DNA of 64,000 nt from Lingula anatina (lineage: Eukaryota; Animalia; Brachiopoda): assembly GCA_051362555.1 (NCBI GenBank), contig CM120640.1:35111967-35175966 (forward strand), given 5' to 3'. The notes beneath the pieces are model-generated. The model ran no database searches. It saw only the letters and a program-made list of their open reading frames with translations, and was not told the origin of the DNA. This document shows, one piece after another, positions 1 through 64,000 of the stretch. Within the stretch, counting starts at the first letter, position 1; each line of letters opens with the position of its first letter. The position numbers were made by a program, and so were the translations under genes.

Positions 1-59
1 GATGAAAATAGCTAAGACCAACTGTTGTGTAAGATGTTTCGTGCACATTTACAACTAAC

Positions 60-847
60 CTTAAATTTGTCCCCTTGTCCATCTGCCAAATTAGCACCAG
101 CTTTAGCATTTTTACCTCCATTGTCGTGCCATGACCACAAGATAATACCCTCAACCCCGGGGTAACTAAACAGATAGGTCATCACATCTTCATAGTAATC
201 CGCCCTCTTGGCAACGTTGCTTGCCTCTATGTCTAATTCTGTTATCCATATGGGTAGCCCAGTAAGGGCAAGTTTATCAAGATTTTGCTAGAGAGTAGAA
301 ATGCAGCATAGTGTATCATTTTTGTTGTTATACTTTTTCAAATAAACAAGCACGGAATTTGGTATTCATTCACTTAAGTTACCTGAGTTGAAATGTGCCA
401 CAATGAATATTCAATTAATTCCAATTAAACTATAAAATTATACACGATAAACAAAGTAAAGGTTGCAGTCTACTGAAAATATGCTGTGTGTCATGAAACA
501 ATCTTTAAATTCACCATAATATATCTAACCTGTATTTTTAGAATATCTGGAGGACCAACTTTTAGATGTCCCTGCACTCCAATGCCGGACAGCGGGAGAC
601 CTTTGGCTTGATATTCCTTTATCATGTCCACATATGCCTGGATAAGTAATTAAATTGCCAACTTAATCGGCACAAACATTTGATATATAAGTCCTTTTTC
701 GTTTGACTCCCTAAAAATACACTTTCACGTTTTTTAACATTTAAAAACGCATACAAGGCTTAGGCAGAATATCAACTGAAAACACTTTTTGTATAGTTCA
801 CTGTAGATTTCAACTGGAACAATTTGTCAGCATTTCTCTCTCTCTCC

Positions 848-893
<46 letters not shown>

Positions 894-2231
894 AACAAAT
901 ACACAAGCACACACAGTCAAACAATACACTTACGTTTGTTATTGAGCCGTCATTGATGACCCTGTACTCATTGTGGAACAGCTTCACGTTGGGGTCTAAG
1001 GCGTGGATTTGTTGAAACATCTTCTCTGTAATGTACCTGTCCCCAGTCTTCTGTTCAAACCAGTCGCCATGGCCAGCGATGATTTCATTGTTTACGTCCC
1101 AGTGGGATAAACTAATATGTGGCGAAGAAGGTATACTTTTATTTCGGAAAAAGAACCAACACCCCGTTTTAAAACGCTCTGTATAAATTGTAATCAAAAG
1201 ATGATTTAATGCTGCACATGTATTTCCCCTTGCCGACTTGGCAAACTAAGGTGTGCACTTGAAGCAATGAGCTACCGAGGAGCGTTCTTAACTCCGAAAA
1301 CTGCCACCCACGTTTGAGTAGTTTACTGATGGGAAAGTGCCTAATGTATTGTACTGCACGTTAAACCGTAAATCATCTGTTTTTGTATTGTTTTTTTTAC
1401 AAATTATCCCACGTCCTTTCGACAAGCGCTTAATATATGTGTTAAAGACTACGACTTTCCTTTTTGTGTCCTCAATCACACCAAACACAATTACACATGA
1501 AAACCATGTATCTATCGCATTTTTCATTAAATCATCACACTACTTACTTCCCTTTAAATGTGTTGATAACACCCTTGATTCTCGTATCAAGCGCCGCCTT
1601 GATTTCTTCTTTTGATAACGTCTTTACCCACGTAGGAATAAATTGCTCCACTCCCCAGACAACGTTATGTCCTCTGATCTTTTTGCTGTTATAAAAAATA
1701 ATAATGTGTACATTATTGAATGAAGTTAACTGGGCTTTAGGAATACACTTTAGTCTCAACATCGGATGCAAGCTAGAAAACTGTTAAATTGGTTTTTAAA
1801 GACTGGGTTTTATAAAATCTAAATTTTTTAAAGACGCAGTTAAACATCTGTCATTGTTAAAAGGAATGAAAGTCCTTTTTCATTCACAATACATATTGGA
1901 ATTTCTTAAAATGCCCACTTACCCAAGGGACAACAGTTCTTCGATGGCAAGTTTTGGTCTCTCAGAGTTAATTGGATACTAGAATCAACGTATATAATTG
2001 CGTGAGAAATTCAAATACAATTTCAATCAATGAAATATTCGAGGATCTATCTTATAAGTACTTGGTCTTCATTCTTAGATTTTTATTTTTTATTTTATTT
2101 TATTATTATTATTATTTATGTATTTTTATTTATTTATTTATTTTTTTTTTTTTTTGAGAATTAAGGATGTACGAATTATGTCCCTCGCTAGTATTTAAAC
2201 AAGTGCATCAACAGCACAACACGTGAATATA

Positions 2232-2270
<39 letters not shown>

Positions 2271-5200
2271 TTGGTTCCTCTGCATCATCCTCCATTTTAA
2301 TGCATTAGCTATTGTAGCCCATTCAAAGGTCTCTTCGACAAACTTGTGAAATTTCCTTTCGCTTGCAGCAACAATGGCGTCCGCACGGACAGTGCCCCCC
2401 ATGGCGAACTCACGTCTGGTTTGCGTTACCTGAAAGGCACTCATATTGTTAGTTTTTTGGTTCTCTGTGATTATACTACTATGTGTAATTTGAACAGTGT
2501 ATGTCCTAAACGCAGCATTTATGCAACTGGTGTAAGAAATCTAAACTGCAATGTTTTATTTTAATCATAATTAATATCTGAACAACGAACTTACATCCAC
2601 TTCTATGTCATTCAGGCCATACTCATCCCCCACAGATAAACTACACAAAGAAAAAAAATAGATTTATAAATTGTGCAGTGGGTCTTTCAGTGAAATACAT
2701 AAAAAAGATATTCTTATAAAAGATTCACGTTTTCAAAGTTAACATTTTATTATTTATAAAGTTGATAGTTACGCTTGTCGATGGTCTTCTGGTAATTAAC
2801 ACTCCGTATGAAAATGAAAGCAAAAAATCAAACTTCATTTGTACTCGATAGATAAATCTGCCTTCCGGATTTGTTCAATTCTTTGAAGTGCATTGATTTT
2901 CCAGTTGCCAGTCAGTTCTGGGATCCGCTGCAGAGATGCGCTGTCAAGGAGAAAAGACACTGACGGATCCGGATCCGAAAATGTAATTTCAGCCAGTTTA
3001 AAATCTGAAAATATGACACCATTTCATATCAAGACATTTTATTTAGTTTTCCATAATAATATTATAAACTGCCATCCTGCTTCGACTTTCCCTCTTTTCA
3101 TTTTCGCTAAAACAGGTAGTACTAGTAAACAAGTCTTAGTGGTACGGGTCCTTTTGTAAACATACCTTTTTCAGGTGCTCTAAAAGACCCTCCAACTTCT
3201 TTCCAGTCATCTGTGGACCTCATATAAGAACCTACGGCCACTTTCTTCCATTCTTGCGTGCCTAAATGAAATAAAGCACCGCTCCTCTAAATTAAACGTC
3301 CTTAAATATTTTGTCTCAAACAGACATATAATTGCGAATTCTTATTCTTAAGTGTTGGAAACTGACATAGCGACGTTTTTTATTTCACTCTAAAACAGAT
3401 AATTACAAATCACATTAATTATCATTTTTATCCTCTATAGTCTGGATGACTGGTGCTATATTTTAGCCAAATTGCTCAAAATGTGGAAAAAGCATGAAAC
3501 TTGGCACAAATGTTCTTTGGTCTATGCTGATCATTTTCAAGGCAGTGCCCAAAATTTCAAAGCGTTGCTTAGCAACCGTTGCTATGGAAGTGAATTTCCT
3601 TAGTAACATGCTAATTGTCCATTTTAAATGGTTTAGAAATGCTAATGATTATGTTTCAGGGCATCAGAACTATCACTAGACTATTTTAAGGCAATTAAAA
3701 CCCAAATTAACCTTAGCCACGATTGCTAGGCAGCATATTACCTTAGCAACAAGCATTTAAAGTTGCGTTAGTCTATTAAGTAAGGCAGATCTATAATACT
3801 AGCTAAGAACTACACTTTTGAGCAAGATGTTCATACTTTTAATCCAGTAAGTTGAAACAATTGTGCCAGTGCAGATACTTAAGGCAGCATGTTCAAAGTT
3901 AGTAACCAGCAATTTCCATGCTTTTATCACCTTACAACTCTTTATAAAACTTTGCAATAGTTAAGACGTTAAATTCTCCCTTGTATGTGCAATATACAGT
4001 GCATTTTGCCCTTGCACATTGTCAGCCTCTACATCTGCACCTACATGCACACTGGAGCAACTCTGGGCAGGTCAATAGCTTCTGGGAAATGTGAATAGAA
4101 ATTGACAAAATTCAATGTGAAAAAACTTTTTAGAAAATATGGAACAAAATGACAAATATCTTGGAAATCTGGTCTCTGAGAAACCTTTCAATGATAGGAA
4201 AGTCAACAGTGGTTAAACCTTTAGTATTTCTCATCTTACGTAGTGCATGTGTAAACTCTCCTACCAACCCCCCCCCTCCCTCAATACTTAAAAATATGCA
4301 TATCATATTTAACTCGGAATAGAAAAAGATACAAAATAAAATGAGCAAGCTTAAGGATGGCGTCTGAATACAAAAATGGACGGTAAAAGGTAACGCAAAT
4401 AAAAATTTTACCAAGGCCCTAAACTTTACATGGCTTAAAAGACTTCTTTATGAAGAAAATAAGAGTAAGTGGAGAGCGTTTTTTTTCGGCGAAATGTCAG
4501 GAATCGATAGTTACAAAAGGTGGATTAAAAATACTAAAAGCAACTTCTTATCCCTTTTGGCAAAGATTTTTGGTTCTTTGAGTGAAATTCAGGAAAATTT
4601 CAATTTAACCCCAGATGAAATCTTATCACAACCATTATGTCAAAACTCAAAAATTGAAAGAAATTAAAAAACTATTTTTCCATTAAAGAAGGTGTAAAAA
4701 TGTTTTGTTTTTGTTTTTTTACATCAATGATATTATAAATGACATTTGAAATCCCCTCTGTCTAGAGGAACTCAACAAAAAATCAACCTTAACACTAACT
4801 TTCTGGGCTAATTCAGCATCCTAAAGAGCTTACCATATTAATGGCTATCTCTTTCCATGGAAGGAAATTACTCATAGCATTCCAAGAAATAATGGACTCA
4901 ATTAAACAAGTTACCAGACCATCCAGATATTTTTTCGCAAAAATCCTCCAAAGCCATATAATATCACGAGATAAAGGTGTAGGTGAACGGCAGACATATT
5001 TAAAAAAAACTTGAGTACTGATAATTGGAAACTAACATTTAAGAAACGGATCACAAGAAAATGAAATTGCTCCAATTCAGAATAAATCATAGAATATTCA
5101 ATACTTATGCTTATTTTATGAATTTGAGAATTTTGCAATACTGCTAGGGAAAATATTCTGTACGTTTTTCGGGATTGTCCACATGTAAAAAATATTTGGA

Positions 5201-6590
5201 TGTGTATCATTTGCCCCGCTAAAGATAATTTAGGTGTGGTCATTGATAGATCTCCGGAGATATTTGTATTTGGGTTTGTGCAAGCATACACTATTTATGA
5301 ACCTATCTTAATAATTAAGAAACATGTTAGTATATGTAGAATGGGAACAGAAAGATGGGAAGGAACTGGAGGGTATGTACAATGGTACAGAGATATCTGT
5401 ATATATTATTAAATATATATTATAAAATATATAATGTTAAATACTTGTTGCTAGGGTAATATGCTGCCTTGCAACTGTTGCAATGGTTTACTTGGGTTTT
5501 TAATGTCTTAAAATAGTGTAGTGATAGTTCTGATGGTTTGAAACATTATTAAAAGCCTTTTTAAATCATTTAAACTGAACAAGAAAGGTCCAATTAGCTT
5601 GTTACTAAGGTAAATCACTTCCTAAGCAATGGTTGCTAAGCAACGCTTTGAAATTTTGGGCACTGTCCTTGAAAATGATCAGCATAGTCCAAAGAACATT
5701 TGTGCCAAGTTTCATGCTTCTTCCACCTTTTGAGTAATTTTTGCACCAGTCATCTAGACTACTAATCCCTTTTTCGTGTTCACAACAACACGTCTATCAT
5801 GTCATATCATGTCACTACCACCCACGCCACCTACCGTCCGAATACCTCACGTGGAGAGTGGCTGATATCCTGGTGTGGACCTCGCCCGGCTTGTCGTTCA
5901 ACAACTTCACATAGGATGTTATCTCATAAAAAGCCCCCTTGGTAAGACTGATGGACTGAGTTGGCCCGGAGTAGTCGTGCCGCCTATGATGCATGTCACA
6001 CAGCACTATTTTGTCTTCAACTATGGTTTATGTCTTTTTATTTTTATTTATTAAAAAATGCATAAGTATATCTTTTCATTCGGTTTATTCCTTTGTTAAT
6101 CTGATTACAATATTATTTAATTTGTTAACTTGTTATCAGAGGGGACTGTTAAAAAAAGTATAAATGTTAAATATCCCGTAAATTTAGATAAGACTTCTAT
6201 TCCTGACAAGGGTAATTTTAATTACAAGGATGCTGATCATATAGCATTGCCTCCGATGAAGAAGCTTAGATGGGCTGTTCCATTTTAGGGGATTGAATAC
6301 ATCTAAGATAGGTCTTTGCTGAGCATTGTTACTGAAGTCACATAACTTAATTTTACCAAGACAAATCAAATAAAAGTTTCTTACGCCATTCCGTAGGCCT
6401 ACCTTTTAGTAACTTTTCCACTGAACTTTCCAGTGTGTTTGATGGGAGATTGTTCCAATACACACTGTCGACATCGCCAATTATTGGCGAAATTATCACT
6501 TTCGATCCCGTTATTCTTGAACACCTCTTGTCCACAGAGCGATCCAGCCAGCACAGCTACAGTCCATATAAACAGGAGGCGTGGATCCAT
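60..6590 (-). CDS. Secreted GH10 endo-1,4-beta-xylanase-like glycoside hydrolase with N-terminal CBM4/22-like module (multi-exon; C-terminus continues beyond window start)
   Basis: Approximate exons: 6590-6403, 5983-5835, 3261-3166, 3004-2847, 2641-2595, 2430-2271, 1977-1923, 1687-1548, 1110-933, 638-531, 288-60. Signal peptide MDPRLLFIWTVAVLAGSLCG. GH10 motifs NALKW, IRGHNVVW, WDVNNE (acid/base Glu), KLFHNEY, GIGVQGH, LPIWITELD (nucleophile Glu), VEGIILW. Confidence 0.92.
835..892. repeat. Compound (CT)n(CA)n microsatellite
   Basis: Read directly; intronic. Another (CT)n run lies at about 2234-2266. Confidence 0.95.
3438..5761. mobile_element. Non-autonomous DNA transposon with ~320-bp terminal inverted repeats (Academ-like)
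   Basis: 3438-~3757 (TAGTCTGGATGACTGGTGC...AAACTTGGCACAAATGTTCTTTGG...) is the reverse complement of ~5437-5761 (...CCAAAGAACATTTGTGCCAAGTTT...GCACCAGTCATCTAGACTA). CTA is duplicated at 3435-3437 and 5762-5764. TAG termini, long TIRs and a 3-bp TSD fit Academ; the superfamily call is inference. Confidence 0.85.
4130..5400 (+). pseudogene. Decayed L1/Tx1-type LINE ORF2 C-terminal fragment inside the long-TIR element
   Basis: Broken reading frames give IWNKMTNILEIWSLRNLSMIGKSTVVKPL (W..R.LS..GK motif), FTKALNFTWLKRLL and CNTARENILYVFRDCPHVKNIW (zf-RVT-like). Many stops and frameshifts. Confidence 0.7.
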
Positions 6591-6899
6591 GTTCTTATAC
6601 AATTAAATAAATAAAAAATCCCATCATCTGTGTTCTTAGCTCAAATTTATAATGTTACTGAGTAGGTTCTTCTAACAACAGTTATTAATATGACTTTGAG
6701 AAGAAAGGAAATAGTTATTTAAAAAGGATACTATTCATTTTTCATATTAGATAATAATGCGTATTACAGTAACATTACACACACTCGTTACTTAAAGAAA
6801 CGGAAAAGAGCTCAAGTGACAGATAACTAAAACCGTTTTCACTTAATTACAAATTTCCAACGCCTCACTTATTCCGATTTATTTTTCAAGACTTGTCAA

Positions 6900-7345
6900 T
6901 TTACTTACCCATAAAGATATGCTTCCTGGAATGAAGCCAGCTAATTTTTCAAAATTTTGAATCAATATTTTAAACACAGTGTATTATTACCAAAATATTT
7001 TAAATCTATAAATCAAATTTTATTTTTAAATTTAATGTGTGATTGGCGAAAAATCCTCTAGAAAGATGAGTTTCCAGCGTCCTCTGAAACTTTAAACTTC
7101 TTGCAATATATACAGATTGTTCACGAAATTCACGCATGCCTTATTGCTGTCAAACATGTTCTGGACTTTGAAGTACATGTTTCCAGTATAAGGGGTGTTC
7201 AAACATTTTCGCGAAAACCACACAAAAATAAATCCCATCATACATTCCAAAATAACCTGCAGCATGATTTGTTATCAAATTAACAAAAGCTCACCTTTCT
7301 CCAATGCGTCCAACCCTACCTTACCTGTTTGGTCTTAACATCAAC
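6900..7345 (+). repeat. Dispersed repeat, copy 1 (copy 2 at ~19230-19695)
   Basis: ACCCATAAAGATATGCTTCCTGGAATGAAGCCAG...CTCTGAAAC...CCAACCCTACCTTACCTGTTTGGTCTT aligns colinearly with 19237-19690. Confidence 0.75.
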
Positions 7346-7637
7346 CACCGTTAACCGCAGCATTTAATGTTGTCATTTTATCTCAGAGTCATTATCTAGA
7401 CCGTCTGTTACATCAGTCATCGGCTAGGGAACGCACACGTCTGTCACGTTTTCTGTGTTTCTATATAAAAATAGCAAACAATTTGGTTACCAATGGCGCG
7501 ATGTATTTTGGGATATTGCATGTAAAAACCGCTAAGAGAACACATATTTACATTGAAGTACCCATGTGGTATCTGCATGATGCATTGCAATCTACTTTAC
7601 TTGTCAACCAATGGAGGTCTAGACCAGTAATATCATA

Positions 7638-7812
7638 GGCCACATTCAAAATAGGGGACTAAATAGTCTGAGGGTCGAATGTGGCCGACCCACTTGAATA
7701 CTTCCCCACGGGATATCTATTCAGTGTCTATTAGCGGATTAGACGACAAGCTTTGTAGTGGCTCGCCATATTTAATCCTAGGACTAGTTAGTCCTCTATT
7801 CTGAATGGGGTC
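7638..7812. mobile_element. Small MITE (PIF/Harbinger-like ends)
   Basis: GGCCACATTCAAAATAGGGGACTAAATAGTC is an imperfect inverted repeat of GACTAGTTAGTCCTCTATTCTGAATGGGGTC. Confidence 0.6.
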
Positions 7813-8770
7813 AGATAGACCCTATCAGCTGCACGGCGAAGCGGACTTGTCGTCATATGCTGATGAATAAGAGCACAGCTGTTTCACTTCGCATATACTT
7901 ACATGGAACATCTCAAAATGCCATCTAAATGCTTTGTTGTTCGTCCCACCAGACGAAAGTTTAAGAGTCCGAAAGTCCGCAGAAGAAACATTCTGCTGCG
8001 GTCATTCTTCAAACCAGGGGGGGGGCAGTTGAAATGAACCAATATTCTTCTACGCACTAATTTATTACTTCATCTTTCCTTTGAGTGTTCAAACAGATTA
8101 CTACTTCCAATCTATGTCAACATCTGATAAATATAAAAAGCGTATTTCCATCTACTACTTTACTTCTTCACGAACGAATGGATAACCAGTGGCGGACTTA
8201 GGGGGGTCAGGGGGGTCCTGACCACCCCCTTTGATTTCTAAAAAAAAATCACACCAATGGTCCCCATTTTGTTAGACCAAAGCATTTTCTGGTGCTACAT
8301 GATTGTCATCGAGTTTGTCAACTTGTGTGAAATATCCTTTACACTGAACGGCGTCCTTTCTGCGTCCTTTGTCCGAGCATAAAACTGGCTTCGCTGTGGT
8401 CGTAGAAATGAGGCACAGGCATCGCTTTGGTTGCAGAATAAATGCTCAATGATGGGCCAGTTGTCGATCGGCACGTTAAGTTTTTTTTTTTTGTTTTTTT
8501 TTTCAAACGGGGTCGTACTACAGGACGCAGAAAGGACGTTGTCCAGTGTAAAACAGTGTGTCCCATTTACATTTCACAAAGAATAGCTCTAACACACTGT
8601 CAAAATACGCTATTTTATTGATCTAACAGCGGGTTAGATTACTTGTTAGTTCAATCTTTTCAATTTTCTCAAAGAAAGAAGTGTCCCTTTGTCCATATAG
8701 TATCTCAGGTGTAACACAAAGGAACAAGCGAGCAAAAAATGTGTCAATACCAGGTAGAATAAAGGACAAC

Positions 8771-11700
8771 ATGGCTGCTCTACTGACGAACTTCTACTTC
8801 CTAGTTGTCTGGGTGATATTTTCAACAGGTAAAACGGACATTTTACATATAAAGATTACTTAGTTACAATGCATTTTAAGTGGTACTTTAATTAAGATCT
8901 TATCGTCAAGCATGTCACCTTTGTTTTTTTTTCTTTTTGTTGGGTAAAAAGTCCAAAAGTAACATCAGTTACACTTATTAGACCGACAATTTCTATCCCC
9001 TAACATAGTTTTGAATAAAACGAAGAACAACAACAGGACAGTCACCTCCAACTTTTTGAAATATGTGATCTTTTTTTATTTTATTTTAGTGGGGGGGGGG
9101 GTAATTAAGTACTTCTAGAGTATTGCAAAAAAAATCCAGAACTTCCCCCTAAGTATATTTCTCACCCTACGGTACTGAATGATAAATGTTTTTATTGTAT
9201 TGTATCTACAAACATGTATGTTGGGGCTATTTGGTAGATGAGGGTTTCTTTGGGTGCTTGTATGTCTAGTCATTTTATTTCCATTGCATATGTGGCTGTG
9301 CTGTTTGAAAGGTGATGGCTATTCATATTTACTTACTTGGCCGGGGAGTGCTGCTGTGTTCTTATTATTTGCAATGTACTACTGGTAGTAATTGCATGTA
9401 TCTGTGCTATGTGGATGGTAGGATACTTTGAATGGCGGTGTGACACTGTAATTACGTATTTCTGAATACATTCTTTCTATCACCAGTGTACCTGTGTATG
9501 TGCTGTACGGAAGGTGATGGTCACTTTGGCTGGCAGTGTGACACTGTGACTGGGTGTTTCTGTAAACAAGGCCAGAGATGTCAACAGACTCTAGGAACAT
9601 GTCCTGAACACTGTGTGGACAACCCCTGGGGAATAGGATGTCATGATGGTGAGTCACAGCTCTTTGGACATTATTGCAGCTATTCAACGGCGACACCATT
9701 CAAACATTTGTGAGAGTTGTTATTTTGGCTTTTTAACAACGCTGTTAGATGTCTTTAGATTTGGATTTTGTTTCTCTTTTTCCATTGATCCAATATCTTT
9801 TTATATTCTAATTATTTTAATAATGTTGGGTTAGATATTTTCAACACATATGTTTTTATTGTCTTTTTAGTATTATACATCCTATTCCGCATTTATTTCA
9901 GAGCATGGTAACCTAGCTTATGGCAAGCCAGCCAGTCAGTCAAACACCAACTTTTCTTATACAGATGATGAGTGGTTCTCGGCCACTCTAGCAGTGGATG
10001 GAAACAACAGCACGGCTGACTCTAATTGTACAAGAACGCACCATCAACCAAATACTTACTGGACCGTGGATCTTGAAGGTCTCAGTGTTATCCGTGAAGT
10101 GACAGTGATAAAACCTGCTGCAATTTGTAAGTCTTTTCTACGTTTAAGTTCTTTTTATAAGTAAGATTCTCTGAAACTGTTCCAAATGTATATGTGCAAA
10201 ACATTTATGAAGTTGAAGAATAGCCTTTTCATTCGCACAATGGGATTGATTCTTTTTAATAATTGCTAATGCCAGTTTAAATTGTGGATCAATGGTTTAT
10301 ACTTTTAAAAAGTTATTCAAGTTAACTTCAAATACCAGTTTCATTTATCATATTTCAGATGTGTTTTTAACTAAGCAACACTGCTCGTCTATACTTTCTG
10401 CTTGTTCATTTTCTTTGTTGTATACATTTATAGGGATATTCCTAAGGAATTTTATTTGTAGGTCCGCAGAACAATGAGAAACTGTGCATCAAAAATGATA
10501 CTTCGAACCATGTTAATTGCATCTCTTCTACAAATGCACAGTGTTTTGGAGGAGTGTTAAGATACAACATAAGCCCACCAATCCTGGCACGCCACGTCAC
10601 GATCTTGAAAACTGGGCAACAAACTCTGCGACTCTGTGAGGTCATCGTTAGAGGATACACGTACCCCTGTAAGTTAACTCACTTTTTAACTCGCTTTTTA
10701 AAAAAGTAGGTCCGAAAGTAGTCCCACTGGTACGTAGGCCTACCTCAGTGAATCCTATACAGCATCGCTCATTTTAATTTGACACGCTTAGCGTTGCATA
10801 AAATTTGTCTACAATGTTGCGGTATGTTTATCCAGTAGGCCTAATATAATATAATATAATATAATATAATATAATATAATATAATATAATATAATTTCAA
10901 ATTATAATCATACTATAAAGTGAAACATTTTCCCGACAATGTGAAAGCCACAGAACAAAGAATAACGTACACGTATATAATGTGAACTCATTTCTTGTTA
11001 AATTGCGATTTGTGTGATGACCTTTATCACTCACACGAATACATGCATGAAAGCGATAGGATGATTTCATTCCATTATTGTGCCTAATTCAGATAACGTG
11101 GCATTTGGCAAAAGGGCAGAACAAATTAACGTTATAAATGAAGGAGATCCAGGACGAGCTATAGACGGAAAAACGACAGCGTATTATCTTTTAGAATCCT
11201 GCACTCACACAAATGACACCCTAGACCCCTGGTGGCAAGTAGACCTAGGTCAGCAATATGTGGTGTATAGTGTGACTCTTCTTAACAGAGACGAAAATGT
11301 TCACGGAGGTGAGTAGGCTTACTGGAATTTTCCCTTTTTTCTAAGACTAGATATGTTCGCTTTGAACTGTAGCATAGGCCAGTGTTTTTACCAGATTGAT
11401 TTATGTGACAGATCTCTATCAACGTTGTAACAGACATCTCTCAACTTTCTCAACAAGTTGTAGAGTGAAGCTATGACAGGCGTTTAGCCTTCTTTATTAA
11501 TTCACTCACATTAAACAGTAATCATTGGGTAGTGTAGTACGTGAGAGTGGTCAAAAGCATAGAGATCTACAGTTATACACTTACCTCTACCAAGGAGTTA
11601 CTGTTGAAACTCCTTGCCTCTACTACACTCTACACTTACCTGTTGTGACATGATATAATGCTGTGTTTAAGTTTCAGTTGGCCGACATTTACGCGATATA

Positions 11701-13250
11701 GAAATATGGATAGGTGACAGCACGAGTTCAGAAAACAACCTGTGTGCAGCGCGTGGCCCCCCAGTACCTGATGGAGCTAGTGTAGAATTTAAGTGTCAAG
11801 GACTGCTTGTTGGTGAAACTGTGACTGTCAGTCTGTCTAAAGGCCCTTTGGTTCTTTGTGAGGTGACAATTAAAGGCTACAGATATAAAGGTAAAGCAAT
11901 AAATATGATCTAATGTTACTTGTCTATTTCAGGGGCGGATCCAGAAATATTTCCTGACAGTCTTCCATATTATATTTGGTTATCCATTTTCCATTTTTGA
12001 CCGTCTTCCGACAGAAAAAATTAGATACCCTTCAATGTAAACTTGAAAATCTGACCGTCTTCCGGAACACCCAGAAGACGGCCTAAATCCGCCCCTGTAT
12101 TTTATTAACTTAATGCTCCGTGTACAGGTGGCATTCGTCCCATTTATTTACCCCAATACTCCGACAAACCTTTTACAGGTGAAAACCTGTAGGCCTACTC
12201 ATCATTTGGGACCCCGGACCTGCATTCCTAGGACTACCATTCCTGTCACACCTGACTCTGTTTTCGTCATCTAAACATTAATAGGCTACCAAACCAGCAA
12301 TTGCAACTTAAATCCCGTTTACGCCGGGCTTGCGACCGCTCGGAGAATGGTTTGGCCCACTCTCGCCCATCGGTCGCAAAAAGTCGTCATGGGGCTTAAA
12401 GGTGGTTTCCTTTGAGTCACAATGAGCAAAAGTCTTTTTATATTTTCGGACCGCTTGCTTTACTCCTATGCAGCCAGTTTCCATTGCAAGAAGGTGCCAT
12501 GATAACTTAACAAGGCTTCGCGTCCACAATGGGTGAAATCAGTTTTTTTTTCGATGCTGCGTAGAACCACCATGATATCGTATCGATTGACTAATAAAAT
12601 CAAAATACCGATAAGACACCAATTTTGTCTTTTAACTAATAAATGAGAAAAAAACCACATGTAAATACTTAAAATTGTTCACATCTCGTTAAGAGGTTAA
12701 GGTGTGAAAGCATCTGTCGTCTGTCTTGTTTAGCAGTTTGTTTCTTGTTGAACTGAAACGGAACGCCACAGTAATAATGCTTACCAACAATGTAAAAAAT
12801 GCGTAAAATTCTCTGTGGGTTTCCAGCGAGTGTTCAGTGGTTAGTTCAATGTTTTTCAGAGTGTGCTAATAAAAAATATGGTCCTGAATGTCGAAGCAGA
12901 TGTAACTGTAAGGATGAGAATGAACAATGCCATTCTGCGACGGGGTCTTGTGTTTCTGGTTGTGCAGTGGGATGGTACGGCCGACACCAAGGGGATTGTG
13001 AAATAGGTAGTGTAATAGTTACAGAGTGAATTATCTATTTGACTTAATACCTTATGATGTGCTATGTTGTTGATGGTCCGTATACTATTTTAATCTTTAT
13101 ATATACAGACACTGTAAGTGTTTGTATATATTCTGATTGGTCTGTCTGTCCGCGTCGTCGCTGTCGCCGTCGCTGCCGCTGTCCGACACATGACATTCGC
13201 CCCATTACTGCCAAACCGTATTTCTGTTTTCCTTTAAATTTACTGAGTGG

Positions 13251-13308
<58 letters not shown>

Positions 13309-15122
13309 TAAAGAGGCAGGTTGCTTTCGAAAACTGGCGTGATCGGTTTACATTAACGTTAATTATTCTGTTTTCTTGCACAACTTTGGTGACGTTCGTC
13401 CCATAACTACAAAGCCGTATTTTTTGTTTTACTTTAAAATTTACTGAGTGGCTTTGTTTGGTAAAGAGGCAGGTTGCTTTCGAAGATCGGTTTAAATATA
13501 CGGTAATTAATCTTCTTTTTCATACATTAGCATTTTCAGCGGCTTTTATATCCTTGGAACTGAATCACTTGCTAGTTTTTCAGTGTCCATGTTATCTGTA
13601 GTACATAATGTGAGAGGGTAAGAGTGATTATGCTGTTGTAAAGCATTATGTAACAATGCATCAAAATTGTCCAAAACATTATTTGGTGCACTTTTTCTGC
13701 GTAATCATTATGTCTAAACATTTGACAGCTTTGCTGCCTTGTTTTCTGTATGGTGTCTGTATACTTGCCAGCTTTGCTGTCTAGTTATTGATTGCTCTAT
13801 ATAACAAACTCGCTGTTTTGAAATCTTAATATATTGTGGCTCTTAGGACAATGTTGCAAGGCTTTTTCCAAAGGCTTTGAAACTAACTGTACTTGATTCA
13901 TGTCAAATCTAATGATGAATTTTTTGCCATTTACAACAGCAAGCCCATACATCGCTACAGCCCCAACAATAGTTACGAGGACAAAACATTCAGTCACCAT
14001 CAGGTGGGAAAAGTGGTCACCCGAGAAAAACCAAGGAATTGGCACCATCCAAAGCTATGGAATTTCGTTTAGGCGAGAAGGAGAACCGATCAAGGAAGTG
14101 ACAGTGTCGCCAGATAACGATATAGCTACAGTGCAGAGTCTAGCTGATTACACGGAATACAATGTCTATGTCACCGTCAGAAATGGCACAGGACATAATG
14201 GCATGCCCAGTCCAATAATTACTGTGAGAACATGCGGGGGTAATCAAATTTTCTTTTACATTAACATTGAATTTTAATGAAAGAGCAACATATCTTTTTA
14301 CCAAGCAAAAAAAAGGGAAATTGTTAAAAAAACTTGCAATACCTATATTCCTTTTGGTTTTTCAGAACCTGTGGCACCACCTGAACCGACCATTTCTTCT
14401 TATCTTGAATCAACGAACAGATCCGCCTACATAGAGCTACGAACAGCGGTGTGTTTGTTTGTTTGGTGTGGTTAAATATGTATTATTTCAATCCCAGTCA
14501 TTCACTTATTTTGTCAAAAGTCATTTAAATGAACAGGACATCTTTTGGTATGGCCCTTTTATCGTGTGCTTATTATTATTTAGTCTCTCCGAGTTTTATC
14601 TGGCACAAAGAGTAACGGAGTATTGTCATGTATCCTCCATTCACTAACTTGTTTATTATCTGTACCATTAGTATAAAAAGTCCATTCTGTATATTAGGAA
14701 ATGACCCAAGCGATCCATAGATGCGACGGGTTTGCGAAATTGAATATACGCTATGAAGGAGAACTCAATGATTCGGGAGCCATCGTAGTCCCACAAGTGA
14801 ATGACACACAACTGATTAACATTACCAATCTAGCAACATTTAGTCGATACACCATTTATCTAACAGTAGTGAACAACTTACTGTTGGAAGGGCCACCAAT
14901 GACGATGCTTCATACTACTGCTGAAGGACGTAAGATTCTCACGGAAAGTTTTATTGGCACCTTACTAAGACAGCAATGAGCTTTTTAATTCTCATAAATA
15001 CAATGTCCAGTCTTTAATTCCGAGTAGTAATCGTATAATTGTCCCATATAGGTTTGTATAGAATCCCATCAGTGTAAACTGTAAGTAAAATCTCTTAATT
15101 TAATATTCGCAATTTTCCGAAA

Positions 15123-15154
<32 letters not shown>

Positions 15155-15873
15155 GTCAGTGCCTAAAATGTCTGTTTCAGTCCCCAACAAAATGAGACCA
15201 CCATTTGTTACTAATGTAGACGAGAATTCAATAGAGTTAGAGTGGAGAGAGCCATCTCCCCCTGGTGGCAAAATCACCGAATACGAGATATCATACTGTC
15301 CCTATGGCCACCTCTGTGAGCAGGCATCAAGAAGGCCCAGCATCAAAAGGACAACTATTCAAAATCTATTGACAAAGACATCGTATACCATTAAAGTAAG
15401 TTAGTTTTAATATTTTGCACATGTAGAGTGTGTTGTGAAGGGATCTTTCAAATTGTAAAACGTCATTACCGATGTATGTTGTTATAATCATAACTGAGCT
15501 TCCTTTACAATATCAAAGTCACAAACGGATTTTTATTTCAAACGTGTCTTTTATGAGTAAAGTAGCTTTCTCATCGCTTCATAGATTCGTGCGCAGACTG
15601 CGGTTGGTTACGGAGAGTACAGTGACGTCATTGCTCAGCATACCGGTACAACACGCGATGATACAGGTATCTTTCTCCTATCTTTCATTTATCCTTCTAT
15701 TCGAGTCTCATTCCTCTATTTTCTCACATGTAATTTCATCTCTATCTTCCAAGTACGTTTGCCACCTTGGTACATTCGGCAAATGTATATATATAAGTTG
15801 CACCAAACTGATAAAATCTAGAAACAAAATTAGCTTTAGTTTGACAGCTTTTTTTACCTTTCTTTATGTTTAA

Positions 15874-15917
<44 letters not shown>

Positions 15918-18363
15918 TTTGCAAATAATCACTCGTGAGATTAGAGTTTTTGCTTTTGTGTAAATGTTCTTGATATCCGTGTGCCGTCTCCAAACCCGCT
16001 TTTTCCCGCAGAACAACAAGCGACCTTTGGGTCCACTAAGACTGGGTTCTCATAACTAGATCGATCTAACAGCATCGATCCAACTCCAACGGGTTTCTCG
16101 GTAAATTGCTTTCAGCTTAAGCATCTTAGATGTCTGGCACGCCTACTGAAGCTGCTAATCGATAATTAATTACCCCCTTGCAGCTTCAGTAGGCGTGACA
16201 GACATCTAATCCGCTTAAGTTAATTACAATTTAGCGAGAATCTCCTCGGAGATGGATCGATCCACAGTTAGTACGATAGGGTCTGAGAATGGTCCCTAAG
16301 CAACTTGTCTGCCTCGCCTGTGCGTAAGCTATATGCAAACTACGGCGTCCAACACGATCACAGACAATACAGACGACATCCGAACGTTGTTTGGGCGATC
16401 GTCTAGCCTCCTTTTTGCTTTCTCTGTACCGTCATTGGCGTCCAATGTCGATCGGTTGCGACCAACTAACCATGCTTCTGTCTCCTTTGAGACTGATGAG
16501 CTATGTTTGGGTGACCTTTGGCGACTGCTGTGTTTGGATATGTCTTTGCTCTATTATAATTTTGTAGGTCCCCTGTCCCAGTCCGCCAATTAAAAACATA
16601 CTAGCTAAACAAATGATTAGGAATCGACTTCTTTTCCAAGCTACGGCAATACTAGGTCTGCCTGCCCTGATTATAGCCAGATGGTCATTGCTGCCCTTAT
16701 ATGAAGAATGGACAGTCCTTAAAGAAACCATAGGCTAAACCTGGAGGGGCCACCACTGGCTGACACAATACAGAAAATTTTAACCCGTTTACAACAGAAT
16801 AACTCTGCAAAAACTGCGACTATAACTGCATCTTGAACTACGACTGAATATTCGTTCTCTAATTAATTCTCTAACAGGTCGGTTCGAGAATTGAAAAAAA
16901 TACTATTAGGAGATAACGTTTTAAGGCTGGTGTGAATTTACCAGTTGCTGTTACTCTCAGATTTCTAGCCTCCGTTAAAAAATACCATAGCACGGCCAAG
17001 TTTGACAGTGAAAAATGCTTCTAAGAGGTGCCGACCACTGACCGACCATTGGGCACCCATTCAGTAACCACAGAAATATTTGTGCCCACTTTCTGCCTTC
17101 CTTGCGTCACGTCTCAGCGACCAACCTCCTCCTTGACATTTATGCGTTTGCAAAAATTTGCGTCGACCATGGCGTGCACGCTGACGCGTAAACATAATAT
17201 GTTTTATGGGTTACTTCGTGTTACTTAAACATCTGTTGTATGTTCTTGTTTGGTTCTTCTTTTGTTTTAAGCGGTAAAAAAAAAACAGATGGGGGAATGT
17301 AAATGTGGACTTATTATGTGCTTATGTACATTTCATTATAAGTATTGTACATAAACTGTCATTGTAAACCCTTACTTGCATGAATGATGAAAACTTCTAA
17401 CATGACTGTATCTTTACTCGATGTGTTTTTTTTATAGATTCGACTGCAATAGTTGCAGGGATTTTGGTGGCCGGAGCAATGGTGGCGGCGGCCATTGTCA
17501 TCGCTGTCGTTCTCTGTCTCAGGTTGCACATTCAAATGATTTGAATATTAGAGAATCTTGTGGTCGTATTCAAAAAGACAATATTGATGAAAGAAATAAT
17601 TGGATTGAAACCAGTGTCATCTTTCGTATACAAGACAAGCATTTATATGGATGTATACTTATTGTAGATCACTGTAATCTGATCATTTAATCACAAGTGA
17701 ATTTTTAATTGTATATTATTTTCAGGCGTCGAAACCAATGTAATTGAAAGTTTGAAATGCATGTATTGCATGTGTTTTTGTAATCACATGCATTTCAAAC
17801 TTTCTTGGTGTTCTCTGTTTGCAAGTATAGACGACAGGCTCCTTCGTCTGAAATACAGGCAAACGTTGGTAGGTGAAGGCGAGGTGTTTAATGTGGAAAT
17901 ATTCAGTTTTGTTCCTTTAACTATCTTTTTTTATATCGGTGTATGAAATAATTTGTAAAGATTTCTTTCTCGATGTATACTTCTACCGTGTATTCTATAG
18001 ATAAGTGTAACATGAACAGAAATTCGAACTTGTTGTTTTGTCCGTTTGAGTTTGCAAGTGCAGTGGTACATGCAGTAAGTAGTACACAACTTGTAGGCCT
18101 ATTGGATGTCTTGTACTATGTATCAGTACGACCACGCTTGGGTACGGCTTACGCGTGGTATTCCTACTTAAACCTTACCTTGGTGCATAGGAAATCAATT
18201 CAAGTATTTTTAATGCTTTGTTCAAGCCTCAGCAAGCACAACCTCCTCCCCGGATACGAACGAGGCGTACTGCAACATTGACGTGGCATCTGTGAACCGT
18301 GATGAGCCAGACTACTGTGAGCTTAACCAGGATGGAGAGGGTGTCAAGTATGTGCGCGTGTAG
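8771..18363 (+). CDS. Type I membrane receptor: signal peptide, EGF-like, 2x F-type lectin (F5/8C) domains, EGF-like, 3x FN3, TM, short tail with ITAM-like and ITIM-like motifs
   Basis: Approximate exons: 8771-8828, 9487-9648, 9902-10126, 10462-10668, 11093-11308, 11678-11890, 12860-13006, 13940-14238, 14366-14448, 14698-14929, 15181-15395, 15586-15666, 17439-17522 (TM IVAGILVAGAMVAAAIVIAVVLCL), 17726-17739 and/or 17831-17867, 18226-18363. FTL motifs NLAYGKPASQS/AVDG/YWTVDL/LCEV and NVAFGKRAEQ/AIDG/SCTHT/PWWQVDLG/LCEV. FN3 W...Y...L...Y patterns. AATAAA signals at ~18538, 18705 and 18876. Confidence 0.88.
10843..10894. repeat. (ATATA)n pentanucleotide microsatellite
   Basis: Read directly. 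Confidence 0.95.
11591..11616. mobile_element. 26-bp micro inverted-repeat insertion with 7-bp TSD (P-superfamily-like ends)
   Basis: cctctac|CAAGGAGTT-ACTGTTGA-AACTCCTTG|cctctac. A related copy lies at 57047-57075. Confidence 0.6.
11930..12096. mobile_element. hAT-like MITE (related copies inverted at ~42765-43385 and ~46870-47058)
   Basis: TIRs CAGGGGCGGATCCAG...CCTAAATCCGCCCCTG. Internal TCAATGTAAACTTGAAAATCTGACCGTCTTCCGGAA matches the reverse complement near 46915 and 42790. Confidence 0.75.
12308..12700. mobile_element. Degenerate piggyBac-like MITE
   Basis: Bounded by TTAAATCCCGTTTACG and CGTTAAGAGGTTAA; GC-richer interior than the flanks. Confidence 0.4.
13097..13786. mobile_element. 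Non-autonomous Helentron/DINE-1-like element
   Basis: Terminal hairpin TATACAGACAC-TGTAA-GTGTTTGTATA, a GTC/CGC microsatellite, an internal duplicated unit interrupted by a ~55-nt poly-T, and the end TTTGACAGCTTTGCTGCCTTGTT. Same family as 27940-30074. Confidence 0.75.
15950..16296. mobile_element. Foldback MITE (~250 bp palindrome) plus left flank duplicated at ~18940-19040
   Basis: TTAGATGTCTGGCACGCCTACTGAAGCTGC pairs with GCAGCTTCAGTAGGCGTGACAGACATCTAA, and outer arms extend from 16041 to 16296. Segment 15953-16072 is repeated at 18941-19039. Confidence 0.75.
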
Positions 18364-19229
18364 TCACGTGTAAGTTTCGAAAAGATTGAATTTTCCATGA
18401 TTGGAAAGCTGTTTGTTGTGGGAATGATATAAGGCACAGGGGAATGACATAGGCCTACTGTACGAGCGTCATGAAATTATGTGCAATATGTAAGCAGAAA
18501 TATGCTAAACGGATGATACTGTATGTTGATGCATCTCAATAAATAAATTACGCATGACTGGCATCACCAGTGAATTTACAGAGAAAAAACGAAAAAGGAA
18601 CGAAAAATGACGCGTTAACAAAGTGATGTGCATTAAGAAGAAACAGGCATGTACCAGTGTGTGCGTTGGTTTCTCATCACCGTGATGAAAACATCTTTTG
18701 GCAGAATAAATGCTTATACTTCCATATGCATGTAAACTTGGAAACGTGCATTGGATTTATTTATATTGCTTTAAGTTTCTTTTCAGGTGTGTAAAGTTGT
18801 TAAGTGTAGAGTTTTTGTACATATTTATGCTGAATAGAAAGCATGTGTATGTAACTGAATCTGCATTTAGTGATCAATAAACATTTAATTATCCAAAATG
18901 TATATTTCTATTGCCCTCACGTTAAAATAAGGAACTCCTGCCTTTGTGTAAATGTTCTTGCGATCCTTGTGCCTTCTCCAAACCCGGCCTTTCCTTGCAG
19001 AACTACAAGCGATCTCCGTCCACTAAACCTGGGTTCCTATACTTAGATCGATCTAACAGGTTTTAAGATGCTTGCTATATTTCAATGTTAATTTAAGATA
19101 AATGTGTCTATATACAGTATCCAAATACACGTGGTTCACAAAAACGCTAAAAACTGTGCGAAATGAATAACGTGCATTGACACCGTTCTCGTTTTATAAC
19201 GGCACATTTATTCTTTCAAGATTTATCAT

Positions 19230-19695
19230 TTTAGCTACCCATAAAGATGTACTTTCTGGCATGAAGCCAGTCATTTTTCAAAAATTTTATTCAACATTTT
19301 AAGCACAGTATATTGCAAACAAAATGTTGGGAACTTTCCATATTATCATGTCATATTTCTTCAAATCTAAAGCCTCATTTACCTTTAAATCTTCTAGAGA
19401 ATGGAGTTTCCAGTGACCTCTGAAACTCAATGTGCCAATTTTCCAAAATTTTATTGCATGAAAATACAAATAGTTCATGAATTTTAAGAAAATACAGATA
19501 GGTCTGGAATTTTAAGACCATGCGACATATATCTGGTATATTCGGGATAAGTCACGGTAATCAATTTCTCGGAATGCGACCAAAAATGAAATGTCATATA
19601 TCCCAAGGTACCGTAGAACAAGTTCGGTGTTTCAATTAATAAAAACTTAATTTCCCAATATCTCCAACCCTTACCCGCTTGGTCTTTGCGTCGGA
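19230..19695 (+). repeat. Dispersed repeat, copy 2 (see 6900-7345)
   Basis: Colinear similarity to 6900-7345. Confidence 0.75.
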
Positions 19696-20074
19696 GGGCT
19701 ATTTCCGAAATGGTGTTTCAAGACCTCAAAATTATCAGATGTTTTTTGTTTTCACCATTTCACTTTTAGATATTTACATTTACCGTTTATAAGATAAATG
19801 TCAATGTCATCCATGCACGTCAATTGTGCTTTTATCAAACTTTACACAGAGCTCTCATTTAGACAGAAATTTTTTACAGAATGATAATGAGAAATGTTAT
19901 GAAATTCGTATATAAAATTTCATGGGTAAAAACTGACATCCACATTACTGTAACGTTTCAGCAGAAATAACAAAACAATGATAACCTAAAAAACCATTAG
20001 TCGTACATTAAAAAGAACGCTCTTCTTAATTTTGACGTGGTAATCGAAGCCGCGATTTCAATGAAGACCAAGAT

Positions 20075-20100
20075 GACGCGCGAGAAAACGTGACGTCATA
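20075..20100. promoter_or_regulatory. CpG-rich element with palindromic CRE (TGACGTCA) and an E2F-like site just upstream of the coiled-coil gene ATG
   Basis: GACGCGCGAGAAAACGTGACGTCATA at 20075-20100. Function is inferred from the motif only. Confidence 0.35.
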
Positions 20101-23100
20101 ATGAACGTGGTTTGTCTTGATATGCATAATCACCACGTTACCAAGGTAATTTAGAATTTCCGAATGCGTGACAATGGGTGAGTAAATTTTTTTGCTCTCT
20201 TTCACCAATATATTTTCAGTGTAAGATACTGACATATATGAAGAAATATGGTGAAATTTATTACTCCTTATCTTCCATCTATGTTTTAAATACAATTTGT
20301 TTCACTAAACCTTAATTTTCGTAGTAATTTTCGTATTGAATATAAACGAGGAAGGCCAATAATATATCTCAATATCGCAGGCCTACCATAAAATGGTTTC
20401 TTACTTATTCACTGGGCAAATCTCTTAAATTCCAGGGTACACCACATTGCTAAAGACGTTTTACAAAATGCAATATATACTCGTTGCTGTGGATAATTCA
20501 GTCACAAAATATAGAACTTAACGGGTCGGGTATGACAAATGCTGTCCACTGGGACTTTTCGGGTGAAAAAGTATCAAACGGGGACTGGCAACAAAGATAG
20601 AAAATTATTCGAACTGGTGTGCACATACGAATATCTAAATACCATGTTATATAGTTTTGATTTCGTATCCTCTCGATATATCAGAGGAAAATACTCCAAT
20701 CCATTATTCATTACTTTCCCTAATGCATAACTAATTCAGTGTAGGCCTATACTGTATACTAAATTATTTCGGAGAATTTGGAGAGAAAAAAATTCTCTTG
20801 TCGTTGAATACAGTCTTTCTTTTATAAACCAAGACAAGGTAGGCTCAAAAAGAAATCGACACATTCGGGCATTAACATCACATGTCAAAAACTGGCGGAT
20901 TCGGGGTAGCAATAATGGGGTAGGGGGTGCATATTATCATAAATATAATATTAGATAAACAGTCAAATTAATTCTGGGGAGTTGAAATCCAATGTTAAAC
21001 TGCCACAATTTACCATTTGTGTCCTAATGTTACGATTTGAAAAAAAATCACGTTTTTGCGTTCTTATTTTAGGTCTATTTAAAATTCGGAAGAAAAGAGC
21101 GATCGAGGTTGCGAATGAACTAGAACGTTCAAAGATTAATCACCACCTAATGGTATTGAAATGCCAAATGGACGAAGTGTTAAATAAAGTGAACACGAAC
21201 AAAAGCGCTCTCCAGAACACCAAGGAGGCTATCAGTTTTGCAGATACACATACTGAAGAAACCACTTCAAAAATAGCAGATTTAGAGAAACGTATCGGTA
21301 GGTAATTAAAAAAAGGTTTTTATTTCGCTCATTAATTATCTTATTTAATGGATTAATAACAAACCGGTAATGGAACTGAAATGAGGGGAACATTTTTTGA
21401 GGAAAGTGTTGTAAGATTATGGAAAACATCAATGTAAGCTATACTAAGTATAGATAGCGATTTATATAATCCAAACGGTGATTTTCTATGGCCAGGATGA
21501 ACCGATTTTGTGGCTGTTCTTTTTATGAAAGCTTTTAATTTGCCGTTCTGTTTTTCTGCTGTGCAAATTGATTTTTTTATCTTCTTGTCTCAGATTTCTT
21601 GGGCAGCGAACGACAGGTTAACACTGAAAGGATGGCCACTCTTGAAAGGAGAATGACCCAATTAGAGAGGGAATTTCAACTCGAGAAAGAGGATAAAAGG
21701 CTGCTGAAGTGGGAGAAAGAAGCAATGGTGAATCGTGTTACTGGACTGATGTTGACCATATCTCGTCAGCATGATGAAATTGACAGGCTCAATGGACTTC
21801 TGGGGGCAAAGGTATAAGAGGACGCTCTGTTCTTTAATACATGTATAAGCCTATATAATATAATCTTTACTGTAGATTTCCATTTGATATACGCCAATTA
21901 TTTCTTATGCGTACTGCGTCCTTTTTTAATGATAATATTAGAAAAACACAAGCAGTATTTTGGTCTACTCCCCAAATCTTCTTTTCTTTACGATTAGAAT
22001 TATTTTATATTGCTTGCATAGTTTTGCATGGTGTGATTTGAATTTTAATTCATTATTTAGCCACCTGATGATGTGATGACGGGACTGAGCAAGCCATATG
22101 AAGAAGTAGGGGCTATCGTGATCAAGATAACTGGAGGTTCGTAGTAATAAAGAAGGAGATGAGTTTGTGACGTGGGATTCTGTTTTGTGTTTTATTTTTA
22201 TTTAAAAATAAAATAATAAATCCAGTTGTTTATGTGCTGAATTGTTGATCTGTCACTGTCATGCATTGGTCTTTTTTAAAGTCTTGATTAATATATATTC
22301 TTATAATCGATTATTCTATGCTGATGTTTACCTTTAGAAACAGTGCATTATTTTGTGTATCATACTTTATTTTTTTTCAACTATATATCCTACATGTATT
22401 TTCCTTAGTCAGTAACTTATAAAAATGATGTAACATTTTAGATGAGGATACTCCTGCAGGAGGGGACAAGAACGATACCAAAGCTGTCCAAGTCGAGGAA
22501 AAGGTAAAAGATTCCTTTACAATAAATGGTTCCATTTTTTTGTTTGATTTAGGTCCATTCATCAGCCATTCATTTTTGTGCATTTAAAATGTTATGATAT
22601 TTCGGCAACTTGCACACGTGTACCGTATATCTGTAGTCGCCAACTATCTCCATCAATTAAAATGGATTGTTTTTTTACCGGATAAATCTGTTTCCTAATG
22701 AATTTTAAAAAATGTTTGGTTCTTATTCTAGTTCCAGACTGAGAATTCCCATCTGAAACGTCTGGAACTGGAGATAGACCAGATAAAGAAAAAACTTAGT
22801 CAAATGGAAGGTCAGTAGGCCTACAAATATCAAGTTTCTTTTGTTTAAAAACCATCAGCTTTCCAACTGTAATGTCCCATCTAGCATTGCGTATTTCTCG
22901 GATCAGTTTCGTTCGTTTTTTTCTTTCGAAATAATAGCACTCAAAAATAATAATAATAACTAACTAAATAAAACATCGTTGAATAATTGATCGTAGTTTT
23001 TCATCTTTGTTTTTGTAATTTACTTTGTTACCAGTTCAGTCATTTTCATTTCATTGTTATAGAAGAAGGGTATGGAGATAAAGATCATATTGTTCCACCA

Positions 23101-24085
23101 AAGACAGACAATCTGGAGTTCTTGCTGAAGAAAGAGGTTTGTAAATAGATATTTATCATTTCGCATAAAAATAATATATATCGTCTATTTTTATTGTTGG
23201 TCAAAGGCAGTATTGTCGGCTTTATTATTGACATTGCTTCAAACTCAACCAAACAGCACCATGTAAATAAAAAAAAAAACATTGGGCTATGGCTAAATTA
23301 TGGACAGAATTAAATACGCATAATGCGCGGTCTATTATGTGTAGACCATCAATGGATCATACAATCAAATATCATACATTAAGCTAGTGTATTTTTTTTC
23401 AGACACAGGTTGCAATCAAGACATCTCCAAAAGATGGTGACGAAGGAGATGAGGCCATGCTCAAGAGACTGGAGGACATTGCCCTCTCCTTGGACGAGAA
23501 GCCCAACGCCATCCTTGACGACACCAGCATTCAGGCTGAGGCAGGCGTGGCAGAAGACAGCACCGTTGTCCCTGAGGCAGTCATTCTGGAGGAAGAAAAG
23601 GAGGAGGAGGTTTGTAAATGAATAATGCAACCCGTTTACAAATGAAATGTATTATTATTAAGTGTTCTTGATATTAAATTTTATATTGAACTATTACAGT
23701 GGATTAATTCCAGTGTCGTATTTAAATATGTTCTTAATTATGGAGTAATTGGACTTAAAAATCCAACATGTCAGAAGCGTAAATAAATTTCGAAGCATGG
23801 TCTCTAAGTAGGCCAGCAGTAAATTGTACAATCAGAATGTACACATCATTGAATTGTGGTCGGTTACAGCCTTCTGTCAAAGCATGCCTAACTGAAGAGA
23901 TGCCAAACACCGTTCTCGTGGACACCGCCGGGGAAGACGCATCTCCAAAACTTGGCCACTTGAAGCCAAAAGCCGACGTGGTGTTGGTAGCACAGCCCCA
24001 GGCCGCAAAGGACAAGGAACGCTGCAAGAAAAGCAGGAAGGGGCGCAATAAGAAGAAGGGCATCTTCCGTTACCACTGCTTTTAA
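20101..24085 (+). CDS. Uncharacterised coiled-coil protein with acidic low-complexity middle and polybasic C-terminus
   Basis: In-frame phase-compatible exons at about 20101-20145, 20814-20838, 21073-21297, 21594-21811, 22061-22136, 22442-22503, 22732-22810, 23062-23136, 23403-23609, 23870-24085. Heptad-rich segments (SKIADLEKRI, RMATLERRMTQLEREFQLEKE). Ends KKSRKGRNKKKGIFRYHCF*. The first two exons are less certain. Confidence 0.75.
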
Positions 24086-24529
24086 GTTGACATCACAAGT
24101 GGTGGAAGAGGCCTGGGACATTGACTTCATCACAGCTTCAATCTCTAATATTTTTCAATCATTTCTAAACCAAACCAAACGCAAATTTAAATTTTTTGTC
24201 AGGGTGGGAGGGGGTTGAAAGGGGTTAAGTTTATTGTTACCTGTGTTAACCTACTCACGTATATCTACAATATAAATAGCACTTGATGATGGAACAAAAT
24301 ACTCATGCATATGCCTGTACTATATTTATGATTCACATTGCACAATAATCCCATGGCTGAAAATTAAAATAATTCTTTTCTTGCACAACTCTTTGTTGTC
24401 ATTTTTCAAAATAATAAAAAAAAATTAAAAACTTTTTTTTTCTTTTTAATAATAATAATAATAATCTTTATTGGAGAAATCGCAACCCGAAGGTTGAAGT
24501 TATACAATTACATATATGAATATTTAAGT

Positions 24530-24680
24530 CAAGGAAGCCTGGTTATTTTTGCACTGGTGCACTCCGTAGGCGGTCTCACCTCCCTGGGGAGCATACAGCT
24601 CGGCTGCCATATAAGGCGCTCATAGCTAATATAACATTTCTAACCTGCCTGACCAGGCCCCTGCTTCAACCCCTTTATGC
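24530..24680 (-). mobile_element. SINE fragment with Deu/Nin-type conserved core
   Basis: The minus strand reads GCTGTATGCTCCCCAGGGAGGTGAG, recognised from memory as the Deu/Nin-domain SINE core. An (AAT)n run lies nearby at ~24448-24465. Confidence 0.55.
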
Positions 24681-25235
24681 TGAGTGCATATTTAAAAATA
24701 TGTGCACGGAGTTACTTCATATCTTGTCTTTCTTTGTTCCAAATGTACCCATACAGTATAGCACAGGTGTGCTCCGATTTAGCGTACATCGAAAGAAAGG
24801 CTCACAAGAGAGGAGAGAGGGAGAGAAAATGTCAGAATTATTTATCAGCTTATATTTATTTTCGATATATAGGCCTACATGGAAGTCCAAACAAATCAGT
24901 TATTTTAACTTGACTACAAAGTGAATTTAATCGAATTAATGTGGACTAAACTAATCATATGAATACAAAATGGAAGTACTAAGGTTGTTTTTAAATAAAA
25001 CCCCGTCGTGAGGGGTAAGATCTGTCCCAATCACGTCATTTGCGGTCTTAACTTTTCCAGTTTGTCCCTGCCTGTTACTAGGCTGCGTGAAAGAAGAAGA
25101 AAGTGACAGTAATATTCTTTGTTTCTATAGATCTACGTTTCCTCCAGTCAGGTTTTTTTTTAATCTTGGCACCGTCTAGTATAGGGGCCTATTTGTTGCG
25201 TAAAACGAAAAATACATAAAAATCTTTATTTTCAG

Positions 25236-25598
25236 TTAAAGGGATAATAACTTCGTTTTGTCCAAAAAAAATTTTCCCGGAGTAAACAGCAATTTTCCCA
25301 TACTTACCAATGGTTAACGAATCCACTTCTACATTCAAAGTTGGTCGATCCCTTTTTTTTTTTTTTTTTTTTTTCTAAAATGTTTGGTTTTATGTTATAA
25401 TTTCTTAAGAGATTATTACAGAGTATAGCCATCTATGGAGGTCACGTTGTCTGATGACAAGTTCAGATATCAGAATAATAGCTATAACAGCCGTTATTGT
25501 GGTAAAACAGAATATCTTATATTTCTATGAGTTGTTTACAATGTTTTTATAGTGAAAGATAGATCTCATAGTCATACGAAGAGTTATTATCCCTTTAA
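25236..25598. mobile_element. TTAA-flanked non-autonomous element (Kolobok-like), copy 1
   Basis: TTAA|AGGGATAATAACT...AGTTATTATCCCT|TTAA. Same TIR family as 52506-52826. Ends ~225 bp upstream of the PPWD1 ATG. Confidence 0.8.
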
Positions 25599-25822
25599 TT
25601 TGACTCGTTATCTTCCCTGCGTCGGGTATTCCGTTTTTATGTAATTATTTCATGTAATAGAAAAGCTTTTCATGTAATTTTTATACGCTGCAAATATTTT
25701 CTTTCATTCCTGCAGTCTTATAAATGCTGTTATATATGTGCTTGTGCTGCCGCTAAAGAGGACAGAACAAACCATCTGTCTTGGACTGTAGCGCCATCTA
25801 TAGCTATTGTAAATTTTTAAGC

Positions 25823-28800
25823 ATGGCGGAGAGTGTGAAACGATCACACGATGATGAGAAAGAAACCGGTGATGCAGACGAATGGATTGGTCCTATGCCA
25901 GAGGAGGCGGCTAAGCCAAAGAAGAGGAAAGGTAGACACTTCATTTTAAAAGTAATGTTCGATATTGAGTGCTTAATGACACACTATAATGCGTTGTTTT
26001 CCAGAAATTCAAATTATTTTACTAGAGTCTAGACTGGTATGCTAGTCTAAATGGTTAAATGTAAACACGGACTTCAAATCCCGCTCATTGAAATGTCGAA
26101 TATGTTTTATCTGTTTGTCTTTCTCATAAACACGTTTCTTTCGTTTCTTTCCTCCAGTTTTGGAGTTTGAACAAGTGTATCTCGACAGTTTGCCATGTGC
26201 AGAATCATATGAAAGGAGTTTTATGCACAGGGATGTTTTAACTCACGTGGAAGCAGCAAGGTAACTGGATGTATCTGTAATTTGTAAAAAACGAAAAAGT
26301 TTGAAATGTTGATGTAGATTAGATTCAGTCTGTAATTTTTGTTGAATGACCTGTATTTTATGTTATAAATTTCCATGGGCCTTGTAAAATTAAACAAAGT
26401 TGATAAAGTGCACCAATGATTACACACAATTTTCCCTTGTGATAGAACCGAGTTTGTGGTCACAAGCAGTGTGGATGGACATGTGAAGTTTTGGAAAAAG
26501 AAGGAAGATGAAGGCATAGAGTTTGTCAAGCATTTCAGAGGACATTTGGGTTAGTTTATTCACTAAATCCCTCAGACAGTATGGAATTTTCCTAAAGAAA
26601 TTTTGACTATTGAATAATAAGTTGAATAATAAACAACATATTTTTTTTACATCTCTGGCTGTTTTCTGGCAGTCATCAAGCATAGCTTCATTGAGTTACA
26701 AAATTGAAAGTTGCCCTAGATGTATATGATTTATTTTGTATGTATTTTCTTCACTTGGTCTTAGCCAAATGAATTTTTTAAAAATAATTTGCATTAAATT
26801 CCTAATTGAGTATAGTTTTATTGACCATTAATTTAAAATTACTTTAGGTTCCATACTTGATATGGCAGTAAGTCCTAATGGGGAACTGTGCTGTACTATT
26901 GCTGATGACAAAACATTGAAAGTGTTCGATGTTATCAACTTTGGTAAGTATTAATTAAGAGCATAAAATAATTTAATTTTTTTTCCACCCGCTATAACAA
27001 CCTTTATTTGTAACAAGCAAAGTATCACCTTTATTTACTGTTTGAGCAAGCTTAATTTTATGAAAAGATAAACATAGAATTCAGCTTTTTTTTACTTGAT
27101 AAGATTTTAAATTAAAAGTTATCTAGTCTATGATGCAAAATTACTTGAGTTTCAGCTGAAGTGTTAAATTGTGTCAAAGTAAAGATCAGATAGTATCTAT
27201 GGGATTTGTTTAAAACCCATCCCTGAAAAAGAGGTCAGCATCTTTTGGGGTCTTTTTGGATTGTATCTTGGTCAGCTATGTTTCTTAGCAAAGTAAGCCA
27301 TGACCATTTTTCTCTTTGTTTAAGAGGCCCCTTGGCCCCACTGTGTGAACTAACCTTATACCACACAATTTCAGACATGATCAACATGCTGAAGCTGAGT
27401 TATGTTCCACACTGCTGTAGTTGGATCTATGCAGCTGGAGATGCTATACCCGCCCTGGCTGTGTAAGTAATTGGAATGTGCACATCTTACCTTTATTTGT
27501 AAATTGAAAAAAGTCAGTGCACGTCTTTGTTGCTATGATTGACTAAATGAGAGTCTAAATGAAAAGAAAATTGCTGTTCTGAATGAAAGAAATTTATAGC
27601 ATATAAAAATGGAAATAAACATTTTGAACATGCCATGTTTCTCCTTTATCAGATAATTTAAATAGACTACATTTAAATCCTCAATCTTAACCCTTTGTTG
27701 GCGATTTTAAAAATGAAATACATTACCATAGAGTTTGATTAAAGCCATTAATCACCTTATTTTGTTACAGATCAGAGAAAGGCAACAAAATATATATCTA
27801 TGATGGAAGGGGGTCAGATGTGCCTATTCAAACACTGGAAAAAATCCACTATAAACAAGTAGTGGTAATCAAGGTAGTCATTACAATTTGAACCATGCTC
27901 TGAGGAATATCTGTCCGTTTTGATAATCATTTACATTTTTATGTACAGACACAGATGTGTCTGTACATATTGCCATCACCTGCGTCTGTCGTCGCCGTCG
28001 TCGCCGATGCCTGCGCCGTGCACTTTCCTTGTTAACACGATAAGTGGAGGGCAGTTTTACTTTTTGGCTTTATATTTACAGAGCTGATGAATATTCATAA
28101 AACGCAGGTCAAGTTCGAAAATCAGCATGATCGGGCCATTATTGTAGAACTTATGCTGTTTTTTCACTTATCAGCATATTTGCAACCCTGTTAACACATT
28201 TTAAGGAAAACCGATAGGCCTGTTGTCATGAAACTCCCAGGAGTTTTCAATCTTACTAAAACGCAGGTCAAGTTCGAAAATCGGCATGATCGGGCCACTA
28301 TTTTAGTAGTTATGCTGTTTTTTCACTTTTTAGCATATATGCAACACTGTAAACACAATATAAGAAAAACAGATAGACCAATTGTCATTAAACTCACAGG
28401 AGTGGTCAATCTTACTAAAATGCAGGTTGAGTTTGAAAATTAGTATAATCGGGCCATTGTTTTAGAAGTCATGCTGTTTTTTCACATTTCCTCAAATTCA
28501 ATTCTTAGGCATGTTAACAGTCTTATTATTTAATTAATAAGACACATAAAAGTGTTTGTTTGACATTTCCTGCATCTTTACAACATTGTTAGTTGATTAT
28601 GTAGAAATGATGGTAAACTTGTTATCGTGTATTGTGTAATAAAGTGTCAAAAATGGAAATAAACTCATATCAGTCAGATTCAATCATTTACTATGTTCAG
28701 AATGTCAGAATGGAGGAAATTGGACATTTGACACAGTTCTATTGATATTTGTCCCATCTCATCAATTTTCTTAGTTGATCATATAAAAATGGCAGTAAAC

Positions 28801-31800
28801 TGTTTATTTCATTTTATATTAAAAAAGTGTTAAAAATGGAAATAAACCCATTTCAGCACAGTGCTGTCTAGTTTACATTTTGGCATTTTCAAGATGTGGC
28901 TTTATAGTTCCATGGGCCTGAAGACCTTTGCTAGTCACATTTTCTGAATATCTGTGATACTAATATTTTATAATTAAAAATTAATGGTCATTATGCTGTT
29001 AAACATTATGTAATATTGCATCAAAATTTGAAGAAACCCCTATTTTGGGCACTGCTCCCATGATGATCATTTAAGGAAAATCATGTCACTTACTGTTCTC
29101 AAACTTACAGGAAAGAAACATGGGACTAAAATACACCTTCAGTAGGCAAAGCAGTCTGTTTGGTAACTTTTTCTGGCAGTTAAACAGTTTTTTGTGAAAA
29201 TTTAATTTTTCACATGTTGGCATTTTTAAGGTTTGACTTTGAAGTTCCATGATCGTGAAGACCTTTGCTTGTCATGTTTTCTGAATGTCCATGTTAATAA
29301 TAATATTTTATTAATAACATTTGATGATCATTATGCTGTTAATCATTATGTAATATTGCATCAAAATTAGAAAATAAACCTATTTTGGGCACTGCTCCCA
29401 TGATGACCATTTAAGGAAAACCATGTCATTTACTGTTCTCAAACTTACAGAAAGAAACATGGGACTTAAATACAGCTTCAGTAGGCAATACAATCTGTTT
29501 GGAAATTCTTTCTGCCGGTTAAAAAATGTTTTTTTGTGAAAGTTTAATTTTTCACATATTGGCATTTTCAAGGTGTGACTTTGAAGTTCCACAGGCTTGA
29601 AGACCCATGCTAGTCACATTTTCTGAAAATCCATGATACCTTTATTTTATTATTAAAAATTGATTGTCATTATTCTGTTAACCATTATGTAATATTGCAT
29701 CAGAATAGAAGAACACACAATTTTGGGTGCTGCTGCCATGAAAACCATTATGGGAAAACCATGTTACTTATGATTGCCAAACTTTCAAAAAAGAAATACA
29801 GGACTAAAATGCAGCCTGAGTTGGAAAAGCAGTCTAATTGACTTCTTTTTCTGGAAGTTATACATTTTCAGAGTGTGAACTTGAACTCCTATGGGGCTGA
29901 AGCCTTATGCTTGTTACACATTTTACTTACATTGGAATTACCTGTTGAGCATAATTAAAATTTGATGTTGAATTTGCAGTTTAACATAATGTACTTTTGC
30001 ATCAGAATTGACAGTACCCTATTTTGTTTTTTCCTTCTTTTTGTCTGTACATTTGACAGCTTTGCTGCCTTGTTGATATTAGGATATCATTGAAAGTAAT
30101 GTTTTTCAAATGCTTAATGCTAAATCAATCGAAGGAAAGTTATTCAACAAATATATATAATTTATTATGTGATATCAACCTTAGTCCTATTTTTGTTAAT
30201 TCAGAAAACAGTACATACGTAAAAACCACTGTCTAATATTTTTTAGTATCTTTAAATGTAGAAAAATGCAAAACAATGTTAAAATGATTTAACTGTGCTT
30301 TTCTTCTATGTTAAGGAACACTGTATGAGTGTTGAATACAAGAAATGCTATTGTCTGTCATCTCAGTGCATACAGAGCCACTTTCTCAAAATATACTAAA
30401 ATTATAGTGAACATGTTCTTGTGTGTGTGTTTGTGTGTGAGAGAAGGAGATAGAGGCTGAGGTTTCTAGTTCATATAATATTTTCTTTTTTTTTTCCTTG
30501 TAGTACAACCCAGTGTATGAAGTAGCTGTCTCAGCAGATGAGAGTGGAATGGTAGAGTACTGGACAGGACCAAAATCTGACTACAACTTCCCAAAAAATG
30601 TCAGCTGGGAGTATAAGACTGATACAGATTTGTACGAGTTTGCAAAGGTGAATTTTAACATAATAAATATGTGGATTTCTTTATTTTCTTGTTCTTGTAT
30701 AACAAAGTTGTGATCAAAAATTAACCAGGGAGTAAGAAGAAGAAAAAATTCTAAACTATGTTTTTGTATATTTTGTGGTTGCTTAGATATTTTGTTAGCT
30801 GTTTTGAAATCATTGTATTTCAGTATGTTTACACTTGTTACCCATTAGATGTTAGCAATGTAACTATTCATATTGGTCATGTATTTACAGTGTCAGACTG
30901 TACCTACAGGAGTTACCTTTTCTCCAAATGGGAAACTGATGGCTACCATTGCTAAAGACAGAAAAGTAAGTGACAGTATACGATATATAGCCAAATACAG
31001 GAGTCAATTGACAATATATTTTTGAAAATGTTTACTAATATGATTACTAGTGCTATGTTATTTGATCACATTTTGTGGTGACATCATGTTATTTCAGCTG
31101 CTGATGTTAAAAAATTTTAATGGTGCTGTTTTTATTCTAGGTGAGAATATTTAAATTTGCAACTGGTAAACTCTATAAAGTGCTTGATGAATCATTGAAG
31201 ACATTTACAGAACTTCAACAGGTAAAATGTCTATAGTCCTCTTTATATTGCATTGATATTACACAAATGTCATAATAAGATTTAACTAACAACTTTTCTT
31301 GGGAAAATCATTTATCTTTACTTAAAGAAGGGAAGACTGTCAAACTAAAGCTTTTTTGTTTATAGTGGAAATATATTCTGTGAATTGATATTTCAGACAC
31401 GGCAGCAGCTACCAAACATGGAATTTGGTCGTAGAATGGCAGTAGAGAGGGATCTTGAAAAGTCTGATGCCTTTTCACGTTGTAATGTTTGTAAGTGTAT
31501 AATTCTGTTTTATTTCAACTGTTCAACTATGAGATATAATGTAACCAAGATTTTGATGTTGAAAATTTTATATCCCCCTTTGTAAAATAGGCTTTTAAGA
31601 TTTTTTCTTCTAGAAAAGGTTGATTAGATTTAATTTGCCATATTGTTCAGGGAAATAATGTACTTTTTCTTCATATTCCAGTGTTCGACTCAAGTGGAAA
31701 CTTCATTATGTATGGTACAATGTTAGGAATAAAAGGTATGTCAGTTTTTGCTTCAAGCTTTTATATATTTATTTTTATAAAGAAATTTGAAGATCTAATC

Positions 31801-33967
31801 CCAATAAGCAGCACCTTTTTCACTGAAATCTACAGTGATTATCAAGAATCTAAAATCCATGCAATGAATATGAAAGTGAACGTTCATTCATCTTTCTTTT
31901 CCAGTTATTAATCTCTACACCAACCAGTGCGTTAGGTTTATAGGAAAACCAGAAAATATTCGCTTCGTCCACCTTTCCCTGTTCCAAGGGTCTGTGAAGG
32001 GCACAAAGGCAGCTCTGTCTGCTGAGATGGAGGCTTCGGACAACCCATCATTACAAGAAGTGAAATCGGATCCCACCCTCTTCTGCACTGCCTTTAAAAA
32101 GAATAGGTTTTATATGTTTACAAGAAGAGAGCCAGATTCTAAAAGGTGTGTGGTATTACTTTTAAGATTTATAATGTGTTATGTGGTATGGATTGTCTCA
32201 TTTGCTGTTCCATGCAGAATTAAACATGAAGTAAACTTATTAATGTAACACAATATATAATTCAATACATTTCTGTAATAGCTGTTTTGCCTTGATTATT
32301 TTTGCCCTTAACTAAATTGAAACATTATAGATGAGACTAAATTTTCATGTCATGCATTGCAGTGCTGATGCTGAGCGTGACATATTTAATGAAAGACCCT
32401 CCAAAGAGGACATCGTTGCTGCTACACAGGATGCCTCATATACCAGAGTGGCCAGTACTGCTGTGATCTATACCACCATGGGAGATATACATATAAAACT
32501 ATTTCCAAAAGAGTGAGTAAAGCTGCATAATCTATCTATCTATTCAATAAAATACTTTGGTGGAAGTTGGTCTTGAATTTGAGATTGAAACATTTAGTTT
32601 TAATCAGAAGTAGCCCACTTCCATGAGAATAATTGGCCCCGTTTTACATAATGGCAGATTTGGGTGATGTTTAAGACAGTTCTTTACATGATTGTTGTTA
32701 ACCAAAATTTTCAGTTTTAAAGTTTAGATGTAAGATCTTTTTAACTTAAGGCTCTTATTTGTAAAACTGAGAATTGTTATGCACAAGTGTGACACCATAC
32801 ACCAAATTCATTTTCAGTGAAAAACCACTTAATTTTTTTAATTCCCCCAAAATCTTAATATTATGATAATTTTGCTAATTTTAAGATGATTTTACATCAT
32901 TTTTATGATTTTACTTTATTATTTTAGGTGTCCAAAAACAGTGGAAAACTTCTGTGTTCACAGTCGGAATGGTTATTACAATGGGCACATATTTCACAGG
33001 GTCATAAAAGGTTTTATGATTCAAACTGGGGATCCTTTAGGTATAATAAACTAAAACTTGTATACATTTAATGTTTGATACCCAGATTAATTGACTTATT
33101 TCTATTATTTCAATTATCAAGTATTTTGTTTAATTAGGATATGATATCTGCTGCAGCGGTCTTTTCTTTATATACGTTTTTTATTTTTGTGTCATATTTC
33201 ACAAAGCAACCTTGACCTGTCTTGAAAATGTAAAAACATGTTTTACACTAAAGAGTTAATTTAAACATAATTGCATGCAGTTACTGAAAGAAAAATTATT
33301 TTTGTAAACAGGCACTGGAACTGGGGGAGAGTCTATATGGGGAGGCGAGTTTGAAGACGAGTTTCATCCATCAATTCGCCATGACCGACCATACACACTC
33401 AGTATGGCCAATGCAGGAGCCAACACCAATGGGTCTCAGTTCTTTATCACAGTGGTGCCCACAGTAAGTCCACCTTCATGTTAAAGTATTTGTTTTTCAA
33501 TGTTTATTTAAAACTGCTGATTTGAAAGCATTAGGATGGTTTAAAGAAATTGTCTCGGTTTCTTTTCTGTTAAGTCTGCATATTTTGTGGCACAGGCATG
33601 TCAATTTTCCAAGCAAATGAGAATAATAAAGTTAATCCAACTTAAAGTACAAAATCTGGTAATTCTTTTTTTCCTGGCAAAGTGGCATGTCAAAATGTTA
33701 CCTTTCACTTTCGTGCACGTTTTTATTTCAATCTCATTTTACAATTGATTGAGGAAAAATCAATTTTTAATAATTCAATTATAAAAGAATATGTAAATAA
33801 TTCACTGTCCAAATATTTTTCAGCCCTGGCTGGACAATAAGCACACAGTGTTTGGCCGCGTGGTCAAGGGGATGGAGGTGGTCCAGAATATCAGCAATGT
33901 GAAGTGTAATCCAAAGACTGATAAACCACACGACGATGTCAGAATCATCAGTATCTCCTGTAAATAA
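25823..33967 (+). CDS. PPWD1: Peptidylprolyl isomerase domain and WD repeat-containing protein 1 (spliceosomal cyclophilin)
   Basis: 16 exons at about 25823-25931, 26158-26260, 26446-26549, 26848-26943, 27375-27462, 27771-27873, 30504-30647, 30891-30965, 31141-31221, 31397-31490, 31682-31735, 31905-32145, 32363-32512, 32928-33040, 33312-33463, 33824-33967. Diagnostic peptides [69 protein letters not shown], then the cyclophilin domain ([40 protein letters not shown]). Confidence 0.97.
27940..30074. mobile_element. Non-autonomous Helentron-like element with internal tandem arrays in a PPWD1 intron
   Basis: Hairpin ATGTACAGACAC-AGAT-GTGTCTGTACAT and a GTC/GCC microsatellite. Three 159-bp units (anchors 28101, 28260, 28419) and about 3.5 units of ~340 bp (anchors ~28920, 29257, 29599, 29899). 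End GTCTGTACATTTGACAGCTTTGCTGCCTTGTT. Confidence 0.85.
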
Positions 33968-36900
33968 ACCCATGTTGTCTGGCTGAGCATGGAAGTCGGT
34001 TGAACCACCGATCTACAGGCTGTGACTTTACAAGAGAATTTTGGACCAAAAGATGTGCTCCTCGTCATCACACAAAGTACTCGTGGACTGTCAGCCACGA
34101 TAAATCGGGGGCAATAGTAAAGTCCACTTTATCAAATATTGCACTTCTTTTACCGAATGAAATATTGCCCTAGTTTTGTACAAAAGAATGTAATTGCTTA
34201 TTATTATTTAGACCATTAGTTACTTTATTTTGTGGTCTTTAAAAGTATATCTAGTCCAGAACTTTTGGTCTTTTAAATTTTGGACTTTTACTTCTTTTAT
34301 GTAAAGTCAGCTCTCTACGAGAGCTGGGAAGAAGTTGTAGTGCTTGGATGATTCACTAACATTGTTTTTTGGTTGGTTCAAACGAGCAGTTTCAAGTACG
34401 CTATCATTTTAGCGTGATTTTTAGGTGAGCTGTCTTAGTCGCAGACAAAAGTTCATTTAACTCAGGGCTAAATGTAATATCCACTGATGTAACATCAGGA
34501 TGATTTCTGTGGATAATGTTATATACTGCTAGTGTGTGGAGTACATTTGTTATGAACGAATCAAAGTTTTTCATCATCAGACCCAGTGGTTAAAATTCTT
34601 TATATTTATACTCCAAAATAAATAAATAAATGTAAATATATTATTTTACATTTGGTCAAACCAACAACTGTGTATGTATTAAAGATAGTGACCAATAAAA
34701 CCTGTATATTCTTATATCCTCTTTTCTTATACAAGGGACAATCGACAATATCTACAACATCAGTGTAAATAAGGAACACACCGTAATAGCCATAACCAAA
34801 GAAGATTAAGCACGCACATGAGCGTGCACTCGGCGCGCGCACACACACACACACACACAAGCACACTATAACAATCTGCTAAGCTACTGATTGCAGCAGA
34901 GAAGATTATTTTTGTTCCCCTCCAGACGGCGCTATAAATTGGTATGGTTTGTCAATCCTGGCAAAAACTACTCAGATTGTAGCATGCAGTAGACCATATA
35001 AGGATGACCAGTGACCTACATTATGCCATTTTACTTTGGGGTGTGTAAGGGTCTGAAGTTTAATTTAATTAATTTAATCTAGAGTATTTTAAAATATGCA
35101 GGAAACAAAAGCTACCTGTGCATTGCTATTTTAGTGCATTGTTAATCAAATTCTGTCTTTCAGATAATGTTTATTGATAAATAGAAAGGGCGGTTGCCCA
35201 GCTCTTCCTGCCTCCTACCCCGATGGACCATTTGAAACCCGAACTCTTGGAAGAGATGTCACTTCTTCTTCAGTTCTGAGTGACCAGGGTGTGGATGCGA
35301 GGCGGTCAGGATACTAAGTATATGGATATTTCAGTTTTAACCGATTCAACGAAACGTTCTAAGACAATGGTTTTAGGTATTTGTCGAAAACTTATATTTG
35401 ATGAATTTAAAAATGGGTTTGACGCCTGTATTTGTCAAACACTGGGTTTTACCATTCACCAGTATTTTCTCCTCGTGATATTTTGTGTCCTCCATGTCTC
35501 CTTTATTTCATCACGTACCTCAATAGTGAAAATTTCAGTTGTGCTTCACGTTAAATACACTGAATTTTTAATTACATCGGTTTAATTAGTAGTGGCAGTA
35601 AAGTTTTACTTTCGAAATAGTCAAGATGGGGAAATTCTGTTGAATGGTTCCTTTAAAATTTTGGCTGTTGAAATTTAGTAAGTGGTTTATAAGAAAACCA
35701 GGTATCATAATAACAGTACGGCAAAATAGTCACAATTGAAATTTAAAGAACCGGATAAAGGTTTAATGATATTCTTCCATTTCTAATTTTGGCATTTTTC
35801 AAAAATAATACCATAATATGATCCATTGAAGTATGTGACCTAGTTAATAATTCACTTCTTTCTGCATAACTGATTATGAAAGCAGCCATTTTCAAGGCAT
35901 AGGGGGCGAATTGCTAGCGCCAATTTGCAAGTAATGCTTGAACATAATTTTGATATTTCTCATTTATGGCTTATGTCAATATTACGTTGTCTAATCAAAA
36001 CGCTTTGTCCAAAACAATTTACCACGATTTTTTACCTCCAAATTTGAAAGCCTTTTGTAAAAAAAAATCGAAACGCAGCATATTTAACACTTCGTAGTCA
36101 TTAATTTCAAAACTTGTTTTATTTCACCAAGGAATAAAACCGACCCTTATGCCTTAAAACATTTCTTACTGTAATTATAAGTCTGTGTTTACCTCCTTTG
36201 TAAAACTACTAGTATTTGCAGTATTCTTCAGCAAGGCAGCAAGTTGTGACTTGACGTTTATTTCAATGCAAATATAATGCTCAAAAATACAGAGAAACCT
36301 ATTTTCCTAGTCCAGGAAAACTCGCAAATAAAGCTCGGTTTGACCTTTTTTCAAAAGACGACTAAGCTACCTTGAAAGCTCTGTTCACGTAATTTTGCAC
36401 ATTTGGTGATATATGTTACTTTTTCACATTTTTAAAGTGATTTGAATAAATCATACTGAAGCAGTCTTAAGTTATTGATCCTGCAAATAATACATAATGA
36501 GTTCAATCCACTTTTAAAATTGTTTAATGCTTAGTTGACAAAATTCTGTCAAAAGACTAAAATTTCTCATATTTTTTCTTAATTTTGCATTTACAGTATT
36601 TTCACTCGCTTCGAACTCCTGGCATTAAATTAGACCTTAAATAAAGCCAAAAAATCTGGAAATTTCGGCAATTTTTTCTTTAGGTTTATCCAAAAAGTTT
36701 TTCGAAAACTACGATCTGAAAAGCTTGGGGTTCCAATTTTCTATAATTTTATCGCCATGTGTGAAATTCACAAGTCTTTATCTCCATAGCAAGGGTGACT
36801 CGACAACTAGTTACTTAAAGCTCGTATTTTAATAATCTTTTGAAACTTGAAAACTTGCTGTCTTGTTGAATGAAAAGTGCCATTTTTTTAAGAACCACAA

Positions 36901-38261
36901 TCGATCGTTTTGTTTGAGTAATGGAGTGTGTAAAGTTCACACATTAAAGGCTCAATTTGCGAAAATTACTTGTAGTTGCAAACAGATTTGGCTAATCTTA
37001 GTCTACCTGTTAAACTGTGCCTAAAAATGGATATATGTAACGATTTTTGTTTGTTCGTTTATCTGGATTGTAATCTTAATATTATCGATTTCTCTAAAGT
37101 TAAGTATAAGCAATATTTTTTGTAATTATTTGTCAATTATGACTTGCATTTGTGGCATAACTTTGTTGAACAGATTGAACTTTGCATAAAAATGAAGGGA
37201 ACAGTCATGTAATCGAAAGTTCCCCATTTTCAAAACTCTGCTGCTTTTTAACAATCTCAGTAGCATCTTCAGTATATCCAGCAGCAGACACAGAAATGAT
37301 GTTTATGTTCTCTTATGAGAGCATTGTTTATGTTCAGAAATTTACAAACCATTTGTTACAAATTTTTGAACTTAAAAATACAAATGCTAGTGATATGATT
37401 TTCCCCTCCATTTCTACAATGTTTTTTATTTTCAATAATTAGTGTCTCTAGGGGATTTTTTTTCACATTCCCCATTGAAGTGCATCTTTTGTATTGTAGT
37501 GCATTTGAAAGTGCCGATTGCTGTTAAATGTTGAAATTTATTTCACAAATAGCTCGTGACAATTTTTTGCACAACATAGTAAAATGTGTTTCACCTTCAA
37601 AGCAATATCGTGAAAATATTTCACAGCACCTTATGGTAAAATGAAACAAAATCAATGGCAGATTGAAGGGGTGTCACATTTTGAAATTCATGGCAGTTTG
37701 GAGTATTTTTGTGACTTTTCAAATTATATGTTATCAGAGTGAGTCTCTTTCAATTTTTTCGATTTTTTGGTGTGGGGTGATACAGTTTCTAGATCTGCCG
37801 TTGTTTTTGTTAAATATGAAATTTAAAAAATCTGATGGTCATTTTTATCTGCAATAATTTGTTTAATATTATAGCAACATCGAACATTAGTCAAGTAGTT
37901 CGTTAGATAGTTTATTTATTAAATCAAACTTGAGCGTGTCTTAATGCAGATATCAATATTTCCGATTTACATATCTGAATATTCAAAACTTATTGTGATT
38001 ATTATTATTATTTTTTTTTTTGTAAAATCTTTAACAAGTGGATGTTTGAAAATATGAGAATATTTTATTTAAATCCGAATAAAATACTTTACAGTTATAT
38101 GCAAAATGGCTTAGCGTTTTCATTGGCTCGGCGGAACTCTAGGGCTGGGGATTCTATTCGGATACTAGGAACACATTAAATTCTTTACCAGAAGGGGGCT
38201 TTTAAAAATTTCCCTTGCTTACTATAAAAGGAAAGTCTACCAGGGGTGGGTGGGCGGGAAC

Positions 38262-38336
38262 ACTTAGGAGAGTGGATAGCACGCGCGACTCGGACCCAGC
38301 AAGACTTGGGTTCGAAACCTGGCGCTTCTAGGTCCC
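38262..38336 (+). pseudogene. Degenerate tRNA-like sequence (SINE head or tRNA pseudogene)
   Basis: A-box-like TAGGAGAGTGG and B box GGTTCGAAACC with a T-arm. Acceptor and anticodon stems do not pair well. Confidence 0.5.
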
Positions 38337-38417
38337 AGCAAATTACCTTTTACAAAAAAAAATCCAAACGAGTAATTTAAACTGCGACAAAAGGGTCCTA
38401 CGATCACTAAAAAGCAA

Positions 38418-38486
38418 GTCGAATCGGTGGCTCAGTAGGTAAGACGGCAGGACAGTAGACAAGAGAAAGAGGGTTCGAGATGAGCT
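38418..38486 (+). pseudogene. Second degenerate tRNA-like sequence
   Basis: A box TGGCTCAGTAGG and B-box-like GGTTCGAGAT at tRNA-like spacing. No intact cloverleaf. Confidence 0.4.
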
Positions 38487-41400
38487 AAGAATGCTAAATT
38501 CTGTTGAAAGAAGGGAAGCATTTTGAGTTTTATTTTTGTCAAAATGAATCATTTACAGCTTAAACTTTTTTCACAAAAATAATGAAACTAACATTTTGTG
38601 CTCTAAATTAAAATTTAACAAAAACAATTAAAATATATAATATTCTGTGCTCTAAATTAATATAAACTAAAATTTAACAAACAGAAAAAAGGCAGTATAT
38701 ATCTCTAAATAAAACAAGTCGAAGATTTTATGCATTTTGAACATTGTTACTAAAAGACGAAATTTTTGTATTTATTAGAAAAAAAGTTCAAGAACATAAC
38801 ATTTGAAAGATTTTGGCAAGAACTGATAATAGACAAATAGATTTCAAATTGGCCTTGGTAACTTTTTGTCAAAGTTGACATTAGTGCCTTGTCTTCATCG
38901 AAATTCCATCAAAAACATTTCCGTCCAAATTTAGAAGTTGTAACAATTTTTAAAATGCATATAAACTTCTGTTACAAGCGTCATTAATGCACCAACTCTC
39001 ACGAGCATGTAAACATACCTTGTCCTATGTCGACTTGTTGATGTTTGCTCACCAGATCGAACAATAGCCAAAATTCTTCATGTTTGTAAGATTCCTGGTT
39101 GTTTTGTCAATCGATTTTTAATTTTTTTTTTCACTAAATCCGAAAATAAATATCATATATGGCGTAAATGTGGATGAAAATTTACATTTGCAAAGCATAG
39201 GAATCAGGAGCGACATAAAGACATGGCCGGTTTACAAGATTATTCAAATCTTAGACAAATTCGGAATTAATATACAAACCAAACTGAAAAAGTTGCACAA
39301 AAATCAGTGCACTTGAAGTGACTTTTTACCTTCACTCTAACTCTGGTTCTCGGTGTTCAGTGACGACACTAACATCAAATAACACAACATGGGGATGCTG
39401 GACTGATATCTAACCAAGCCCGTCTTTCTCAATCACCCTTGCTCCCGAAAAAAATTAAATGTGAAAGAGTACAGAACAACTTGAATTAAAACGCCCCTCT
39501 GCACATTTTAGGCAGGTTTTTTTTTAAAATTGAAAAATTCAAACCAAACAAAGTATTTAGGTTTACATACACTTTGGTAGAATATAGAAATTACCGTTTA
39601 GAGGAAAAAATACTTTGAAGTAACATTTTAGATGATAATTCCGTAAAAAATCTTAAATAACTGACCAAACTGTAAGAATGGACTGTAATGTAACAGATGA
39701 AATAATAAATCCTATAATCCAATTATTTAAAATCTACAGAATTTGTTTTATAATTATTTATTGTTCACTATATTTTTGAGCATTGACGAAAGTTGACGGT
39801 CAAAAACTTCATTGAATTCTTTCAAAATACTCATTACTTCCCGAAAATTGGCCTTTGCGACAGCTCAATTGATTTTGAAAATATGGAATGCAAAAGGCTA
39901 TGATTAATGTCAGTCCTACAGAAACATTTTAATGGACAAACGATATCTTAATGAAGTGATTTCTTTGTATTTCTTTGTAATACAAATCCTAAACGGCATA
40001 TAAATGATCCCAATCCTGGAAACTTTTCGTTTGTAGCCAACCATAGGAACAGTTTTCTTATCATTTACGCAACAAAGCTCGCCATTCTACTACTGAATTA
40101 ATTTTCATTTCGGATAGAAATCTTTACCCCACCCCATGGTTTAACTTTGTGTCAGAAAACGGGCATTTTAATCCCCGCCCAGCACTGAAAACACCGAGAA
40201 CCAGAAGAAGTAAATTCACAGTCACAGTGTCATATTCATAATTGTTAAAAGATCGTTATTGTAGGCCTACATGTGGACAATTCTGCAGTAACGTGGGGAC
40301 ATTTTGCCCGTTTCATATTGTTGGGATTTCTTGGCGTTATACGTTTTCTAAACAGTGTCAGATTTACATCTCTTCCTCTTTTTCAACTGAACACACGATG
40401 AATAAAATTAAAAGTTTCCTATATGCAATTTGCATAAAGGGGTTGCAATGTATTTCCTTCCCAGAAGTCAATATGGTTTAAGAAAAATACATCTTCAAGT
40501 TCACAGGGAAGTGTCAAGTTGCAGATTTGCCCACACACATTTTCTGTTACAAATAAAAACATTCTTGGAAATTAATATATGATAATTTTTAAACGATCTC
40601 TTTTCATTTTATACAGACATCATTTCTGTTAAATGTGAACTTCAAATCTAACGTTTCCGGTTAAAAAAAGGATGGGTGTCAACCCCAACACAAAAGTATA
40701 CTTAAAAATTGCCCTCATAACATCTTGATTAGATAGAGTACTGTACTAAGACATAGTAACATCCATTTAGAAAAGAAGCAAACCAGCAACATGCAGGGCG
40801 AACGCTTAGCATGAATTAAATTTCTATGAGTAGTTTCATAAATAAAAAGCACATTTAATTCGACTTTTACTTTGACATACGTTTTGGAGCAGAATTTTAT
40901 AACCAAAAGCAAACATAACATTTCATACTAAATGTCGTCCCTGCATATTAACAAGCAGACAAACGTCGACATAGGAGGCAATCTTGGCAGGGGTGTGGGC
41001 TGTTTATGTCGAACACCAAACGTGCCTCTGAGTAGGACGCTTCTGGTATCTTCGTAAGCGCGACTTAGAGTGACTGGAATTAAAGGAATAAGTTAACGTT
41101 CATGAAACAATGTCTAAATATTCGATAAAGCAGTACATGTTCATTACAGTAATTCGTGTCAGTATCCTTTGCGTTATTATTAACACATTCTAAATATTAA
41201 ATATCAAACTTTAAAATTATACAAATATATACCAGTGGTATATATTCATTGAACCCTCATGGAAAACTAATGGTATCAGAAACAAAGGGTTCCCCAAAGG
41301 TACCGAGGGAAAGCTAAGAGAAAGTATCCTTCACGTCAGTTAGATGTCCCCATGGTCATTGTGCCTAGAGTGTACCATTTCGGGAAAACATCGTCAATCC

Positions 41401-43867
41401 AAAACTAAGAAATGCTACTATACATTTTCCATCATCTGCACGGAACTTACGATATACTGCTGCCGGTTTCAGTGCCATCTTTTCAGCCTACATTTGGGAA
41501 TAGGAGTAATATGGCATGGGACACCCTTCTTCGCCATCTTCTACTGACCTTGGTCTTATCTGAGCACCTCTCACCAAAACGCTCACCTGATTTACATAAT
41601 TATGAAGAGATCACCTACTTTCCGTGCGAACGCCTCGGTTTTGAATTATAGTTTGTTTTATCGGAAAGCACAATAGTACTAGTATCCTTCAAAATAAGTC
41701 ATCTTGAAAAGAGGATTAAGGTTTGATAAATCCATAATGACATACAGGCACACACAACAAAAATAAATAAGTAAATGTAAAAACGCATTTTCTCAACATA
41801 CATGACTGGGTATATAAATCACCTTTCATGGGTAGAATGAACGAACTGGGGAGGGATTGTGATAGAAAAGACAGGAATTTTCATTCAATATTATGGTACA
41901 GGGTAACCATATGGTTACTGATATTTCTTTCTTTCTTTCTTTCTTTTTTTCTACCTCTTGAAACATAGATGGGCATTTTTAGAGGAAAACGTTTTCACAC
42001 GTTTATTGAATTGTATTGTATGTTACAACCATAGGTAATTTTCCATAAGTACACTCTACAGGATTAATATTTTAACTATCTATGCACGGATAAAACACAG
42101 ATATTCAAACTGAGCAAAATAATTTTAAGAAATGCTCTATATTTGCATTATATCAAGTTTCTCTTGTTTTGAAAATTCTGAAAGAAAATGTTCGGCGCGT
42201 TGTTTTATTAAATCACTTTCAGTAACCGTTAATTGCATATAACTAAATGAGCGAAATTCATAAAGAGAATCTGCAACATGTTGTGTAAGTTATTACTCAT
42301 TTTTTAGTATTAAGGAAACAATTAGCATCCAATTCCGTAATAAGCCTCACGCTGCGTCTCCGGGAGATTGTGTACTTTAAGTATGCAGTCACGCGGTATC
42401 ATTTGATATTTCACTCCACACGCGATGAGATTTTTTTTTTTATTTTATTATTATTATTATTTTTATTTATTTATTTATTTATTTATTTTTTGCATCCAGT
42501 GCTGCGGCGGTTGGGACTCTGAGAATTACATGTCATGATCATAACGTTGACAAAGTTAAATGTAGTGTGTGTGTGTGTTTGACACAGGTATACATTCATA
42601 CCTGTATGAATCTGTTGTGCATCCAAAATTATTTCATTTTATGTGTAAATACGATGCATGTTTTATCTAAGTAAAACCAGTGTATAAAAAATAATTCATA
42701 TGAAATACATCTTTTCTTTTTTCCTTTGCTATGTACTGCTTATAAGTGACTATTTATCAGAAGCCAATGGGGGCTATCTTCTGGTCTTCCAGATGGTGGT
42801 CAGAATTTTTCAAATTTACATTGATGGGCATCTAATTTTTTCTATCAGATCAAAAATGTTCAAGATTTTGTTGATGATCTTCTTACTTTGACTGTGACAA
42901 CATCCTGTGTCTTTCTTACTAACGTGACAATAGATGTCGTGAGACTACGGTCGCCTCGAGTGGTTTAGATCATATCAAAATCTTGAAGCATGAGCATGCC
43001 CAGGCATTACTTCTGTGAAAGAAAACATCTTTAAGGGAAAAGCACTGTAATATATAAGAGAATAATTAAAAGCCCTAATAAATTGCTACCCCCCCCCCCC
43101 CCCAACGCCCACCCATCAGATGTTTGGTCCAGCATCTTTTAGGACAAGCTACCCATCGGAACCAGCAACTTACATTTGGCATTTGACTACAAGGATTACT
43201 TTCTTTTCAATATATTTGCAAATTACCAGTAGTAAGTCCAAATGTGTTTTTATACATACTAACACACACAATCACACACACACATAATTTAAATGTATGG
43301 GAGCACGTGGGGGTGGGGGCAGTGGAGGTTGGGCTAACAAATATAATTTGGCAGACAGTCAGAAAATATCCCTGGATCCACCCGTTTTGTTACCTGAAAC
43401 TTATTTAATTAGAAATGTGACTTTCTTTACCACACACTATTCTCAATAACTTATTATCCAGTCCCAAAGAAAAAAAAAACAATTGATTCAAATGCATAAT
43501 TTAATCACAGAAAAAGAAAAAAGTTACAATAATAGTTCCATGATATGATGAAAAAAGTTACAATAAATGTTCCATGATATCATGAAAAGCTGACATTTGT
43601 GTTTTTAAACACTTTCCTCTGTAAAGCTACAAAGTAATTAAATGCTAAAAATGATGAAGTCCAACTCCTTTGTCTCCACAATAAGGCATCAACACAAATA
43701 TGTGTTTGGAACTGATCAATTCTCTTTGGCTATAACCAGTACAGCTTCAATGCAGTCTAAACATATTTGCTACATCATAATTATCATGTAAAAGACATGC
43801 AATGGGCAAAGGTTCCTAGAGAACAGAATATTCAATTTCAAGTCACAAGTTGGTCCCATCTTGGTAT

Positions 43868-46800
43868 TTACTCATTGGGTATATTGGCTGCGCCACCTGT
43901 TGCTTTTGACATATCCTGTCCTTGCGATTTCAGGTAATCATTGTACTTCTTTTGCTGAGCCTCATATAATTTTGTTAGTTTCTTTAAGGCTGATTTTGTG
44001 AGTTCTTTTCCTTCTGCATCATGAGTTGGTAAACCCTGAAAAAACTAGAGGATCAGAGAGGCGATACCGCCTCCGAATATTGTACCACCAGCTGGAGCAA
44101 GCGCATTCATATAGACCCCCACATATACAAAATAAGGAACACAGCCACCAGTCTTGTGCTTGACAAGCTGTAAAAATGCAATCAACAAGAATTTTCAAAA
44201 TATGCAAAAAATATATATGTTACTAAAAATGGTACAATCAAAGTTAAGTTCATCGCAAGGTAGGTCAAAGGTCAATTCCAAGGTCACAGTAAATTGCCAG
44301 TATATGACTTCCTATTCAACTTCAATAGTAACTATGGGCCTATCTCTGCCAGGTTTGGAGTTAAAAGAGAAAGAAATTAGCAGAGTTCAGTTCATGATAA
44401 TAAGTAGGTCAAAGGTCAATTTCAAGGTCACACTTAGATTGCCAGTATATGACTTCCTATTCACGTTCAATAGTAACTATGGACCTATCTCTGCCAGTTT
44501 CGGAGATAAAGGGGAAGCAAACTATGCAAAGTTCAGTTCATGGTGAAAAGTAGGTCAAAGGTCAATTTTAAGGTCACTTTAAGATTGCCAGTATATGACT
44601 TCCTATTCAACTTCAATAGAGACTATGGACCTATCTCTGCCAGTTTTGGAGATAAAAGGGAATCAAAATTTGCAAAGTTCAGTTCATGGTGAAAAGTAGG
44701 TCAAAGGTCAATTTTAAGGTCACATGTAGATTGCCAGTATATGACTTCCTGTTCAAGTTCAATAGAGACTATGGACCTATCTCTGCCAGTTTTGGAGATA
44801 AAAGGGAAGCAAAATTTGCAAAGTTCAGTTCATGGTGAAAAGTAGGTCAAAGGTCAATTTTAAGGTCACATTTAGATTGCCAGTATATGTCTTCCTATTC
44901 AACTTCAATAGTAACTATGGACCTATCTCTGCCAGTTTTGGAGATAAAAGGGAAGCAAAATTTGCAAAGTTCAGTTCTTGGTGAAAAGAAGGTCAAAGGT
45001 CAATTTTAAGGTCACATTTGGATTGCCAGTATATGACTTCCTATTCAACTTCAATAGTAACTATGGACCTATCTCTGCCAGTTTTGGAGATAAAAGGGAA
45101 TCAAAATTTGCAAAATTCAGTTCATGGTGTAAAGTAGGTCAAAGGTCAATTTTAAGGTCACATTTAGATTGCCAGTATATGACTTCCTATTCAACTTCAA
45201 TAGTAACTATGGACCTATCTCTGCCAGTTTTGGAGATAAAAGGGAAGCAAAATTTGCAAAGTTCAGTTCATGGTGAAAAGTAGGTCAAAGGTCAATTTTA
45301 AGGTCACATTTAGATTGCCAGTATATGACTTCCTATTCAACTTCAATAGTAACTATGGACCTATCTCTGCCAGTTTTGGAGATAAAAGGGAAGCAAAATT
45401 TGCAAAGTTCAGTTCATGGTGAAAAGTAGGTCAAAGGTCAATTTTAAGGTCACATTTAGATTGCCAGTATATGACTTCCTATTCAACTTCAATAGTAACT
45501 ATGGACCTATCTCTGCAAGTTTTGGAGATAAATGGGAAGCAAAATTTGCAAAGTTCAGTTCATGGTGAAAAGTAGGTCAAAGGTCAATTTTAAGGTCACA
45601 TTTAGATTGCCAGTATATGACTTCCTATTCAAGTTCAATAGTAACTATGGACCTATCTCTGCCAGTTTTGGAGATATAAGGGACTAAATGTTATAATTTT
45701 GGAGTTACCATAATGTGCCATAAATTTCCTACAAAAAAAATTAATTAAAATAAAGAAAAGGTCATTTTGGTCAAAATTCTTGAAATGGGAGGTGCTCTGA
45801 AGTTCCAGATGTTCAAATTTGTTGAAATAATGTCATTTTTGACCACAAGTTGTCTGCTTTGCCAAGCCTTATGTTTTATTTTTCCGGAGTTCAAAATTTA
45901 TTATCCATTACCGTACTGCACATTTTGCTTTCACCACCAATATGTACTTTTTGATACAGCGTAACTCGAAAACCGTATGGAATACAAAAAAACGGAGACC
46001 ACCTCCAGTGTTGGGCTTTACATGCTCTACAAAATGCAAAAAAGAATGGGTGTCTAGCATTAACGGTTCCCGAATTAGAGACAGTTTTCAGTTTCGATAT
46101 CTTATGGCCGCTACTCCCGTGAAAATGCACCGATTGACCCCAAATTCACGGAGATGAAAGATGACCTGAAGGGTAACACTTTCCATTAATATTATTAGTT
46201 AAGTCTGTGTGGTGTCTGAATAAGACCGCAAATAATTTTTTTTTCGGCAAAAATTTTGTTTTTTTGAAAATTTTGGCCCGTTTGACCTTAAAATAAAGGT
46301 CAAAGGTCAAATCCAAGGGCATATTTGAAATCTACACATATGACTTTTGGAAAGCTGTCTGTAGAAATTTTTCCCATAATTCCTTCTGTAGGGGAGATAA
46401 TTAGCATTTAATTTTGCCATTTTTGGACAAGGGTGCATTGCAATGAGTGCCACACCTAGACCCCAATACCGACAAAGCCCAAATTTTACGTGGAACGAGT
46501 TGAGATTATAGGTGACCTAAATCCATGAGATGGGTATGGAGGCCCTTACCGTCTAGGAGGAGAAGCGGTAACGGTGACTTGGCGGCGGAGCCGCAGGAGC
46601 CGCAGGAGCCGCAGGAGCCGGCGGAACATACGGGTCGGGACTAAAACCATGTGTACCGCCAGCGCCTACGCTGGTGGTACAATTAATGGCTACTATGAAA
46701 AATGTCAGTTATGCTTGACCGTCTAAAATTAGATAGTTTTGCTTTTAGCCATCTGCTACAATACCTTGTTTGACTGTATGATGAAGAGACAATGTTGTTT

Positions 46801-47371
46801 GATACTTATTAAGTCAAAATGGTTCAAAGCTGTTTCAAGCCTGTGAGCATGAGTTGTGTTCTTTTTCACTTTTAAGCATTCAACACATGGGTGGACAGGG
46901 GCAGTCTGGGTCTTCCGGAAGACGGTCAGAATTTTCAAGTTTACAATGATGGACATCTTTTTCTTTTCTCTCAAAAGACAGTCAAAAATGGAGGATGGAT
47001 TGACAAAGATAATTTGGAAAACTGCCAGAAAATACATGTACCTCTGGATCTGCCCCTGCAACAAACAGAAGTTATGCACATTAATTTTACACTCTTTGTG
47101 CTACTAACCTTATCATCAAACCTGGAATATTTGCTCGTTTCATTGAGAAACATCTGAGAGGGTGGTAAGCGTTTCTGAGCCTCTTTCTGAGCATCTTGTA
47201 CCATCTTTGCTGCCTTTTTGGCTTCCTTCTCTTGTCTTTTCATCTCTTCCAACTGTATAATGTTAATAACAGATATATATGAATCTAAAAGGGCAGTTTT
47301 CAAAGACAGGAGATACAGGAGACACTCATTAAAGACAGACCAATGTCAAAAGGAATGTGGATTTCACCAAC

Positions 47372-47440
<69 letters not shown>

Positions 47441-50400
47441 TAATTTCATCTAGCAATGTATCCCTGACTGTCTATTGTTAAATACACTCACCTCCATGAA
47501 ACTTGGACACTTTGGGACCAGAAGTTACGTTCTCATCAGTGATGTTAATAAGTGTGTGTGTGTGCGTGTGTGTGCGTTTGTGTGTGTGTGTGTGTGTGTG
47601 TTTGTGTGTGAGAGAGAGAGAGAGAAAGAGAGGGCAAGAGACAGAGGACACAGTACACAACACATGGGAGCTCATTTTATAGATGACCATTAAAGTTTGC
47701 TCAGTTTACTTTTAATAACACAGATATGCTTACCCTCAGTTTATCTTCTCTTTCTTTTATTAAAGTATCTTTGTCAACTAGCTTGATTACAGGAGGTTGA
47801 CCTGAAGACAGAGAAAAAGTGGAAGAAATGAATTTAAAAGTAATTATACATAATATTTATGACATTGGTGAATGTGAAACAGTTTTTTTGTGTGATGATA
47901 ATGAAAAGTAAATCAATTTTAAAGAGTATAAGCTGTAGATTGATCATACTGTATGAGGTCACTCTTAATGCAATCATTTTAACAGTTAAACATGCCTCCT
48001 CTTGTTTCCAATGTACTAGTATAACCAGCAGTATTTCTGTATTCTACTCAATGCCAGGTGGAGGAGTGTTTATTAAACTGATAATATGCAGAGAAAATGC
48101 CTGCAGATTTGGATTGATCTATGTAGACTGATTGTTTTCAATGGGAATGAGCCCTAATGTGTTTTTACTACCAATGAGGCATGATGTTTTGACCATTCCT
48201 CAAAGGGCCTTGATCCTATACCTGACAAGGTTGAAATGCCATGCGTCATAGGTGTTGTTAAGTCTCTTTCAAGAAAAGTTGATTTTTTTTTTATTTGTAC
48301 CATCACATCAAATTTCCATCTAAACAATTATGCTACGAAAAGTATTCTTTATAATCCGAAAACATCAAATTTCCATATTATATTTGCCACCTTATACTGA
48401 CTCAAATGGATAGTCTTGAATCAGAATTACATATGGTGATTATGGCACGATAGATTTCGTGGTGACGGATCAATTTTTTTCGCCTGATTCATGCACAATG
48501 CGATCAAACTTATTTTTATCTACTGACTCATTCCCAATGCCACAAGTACAAACTAAAATAATAACTACAATCTGATTATACCTTCGTGGTCCTCAAGTCT
48601 CACTCCTAGATTTGGAAGATCATCATCTCGCACCTGGTCGCAAAACTTCAAAATATCTGTAACTGTAAAAAAAATAATATTTTGTTACTTGAGCATAACA
48701 TATTCCAAATACAAGGCAAAATATGTTTTACAAAATATAGCTATATCTCATACTTAAAATAATGAAAATATGAGCTTTAAATTCCTTACACACACTGAAA
48801 AATTTCTTTTTTTAAATCTAGATAACAAAAGTCATGTTTGAACTTGAATTAGTTATACCTTTTTGTTCCCTAGCAACCTTTCTGACCAATTCTCTAAAGT
48901 TGGCAAAGCAAGCTAGATATGGCATAACTGTGTCTTCAATCTGTATAAAAAAAGACAATTGATAATTTTCAGTTCTTCTGCATATCCTATGATTCATTTT
49001 AGTACTTGAAACTAAATATAAATTATTTAATAAAATAAAGACCCTAAATATATAATCCTTAACCATATATCACTGCTCCTAAATCTAACTGAAAATAATT
49101 AAATAAGATAAACCATAAAGATTTTTTTCCATAAACATATTTGAATACGTAACCCATTTTTTCATAACACACACATCATATATTAATGTAGCTTTGTAAT
49201 ACGACTTCGCTCCTGTTAGAGAATGCCTCATATGGGCTGGACTTAACACAACCTAACTTACACAACACACTTACATTGGCAGTTTGTCCAGAACCTTGTG
49301 GAAAACCTATGGTTTCTTCTCCATCAATAGCACCAAAAACCTGAATTGAGATTAGCATCAATGAGTAAATTCAAACAAATTCAGTTAAGAAATACACTTA
49401 CATTCATATGACTGAAATCGATTGACAATAATAATATCTTATTTAAGTAATTTCCAATATACAAATGATGATCGGTTGAGAGGACAATATAAGCAAATGC
49501 AGACCCAAGAAGACAATTGTTTCCAGGTACTTCATTTGACAAATTATCCCCCAAAATAAAACCACCATTTCTTGGAATAACAATAGCTTTTGCTTGTTTT
49601 CTTATTACATATAATTGACAGGTCGGTTGACAGTGATAAATAAGATGGAGGAGACATAAATGACATGTACTTCACAATGAGCATACAATTTATTTTTCTC
49701 AAAAATTAATGTTTGCCATCTAACAAAATATACATTCTTATTATCAGAAGGCACAACACACATGCAAACACACACAAAAAGTAAAAATGGCTATCACAAT
49801 GACAAAGTGACCAACATACCCTCATCATCCTTGTGACATACTTGGCTATGTTGAGGAGCAGAAGTCTATTCGGTGTGACTTTGGCGCTCCTCCTGACACT
49901 GATGTACGAGTTAGAGGCTGTGACTAGGTCGCGTATATTCTCCATAGCACTGCGTGTGTCTATGGAATCTAGAGAAAGAATTGAGCAATGAACACAATCC
50001 AAATGTGCCATTATTATTTTGTCAAGCCATTATGTTCTTGTTACATAATTTCAAATCAAATGTAATAGTAACCACAAAAGGTGTCATCATCTTTAATGCA
50101 TTGGAGCAATATTATACAAACTCGAAATTAATGCAGATATCCTTACCACAGAGAGCTTCATGAACACCTGTTCTCTTTTCCAAAAATCTGAAAAAATTAA
50201 TAATCAAATTCACGTTAATATAATCTTAAGTCCGAATGAAGGTTGTAATTAAATTTTGTATAACTGTCTATAATGTAATTCTTGACATTCAGTAATGTAA
50301 ATATATGACCCAATTATTTATTCTGGAGTCCATATTTCAAACTTTCACATGCATCACTATTTCTAGTATAATTTTACTTTTTTTAGTCTTAGAGCTATCA

Positions 50401-52078
50401 CTTTCAAACACTACAGCAAGGTACTTTCTGACACAAGGATAGACTAAATTTTTCACAAAGTATGAATTTAAAAGATTAGCATGGCATAATATATGTTCTA
50501 ACTTTAAAAAACAAGGTGACAGTGTCTGGAAAAATTGAAGATTAACAATGTACATCATTTGTGTCAGTTGCTGTCTTACAGCATTGCTACCAAAACACTT
50601 CTTTTGTGAAAATCTTTAATCCATGTTCTTGACTGAGTAATCACCAATTCAGTAACAACTCTATTACTTACTTTGTATTCAGTTGGCACTCTTCTGTATG
50701 CCATTTGTCAAATGAATCTGGACCAGACGAAGGAGTGTTCCTCAGAATATCCTTCACTGTCAGAAAAAATTCCTGGCAAAAAAAAAATCATAAAGGTATA
50801 ACAATGGGGATGAATCTTATGACACATATTCTGAATATTTGATGTTTAAACAAAAGTCTTACTTAGTGAATTAATACATTAATTCAATACAGTTCATCAT
50901 CAACACAAAATATCTTGGAGCCTGGATTTGAAACATCATTACATTGAAGATAAATTTTCTGCCAAACAGATCTATGGAAATTCTCTACATTTTCATACAG
51001 CATTAACTCGCAACATAACAATATTGGTAATTTATATATATCACAAGTTAGCTAATTAAAAGTACTACTGAAATACATTCCATAAACCTTAACCAAAGTC
51101 ACATACACAAATACTCATAAAAAGCTATAAATAATCAACATACGTTCAGATGTTTTTCATACTGCATGGCAATCTCCATAGTGTTATCACTATAATCCAG
51201 CGTGTCCTTCCAGGAATGGAGAAGAAAAGCAAGTCGCAGCTGTCTTGATGAGTTTTTCTGGAGAGCCTCTTTTATTGTGATGAAATTCTTCAGAGACTTC
51301 GACATCTTACATCCTGCTATGGTCAAGTGACCAGAGTGAAGGAAATATCTGACCCAATTGTCATTACCATAATATGCCTGGCAATATGAAAAAAGTTGAT
51401 AACATAACACAACTTTAGTTCCTTCTTTCCTATTGATTACTCTGAATTGTATGTGGTAGCTGATTATAATTTTTCAACATTGCCAGCATTACTTCTATTT
51501 ATTGCCATACCAATATGAAATTGTCATATGCTAAAAGGTGTTTTCATGATTGAAAGATTAAAATCTATTCTTTCATTTAAAACCCATCAGGAACATTAAT
51601 GTATAACTTCTCATCTAATATTGAGTCTAAGACAGCCAGGTCTTACTGTACAAGGTTAAATCACCTCTGATTGTGCCAGTTCATTGTCATGGTGTGGAAA
51701 CTTGAGATCAAAGCCACCTGTGTGAATGTCCATTGACTCGCCCATGATACAACTGGCCATTGCGGAACACTCAATGTGCCAACCTGGGCGACCCTGAGTA
51801 CAGTTATAAACAGAAAAAAAATCATGTAAGAAATGCCCAGTTGATTGTTAAAAAACTAGCCCCAATGCTTTATAAATCTTACAGCAAAAGTGTAATCAAA
51901 TCTGAAAGTAAAATGGAAAACTGAATGTATATGATTATTAAGTAGTGTGAATGTAACCTGCAAATGCAGTTTGTCCTTAAAAGTTCATGTTTGCTAGTAT
52001 ACAGTGCTGTAAAACAAATATTTAGTTATGACAGTTTTTTTCCATGAAATCATGTCAAATACAACGACAAAATCACAC

Positions 52079-52113
<35 letters not shown>

Positions 52114-55100
52114 CTGAGTACCTTTCCCCAAGGTGAATCCCAGCTAGGTTCCCCTGGTTTGGATGCCTTCCACAAGGCAAAGTCATTGGGGCCCCTCTTC
52201 TCGTCCAGTCTGTCCTGGGAAATACTCAGGTCACCTTGGAGTAAAGAATGTAAAGTCATCAGCCATGAGTCACCCCGAGTTCCAGAAAACTAACTTTTTT
52301 GCTCAGCATGGCTCTGGCATTTTTAATGAGTCACAAGATATTAGTCTCCAGTAAACTGTTAAAACCACTAGTTTGTGTAGTACAACAGTAAAAAATATAG
52401 CAAGTTTTCAAGTACTTTATCCATTCCATAGCACTCAATACTGCAACTCTGTTATAAGAAACTGTACTTTCAGTGGAACACTGTCAAGGGCTATAAAATG
52501 TTTTATTAAAGGGATAACAGCTTTTTTATGAGATTCAAAATTTCACAATAAAGACACTGTAAACAATACAAAGAAATATAATAAATTCCATTTTACCACC
52601 AAAGCAGCGATTATCTTAATTATTCTGAAATCTCTGCTTGCAATTGGACCACGGGAACCTTCACTGATGACTACCCACTGTAATTTTCTCTTAAGAGATT
52701 TTTTTTACAAAAAAAAACATGTTTCAAAAACTATCAATTAACTTTCAATGTCAGAGCAGATTCATTTACTGTTGTTAAGTATGGAAATGGCACTCTTCCC
52801 ACCAAAATGAGTTATTATCCCTTTAAGCACTTAAAAAACCATACAGTCCTTCCTACTAATTCATCAAATTTGCAAAATAGGGTAATAGCTAAAGCTAAAA
52901 GAGGTCCTGTGATCACTGACACAGTAAATGGAATTGTGATATTCTGAGCCTATATGTTAGAGCCTGCAAGCATGTTGTAGCAGTACATATGAGTAATACA
53001 GCATGTGACACAATGTTAATCTTCAAATTTTCCAGATACTGTACCATGTCTAAAAGTCAAAACATACATGTATTTACCATGTCAAAAGTGAATTTAAAAA
53101 ATATAAGTGCATAGGAGGGCACTGGCATATATAAATACATGTACATTGTGAGAAATCATCTGAATATGGCCTACCTTCCCCCTCCTGCAAGGCTTTTGCA
53201 TCCCCATAGGCCTCGGGAACCAGCTTGGCATAGTAGTGACCTTCTGCTTTGCTGAACTTTGATGTATCAAAATATACAGACCCATTGGACTCATAACTGT
53301 AAAACAGATTTTTTATATTATATACACTGTACATATCAACTAGACTTTTGACTAAAACATGTTGAAATATTCTTTTTAAAGAAATTAACTTTAAAAAATC
53401 ATATGATGTTTTAATTGCAAAGAATATCCTTCCACAGTTAAAACAAAAACAGGCCTATCTTGGTAATCACCATGCACATGTAGAAACATCTAAATCCATA
53501 TTGTCTCTAATTTTTACCCAAAGTTAGCAATTTCAGGTACACAATTTCACTGACTCTCATCAGTTTTTTCTTTTATCTATATATCACGTTAATCACTTAA
53601 ATTATACAAATGAAACTTACGCATATCCATTATCTATAACTTTCTGCACAAAGTCAGCTATTTCTGGCACATATTCACTAACTCTTGTCAATACATCTGG
53701 AGGCTCTACCTGCAAATAAGCACAATTATACATTTATAAATTAAGTTACTGTAGTTTTAAAAAAATGGTAAATAAACTGGAAAGTCCATAACAGCACATA
53801 CACAAAATCATTTCAGCAGCTTCTACCCTGCATTATAAATCATTTTGAAATTTGCAAAAGCGAAAGCTCAAAAATGGTACAAAATGCAAAAATAATGTAT
53901 ATGTTCATATTTTTCACTTTTTACTTGTTTATTCATCATTAAATTTCATTAGTAGTTCTGACCATTATGCTTGCACCTTAGGGCAACTGCTCAAAGTATG
54001 TAACTTATTATTCTGTTACAGAAAAGTGACATACTTCTCAAGTGGGATCAGATAAAAACAGCCCAGATTAAAAATAAAAGAACTGATCAAAAAAAAAAAA
54101 AAAATGAAAAGAAGACAGTTAGACCACATTTCTTACCAAATTAAGAAGCAGCAATGGAATCTACAGAAATTGCTTGTAAATTATTTAAAGAGAACCATAC
54201 CTAATAATACCAAGATGCTAAGTGAAACACGCATTGTGGATTTAAAGAAAATATTAAATTAAGGAAAGCGTCCATTGGAAAATGCCTGCCAAAATGCAAG
54301 CACACTATATCGTACTATGTACATAACGGGAACAATAGTTTTTAAAAGATGACGCATCCTTAATTTTTCTAAAGATATATGGATGCCATCCCAAGTTCTT
54401 CATAACCTGCATATAAACCTTGGTCTTGAGATAAGATTTTAGATGTTACATAATCATTATTTATTATAATCTAATAAAATTTTATGGCCTCAAAGCTGAT
54501 GTACCCAAGCATACACAACTGAATTTGTCCTAACTTCTCTGTAAAATAATTAAGTAACAAAAGAAACCAATATAAATAAATATAATACTAAAAGTATCAG
54601 TATATGTACAGTGCATGTGAGTTTTTTTAATTAGATGAAATTAATTTGCATTTGTACACATTTAATTTAACACAGTGGGGGCAATTTATCTATACAGGTT
54701 TCCATATAAACATGAGTTGAAAAAAAATAACTTTCAAAGCAGTTTTCAACGAAAACACGCACCTTAAACCTTCCAGGACTTATGGCAGAGGTGGGAAAAA
54801 TTGCAGTCCTATTAATAGCCAGACTTGACCTGCTTACATTAAGACACTTTATTCTCACTATAGTGGGTCTCAGTTAAGTTCCTGGTCGCAATCTATGTGC
54901 TCACAGGAAGTGTGACAAGAGTAAGGAATGAGTACATGTATGAACCATGCGCGCCATGAACTAAATCTCAAATCCTTCTCATCAGACTGAGTAACATATA
55001 CAGTTATACACAGGTGAGTAAGTGTATGGTACAAGTAAATGTAAGTATAACAGAATACCAGAGGTGACATAATTTTCAATCACTGCATCAAGGTATTATT

Positions 55101-58100
55101 TGCATATTACACAATGTATGTTCAGTAAAATCCTGACTGACCTAAATACCCTATTCTTCTTGCATATACTGGGAACTCGTGCGAAGACATCCTTTATCTG
55201 ACCTACATGCACCTGAAAGTTTTGGCCTTATTGTCAGAACTTACATGTAACAAGCACAGGTAGCTTAATTGTTGTTAAAATGTTCAAACTGTAACCTGAA
55301 CTGAAAAGAGGCCACCATATACATAGATGACTCATGAAAATGCCTGTATGTAGGTGGGAAAATCAAGACAACTAAGCTAGTATAGGGTTAGTGAACCAGA
55401 AAAGTGAAGAATACCGGCTGGTGCACACAGGTAATATAGATCAGGTAAATTAGATGTACAAGTGTACCATGTGCCCTTTAATAAGTTTTACCACATTTGT
55501 ACGTTTTTTAAGATAGCACAGTATAATGCTGTTGGTTATGTCTAGTTAATAACATCATGCTTACATGTACTCAATTGTTCTTGTTGTGGTGACATGAAAT
55601 ACTTTTAATTAAAGTTGTGGTATCATGGAGTGCTAGTAAGACTGCTGATATGACTGATTCATTTTCAAAACATTCCACTTGATTCATTAGCTTCCATATG
55701 GTATTTTATTTGATATTGTTGGCACATACATTTGCCTTTGTTCTGTGTTTAAATTGTTCACTTTGTTATACACCTACAACTTTTACTTTCAGTTTCTGGT
55801 TCATGAATGAGAGAATTACTTTGAATTTTTGACAAAGCAAATTTGTCAATTTAAATATTTTTTCAAAAGATTTTTAAATTGACAGCATGGAAGCAATAGC
55901 TGTCCTTGTGTGGATGCAGAAAGAGCTTTTAGGGTACCACTCCCACCTTAACACTGAAACCTTTTTCCTCACATTCCTAAAATGTGATTTGTGAATTACT
56001 GAATTTCTCTGCAATATTCCTCTACAGGTCTTGACAAGTTTTGGACCATAACAAAACCCATAACAACATCCTCCTTCTTATCCTACCAAATACTATAATA
56101 TAATTATATGTTTAACTATTTACCTATTACTTATTATTATTATTCAATTATTACTATTATTATTAGGCTTAGGTACCCCCCCCCCCCCCCCCCCCCCCAG
56201 CTCCTTGAGTCTTGCAAGTCAGGCAGCTATTAAAATATTTACACTCATACACAAATTGGGGAAAATATTAAACTTCTGTATTTTCTTTACCCAAGGTTCA
56301 AAAGCTAGTTAGTATCCTCATGCACATCCTGCCTGACTCATGATTAATATAATGAAAGATATGCTATGTATATTCCATATTGCAGCAAAAGACCTTCTTC
56401 CGGACTGAGCTGTTCCTTTACTCTGGTATCACAACAGAAATAGGAAACAGTTGTAGTTGGCATTACTGTAAGCATCCCGAGTTGTGATTAATATTATGAA
56501 ATTCAGTTAGAATGCTACTGTTTATTCTATATTGCAGCAGAGGACCTTCAATTAGACAGTTGAACCTTTACTCTGGCATCACAACAAAACTAGGAAACAA
56601 TTGTAGTGGGCATTACTGTAACTGTAAGCATCCTCATGGGCATCCTGCCCGAGTCGTGATTTATATTATGAAATTCAGTTAAAAAGCTACTGTTTATTTT
56701 ATATTGCAGCAGAAAACCTTCATCAAGACAGCTGAACTTCTACACTGTCATCACAATAGCACTCTAGGAAATAATCGTAGTTGCCACGATGGACACAAAT
56801 GGGACTGTCACTGTAAATGTGACGTACACGGTGGAATCTAACTCTACCATCAACCCACCAACCCTGGCACCCCAGTTAAACAATACTACAGTATACCAGA
56901 CCCCAGTACAAAACCAACTGCCAACAGGTGAGTACAGGTATGATAATTACTCAATCTTTTCAATGGGGAAAAATTGTGAATTTTACAGATACTGTGATTT
57001 TTAAATCTTAATTTTTTATATACAGAACACTCTTACTGAGCTGCATCAAGGAGTTCCGACATTTAGAACTCCTTGGTTGTAGCAACAAAATTAAAAAGCA
57101 GGCTACTCAACTATTGTTGTATTCTGTGCAGTAAAGCACCACAAATTCTATATAGAAATATAATTTTTTGTGATTATAAAATTTAGTATTTGAAAGTTTG
57201 CTCATTTTTGCCCTTTGAAAGGATCGAGTAATTATCGTAATATATAGAAATACAGTGCATAATTCACATGTCAAATACCAACTTATTTCAAAAGCCTATT
57301 TTTCATCATTTGTCATTTTGACATACTTCAAAAATATATGATGTAAACCTACAACTGAATATTGAGTCCTAGTGTAAACAGTAGAACCCAGCTCTCTTTA
57401 CAAAACCTAAATTGTTTCCCATGCGAAATATAACTTATTACAAAGATTTATTTAACATAGTGAGTGGTTTTCACAGTACAGTAACTCCAGAGACAAGACC
57501 ACCTGTATGACTAAACTAGGCAGTTTCATTTTGTTTCTCATATCCTCTCCAATATGGGAACAGAAGGGTGCAATGTCTACCACATTGACCTGAACACTAG
57601 ACTTCCTAAATACTTCGCCAGACTATAATCAGAGGTTATTCCTTTTGTTTACCTCAACAAACACCCATCTGTAAGCCTACTAGTACCGATAAAAATGCAC
57701 CACACTTCCCGTGAATAAAAGCTGTATCAACAAAAGTCTGTGGATTTAGACCCTGTTGTTGAATCAAATGAATCACTGGTATTCTACTGATACAATAATA
57801 AATAATCTTTGTGCATAAATAATTTGGTTAAAAAACTTATTTAATATAAGACAATCAATAATACAAATTTCTTAAGCATGGACATAAGGAATATTTTAGC
57901 CTTTGCTATTTCTATTACACAGTACATGCTCATACATTTCAGTTTTTTCTGAGGCAAATTAAGCAAAGACCCAATGCAATGTCAACTCTTTAAAACATAG
58001 TTCCTGTTGTAGATATTGTGATCAGTTCATTTTTGCAATAAAAAATTCGCTCTATCACATTATGGGCTATAAAAGCATTGTGACAAAATTTCTCCACCTA

Positions 58101-61100
58101 ACCACAGTTTCCAATGGCTTATGCATTCTCCTTCTTTTATTAAACCTGTTATTACAAATAAAGGACTTAATAATTTATACTAAATAAATGAATTTATCTT
58201 TTTCTTTCAGAAATTATTATTGCAATAGCTGTAGGAGCTGGTGTGTTTTTTATCCTGGTGATAGCACTACTTGTAATTATCATTTGTCTTCGCAAGAAGA
58301 GAACAAAGTAAGTAAACCACAACTGTATAGAGAAATTAGTTCAAATAAACTTTGGCCAAAAAATATAAAGCAGTTTTTAAAAGACACCTTAAACATAAAG
58401 AAAAGAAAACCTGTTGTGAAGGCAGGGATTCAAATAAACGGTTTAACCATAAGATCTATTAAATAAACTCACCACAATATTCCTGGCTCAAAAGAAAATG
58501 TACTGGTATATCCCACAGTTTAATGTTCACCATTTGTTTTCATCAGAAATTTATCACACATTTAATATACATTATTGGAATTGTACACAGACACAAACAA
58601 CAAGTACTTTGCCAATATAGACATGACATACTCTGATGTGCTAGTCGCATTAAATAAAATAAGAAATACTACTAGGTTTTTAACCTAGGCTGAGATAAAA
58701 GAGGAATAAACACAATATTAACAAATATCATAGAATTTTTCTGATCTGTAAGTCCCGATTATCTACGAGAAATGACGAGCAACATATGTAAGAACCAATT
58801 TACTATTTCAAAAATTTACTTAACAGTTACCTGTTAGAACATCATAAATTTGTTTAGACAATCTTTATTTATTGTCTCAATCAACTGTTGTGGCAATGTC
58901 TTGACCTTTAACCTCAGATGGCATAATATGATGGAAGACCACTGGTAGAGCATTGACATTTTTGAGTTAGAACCCCGGTAGATGAAAAATTAAATAAAAG
59001 CTCTGTGAACCTAAAAAATTTGTTATAGTTAACAATATTAAGATCCTGCAAAGTATATCAATACCTCTTAAATGTATCAACTCTTCTTCACTCAGATCAG
59101 CCAATGTGCCTGCGGATAGTGCAGCGACTTCCACAGCATATAATCTACTGGCACAGAGGGAGGTCCCAGAAAAAAATGAAGAAAATGCTGCCCAAACCAA
59201 GGACCATAGCAAAGGAAATGCATATGAGCATAAAGAAAAATCTGACCAAAGTAAAAAGATTCCACTCAAACCTATTAAAACGAAAGAGAAACCACAAAAA
59301 CCCGCACGTCACTCCCGTACTTCTGGAAGCACAAGTAGCGGCAACGGTCAATCCCTACCACAAGATGAGGCAAAAGAAGAAGAACAGAGTGATTATGTAA
59401 ACGTGATAAGGGACAAAAAGTCGGGTGCTGTGAGACCAAAGACACACCCAAGATCCAAGCTAACAAGTAACTCTTCAGATCCAAACACTCCTTCCGCTGG
59501 ATGGCGCGATTCATCAGGTCATTATGAAGTGCCTAAGAATCCAGTGCCGATAAATGAGCCCCCTGCTGAGTATTTGAGTCTCCTGCCCAATGATGACACC
59601 TATGTCAATGCAGATGTTACTACGGACACGACCCATGACCTGTATACATATGCAGATCATCAGACCCCATCTCCTCACTTAACAAAGAGACAGGAATCAC
59701 AAGATGTCTACGAAAATGCTTAGCGATGGTAGATGTTATTTGTTTTGTCTTTCTTTAAGGTATGGCTTAAGCGTAAGCTAAGAGGAATACGGGTAGTACT
59801 ATGTACTAGCTCGTTTTTCTCCATGAACCAGATCTTTATTGTGCTTTCAATGCTTTTTTTATTGATGCAAAATGTGAATATCAACCTTATTTGTCTTTTA
59901 TTCAAACCACTGCATCCAAACAGCTTTTGAAAGTTTTGCTTTTGAATGATAGTCTGTTCTATTATGTGCTATCAAGTGATCTTTTTTGGTCACAGTGGTA
60001 CTTCAAACAATGCATACGTCAGGCATGTTAGGGCTGACACAAGACTCAATTATTTTGTAACAAATACTACCAACCAACCATGACCAAAAATTCATACAAG
60101 CAAAGTAAACACAAAAACAAAGAATGTAAACATGTCCATAATATAAAACAAATGGGATTTTCCTTATCCAAAAATTGTTTCATTTATAAGCTTTAATAGA
60201 TTTTATAGATGGTAGAATAAAAGTTGTTTATTAATCAAAATATCTTTTGTTTTGTTTAAAAGTATTTCACTACTAGTGACTTAATAAACTTTCATTTTTG
60301 GAAAGTTTTTTTCACTTGGTACATGTACATCATGTTGTTTGTTTTTTTTTCTATTAATATCATCTTCTATAAATTTTCTGTTTTCAGTTTATCCATCTAG
60401 AATAACTTTCATAATTTTAATGTAATAATTCTTGACCAAAATAAACTTACATTCAAGGCATCCATGTCATTAAAGTACTCAGCTTCAAAATGTTTTGGTA
60501 GTGTGGCAAATATTGCATTATCTGTGACTTCTGACCCATGCAGACCATCCAACCAATCAGAGAGGATGTCTTGAGCGTCTGCCAATAAGGTCTGAATAAA
60601 AACAGGAAGAGAATAAACATTTATACCCTGATGACATGACTGACATCTTTGGTTTCTGTTTATATAACCATGTACATACTAAATCATGTCAACCGTTATT
60701 CAATGCCACACCACACTCATTTGTCCATCACAATCTTGTGCAACTTTACTCTAAATCGCAAGCTCAAGACTTACATTAAGGGCTAATGAGGTCAAGATGA
60801 CTTTTCAGTTCAAAATCTTTTGGAAACTATGCCCAGTGGAATGCATGCTGGTTATTACCATTCTGGCTGTATCCAGATGAGACAGGGTGTTTTCAGCATC
60901 ACACTGCTTCCTTGCCTCATCTACATGTGTAAGTGCTGCAGAGATTTTGGCATCCATACGCTCATACATGGCTTTTTTGTCTGGGTCAGTTTCTTTATTC
61001 AGCTTCTCCTTGAAAGGCTGCAAAAATCAATAATAATAATTAGAATTAGAAAATACACTTCACTATCCAAATAAAACCTATGACGACGGAAAGTAAATTG

Positions 61101-63327
61101 TTTCTAAAGACACAAAACATGGTTTTCTTCCTGATCCATGATATTTTAGCAGTTCATCAAAGGGCCTTGATCACAAGCCTGAATTTTAGACATGAGCTCT
61201 ACTTTTTATCATCATCACACAATAGACAATGAAACATTCACTATAAAACAGGGAACATGTGACAATTAATACTTCATCAGCTGCATAACCAAACAGTGTC
61301 AATAATCTGGTCATTGTCGGCAGGTGAATTCCTTCTTAAGGAGACATTTATTTCATAGTATTACACATTCAGTTTTGTGTGTTGTTTTGACCAAATAAAA
61401 AAGTAAAAAAAAGTTCAAATCTCCAACTATGTTTTTCAAAATATATATTGGCCTAATGCAACCATGTTGTATGTATGAGTGGGGCCAGCATCACAAAAAG
61501 CACAACACATGGGACAATTGCTACGTCACCTCGTTTCTTAACAAAATCTTACAGATCAATTCTTATCTGCTGGAGGTGAGACTACTGAAAATTCCACTAC
61601 ACAGAAAAGCTCAAAACTTTTTAAAACAGGATAGGTTTTTTTTATTGGTCAAAGACAGTTAATTCAAAATGGTGTTTTTTCAATTTGTTGCTGCTTCCTT
61701 GGCCCTACCAAACACATGTATTACATGTATTTATTGATCATGACAAGTAGGGTCGACAGTTTCAGCGTGTCTGTTATATACTAGTATGTTGAAATTATGT
61801 CCAAGGAGAATACTATATTATTTAGTACCTTCATAGCTTCCTCCAAGTCAACTAGGACTTTGTCCAAGGGATGATGTGCAGCCAGGTACTGCTCCATAAG
61901 GTGATTCTGACGAGCTCTCTTGATGATCTGTTTAATATGTAAAAGACTGGATTATATACACTGATATACACATGTACAGTACCAGACTGTATAATATATG
62001 CATATCAGACTGTACATATATATTAAATGGATTACAAACAGGGACATAAATGAAAAGATACATAACATCCAACTTGCAAACTATAACTGAAAGTAGAGAT
62101 TGATTTTGTACGATTGTACAATGTAAAGACTGTCAGGTGAAGAACTGACAACTATTTTAAACTCATTTTTTTCAAGTGCGATGACACATGGGTAAAACAG
62201 TAACTGTACCTATTCGGTAATGTGCAAATTCTTAAAAAAAGTGATAAAATATTAATTTTTATCTTCCTTGCCTTATCATCAATATCTGTGATATTCATGC
62301 AGTAAAAGACATCATAATTGAAATAGTCCTTGATAACTCTCCTCATGATGTCAAATGAAATATAGGACCTAGGAGAGAGAAAAAACATTGCCAAATTTCG
62401 AATTATTGCATGAAGTCAATGTAAGACTGACACCAACATTATTAATCCAAGATAAAAAAAGAAATAAGTTTTATAAATGCAGATGTATTCAAGACGACAT
62501 GATTTATTTCATCATTTGAATAACAAATAAATGCAGACTGCTCCTTCCAATTCAACATTTCACTTGTAAAAAGAAAGAAATTCACTTTTGCAGTGATTTA
62601 TAAAATGCTGTTGCAAATAAGGAAAGATATAACAATATTCTGCCAAAGAATGTTAATAAAATGGGGAAACGGTGTTTTAAGCTATGTGTATCTTTAATCA
62701 AGGTTTTTAAATCTTTAACTGATTTAACATATAGTTTGAATAAATTGTATGTCCAGTAACAGATTTTAAAAACTTGAGATGTGTAAAATATGACTGGAAA
62801 ACTGATCTACATGATAAATTGCATAGCTTGTTGCATCCAAAACTTTATTAGTTTGCAATTTCAGATTTAAATTGATATTTTACCTTGCGTGCCCCATATG
62901 CGAGGCATCATACACGGTGGGACCACAGCTGTACCATGTGACCTGGCTGCCATTCTGAGGCACAAATAATTCCTGCCATAGAAATTAGAATCAACTGAAA
63001 TATCTTTAAATTTATGGTCTTAAAATAAACCAAGAAACAATTTAACACACATAAATATTTCACTTAACATTGTTATTCATGATCACTCCAATACTAGACT
63101 TTTTGTGCCTCAGTAAAGTTCTTATCTAAAGCTTTTAATTTCTATTTTAACAGGTGGGCTACACTTTGATAACTCAAAGTAAAAATAAACACCATAACAC
63201 CATGATAAATATAACAAGGGATTCTTTCTACCTACCTTTTGCCTGGTAAGACTGTTATATAACTTCAGCTGAGCAACTCCAGTAGCAGCTGGAGGACTCC
63301 ACTTTGGCTGGACTCTTTTTGTTTTTC
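43868..63327 (-). CDS. CARS1: Cysteine--tRNA ligase, cytoplasmic (5' end outside the window)
   Basis: Approximate exons: 63327-63237, 62972-62884, 62367-62272, 61927-61829, 61018-60859, 60591-60451, 53709-53621, 53295-53176, 52238-52122, 51792-51665, 51377-51144, 50772-50672, 49967-49820, 49340-49275, 48662-48582, 47801-47734, 47252-47110, 44035-43868. Motifs [27 protein letters not shown] (HIGH motif), [53 protein letters not shown]. Confidence 0.98.
44044..46685. mobile_element. Non-autonomous Helentron-like element filling most of the last CARS1 intron
   Basis: Begins ACTAGAG with a GAGGCG-ATAC-CGCCTC hairpin and carries a 146-bp tandem array. (GGAGCCGCA)3 microsatellite at ~46587-46620 and terminal hairpin GTACCGCCAGCG-CCTA-CGCTGGTGGTAC. 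Confidence 0.8.
44240..45680. repeat. Tandem array of about 10 x 146-bp units
   Basis: The AGGTCAAAGGTCA anchor (preceding base) falls at 44261, 44405, 44551, 44697, 44843, 44989, 45135, 45281, 45427 and 45573. Internal copies are near-identical. Confidence 0.97.
47372..47630. repeat. Two compound (GT)n(GA)n microsatellites
   Basis: Read directly at about 47372-47436 and 47551-47630. Confidence 0.95.
52506..52826. mobile_element. TTAA-flanked non-autonomous element (Kolobok-like), copy 2
   Basis: TTAA|AGGGATAACAGCT...AGTTATTATCCCT|TTAA. Confidence 0.75.
54903..55013 (+). promoter_or_regulatory. Candidate promoter/first non-coding exon of the nested gene
   Basis: ETS consensus ACAGGAAGTG at 54903-54912, followed by a strong donor CAG|GTGAGT at 55013. 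A second donor CAG|GTAATA lies at 55430. Confidence 0.35.
56320..56800 (+). repeat. Three diverged ~150-170-bp tandem copies of the splice acceptor/5' UTR of the nested gene
   Basis: TATTGCAGCA..(G/A)ACCTTC...TCACAA...TAGGAAA...GTAGT recurs at ~56378, 56530 and 56702. Confidence 0.85.
56789..59723 (+). CDS. Nested antisense gene: 287-aa type III single-pass membrane protein with tyrosine-motif-rich disordered tail (LAT/NTAL-like transmembrane adaptor architecture)
   Basis: Kozak context GCCACGATGG. Exons 56789-56927, 58211-58307 and 59096-59723 join in frame (864 nt including stop) with GTGAGT/GTAAGT donors and CAG acceptors. Ectodomain has N-glycan sequons; [27 protein letters not shown] is followed by LRKKRTK. 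Tail carries YVNV, YEVP, YLSL, YVNA and YENA. AATAAA at ~60217 and 60283. Confidence 0.88.
61928..62271 (-). other. Non-canonical GC-AG intron in CARS1
   Basis: The conserved DIDDK|IIKRAR junction requires donor AAG|GCAAGG at 62271 and acceptor AAACAG|ATC at 61928. Confidence 0.85.
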
Positions 63328-64000
63328 CTAAAAGCAAAATCAATGCATTATACAATGGACTGTATCAGCCATATATTCTTCCTTATCTTAGCTAAATTGG
63401 CAATACATTTCAACTTCCAATCTGTGCCAAAAACGTTTTTTGATTCCATGTAAATGTACTAGCCCTTTGGGCACTCAAGGTCTAAAAGTGAGCTACAGGT
63501 AGTGAGATGTAAAATTTCAAGTTTTTTTTTTAACTAGTCCATTGTCTCTTTACACTTTCAATTGCCTCTGGCTAATGTTTAATGAACAGAGTGAACTTAC
63601 ACTTGTTTTCCAAATTGAAATAACAACCAGGGGAAATTAAACAGATTAAAGTCTGTCAATTGTAACTTTTAGAAAAAGATGAACTAGTACAGGTTTTTGG
63701 GAGCCTAAAATGGAAAACTGTTTGCTGCATAAGGCTTTATCAATATGATGGCATTTCAAACCAATTTCTAATCAACAACCTACTCAATAAGCCATTATCA
63801 ACTGGATACTTTATTTATAAGCTGAAAGATTTATTTGGATAAATGAACAAACAGAAAAATGTTTTGGACAGAAAACTTTGTCACCATAGCCGGAAAATAT
63901 TACTGGTTGACTGGAGATGACCTGTATCAAACAGGTGTTATTTTTCAGTGCCTGAAGCTCCGTCTTTGAAATGTGTTTGAGTATAAGGCATGACCATGCA

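What the first reader, a model, noticed from the sequence alone, without database searches (positions are those of the whole stretch)
56789..59723. LAT/NTAL-like transmembrane adaptor in an invertebrate
Seen: no signal peptide and a ~47-aa Thr/Asn-rich ectodomain with sequons NGT, NVT, NST and NTT (type III topology). The TM ends in Cys followed by LRKKRTK. The ~215-aa low-complexity tail has no domain and nine Tyr: AYNLL, AYEHK, DYVNV, HYEVP, EYLSL, TYVNA, LYTYA, VYENA. Known: pYxN binds Grb2/Gads (LAT uses YVNV and a terminal YENL), pYxxP binds Nck/Crk, pYxxL binds SHP2-type SH2 domains, and juxtamembrane Cys palmitoylation targets such adaptors to rafts. Inference: a functional analogue or remote homologue of vertebrate immune transmembrane adaptors. 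The ORF track shows it only as unconnected fragments.
Basis: partly seen in the sequence, partly recalled or inferred. Interest (0 to 1): 0.85.

Follow-up and report, generated by a model that had tools for sequence, protein, structure and literature searches.

The report
LAT-like membrane scaffold in a brachiopod
A spliced, transcribed brachiopod gene lying inside an intron of the cysteinyl-tRNA synthetase gene encodes a 287-residue predicted single-pass membrane protein whose tyrosine-rich tail likely docks signalling proteins the way vertebrate immune adaptors such as LAT do, although no kinship to those adaptors was detected.

Summary
Three coding exons (56789-56927, 58211-58307, 59096-59723) give 287 aa, matching RefSeq XP_013401432-5 (uncharacterized LOC106167251, Lingula anatina) at 283 of 287 residues. 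RNA reads confirm both coding introns and the + strand. All upstream exons seen are non-coding and splice in ahead of an in-frame stop, so no ectodomain is missing. The gene lies antisense in a 6.7-kb intron of cysteinyl-tRNA synthetase and was read in 4 of 6 runs. The tail has no predicted fold, nine Tyr (three Grb2-type YxN, one YxxP, two YxxL) and two PxxPx[RK] sites. Differences read in a divergent run are mostly synonymous (11 of 17 shown; pN/pS about 0.2). No homologue was found, and no vertebrate adaptor family was hit in Pfam. It lacks LAT's CxxC and YLVV motifs and has a 47-aa ectodomain with five sequons. Best reading (0.6): a convergent transmembrane-adaptor-type phosphotyrosine scaffold, likely binding Grb2/Nck/SHP2-type proteins. 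True LAT/NTAL homology is unlikely (0.05). Phosphorylation, binding, palmitoylation and an immune role are untested. Tyr-motif tails also occur on ordinary invertebrate receptors, including a predicted one in this window.

The parts
54760..55013 (+). 5' non-coding exon A (start approximate; several short uORFs, all ending inside this exon)
   Evidence: Read depth, and joints 55013 to 56710 in X4 (4 reads), X5 (2) and X8 (1); uORFs
55354..55444 (+). 5' non-coding exon B, with two donors (55430 and 55444)
   Evidence: Joints to 56710: X7 7+4 reads, X8 3+4 reads; exon A to exon B joint, 3 reads in X8; acceptor located
56386..56467 (+). Minor alternative 5' non-coding exon, copy 1 of a tandem triplication
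   Evidence: 2 reads in X5 (table 5c); weak support
56710..56927 (+). First coding exon: 79 nt of UTR with in-frame TAG (56765-56767), ATG 56789, then the Thr/Asn-rich ectodomain with five sequons
58211..58307 (+). TM exon (phase 1 to phase 2): TM at 58213-58290, Cys72 at 58285-58287, basic stop-transfer stretch RKKRTK
   Evidence: AlphaFold2 helix 46-80 with pLDDT 93-96 over residues 51-70
59096..59723 (+). Tail exon, coding part. Tyr codons start at 59139 (YNLL), 59223 (YEHK), 59394 (YVNV), 59523 (YEVP), 59571 (YLSL), 59601 (YVNA), 59643 and 59649 (YTYA), 59709 (YENA, C-terminal). PxxPxK at 59262-59279, PxxPxR at 59292-59309
   Evidence: no Pfam family at E<=0.01; mean pLDDT 41-58 per block of ten residues from residue 81
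59724..60310 (+). 3' UTR (end approximate; AATAAA at 60216 and 60283)
   Evidence: Gene-strand depth in X4 continues to the 60020-60370 bin and is zero after it; signals
53710..60450 (-). 6741-nt intron of the cysteinyl-tRNA synthetase gene, which holds the whole gene on the opposite strand
   Evidence: CT..AC joint in all 4 runs; PF01406 on 4 of 7 exon frames tested, on both sides of the intron; ends

Best explanation
This spliced and transcribed gene encodes a predicted type III (no signal peptide, N-terminus out) single-pass membrane protein whose predicted-unfolded tail likely works as a phosphotyrosine scaffold of the transmembrane-adaptor kind, probably arrived at independently of vertebrate LAT/NTAL. 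Inferred mechanism: a separate receptor activates a Src- or Syk/Shark-type kinase, which would phosphorylate the tail. pY179-VNV, pY248-VNA and pY284-ENA would bind the Grb2 SH2 domain (multivalent Grb2-Sos clustering, Ras-MAPK). pY222-EVP would bind Nck/Crk-type SH2 domains (actin). pY238-LSL and pY94-NLL would bind SHP2-type SH2 domains or serve as YxxL sorting signals. The two PxxPx[RK] sites would pre-bind SH3 domains. Cys72 is a candidate palmitoylation site, and the ectodomain is likely a glycosylated, fast-changing spacer. Shown: gene structure, transcription, strand, absence of upstream coding exons, motif content, and an excess of synonymous differences in the tail. Predicted: topology and disorder. 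Inferred and untested: phosphorylation, partners, lipidation, cell type and immune role.
For: The architecture matches the transmembrane-adaptor definition of short ectodomain, one TM and an enzyme-less tail with Tyr motifs (PMC3342071 passages; sequence). YVNV is identical to the Gads/Grb2 motif of LAT and LAX. The tail has 9 Tyr, 0 Phe and 1 Trp in 208 aa, with Y[VEIL]N 3 vs 0.12 expected. In the tail, 11 of the 17 shown differences in divergent run X7 are synonymous (pN/pS 0.16-0.22, P 2e-4 to 2.5e-3), and none alters a Tyr. In the ectodomain 7 of 11 are non-synonymous, one removing a sequon. ESM Atlas feature neighbours include SCIMP 0.86, poxvirus A36 0.86, GAPT 0.82 and LIME1 0.81 (leads only). 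Four RefSeq accessions carry this one protein sequence, which fits alternative 5' UTRs. Src and Csk span animals (PMC3492796); Grb2, Syk, SHP and Crk homologues are present in an ascidian that lacks LAT (PMC12582321).
Against: There are no biochemical data. All Atlas scores are under 0.9 with 100-132 of 256 shared features, a range the tool treats as a lead only; opalin 0.85, TMEM154 and EVI2B score as well. Synonymous enrichment inside versus outside the motifs is not significant (6:1 vs 5:5, Fisher P=0.30), and 226 of 266 variant rows were not shown. Acidic kinase context is not enriched (P=0.15). A 47-aa ectodomain with five sequons is longer than the 'few amino acids' of classical adaptors and could bind a ligand. 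Tyr motifs of this sort also sit on ordinary invertebrate receptor tails (Botryllus FcoR; the predicted neighbouring receptor in this window). No orthologue was found to show deep motif conservation, and Lingula's own SH2 proteins were not checked because no genome was held.
Confidence: 0.6

Rival explanations
1. A small glycosylated receptor, co-receptor or adhesion subunit (opalin/TMEM154/EVI2B/glycophorin-like). The ectodomain itself would bind a lectin or partner chain and the tail would signal for it, like Botryllus FcoR, possibly as an ectodomain-reduced offshoot of Lingula type I receptors.
For: Five sequons in 47 aa (P=0.007). Atlas hits opalin 0.85, TMEM154 0.82, EVI2B 0.80. Weak Pfam hits over the stalk and TM, all below cut-off (Mid2, TMEM154, PRIMA1, Glycophorin_A). 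A predicted lectin/FN3 receptor in the same window has a TM exon of the same phases (1 and 2) ending in Cys-Leu-Arg and a predicted tail with YxNI and YxxL. A variable ectodomain is also what recognition proteins show.
Against: The ectodomain has no predicted fold and no Cys. DNA similarity of the two TM exons does not exceed codon shuffles (P=0.11). No longer paralogue was found among 4411 candidates (weak evidence by the tool's own note).
Confidence: 0.2
2. A trafficking or endolysosomal membrane glycoprotein whose Tyr residues are mainly YxxPhi sorting signals read unphosphorylated by AP complexes (recalled consensus).
For: Three YxxPhi motifs (94, 179, 238), one about 20 residues from the TM; sequon-rich lumenal segment.
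Against: Three YxN, one YxxP and two PxxPx[RK] sites are not needed for sorting. The 26-residue TM is plasma-membrane-like (recalled rule). The tail is far longer than those of typical lysosomal glycoproteins (recalled).
Confidence: 0.1
3. A true remote homologue of LAT/NTAL/LAX, inherited from the bilaterian ancestor.
For: Same overall layout, YVNV identical to LAT/LAX, nine Tyr as in LAT. Adaptors diverge so fast that even LAT and NTAL show no major sequence homology, so homology could be invisible.
Against: None of the 20 Pfam families listed at E<=10 is an adaptor family (HMMER filters drop most matches above about 0.1). phmmer over 1.84 billion representatives found itself plus two spurious hits. 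No CxxC or YLVV. LAT and SLP-76 homologues are reported absent from ascidian genomes, and the SIT family is described as a vertebrate novelty (PMC5620054).
Confidence: 0.05
4. A fragment of a longer receptor gene, or a gene-prediction artefact on an antisense transcript.
For: Phase-1 intron before the TM exon, as in type I receptors (recalled); nested antisense position; orphan.
Against: Every upstream joint to the first coding exon lands at 56710 (3 reads at 56715 with variant letters), before the in-frame TAG. No loose ends were listed ahead of exon A. All uORFs end in exon A. The synonymous excess indicates selection on the protein.
Confidence: 0.03

Closest known systems
LAT / NTAL (LAT2), palmitoylated transmembrane adaptors
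   Same: One TM near the N-terminus, juxtamembrane Cys, enzyme-less tail with nine (LAT) or ten (NTAL) Tyr, YxN sites, YVNV (PMC3342071 passages)
   Different: One Cys, not CxxC; no YLVV PLC-gamma site; three YxN versus five in NTAL; 47-aa sequon-rich ectodomain versus a few residues; no sequence similarity detected
LAX and GAPT (non-raft transmembrane adaptors)
   Same: Multiple Grb2 YxN sites; YVNV as in LAX; no CxxC as in LAX; GAPT is an Atlas neighbour at 0.82
   Different: No YxxM PI3K site; no detectable homology. GAPT is reported not to be phosphorylated on FcERI triggering, a warning that motifs do not guarantee use
SCIMP / LIME1
   Same: Top Atlas feature hit SCIMP 0.86, LIME1 0.81
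   Different: Scores below the tool's 0.9 bar, 128 and 100 of 256 features shared; no Pfam hit to PF15050 or PF15332
Vaccinia A36 and orthoreovirus p14 (viral Nck+Grb2 membrane scaffolds)
   Same: Unrelated membrane proteins with disordered tails and an Nck site about 20 residues before a Grb2 site (PMC9333988 passages). Here YEVP (222) lies 26 residues before YVNA (248); A36 family Atlas score 0.86
   Different: A cellular, intron-containing gene; an extra YxN lies upstream of the Nck-type site; no related viral locus found
Botryllus FcoR and other invertebrate Tyr-motif receptors
   Same: Invertebrate single-pass proteins with several Tyr motifs likened to LAT substrates (PMC12582321 passages)
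   Different: FcoR are type I Ig-superfamily proteins with ITIM/hemITAM; this protein has no signal peptide or folded ectodomain and is YxN-rich

Membership tests
Transmembrane adaptor proteins (functional class) | Single TM near the N-terminus, no upstream folded ectodomain | tested here: met
Transmembrane adaptor proteins (functional class) | Extracellular part of only a few residues | tested here: inconclusive
   47 aa, no predicted fold, five sequons; longer than LAT or PAG (PAG 16 aa). That LAX and SIT have longer or glycosylated ectodomains is recalled, not checked
Transmembrane adaptor proteins (functional class) | Long cytoplasmic tail with no catalytic or folded domain | tested here: met
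   No Pfam family on the tail at E<=0.01; AlphaFold2 single-sequence model without confident structure after residue 80; no PDB match below E 0.16
Transmembrane adaptor proteins (functional class) | Multiple SH2-type Tyr motifs | tested here: met
   Three YxN, one YxxP, two YxxL; enriched over shuffles
Transmembrane adaptor proteins (functional class) | Phosphorylated by Src/Syk kinases and recruits SH2 proteins | not testable with these tools
   Needs experiment
LAT / NTAL (LAT2) | Sequence similarity to the family | tested here: not met
   No adaptor family among 20 Pfam rows; no relatives
LAT / NTAL (LAT2) | Juxtamembrane CxxC palmitoylation motif | tested here: not met
   Single Cys72, no CxxC; palmitoylation itself untested
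LAT | PLC-gamma1 site YLVV | tested here: not met
   Absent from the nine Tyr contexts
LAT / NTAL (LAT2) | Immune-cell expression and raft location | not testable with these tools
   Run tissues are coded; read in 4 of 6 runs, absent or trace in X1 and X3
LAT / NTAL / LAX | Shared synteny or intron positions | not tested
   No genome held; no vertebrate gene structures at hand

The most novel reading that the evidence does not exclude
This is a working invertebrate equivalent of LAT: a receptor-independent membrane scaffold in brachiopod immune cells that turns Syk/Src phosphorylation into multivalent Grb2/Nck clusters. It would be one example of a hidden class of fast-evolving, motif-only adaptors (three unnamed arthropod clusters of 261-386 aa look similar by language-model features), and would answer what does LAT's job in animals that have the ITAM pathway but no LAT.
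Probability: 0.2. Interest if true: 0.8.

Novelty: new variant of a known kind. Interest (0 to 1): 0.5.

Why it matters
Transmembrane adaptors are treated as vertebrate proteins, and an invertebrate chordate is reported to have nearly the whole ITAM/ITIM pathway except LAT and SLP-76 (PMC12582321, passage read). A spliced, expressed orphan under apparent purifying selection with this layout in a brachiopod offers a concrete protein for testing whether the role is filled by convergent, motif-only scaffolds that homology searches cannot see. If it fails the tests, it is an ordinary lineage-specific membrane glycoprotein that RefSeq already lists as uncharacterized.

Tried and rejected
Homologue searches: tail query, 1 of 88 candidates, the protein itself; longer proteins, 0 of 4411; residues 165-287, 1 of 11, itself; 1.84 billion representatives, 3 hits. 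Of those three, P0002 is a signal-peptide repeat protein matched on acidic Tyr stretches and P0003 a Pro/Ser-rich TM protein matched on stalk, TM and basic stretch; both were rejected as compositional. Metagenome contigs, 0 of 149 pattern matches confirmed; viral contigs, 0 of 4. PDB sequences: 3 hits at E 0.16-0.78, all on the TM. Atlas structure rows all had TM under 0.5. Fold search was not run because the model has no confident domain. Complex prediction was not run because binding would need phosphotyrosine and animal SH2 partners that it does not offer. The run index listed no indexed RNA holder, so nine same-label raw-read runs were offered and six were laid. Common origin with the neighbouring receptor's TM exon: not significant (P=0.11). 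A Cys-rich alternative frame over 56710-56841 stops at 56841 and was judged a frame shadow of Thr/Val codons. Earlier findings of this scan: four look-ups, nothing shown. Literature: the locus id and two of the four accessions appear in no searched main text; 'LAT-like' with 'invertebrate' gave 0 papers; searches gave 0; listings 26, 27 and 41 showed no title describing an invertebrate LAT-type adaptor. A recalled paper on the Lingula immune system was not held. Supplements were not searched and could list this gene's expression.
Full report
Gene model. The window gives three coding exons, 56789-56927, 58211-58307 and 59096-59723, with GT..AG introns in phases 1 and 2 and a 287-aa product. A search with the tail found one protein among 88 candidates, P0001, labelled uncharacterized protein LOC106167251 of the brachiopod Lingula anatina. 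It is 287 aa, differs from the window's product at 4 residues, and is carried by four RefSeq accessions. The gene is therefore already predicted in RefSeq, without a function. No genome was held for this window.

Transcription and splicing. Six of nine offered RNA runs were laid, 6-26% of each being read. Intron 1 is read in X4 (2 reads) and X7 (13). Intron 2 is read in X7 (9 reads, with six variant letters between); 21 further joints were not shown. In the stranded runs X4 and X5 the gene's reads have the opposite mate orientation to the host gene, so it is transcribed from the + strand. X4 and X7 cover the tail exon; X5 and X8 were laid on the 5' part only and cover it. X1 and X3 have zero depth over the tail exon while host-gene bins reach depths of 12-13, and X1 shows only a trace at the 5' exons. 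Expression thus differs between samples, but tissues are coded and unknown.

Reads join exon A (about 54760-55013), exon B (55354-55430 or 55444) and, in 2 reads, an exon at 56386-56467 to an acceptor at 56710. That acceptor lies before an in-frame TAG at 56765-56767, for which no variant is listed (2 rows not shown). In four reconstructed leader forms every upstream ATG opens a frame of 2-31 codons that ends inside exon A. No loose ends were listed ahead of exon A. So no signal peptide or folded ectodomain is spliced on. Three reads in X8 suggest an allele lacking about 25 nt around the TAG (inferred from a loose end). With the window's leader sequence this still brings no upstream ATG into frame.

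Setting. The whole gene lies inside a 6741-nt intron (53710-60450) of a minus-strand gene, read as a CT..AC joint in all 4 runs. PF01406 (cysteinyl-tRNA synthetase) hits 4 of 7 exon frames tested, on both sides of the intron. The 3' UTR appears to end near 60300, short of the next host exon.

Protein anatomy. Residues 1-47 are Thr/Asn/Val-rich with five sequons (1.7 expected, P=0.007). Residues 48-73 form the only hydrophobic stretch, flanked by net -1 and +4 charges, which predicts N-out, C-in insertion without a cleaved signal (positive-inside rule recalled). AlphaFold2 without an alignment gives a confident TM helix and nothing confident elsewhere (mean pLDDT 52.9). The tail has no Pfam family, 9 Tyr, no Phe and 1 Trp in 208 aa. 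Motifs are YVNV, YVNA and terminal YENA (YxN, the Grb2 motif per PMC3342071, passages read), YEVP (YxxP; Nck/Crk assignment recalled), and YNLL and YLSL (YxxL; SHP2 or sorting assignment recalled). YxN is enriched over shuffles (P=0.014; the narrower Y[VEIL]N, chosen afterwards, P=1e-4). Acidic context upstream of Tyr is not (P=0.15). There is no CxxC, YLVV, YxxM, PPxY or PDZ-type end.

Selection. Runs X7 and X8 differ from the window (most reads 90-95% alike), which gives a stand-in for an outgroup. One search showed 40 of 266 difference rows. Seventeen fall in the coding tail (one more, in the 3' UTR, was dropped): 11 synonymous and 6 not, pN/pS 0.16-0.22, P 2e-4 to 2.5e-3 depending on the transition bias assumed. 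None changes a Tyr. Within motif positions the split is 6:1 and outside 5:5 (Fisher P=0.30), so motif-specific constraint is suggested but not shown. In the ectodomain 7 of 11 differences in X7/X8 change the residue (pN/pS 0.59, P=0.29; one X4/X5 variant left out), and one removes the N18 sequon. These are RNA reads of mixed alleles, not an orthologue alignment.

Relatives. None was found. The two extra hits are compositional. Pfam lists 20 families at E<=10, all under their cut-offs and spanning the TM and its flanks, and none is an adaptor family. ESM Atlas features put SCIMP (0.86), poxvirus A36 (0.86), an unnamed arthropod cluster (0.85), opalin (0.85), TMEM154, GAPT (0.82) and LIME1 (0.81) nearest. 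With the unnamed filter the three best are arthropod clusters of 261-386 aa at 0.84-0.85. All are below 0.9 and are leads only.

How it likely works. Best reading (0.6): a convergent phosphotyrosine scaffold. A receptor-coupled Src or Syk-type kinase would phosphorylate the tail, three YxN sites would gather Grb2-Sos, YEVP would recruit Nck/Crk, and YxxL sites would recruit SHP2-type phosphatases or sorting adaptors. Viral A36 and p14 show that unrelated membrane proteins reach an Nck-then-Grb2 layout independently (PMC9333988, passages read). Here YEVP precedes YVNA by 26 residues, though a further YxN lies upstream. Rivals are a small glycosylated receptor or co-receptor (0.2), a sorting or lysosomal glycoprotein (0.1), a true LAT-family homologue (0.05) and a fragment or artefact (0.03). 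A caution from the same window: a predicted receptor at about 9400-18360, with F5/8-type and FN3 exons, has a TM exon of the same phases ending in Cys-Leu-Arg and a predicted tail with YxNI and YxxL (no reads laid there). Juxtamembrane Cys and Tyr motifs are therefore not unique to adaptors in this animal. The distinctive point here is the absence of a signal peptide and of a folded ectodomain.

Against what is known. It meets the structural definition of transmembrane adaptors except for ectodomain length (PMC3342071 and PMC4861716, passages). It fails the LAT/NTAL membership tests that could be run (similarity, CxxC, YLVV), so it is not filed as LAT or NTAL. LAT and SLP-76 homologues are reported absent from ascidians that hold the rest of the pathway (PMC12582321, passages). 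The SIT family is listed among vertebrate novelties (PMC5620054, passage), and Src and Csk span animals (PMC3492796, passages). PMC10875847 (passages) notes snail single-pass genes with SIT or TMEM154 domain hits, so faint adaptor-like matches in lophotrochozoans are not unheard of. PMC10199209 (abstract and one passage) shows Grb2-dependent phagocytosis in amphioxus through a different protein. Searches turned up no description of this gene or of an invertebrate LAT-type adaptor; subscription journals and supplements were not covered.

Verdict. A real, expressed orphan under apparent purifying selection, with adaptor-like anatomy. The analogy is plausible and testable, homology is unsupported and the immune role is unshown. 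Novelty: new variant of a known kind. Interest 0.5.

Noticed in passing
window 46971-63364 (-): Cysteinyl-tRNA synthetase gene (PF01406 on 4 of 7 exon frames; joints) that hosts the finding in one intron, on the opposite strand.
   Followed up: yes
window 56308-56790: Tandem triplication of a 150-170 bp unit (72-88% alike) that contains the splice acceptor. Copy 3 is the first coding exon's UTR, and copy 1 is used as a minor 5' exon in 2 reads.
   Followed up: partly
window 56939-57239: Element in intron 1 with 66-nt inverted arms (73% complementary). Hundreds of RNA reads match it only in part and run on into unrelated sequence, so it is likely a multi-copy MITE-like repeat; single copy in the window.
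   Followed up: partly
window ~9400-18360 (+): Predicted type I receptor: Cys-rich exon, F5/8-type lectin exons, FN3 exons, TM exon 17438-17522, and a short tail with YxNI, YxxL and a PDZ-like end. No reads were laid on it.
   Followed up: partly
window 56756-56780: Three reads in X8 suggest an allele lacking about 25 nt of the 5' UTR, including the in-frame stop (loose end; inferred).
   Followed up: partly
window 54760-55013: Exon A holds up to seven upstream ATGs with short frames, one of them a 31-codon hydrophobic frame. Possible translational control.
   Followed up: no
runs X7, X8: Reads are mostly 90-95% alike to the window under the same species label, possibly a distinct population or cryptic species (inference).
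   Followed up: no
window 12-2540 (-) and 25757-32248 (+): Exon frames that look like a family-10 glycoside hydrolase and a WD40/cyclophilin PPWD1-like gene (names recalled, not tested).
   Followed up: no
ESM Atlas: Three unnamed arthropod clusters (324, 261 and 386 aa; 50-59 members) resemble this protein by features (0.84-0.85). They are candidates for similar motif-only membrane scaffolds.
   Followed up: no
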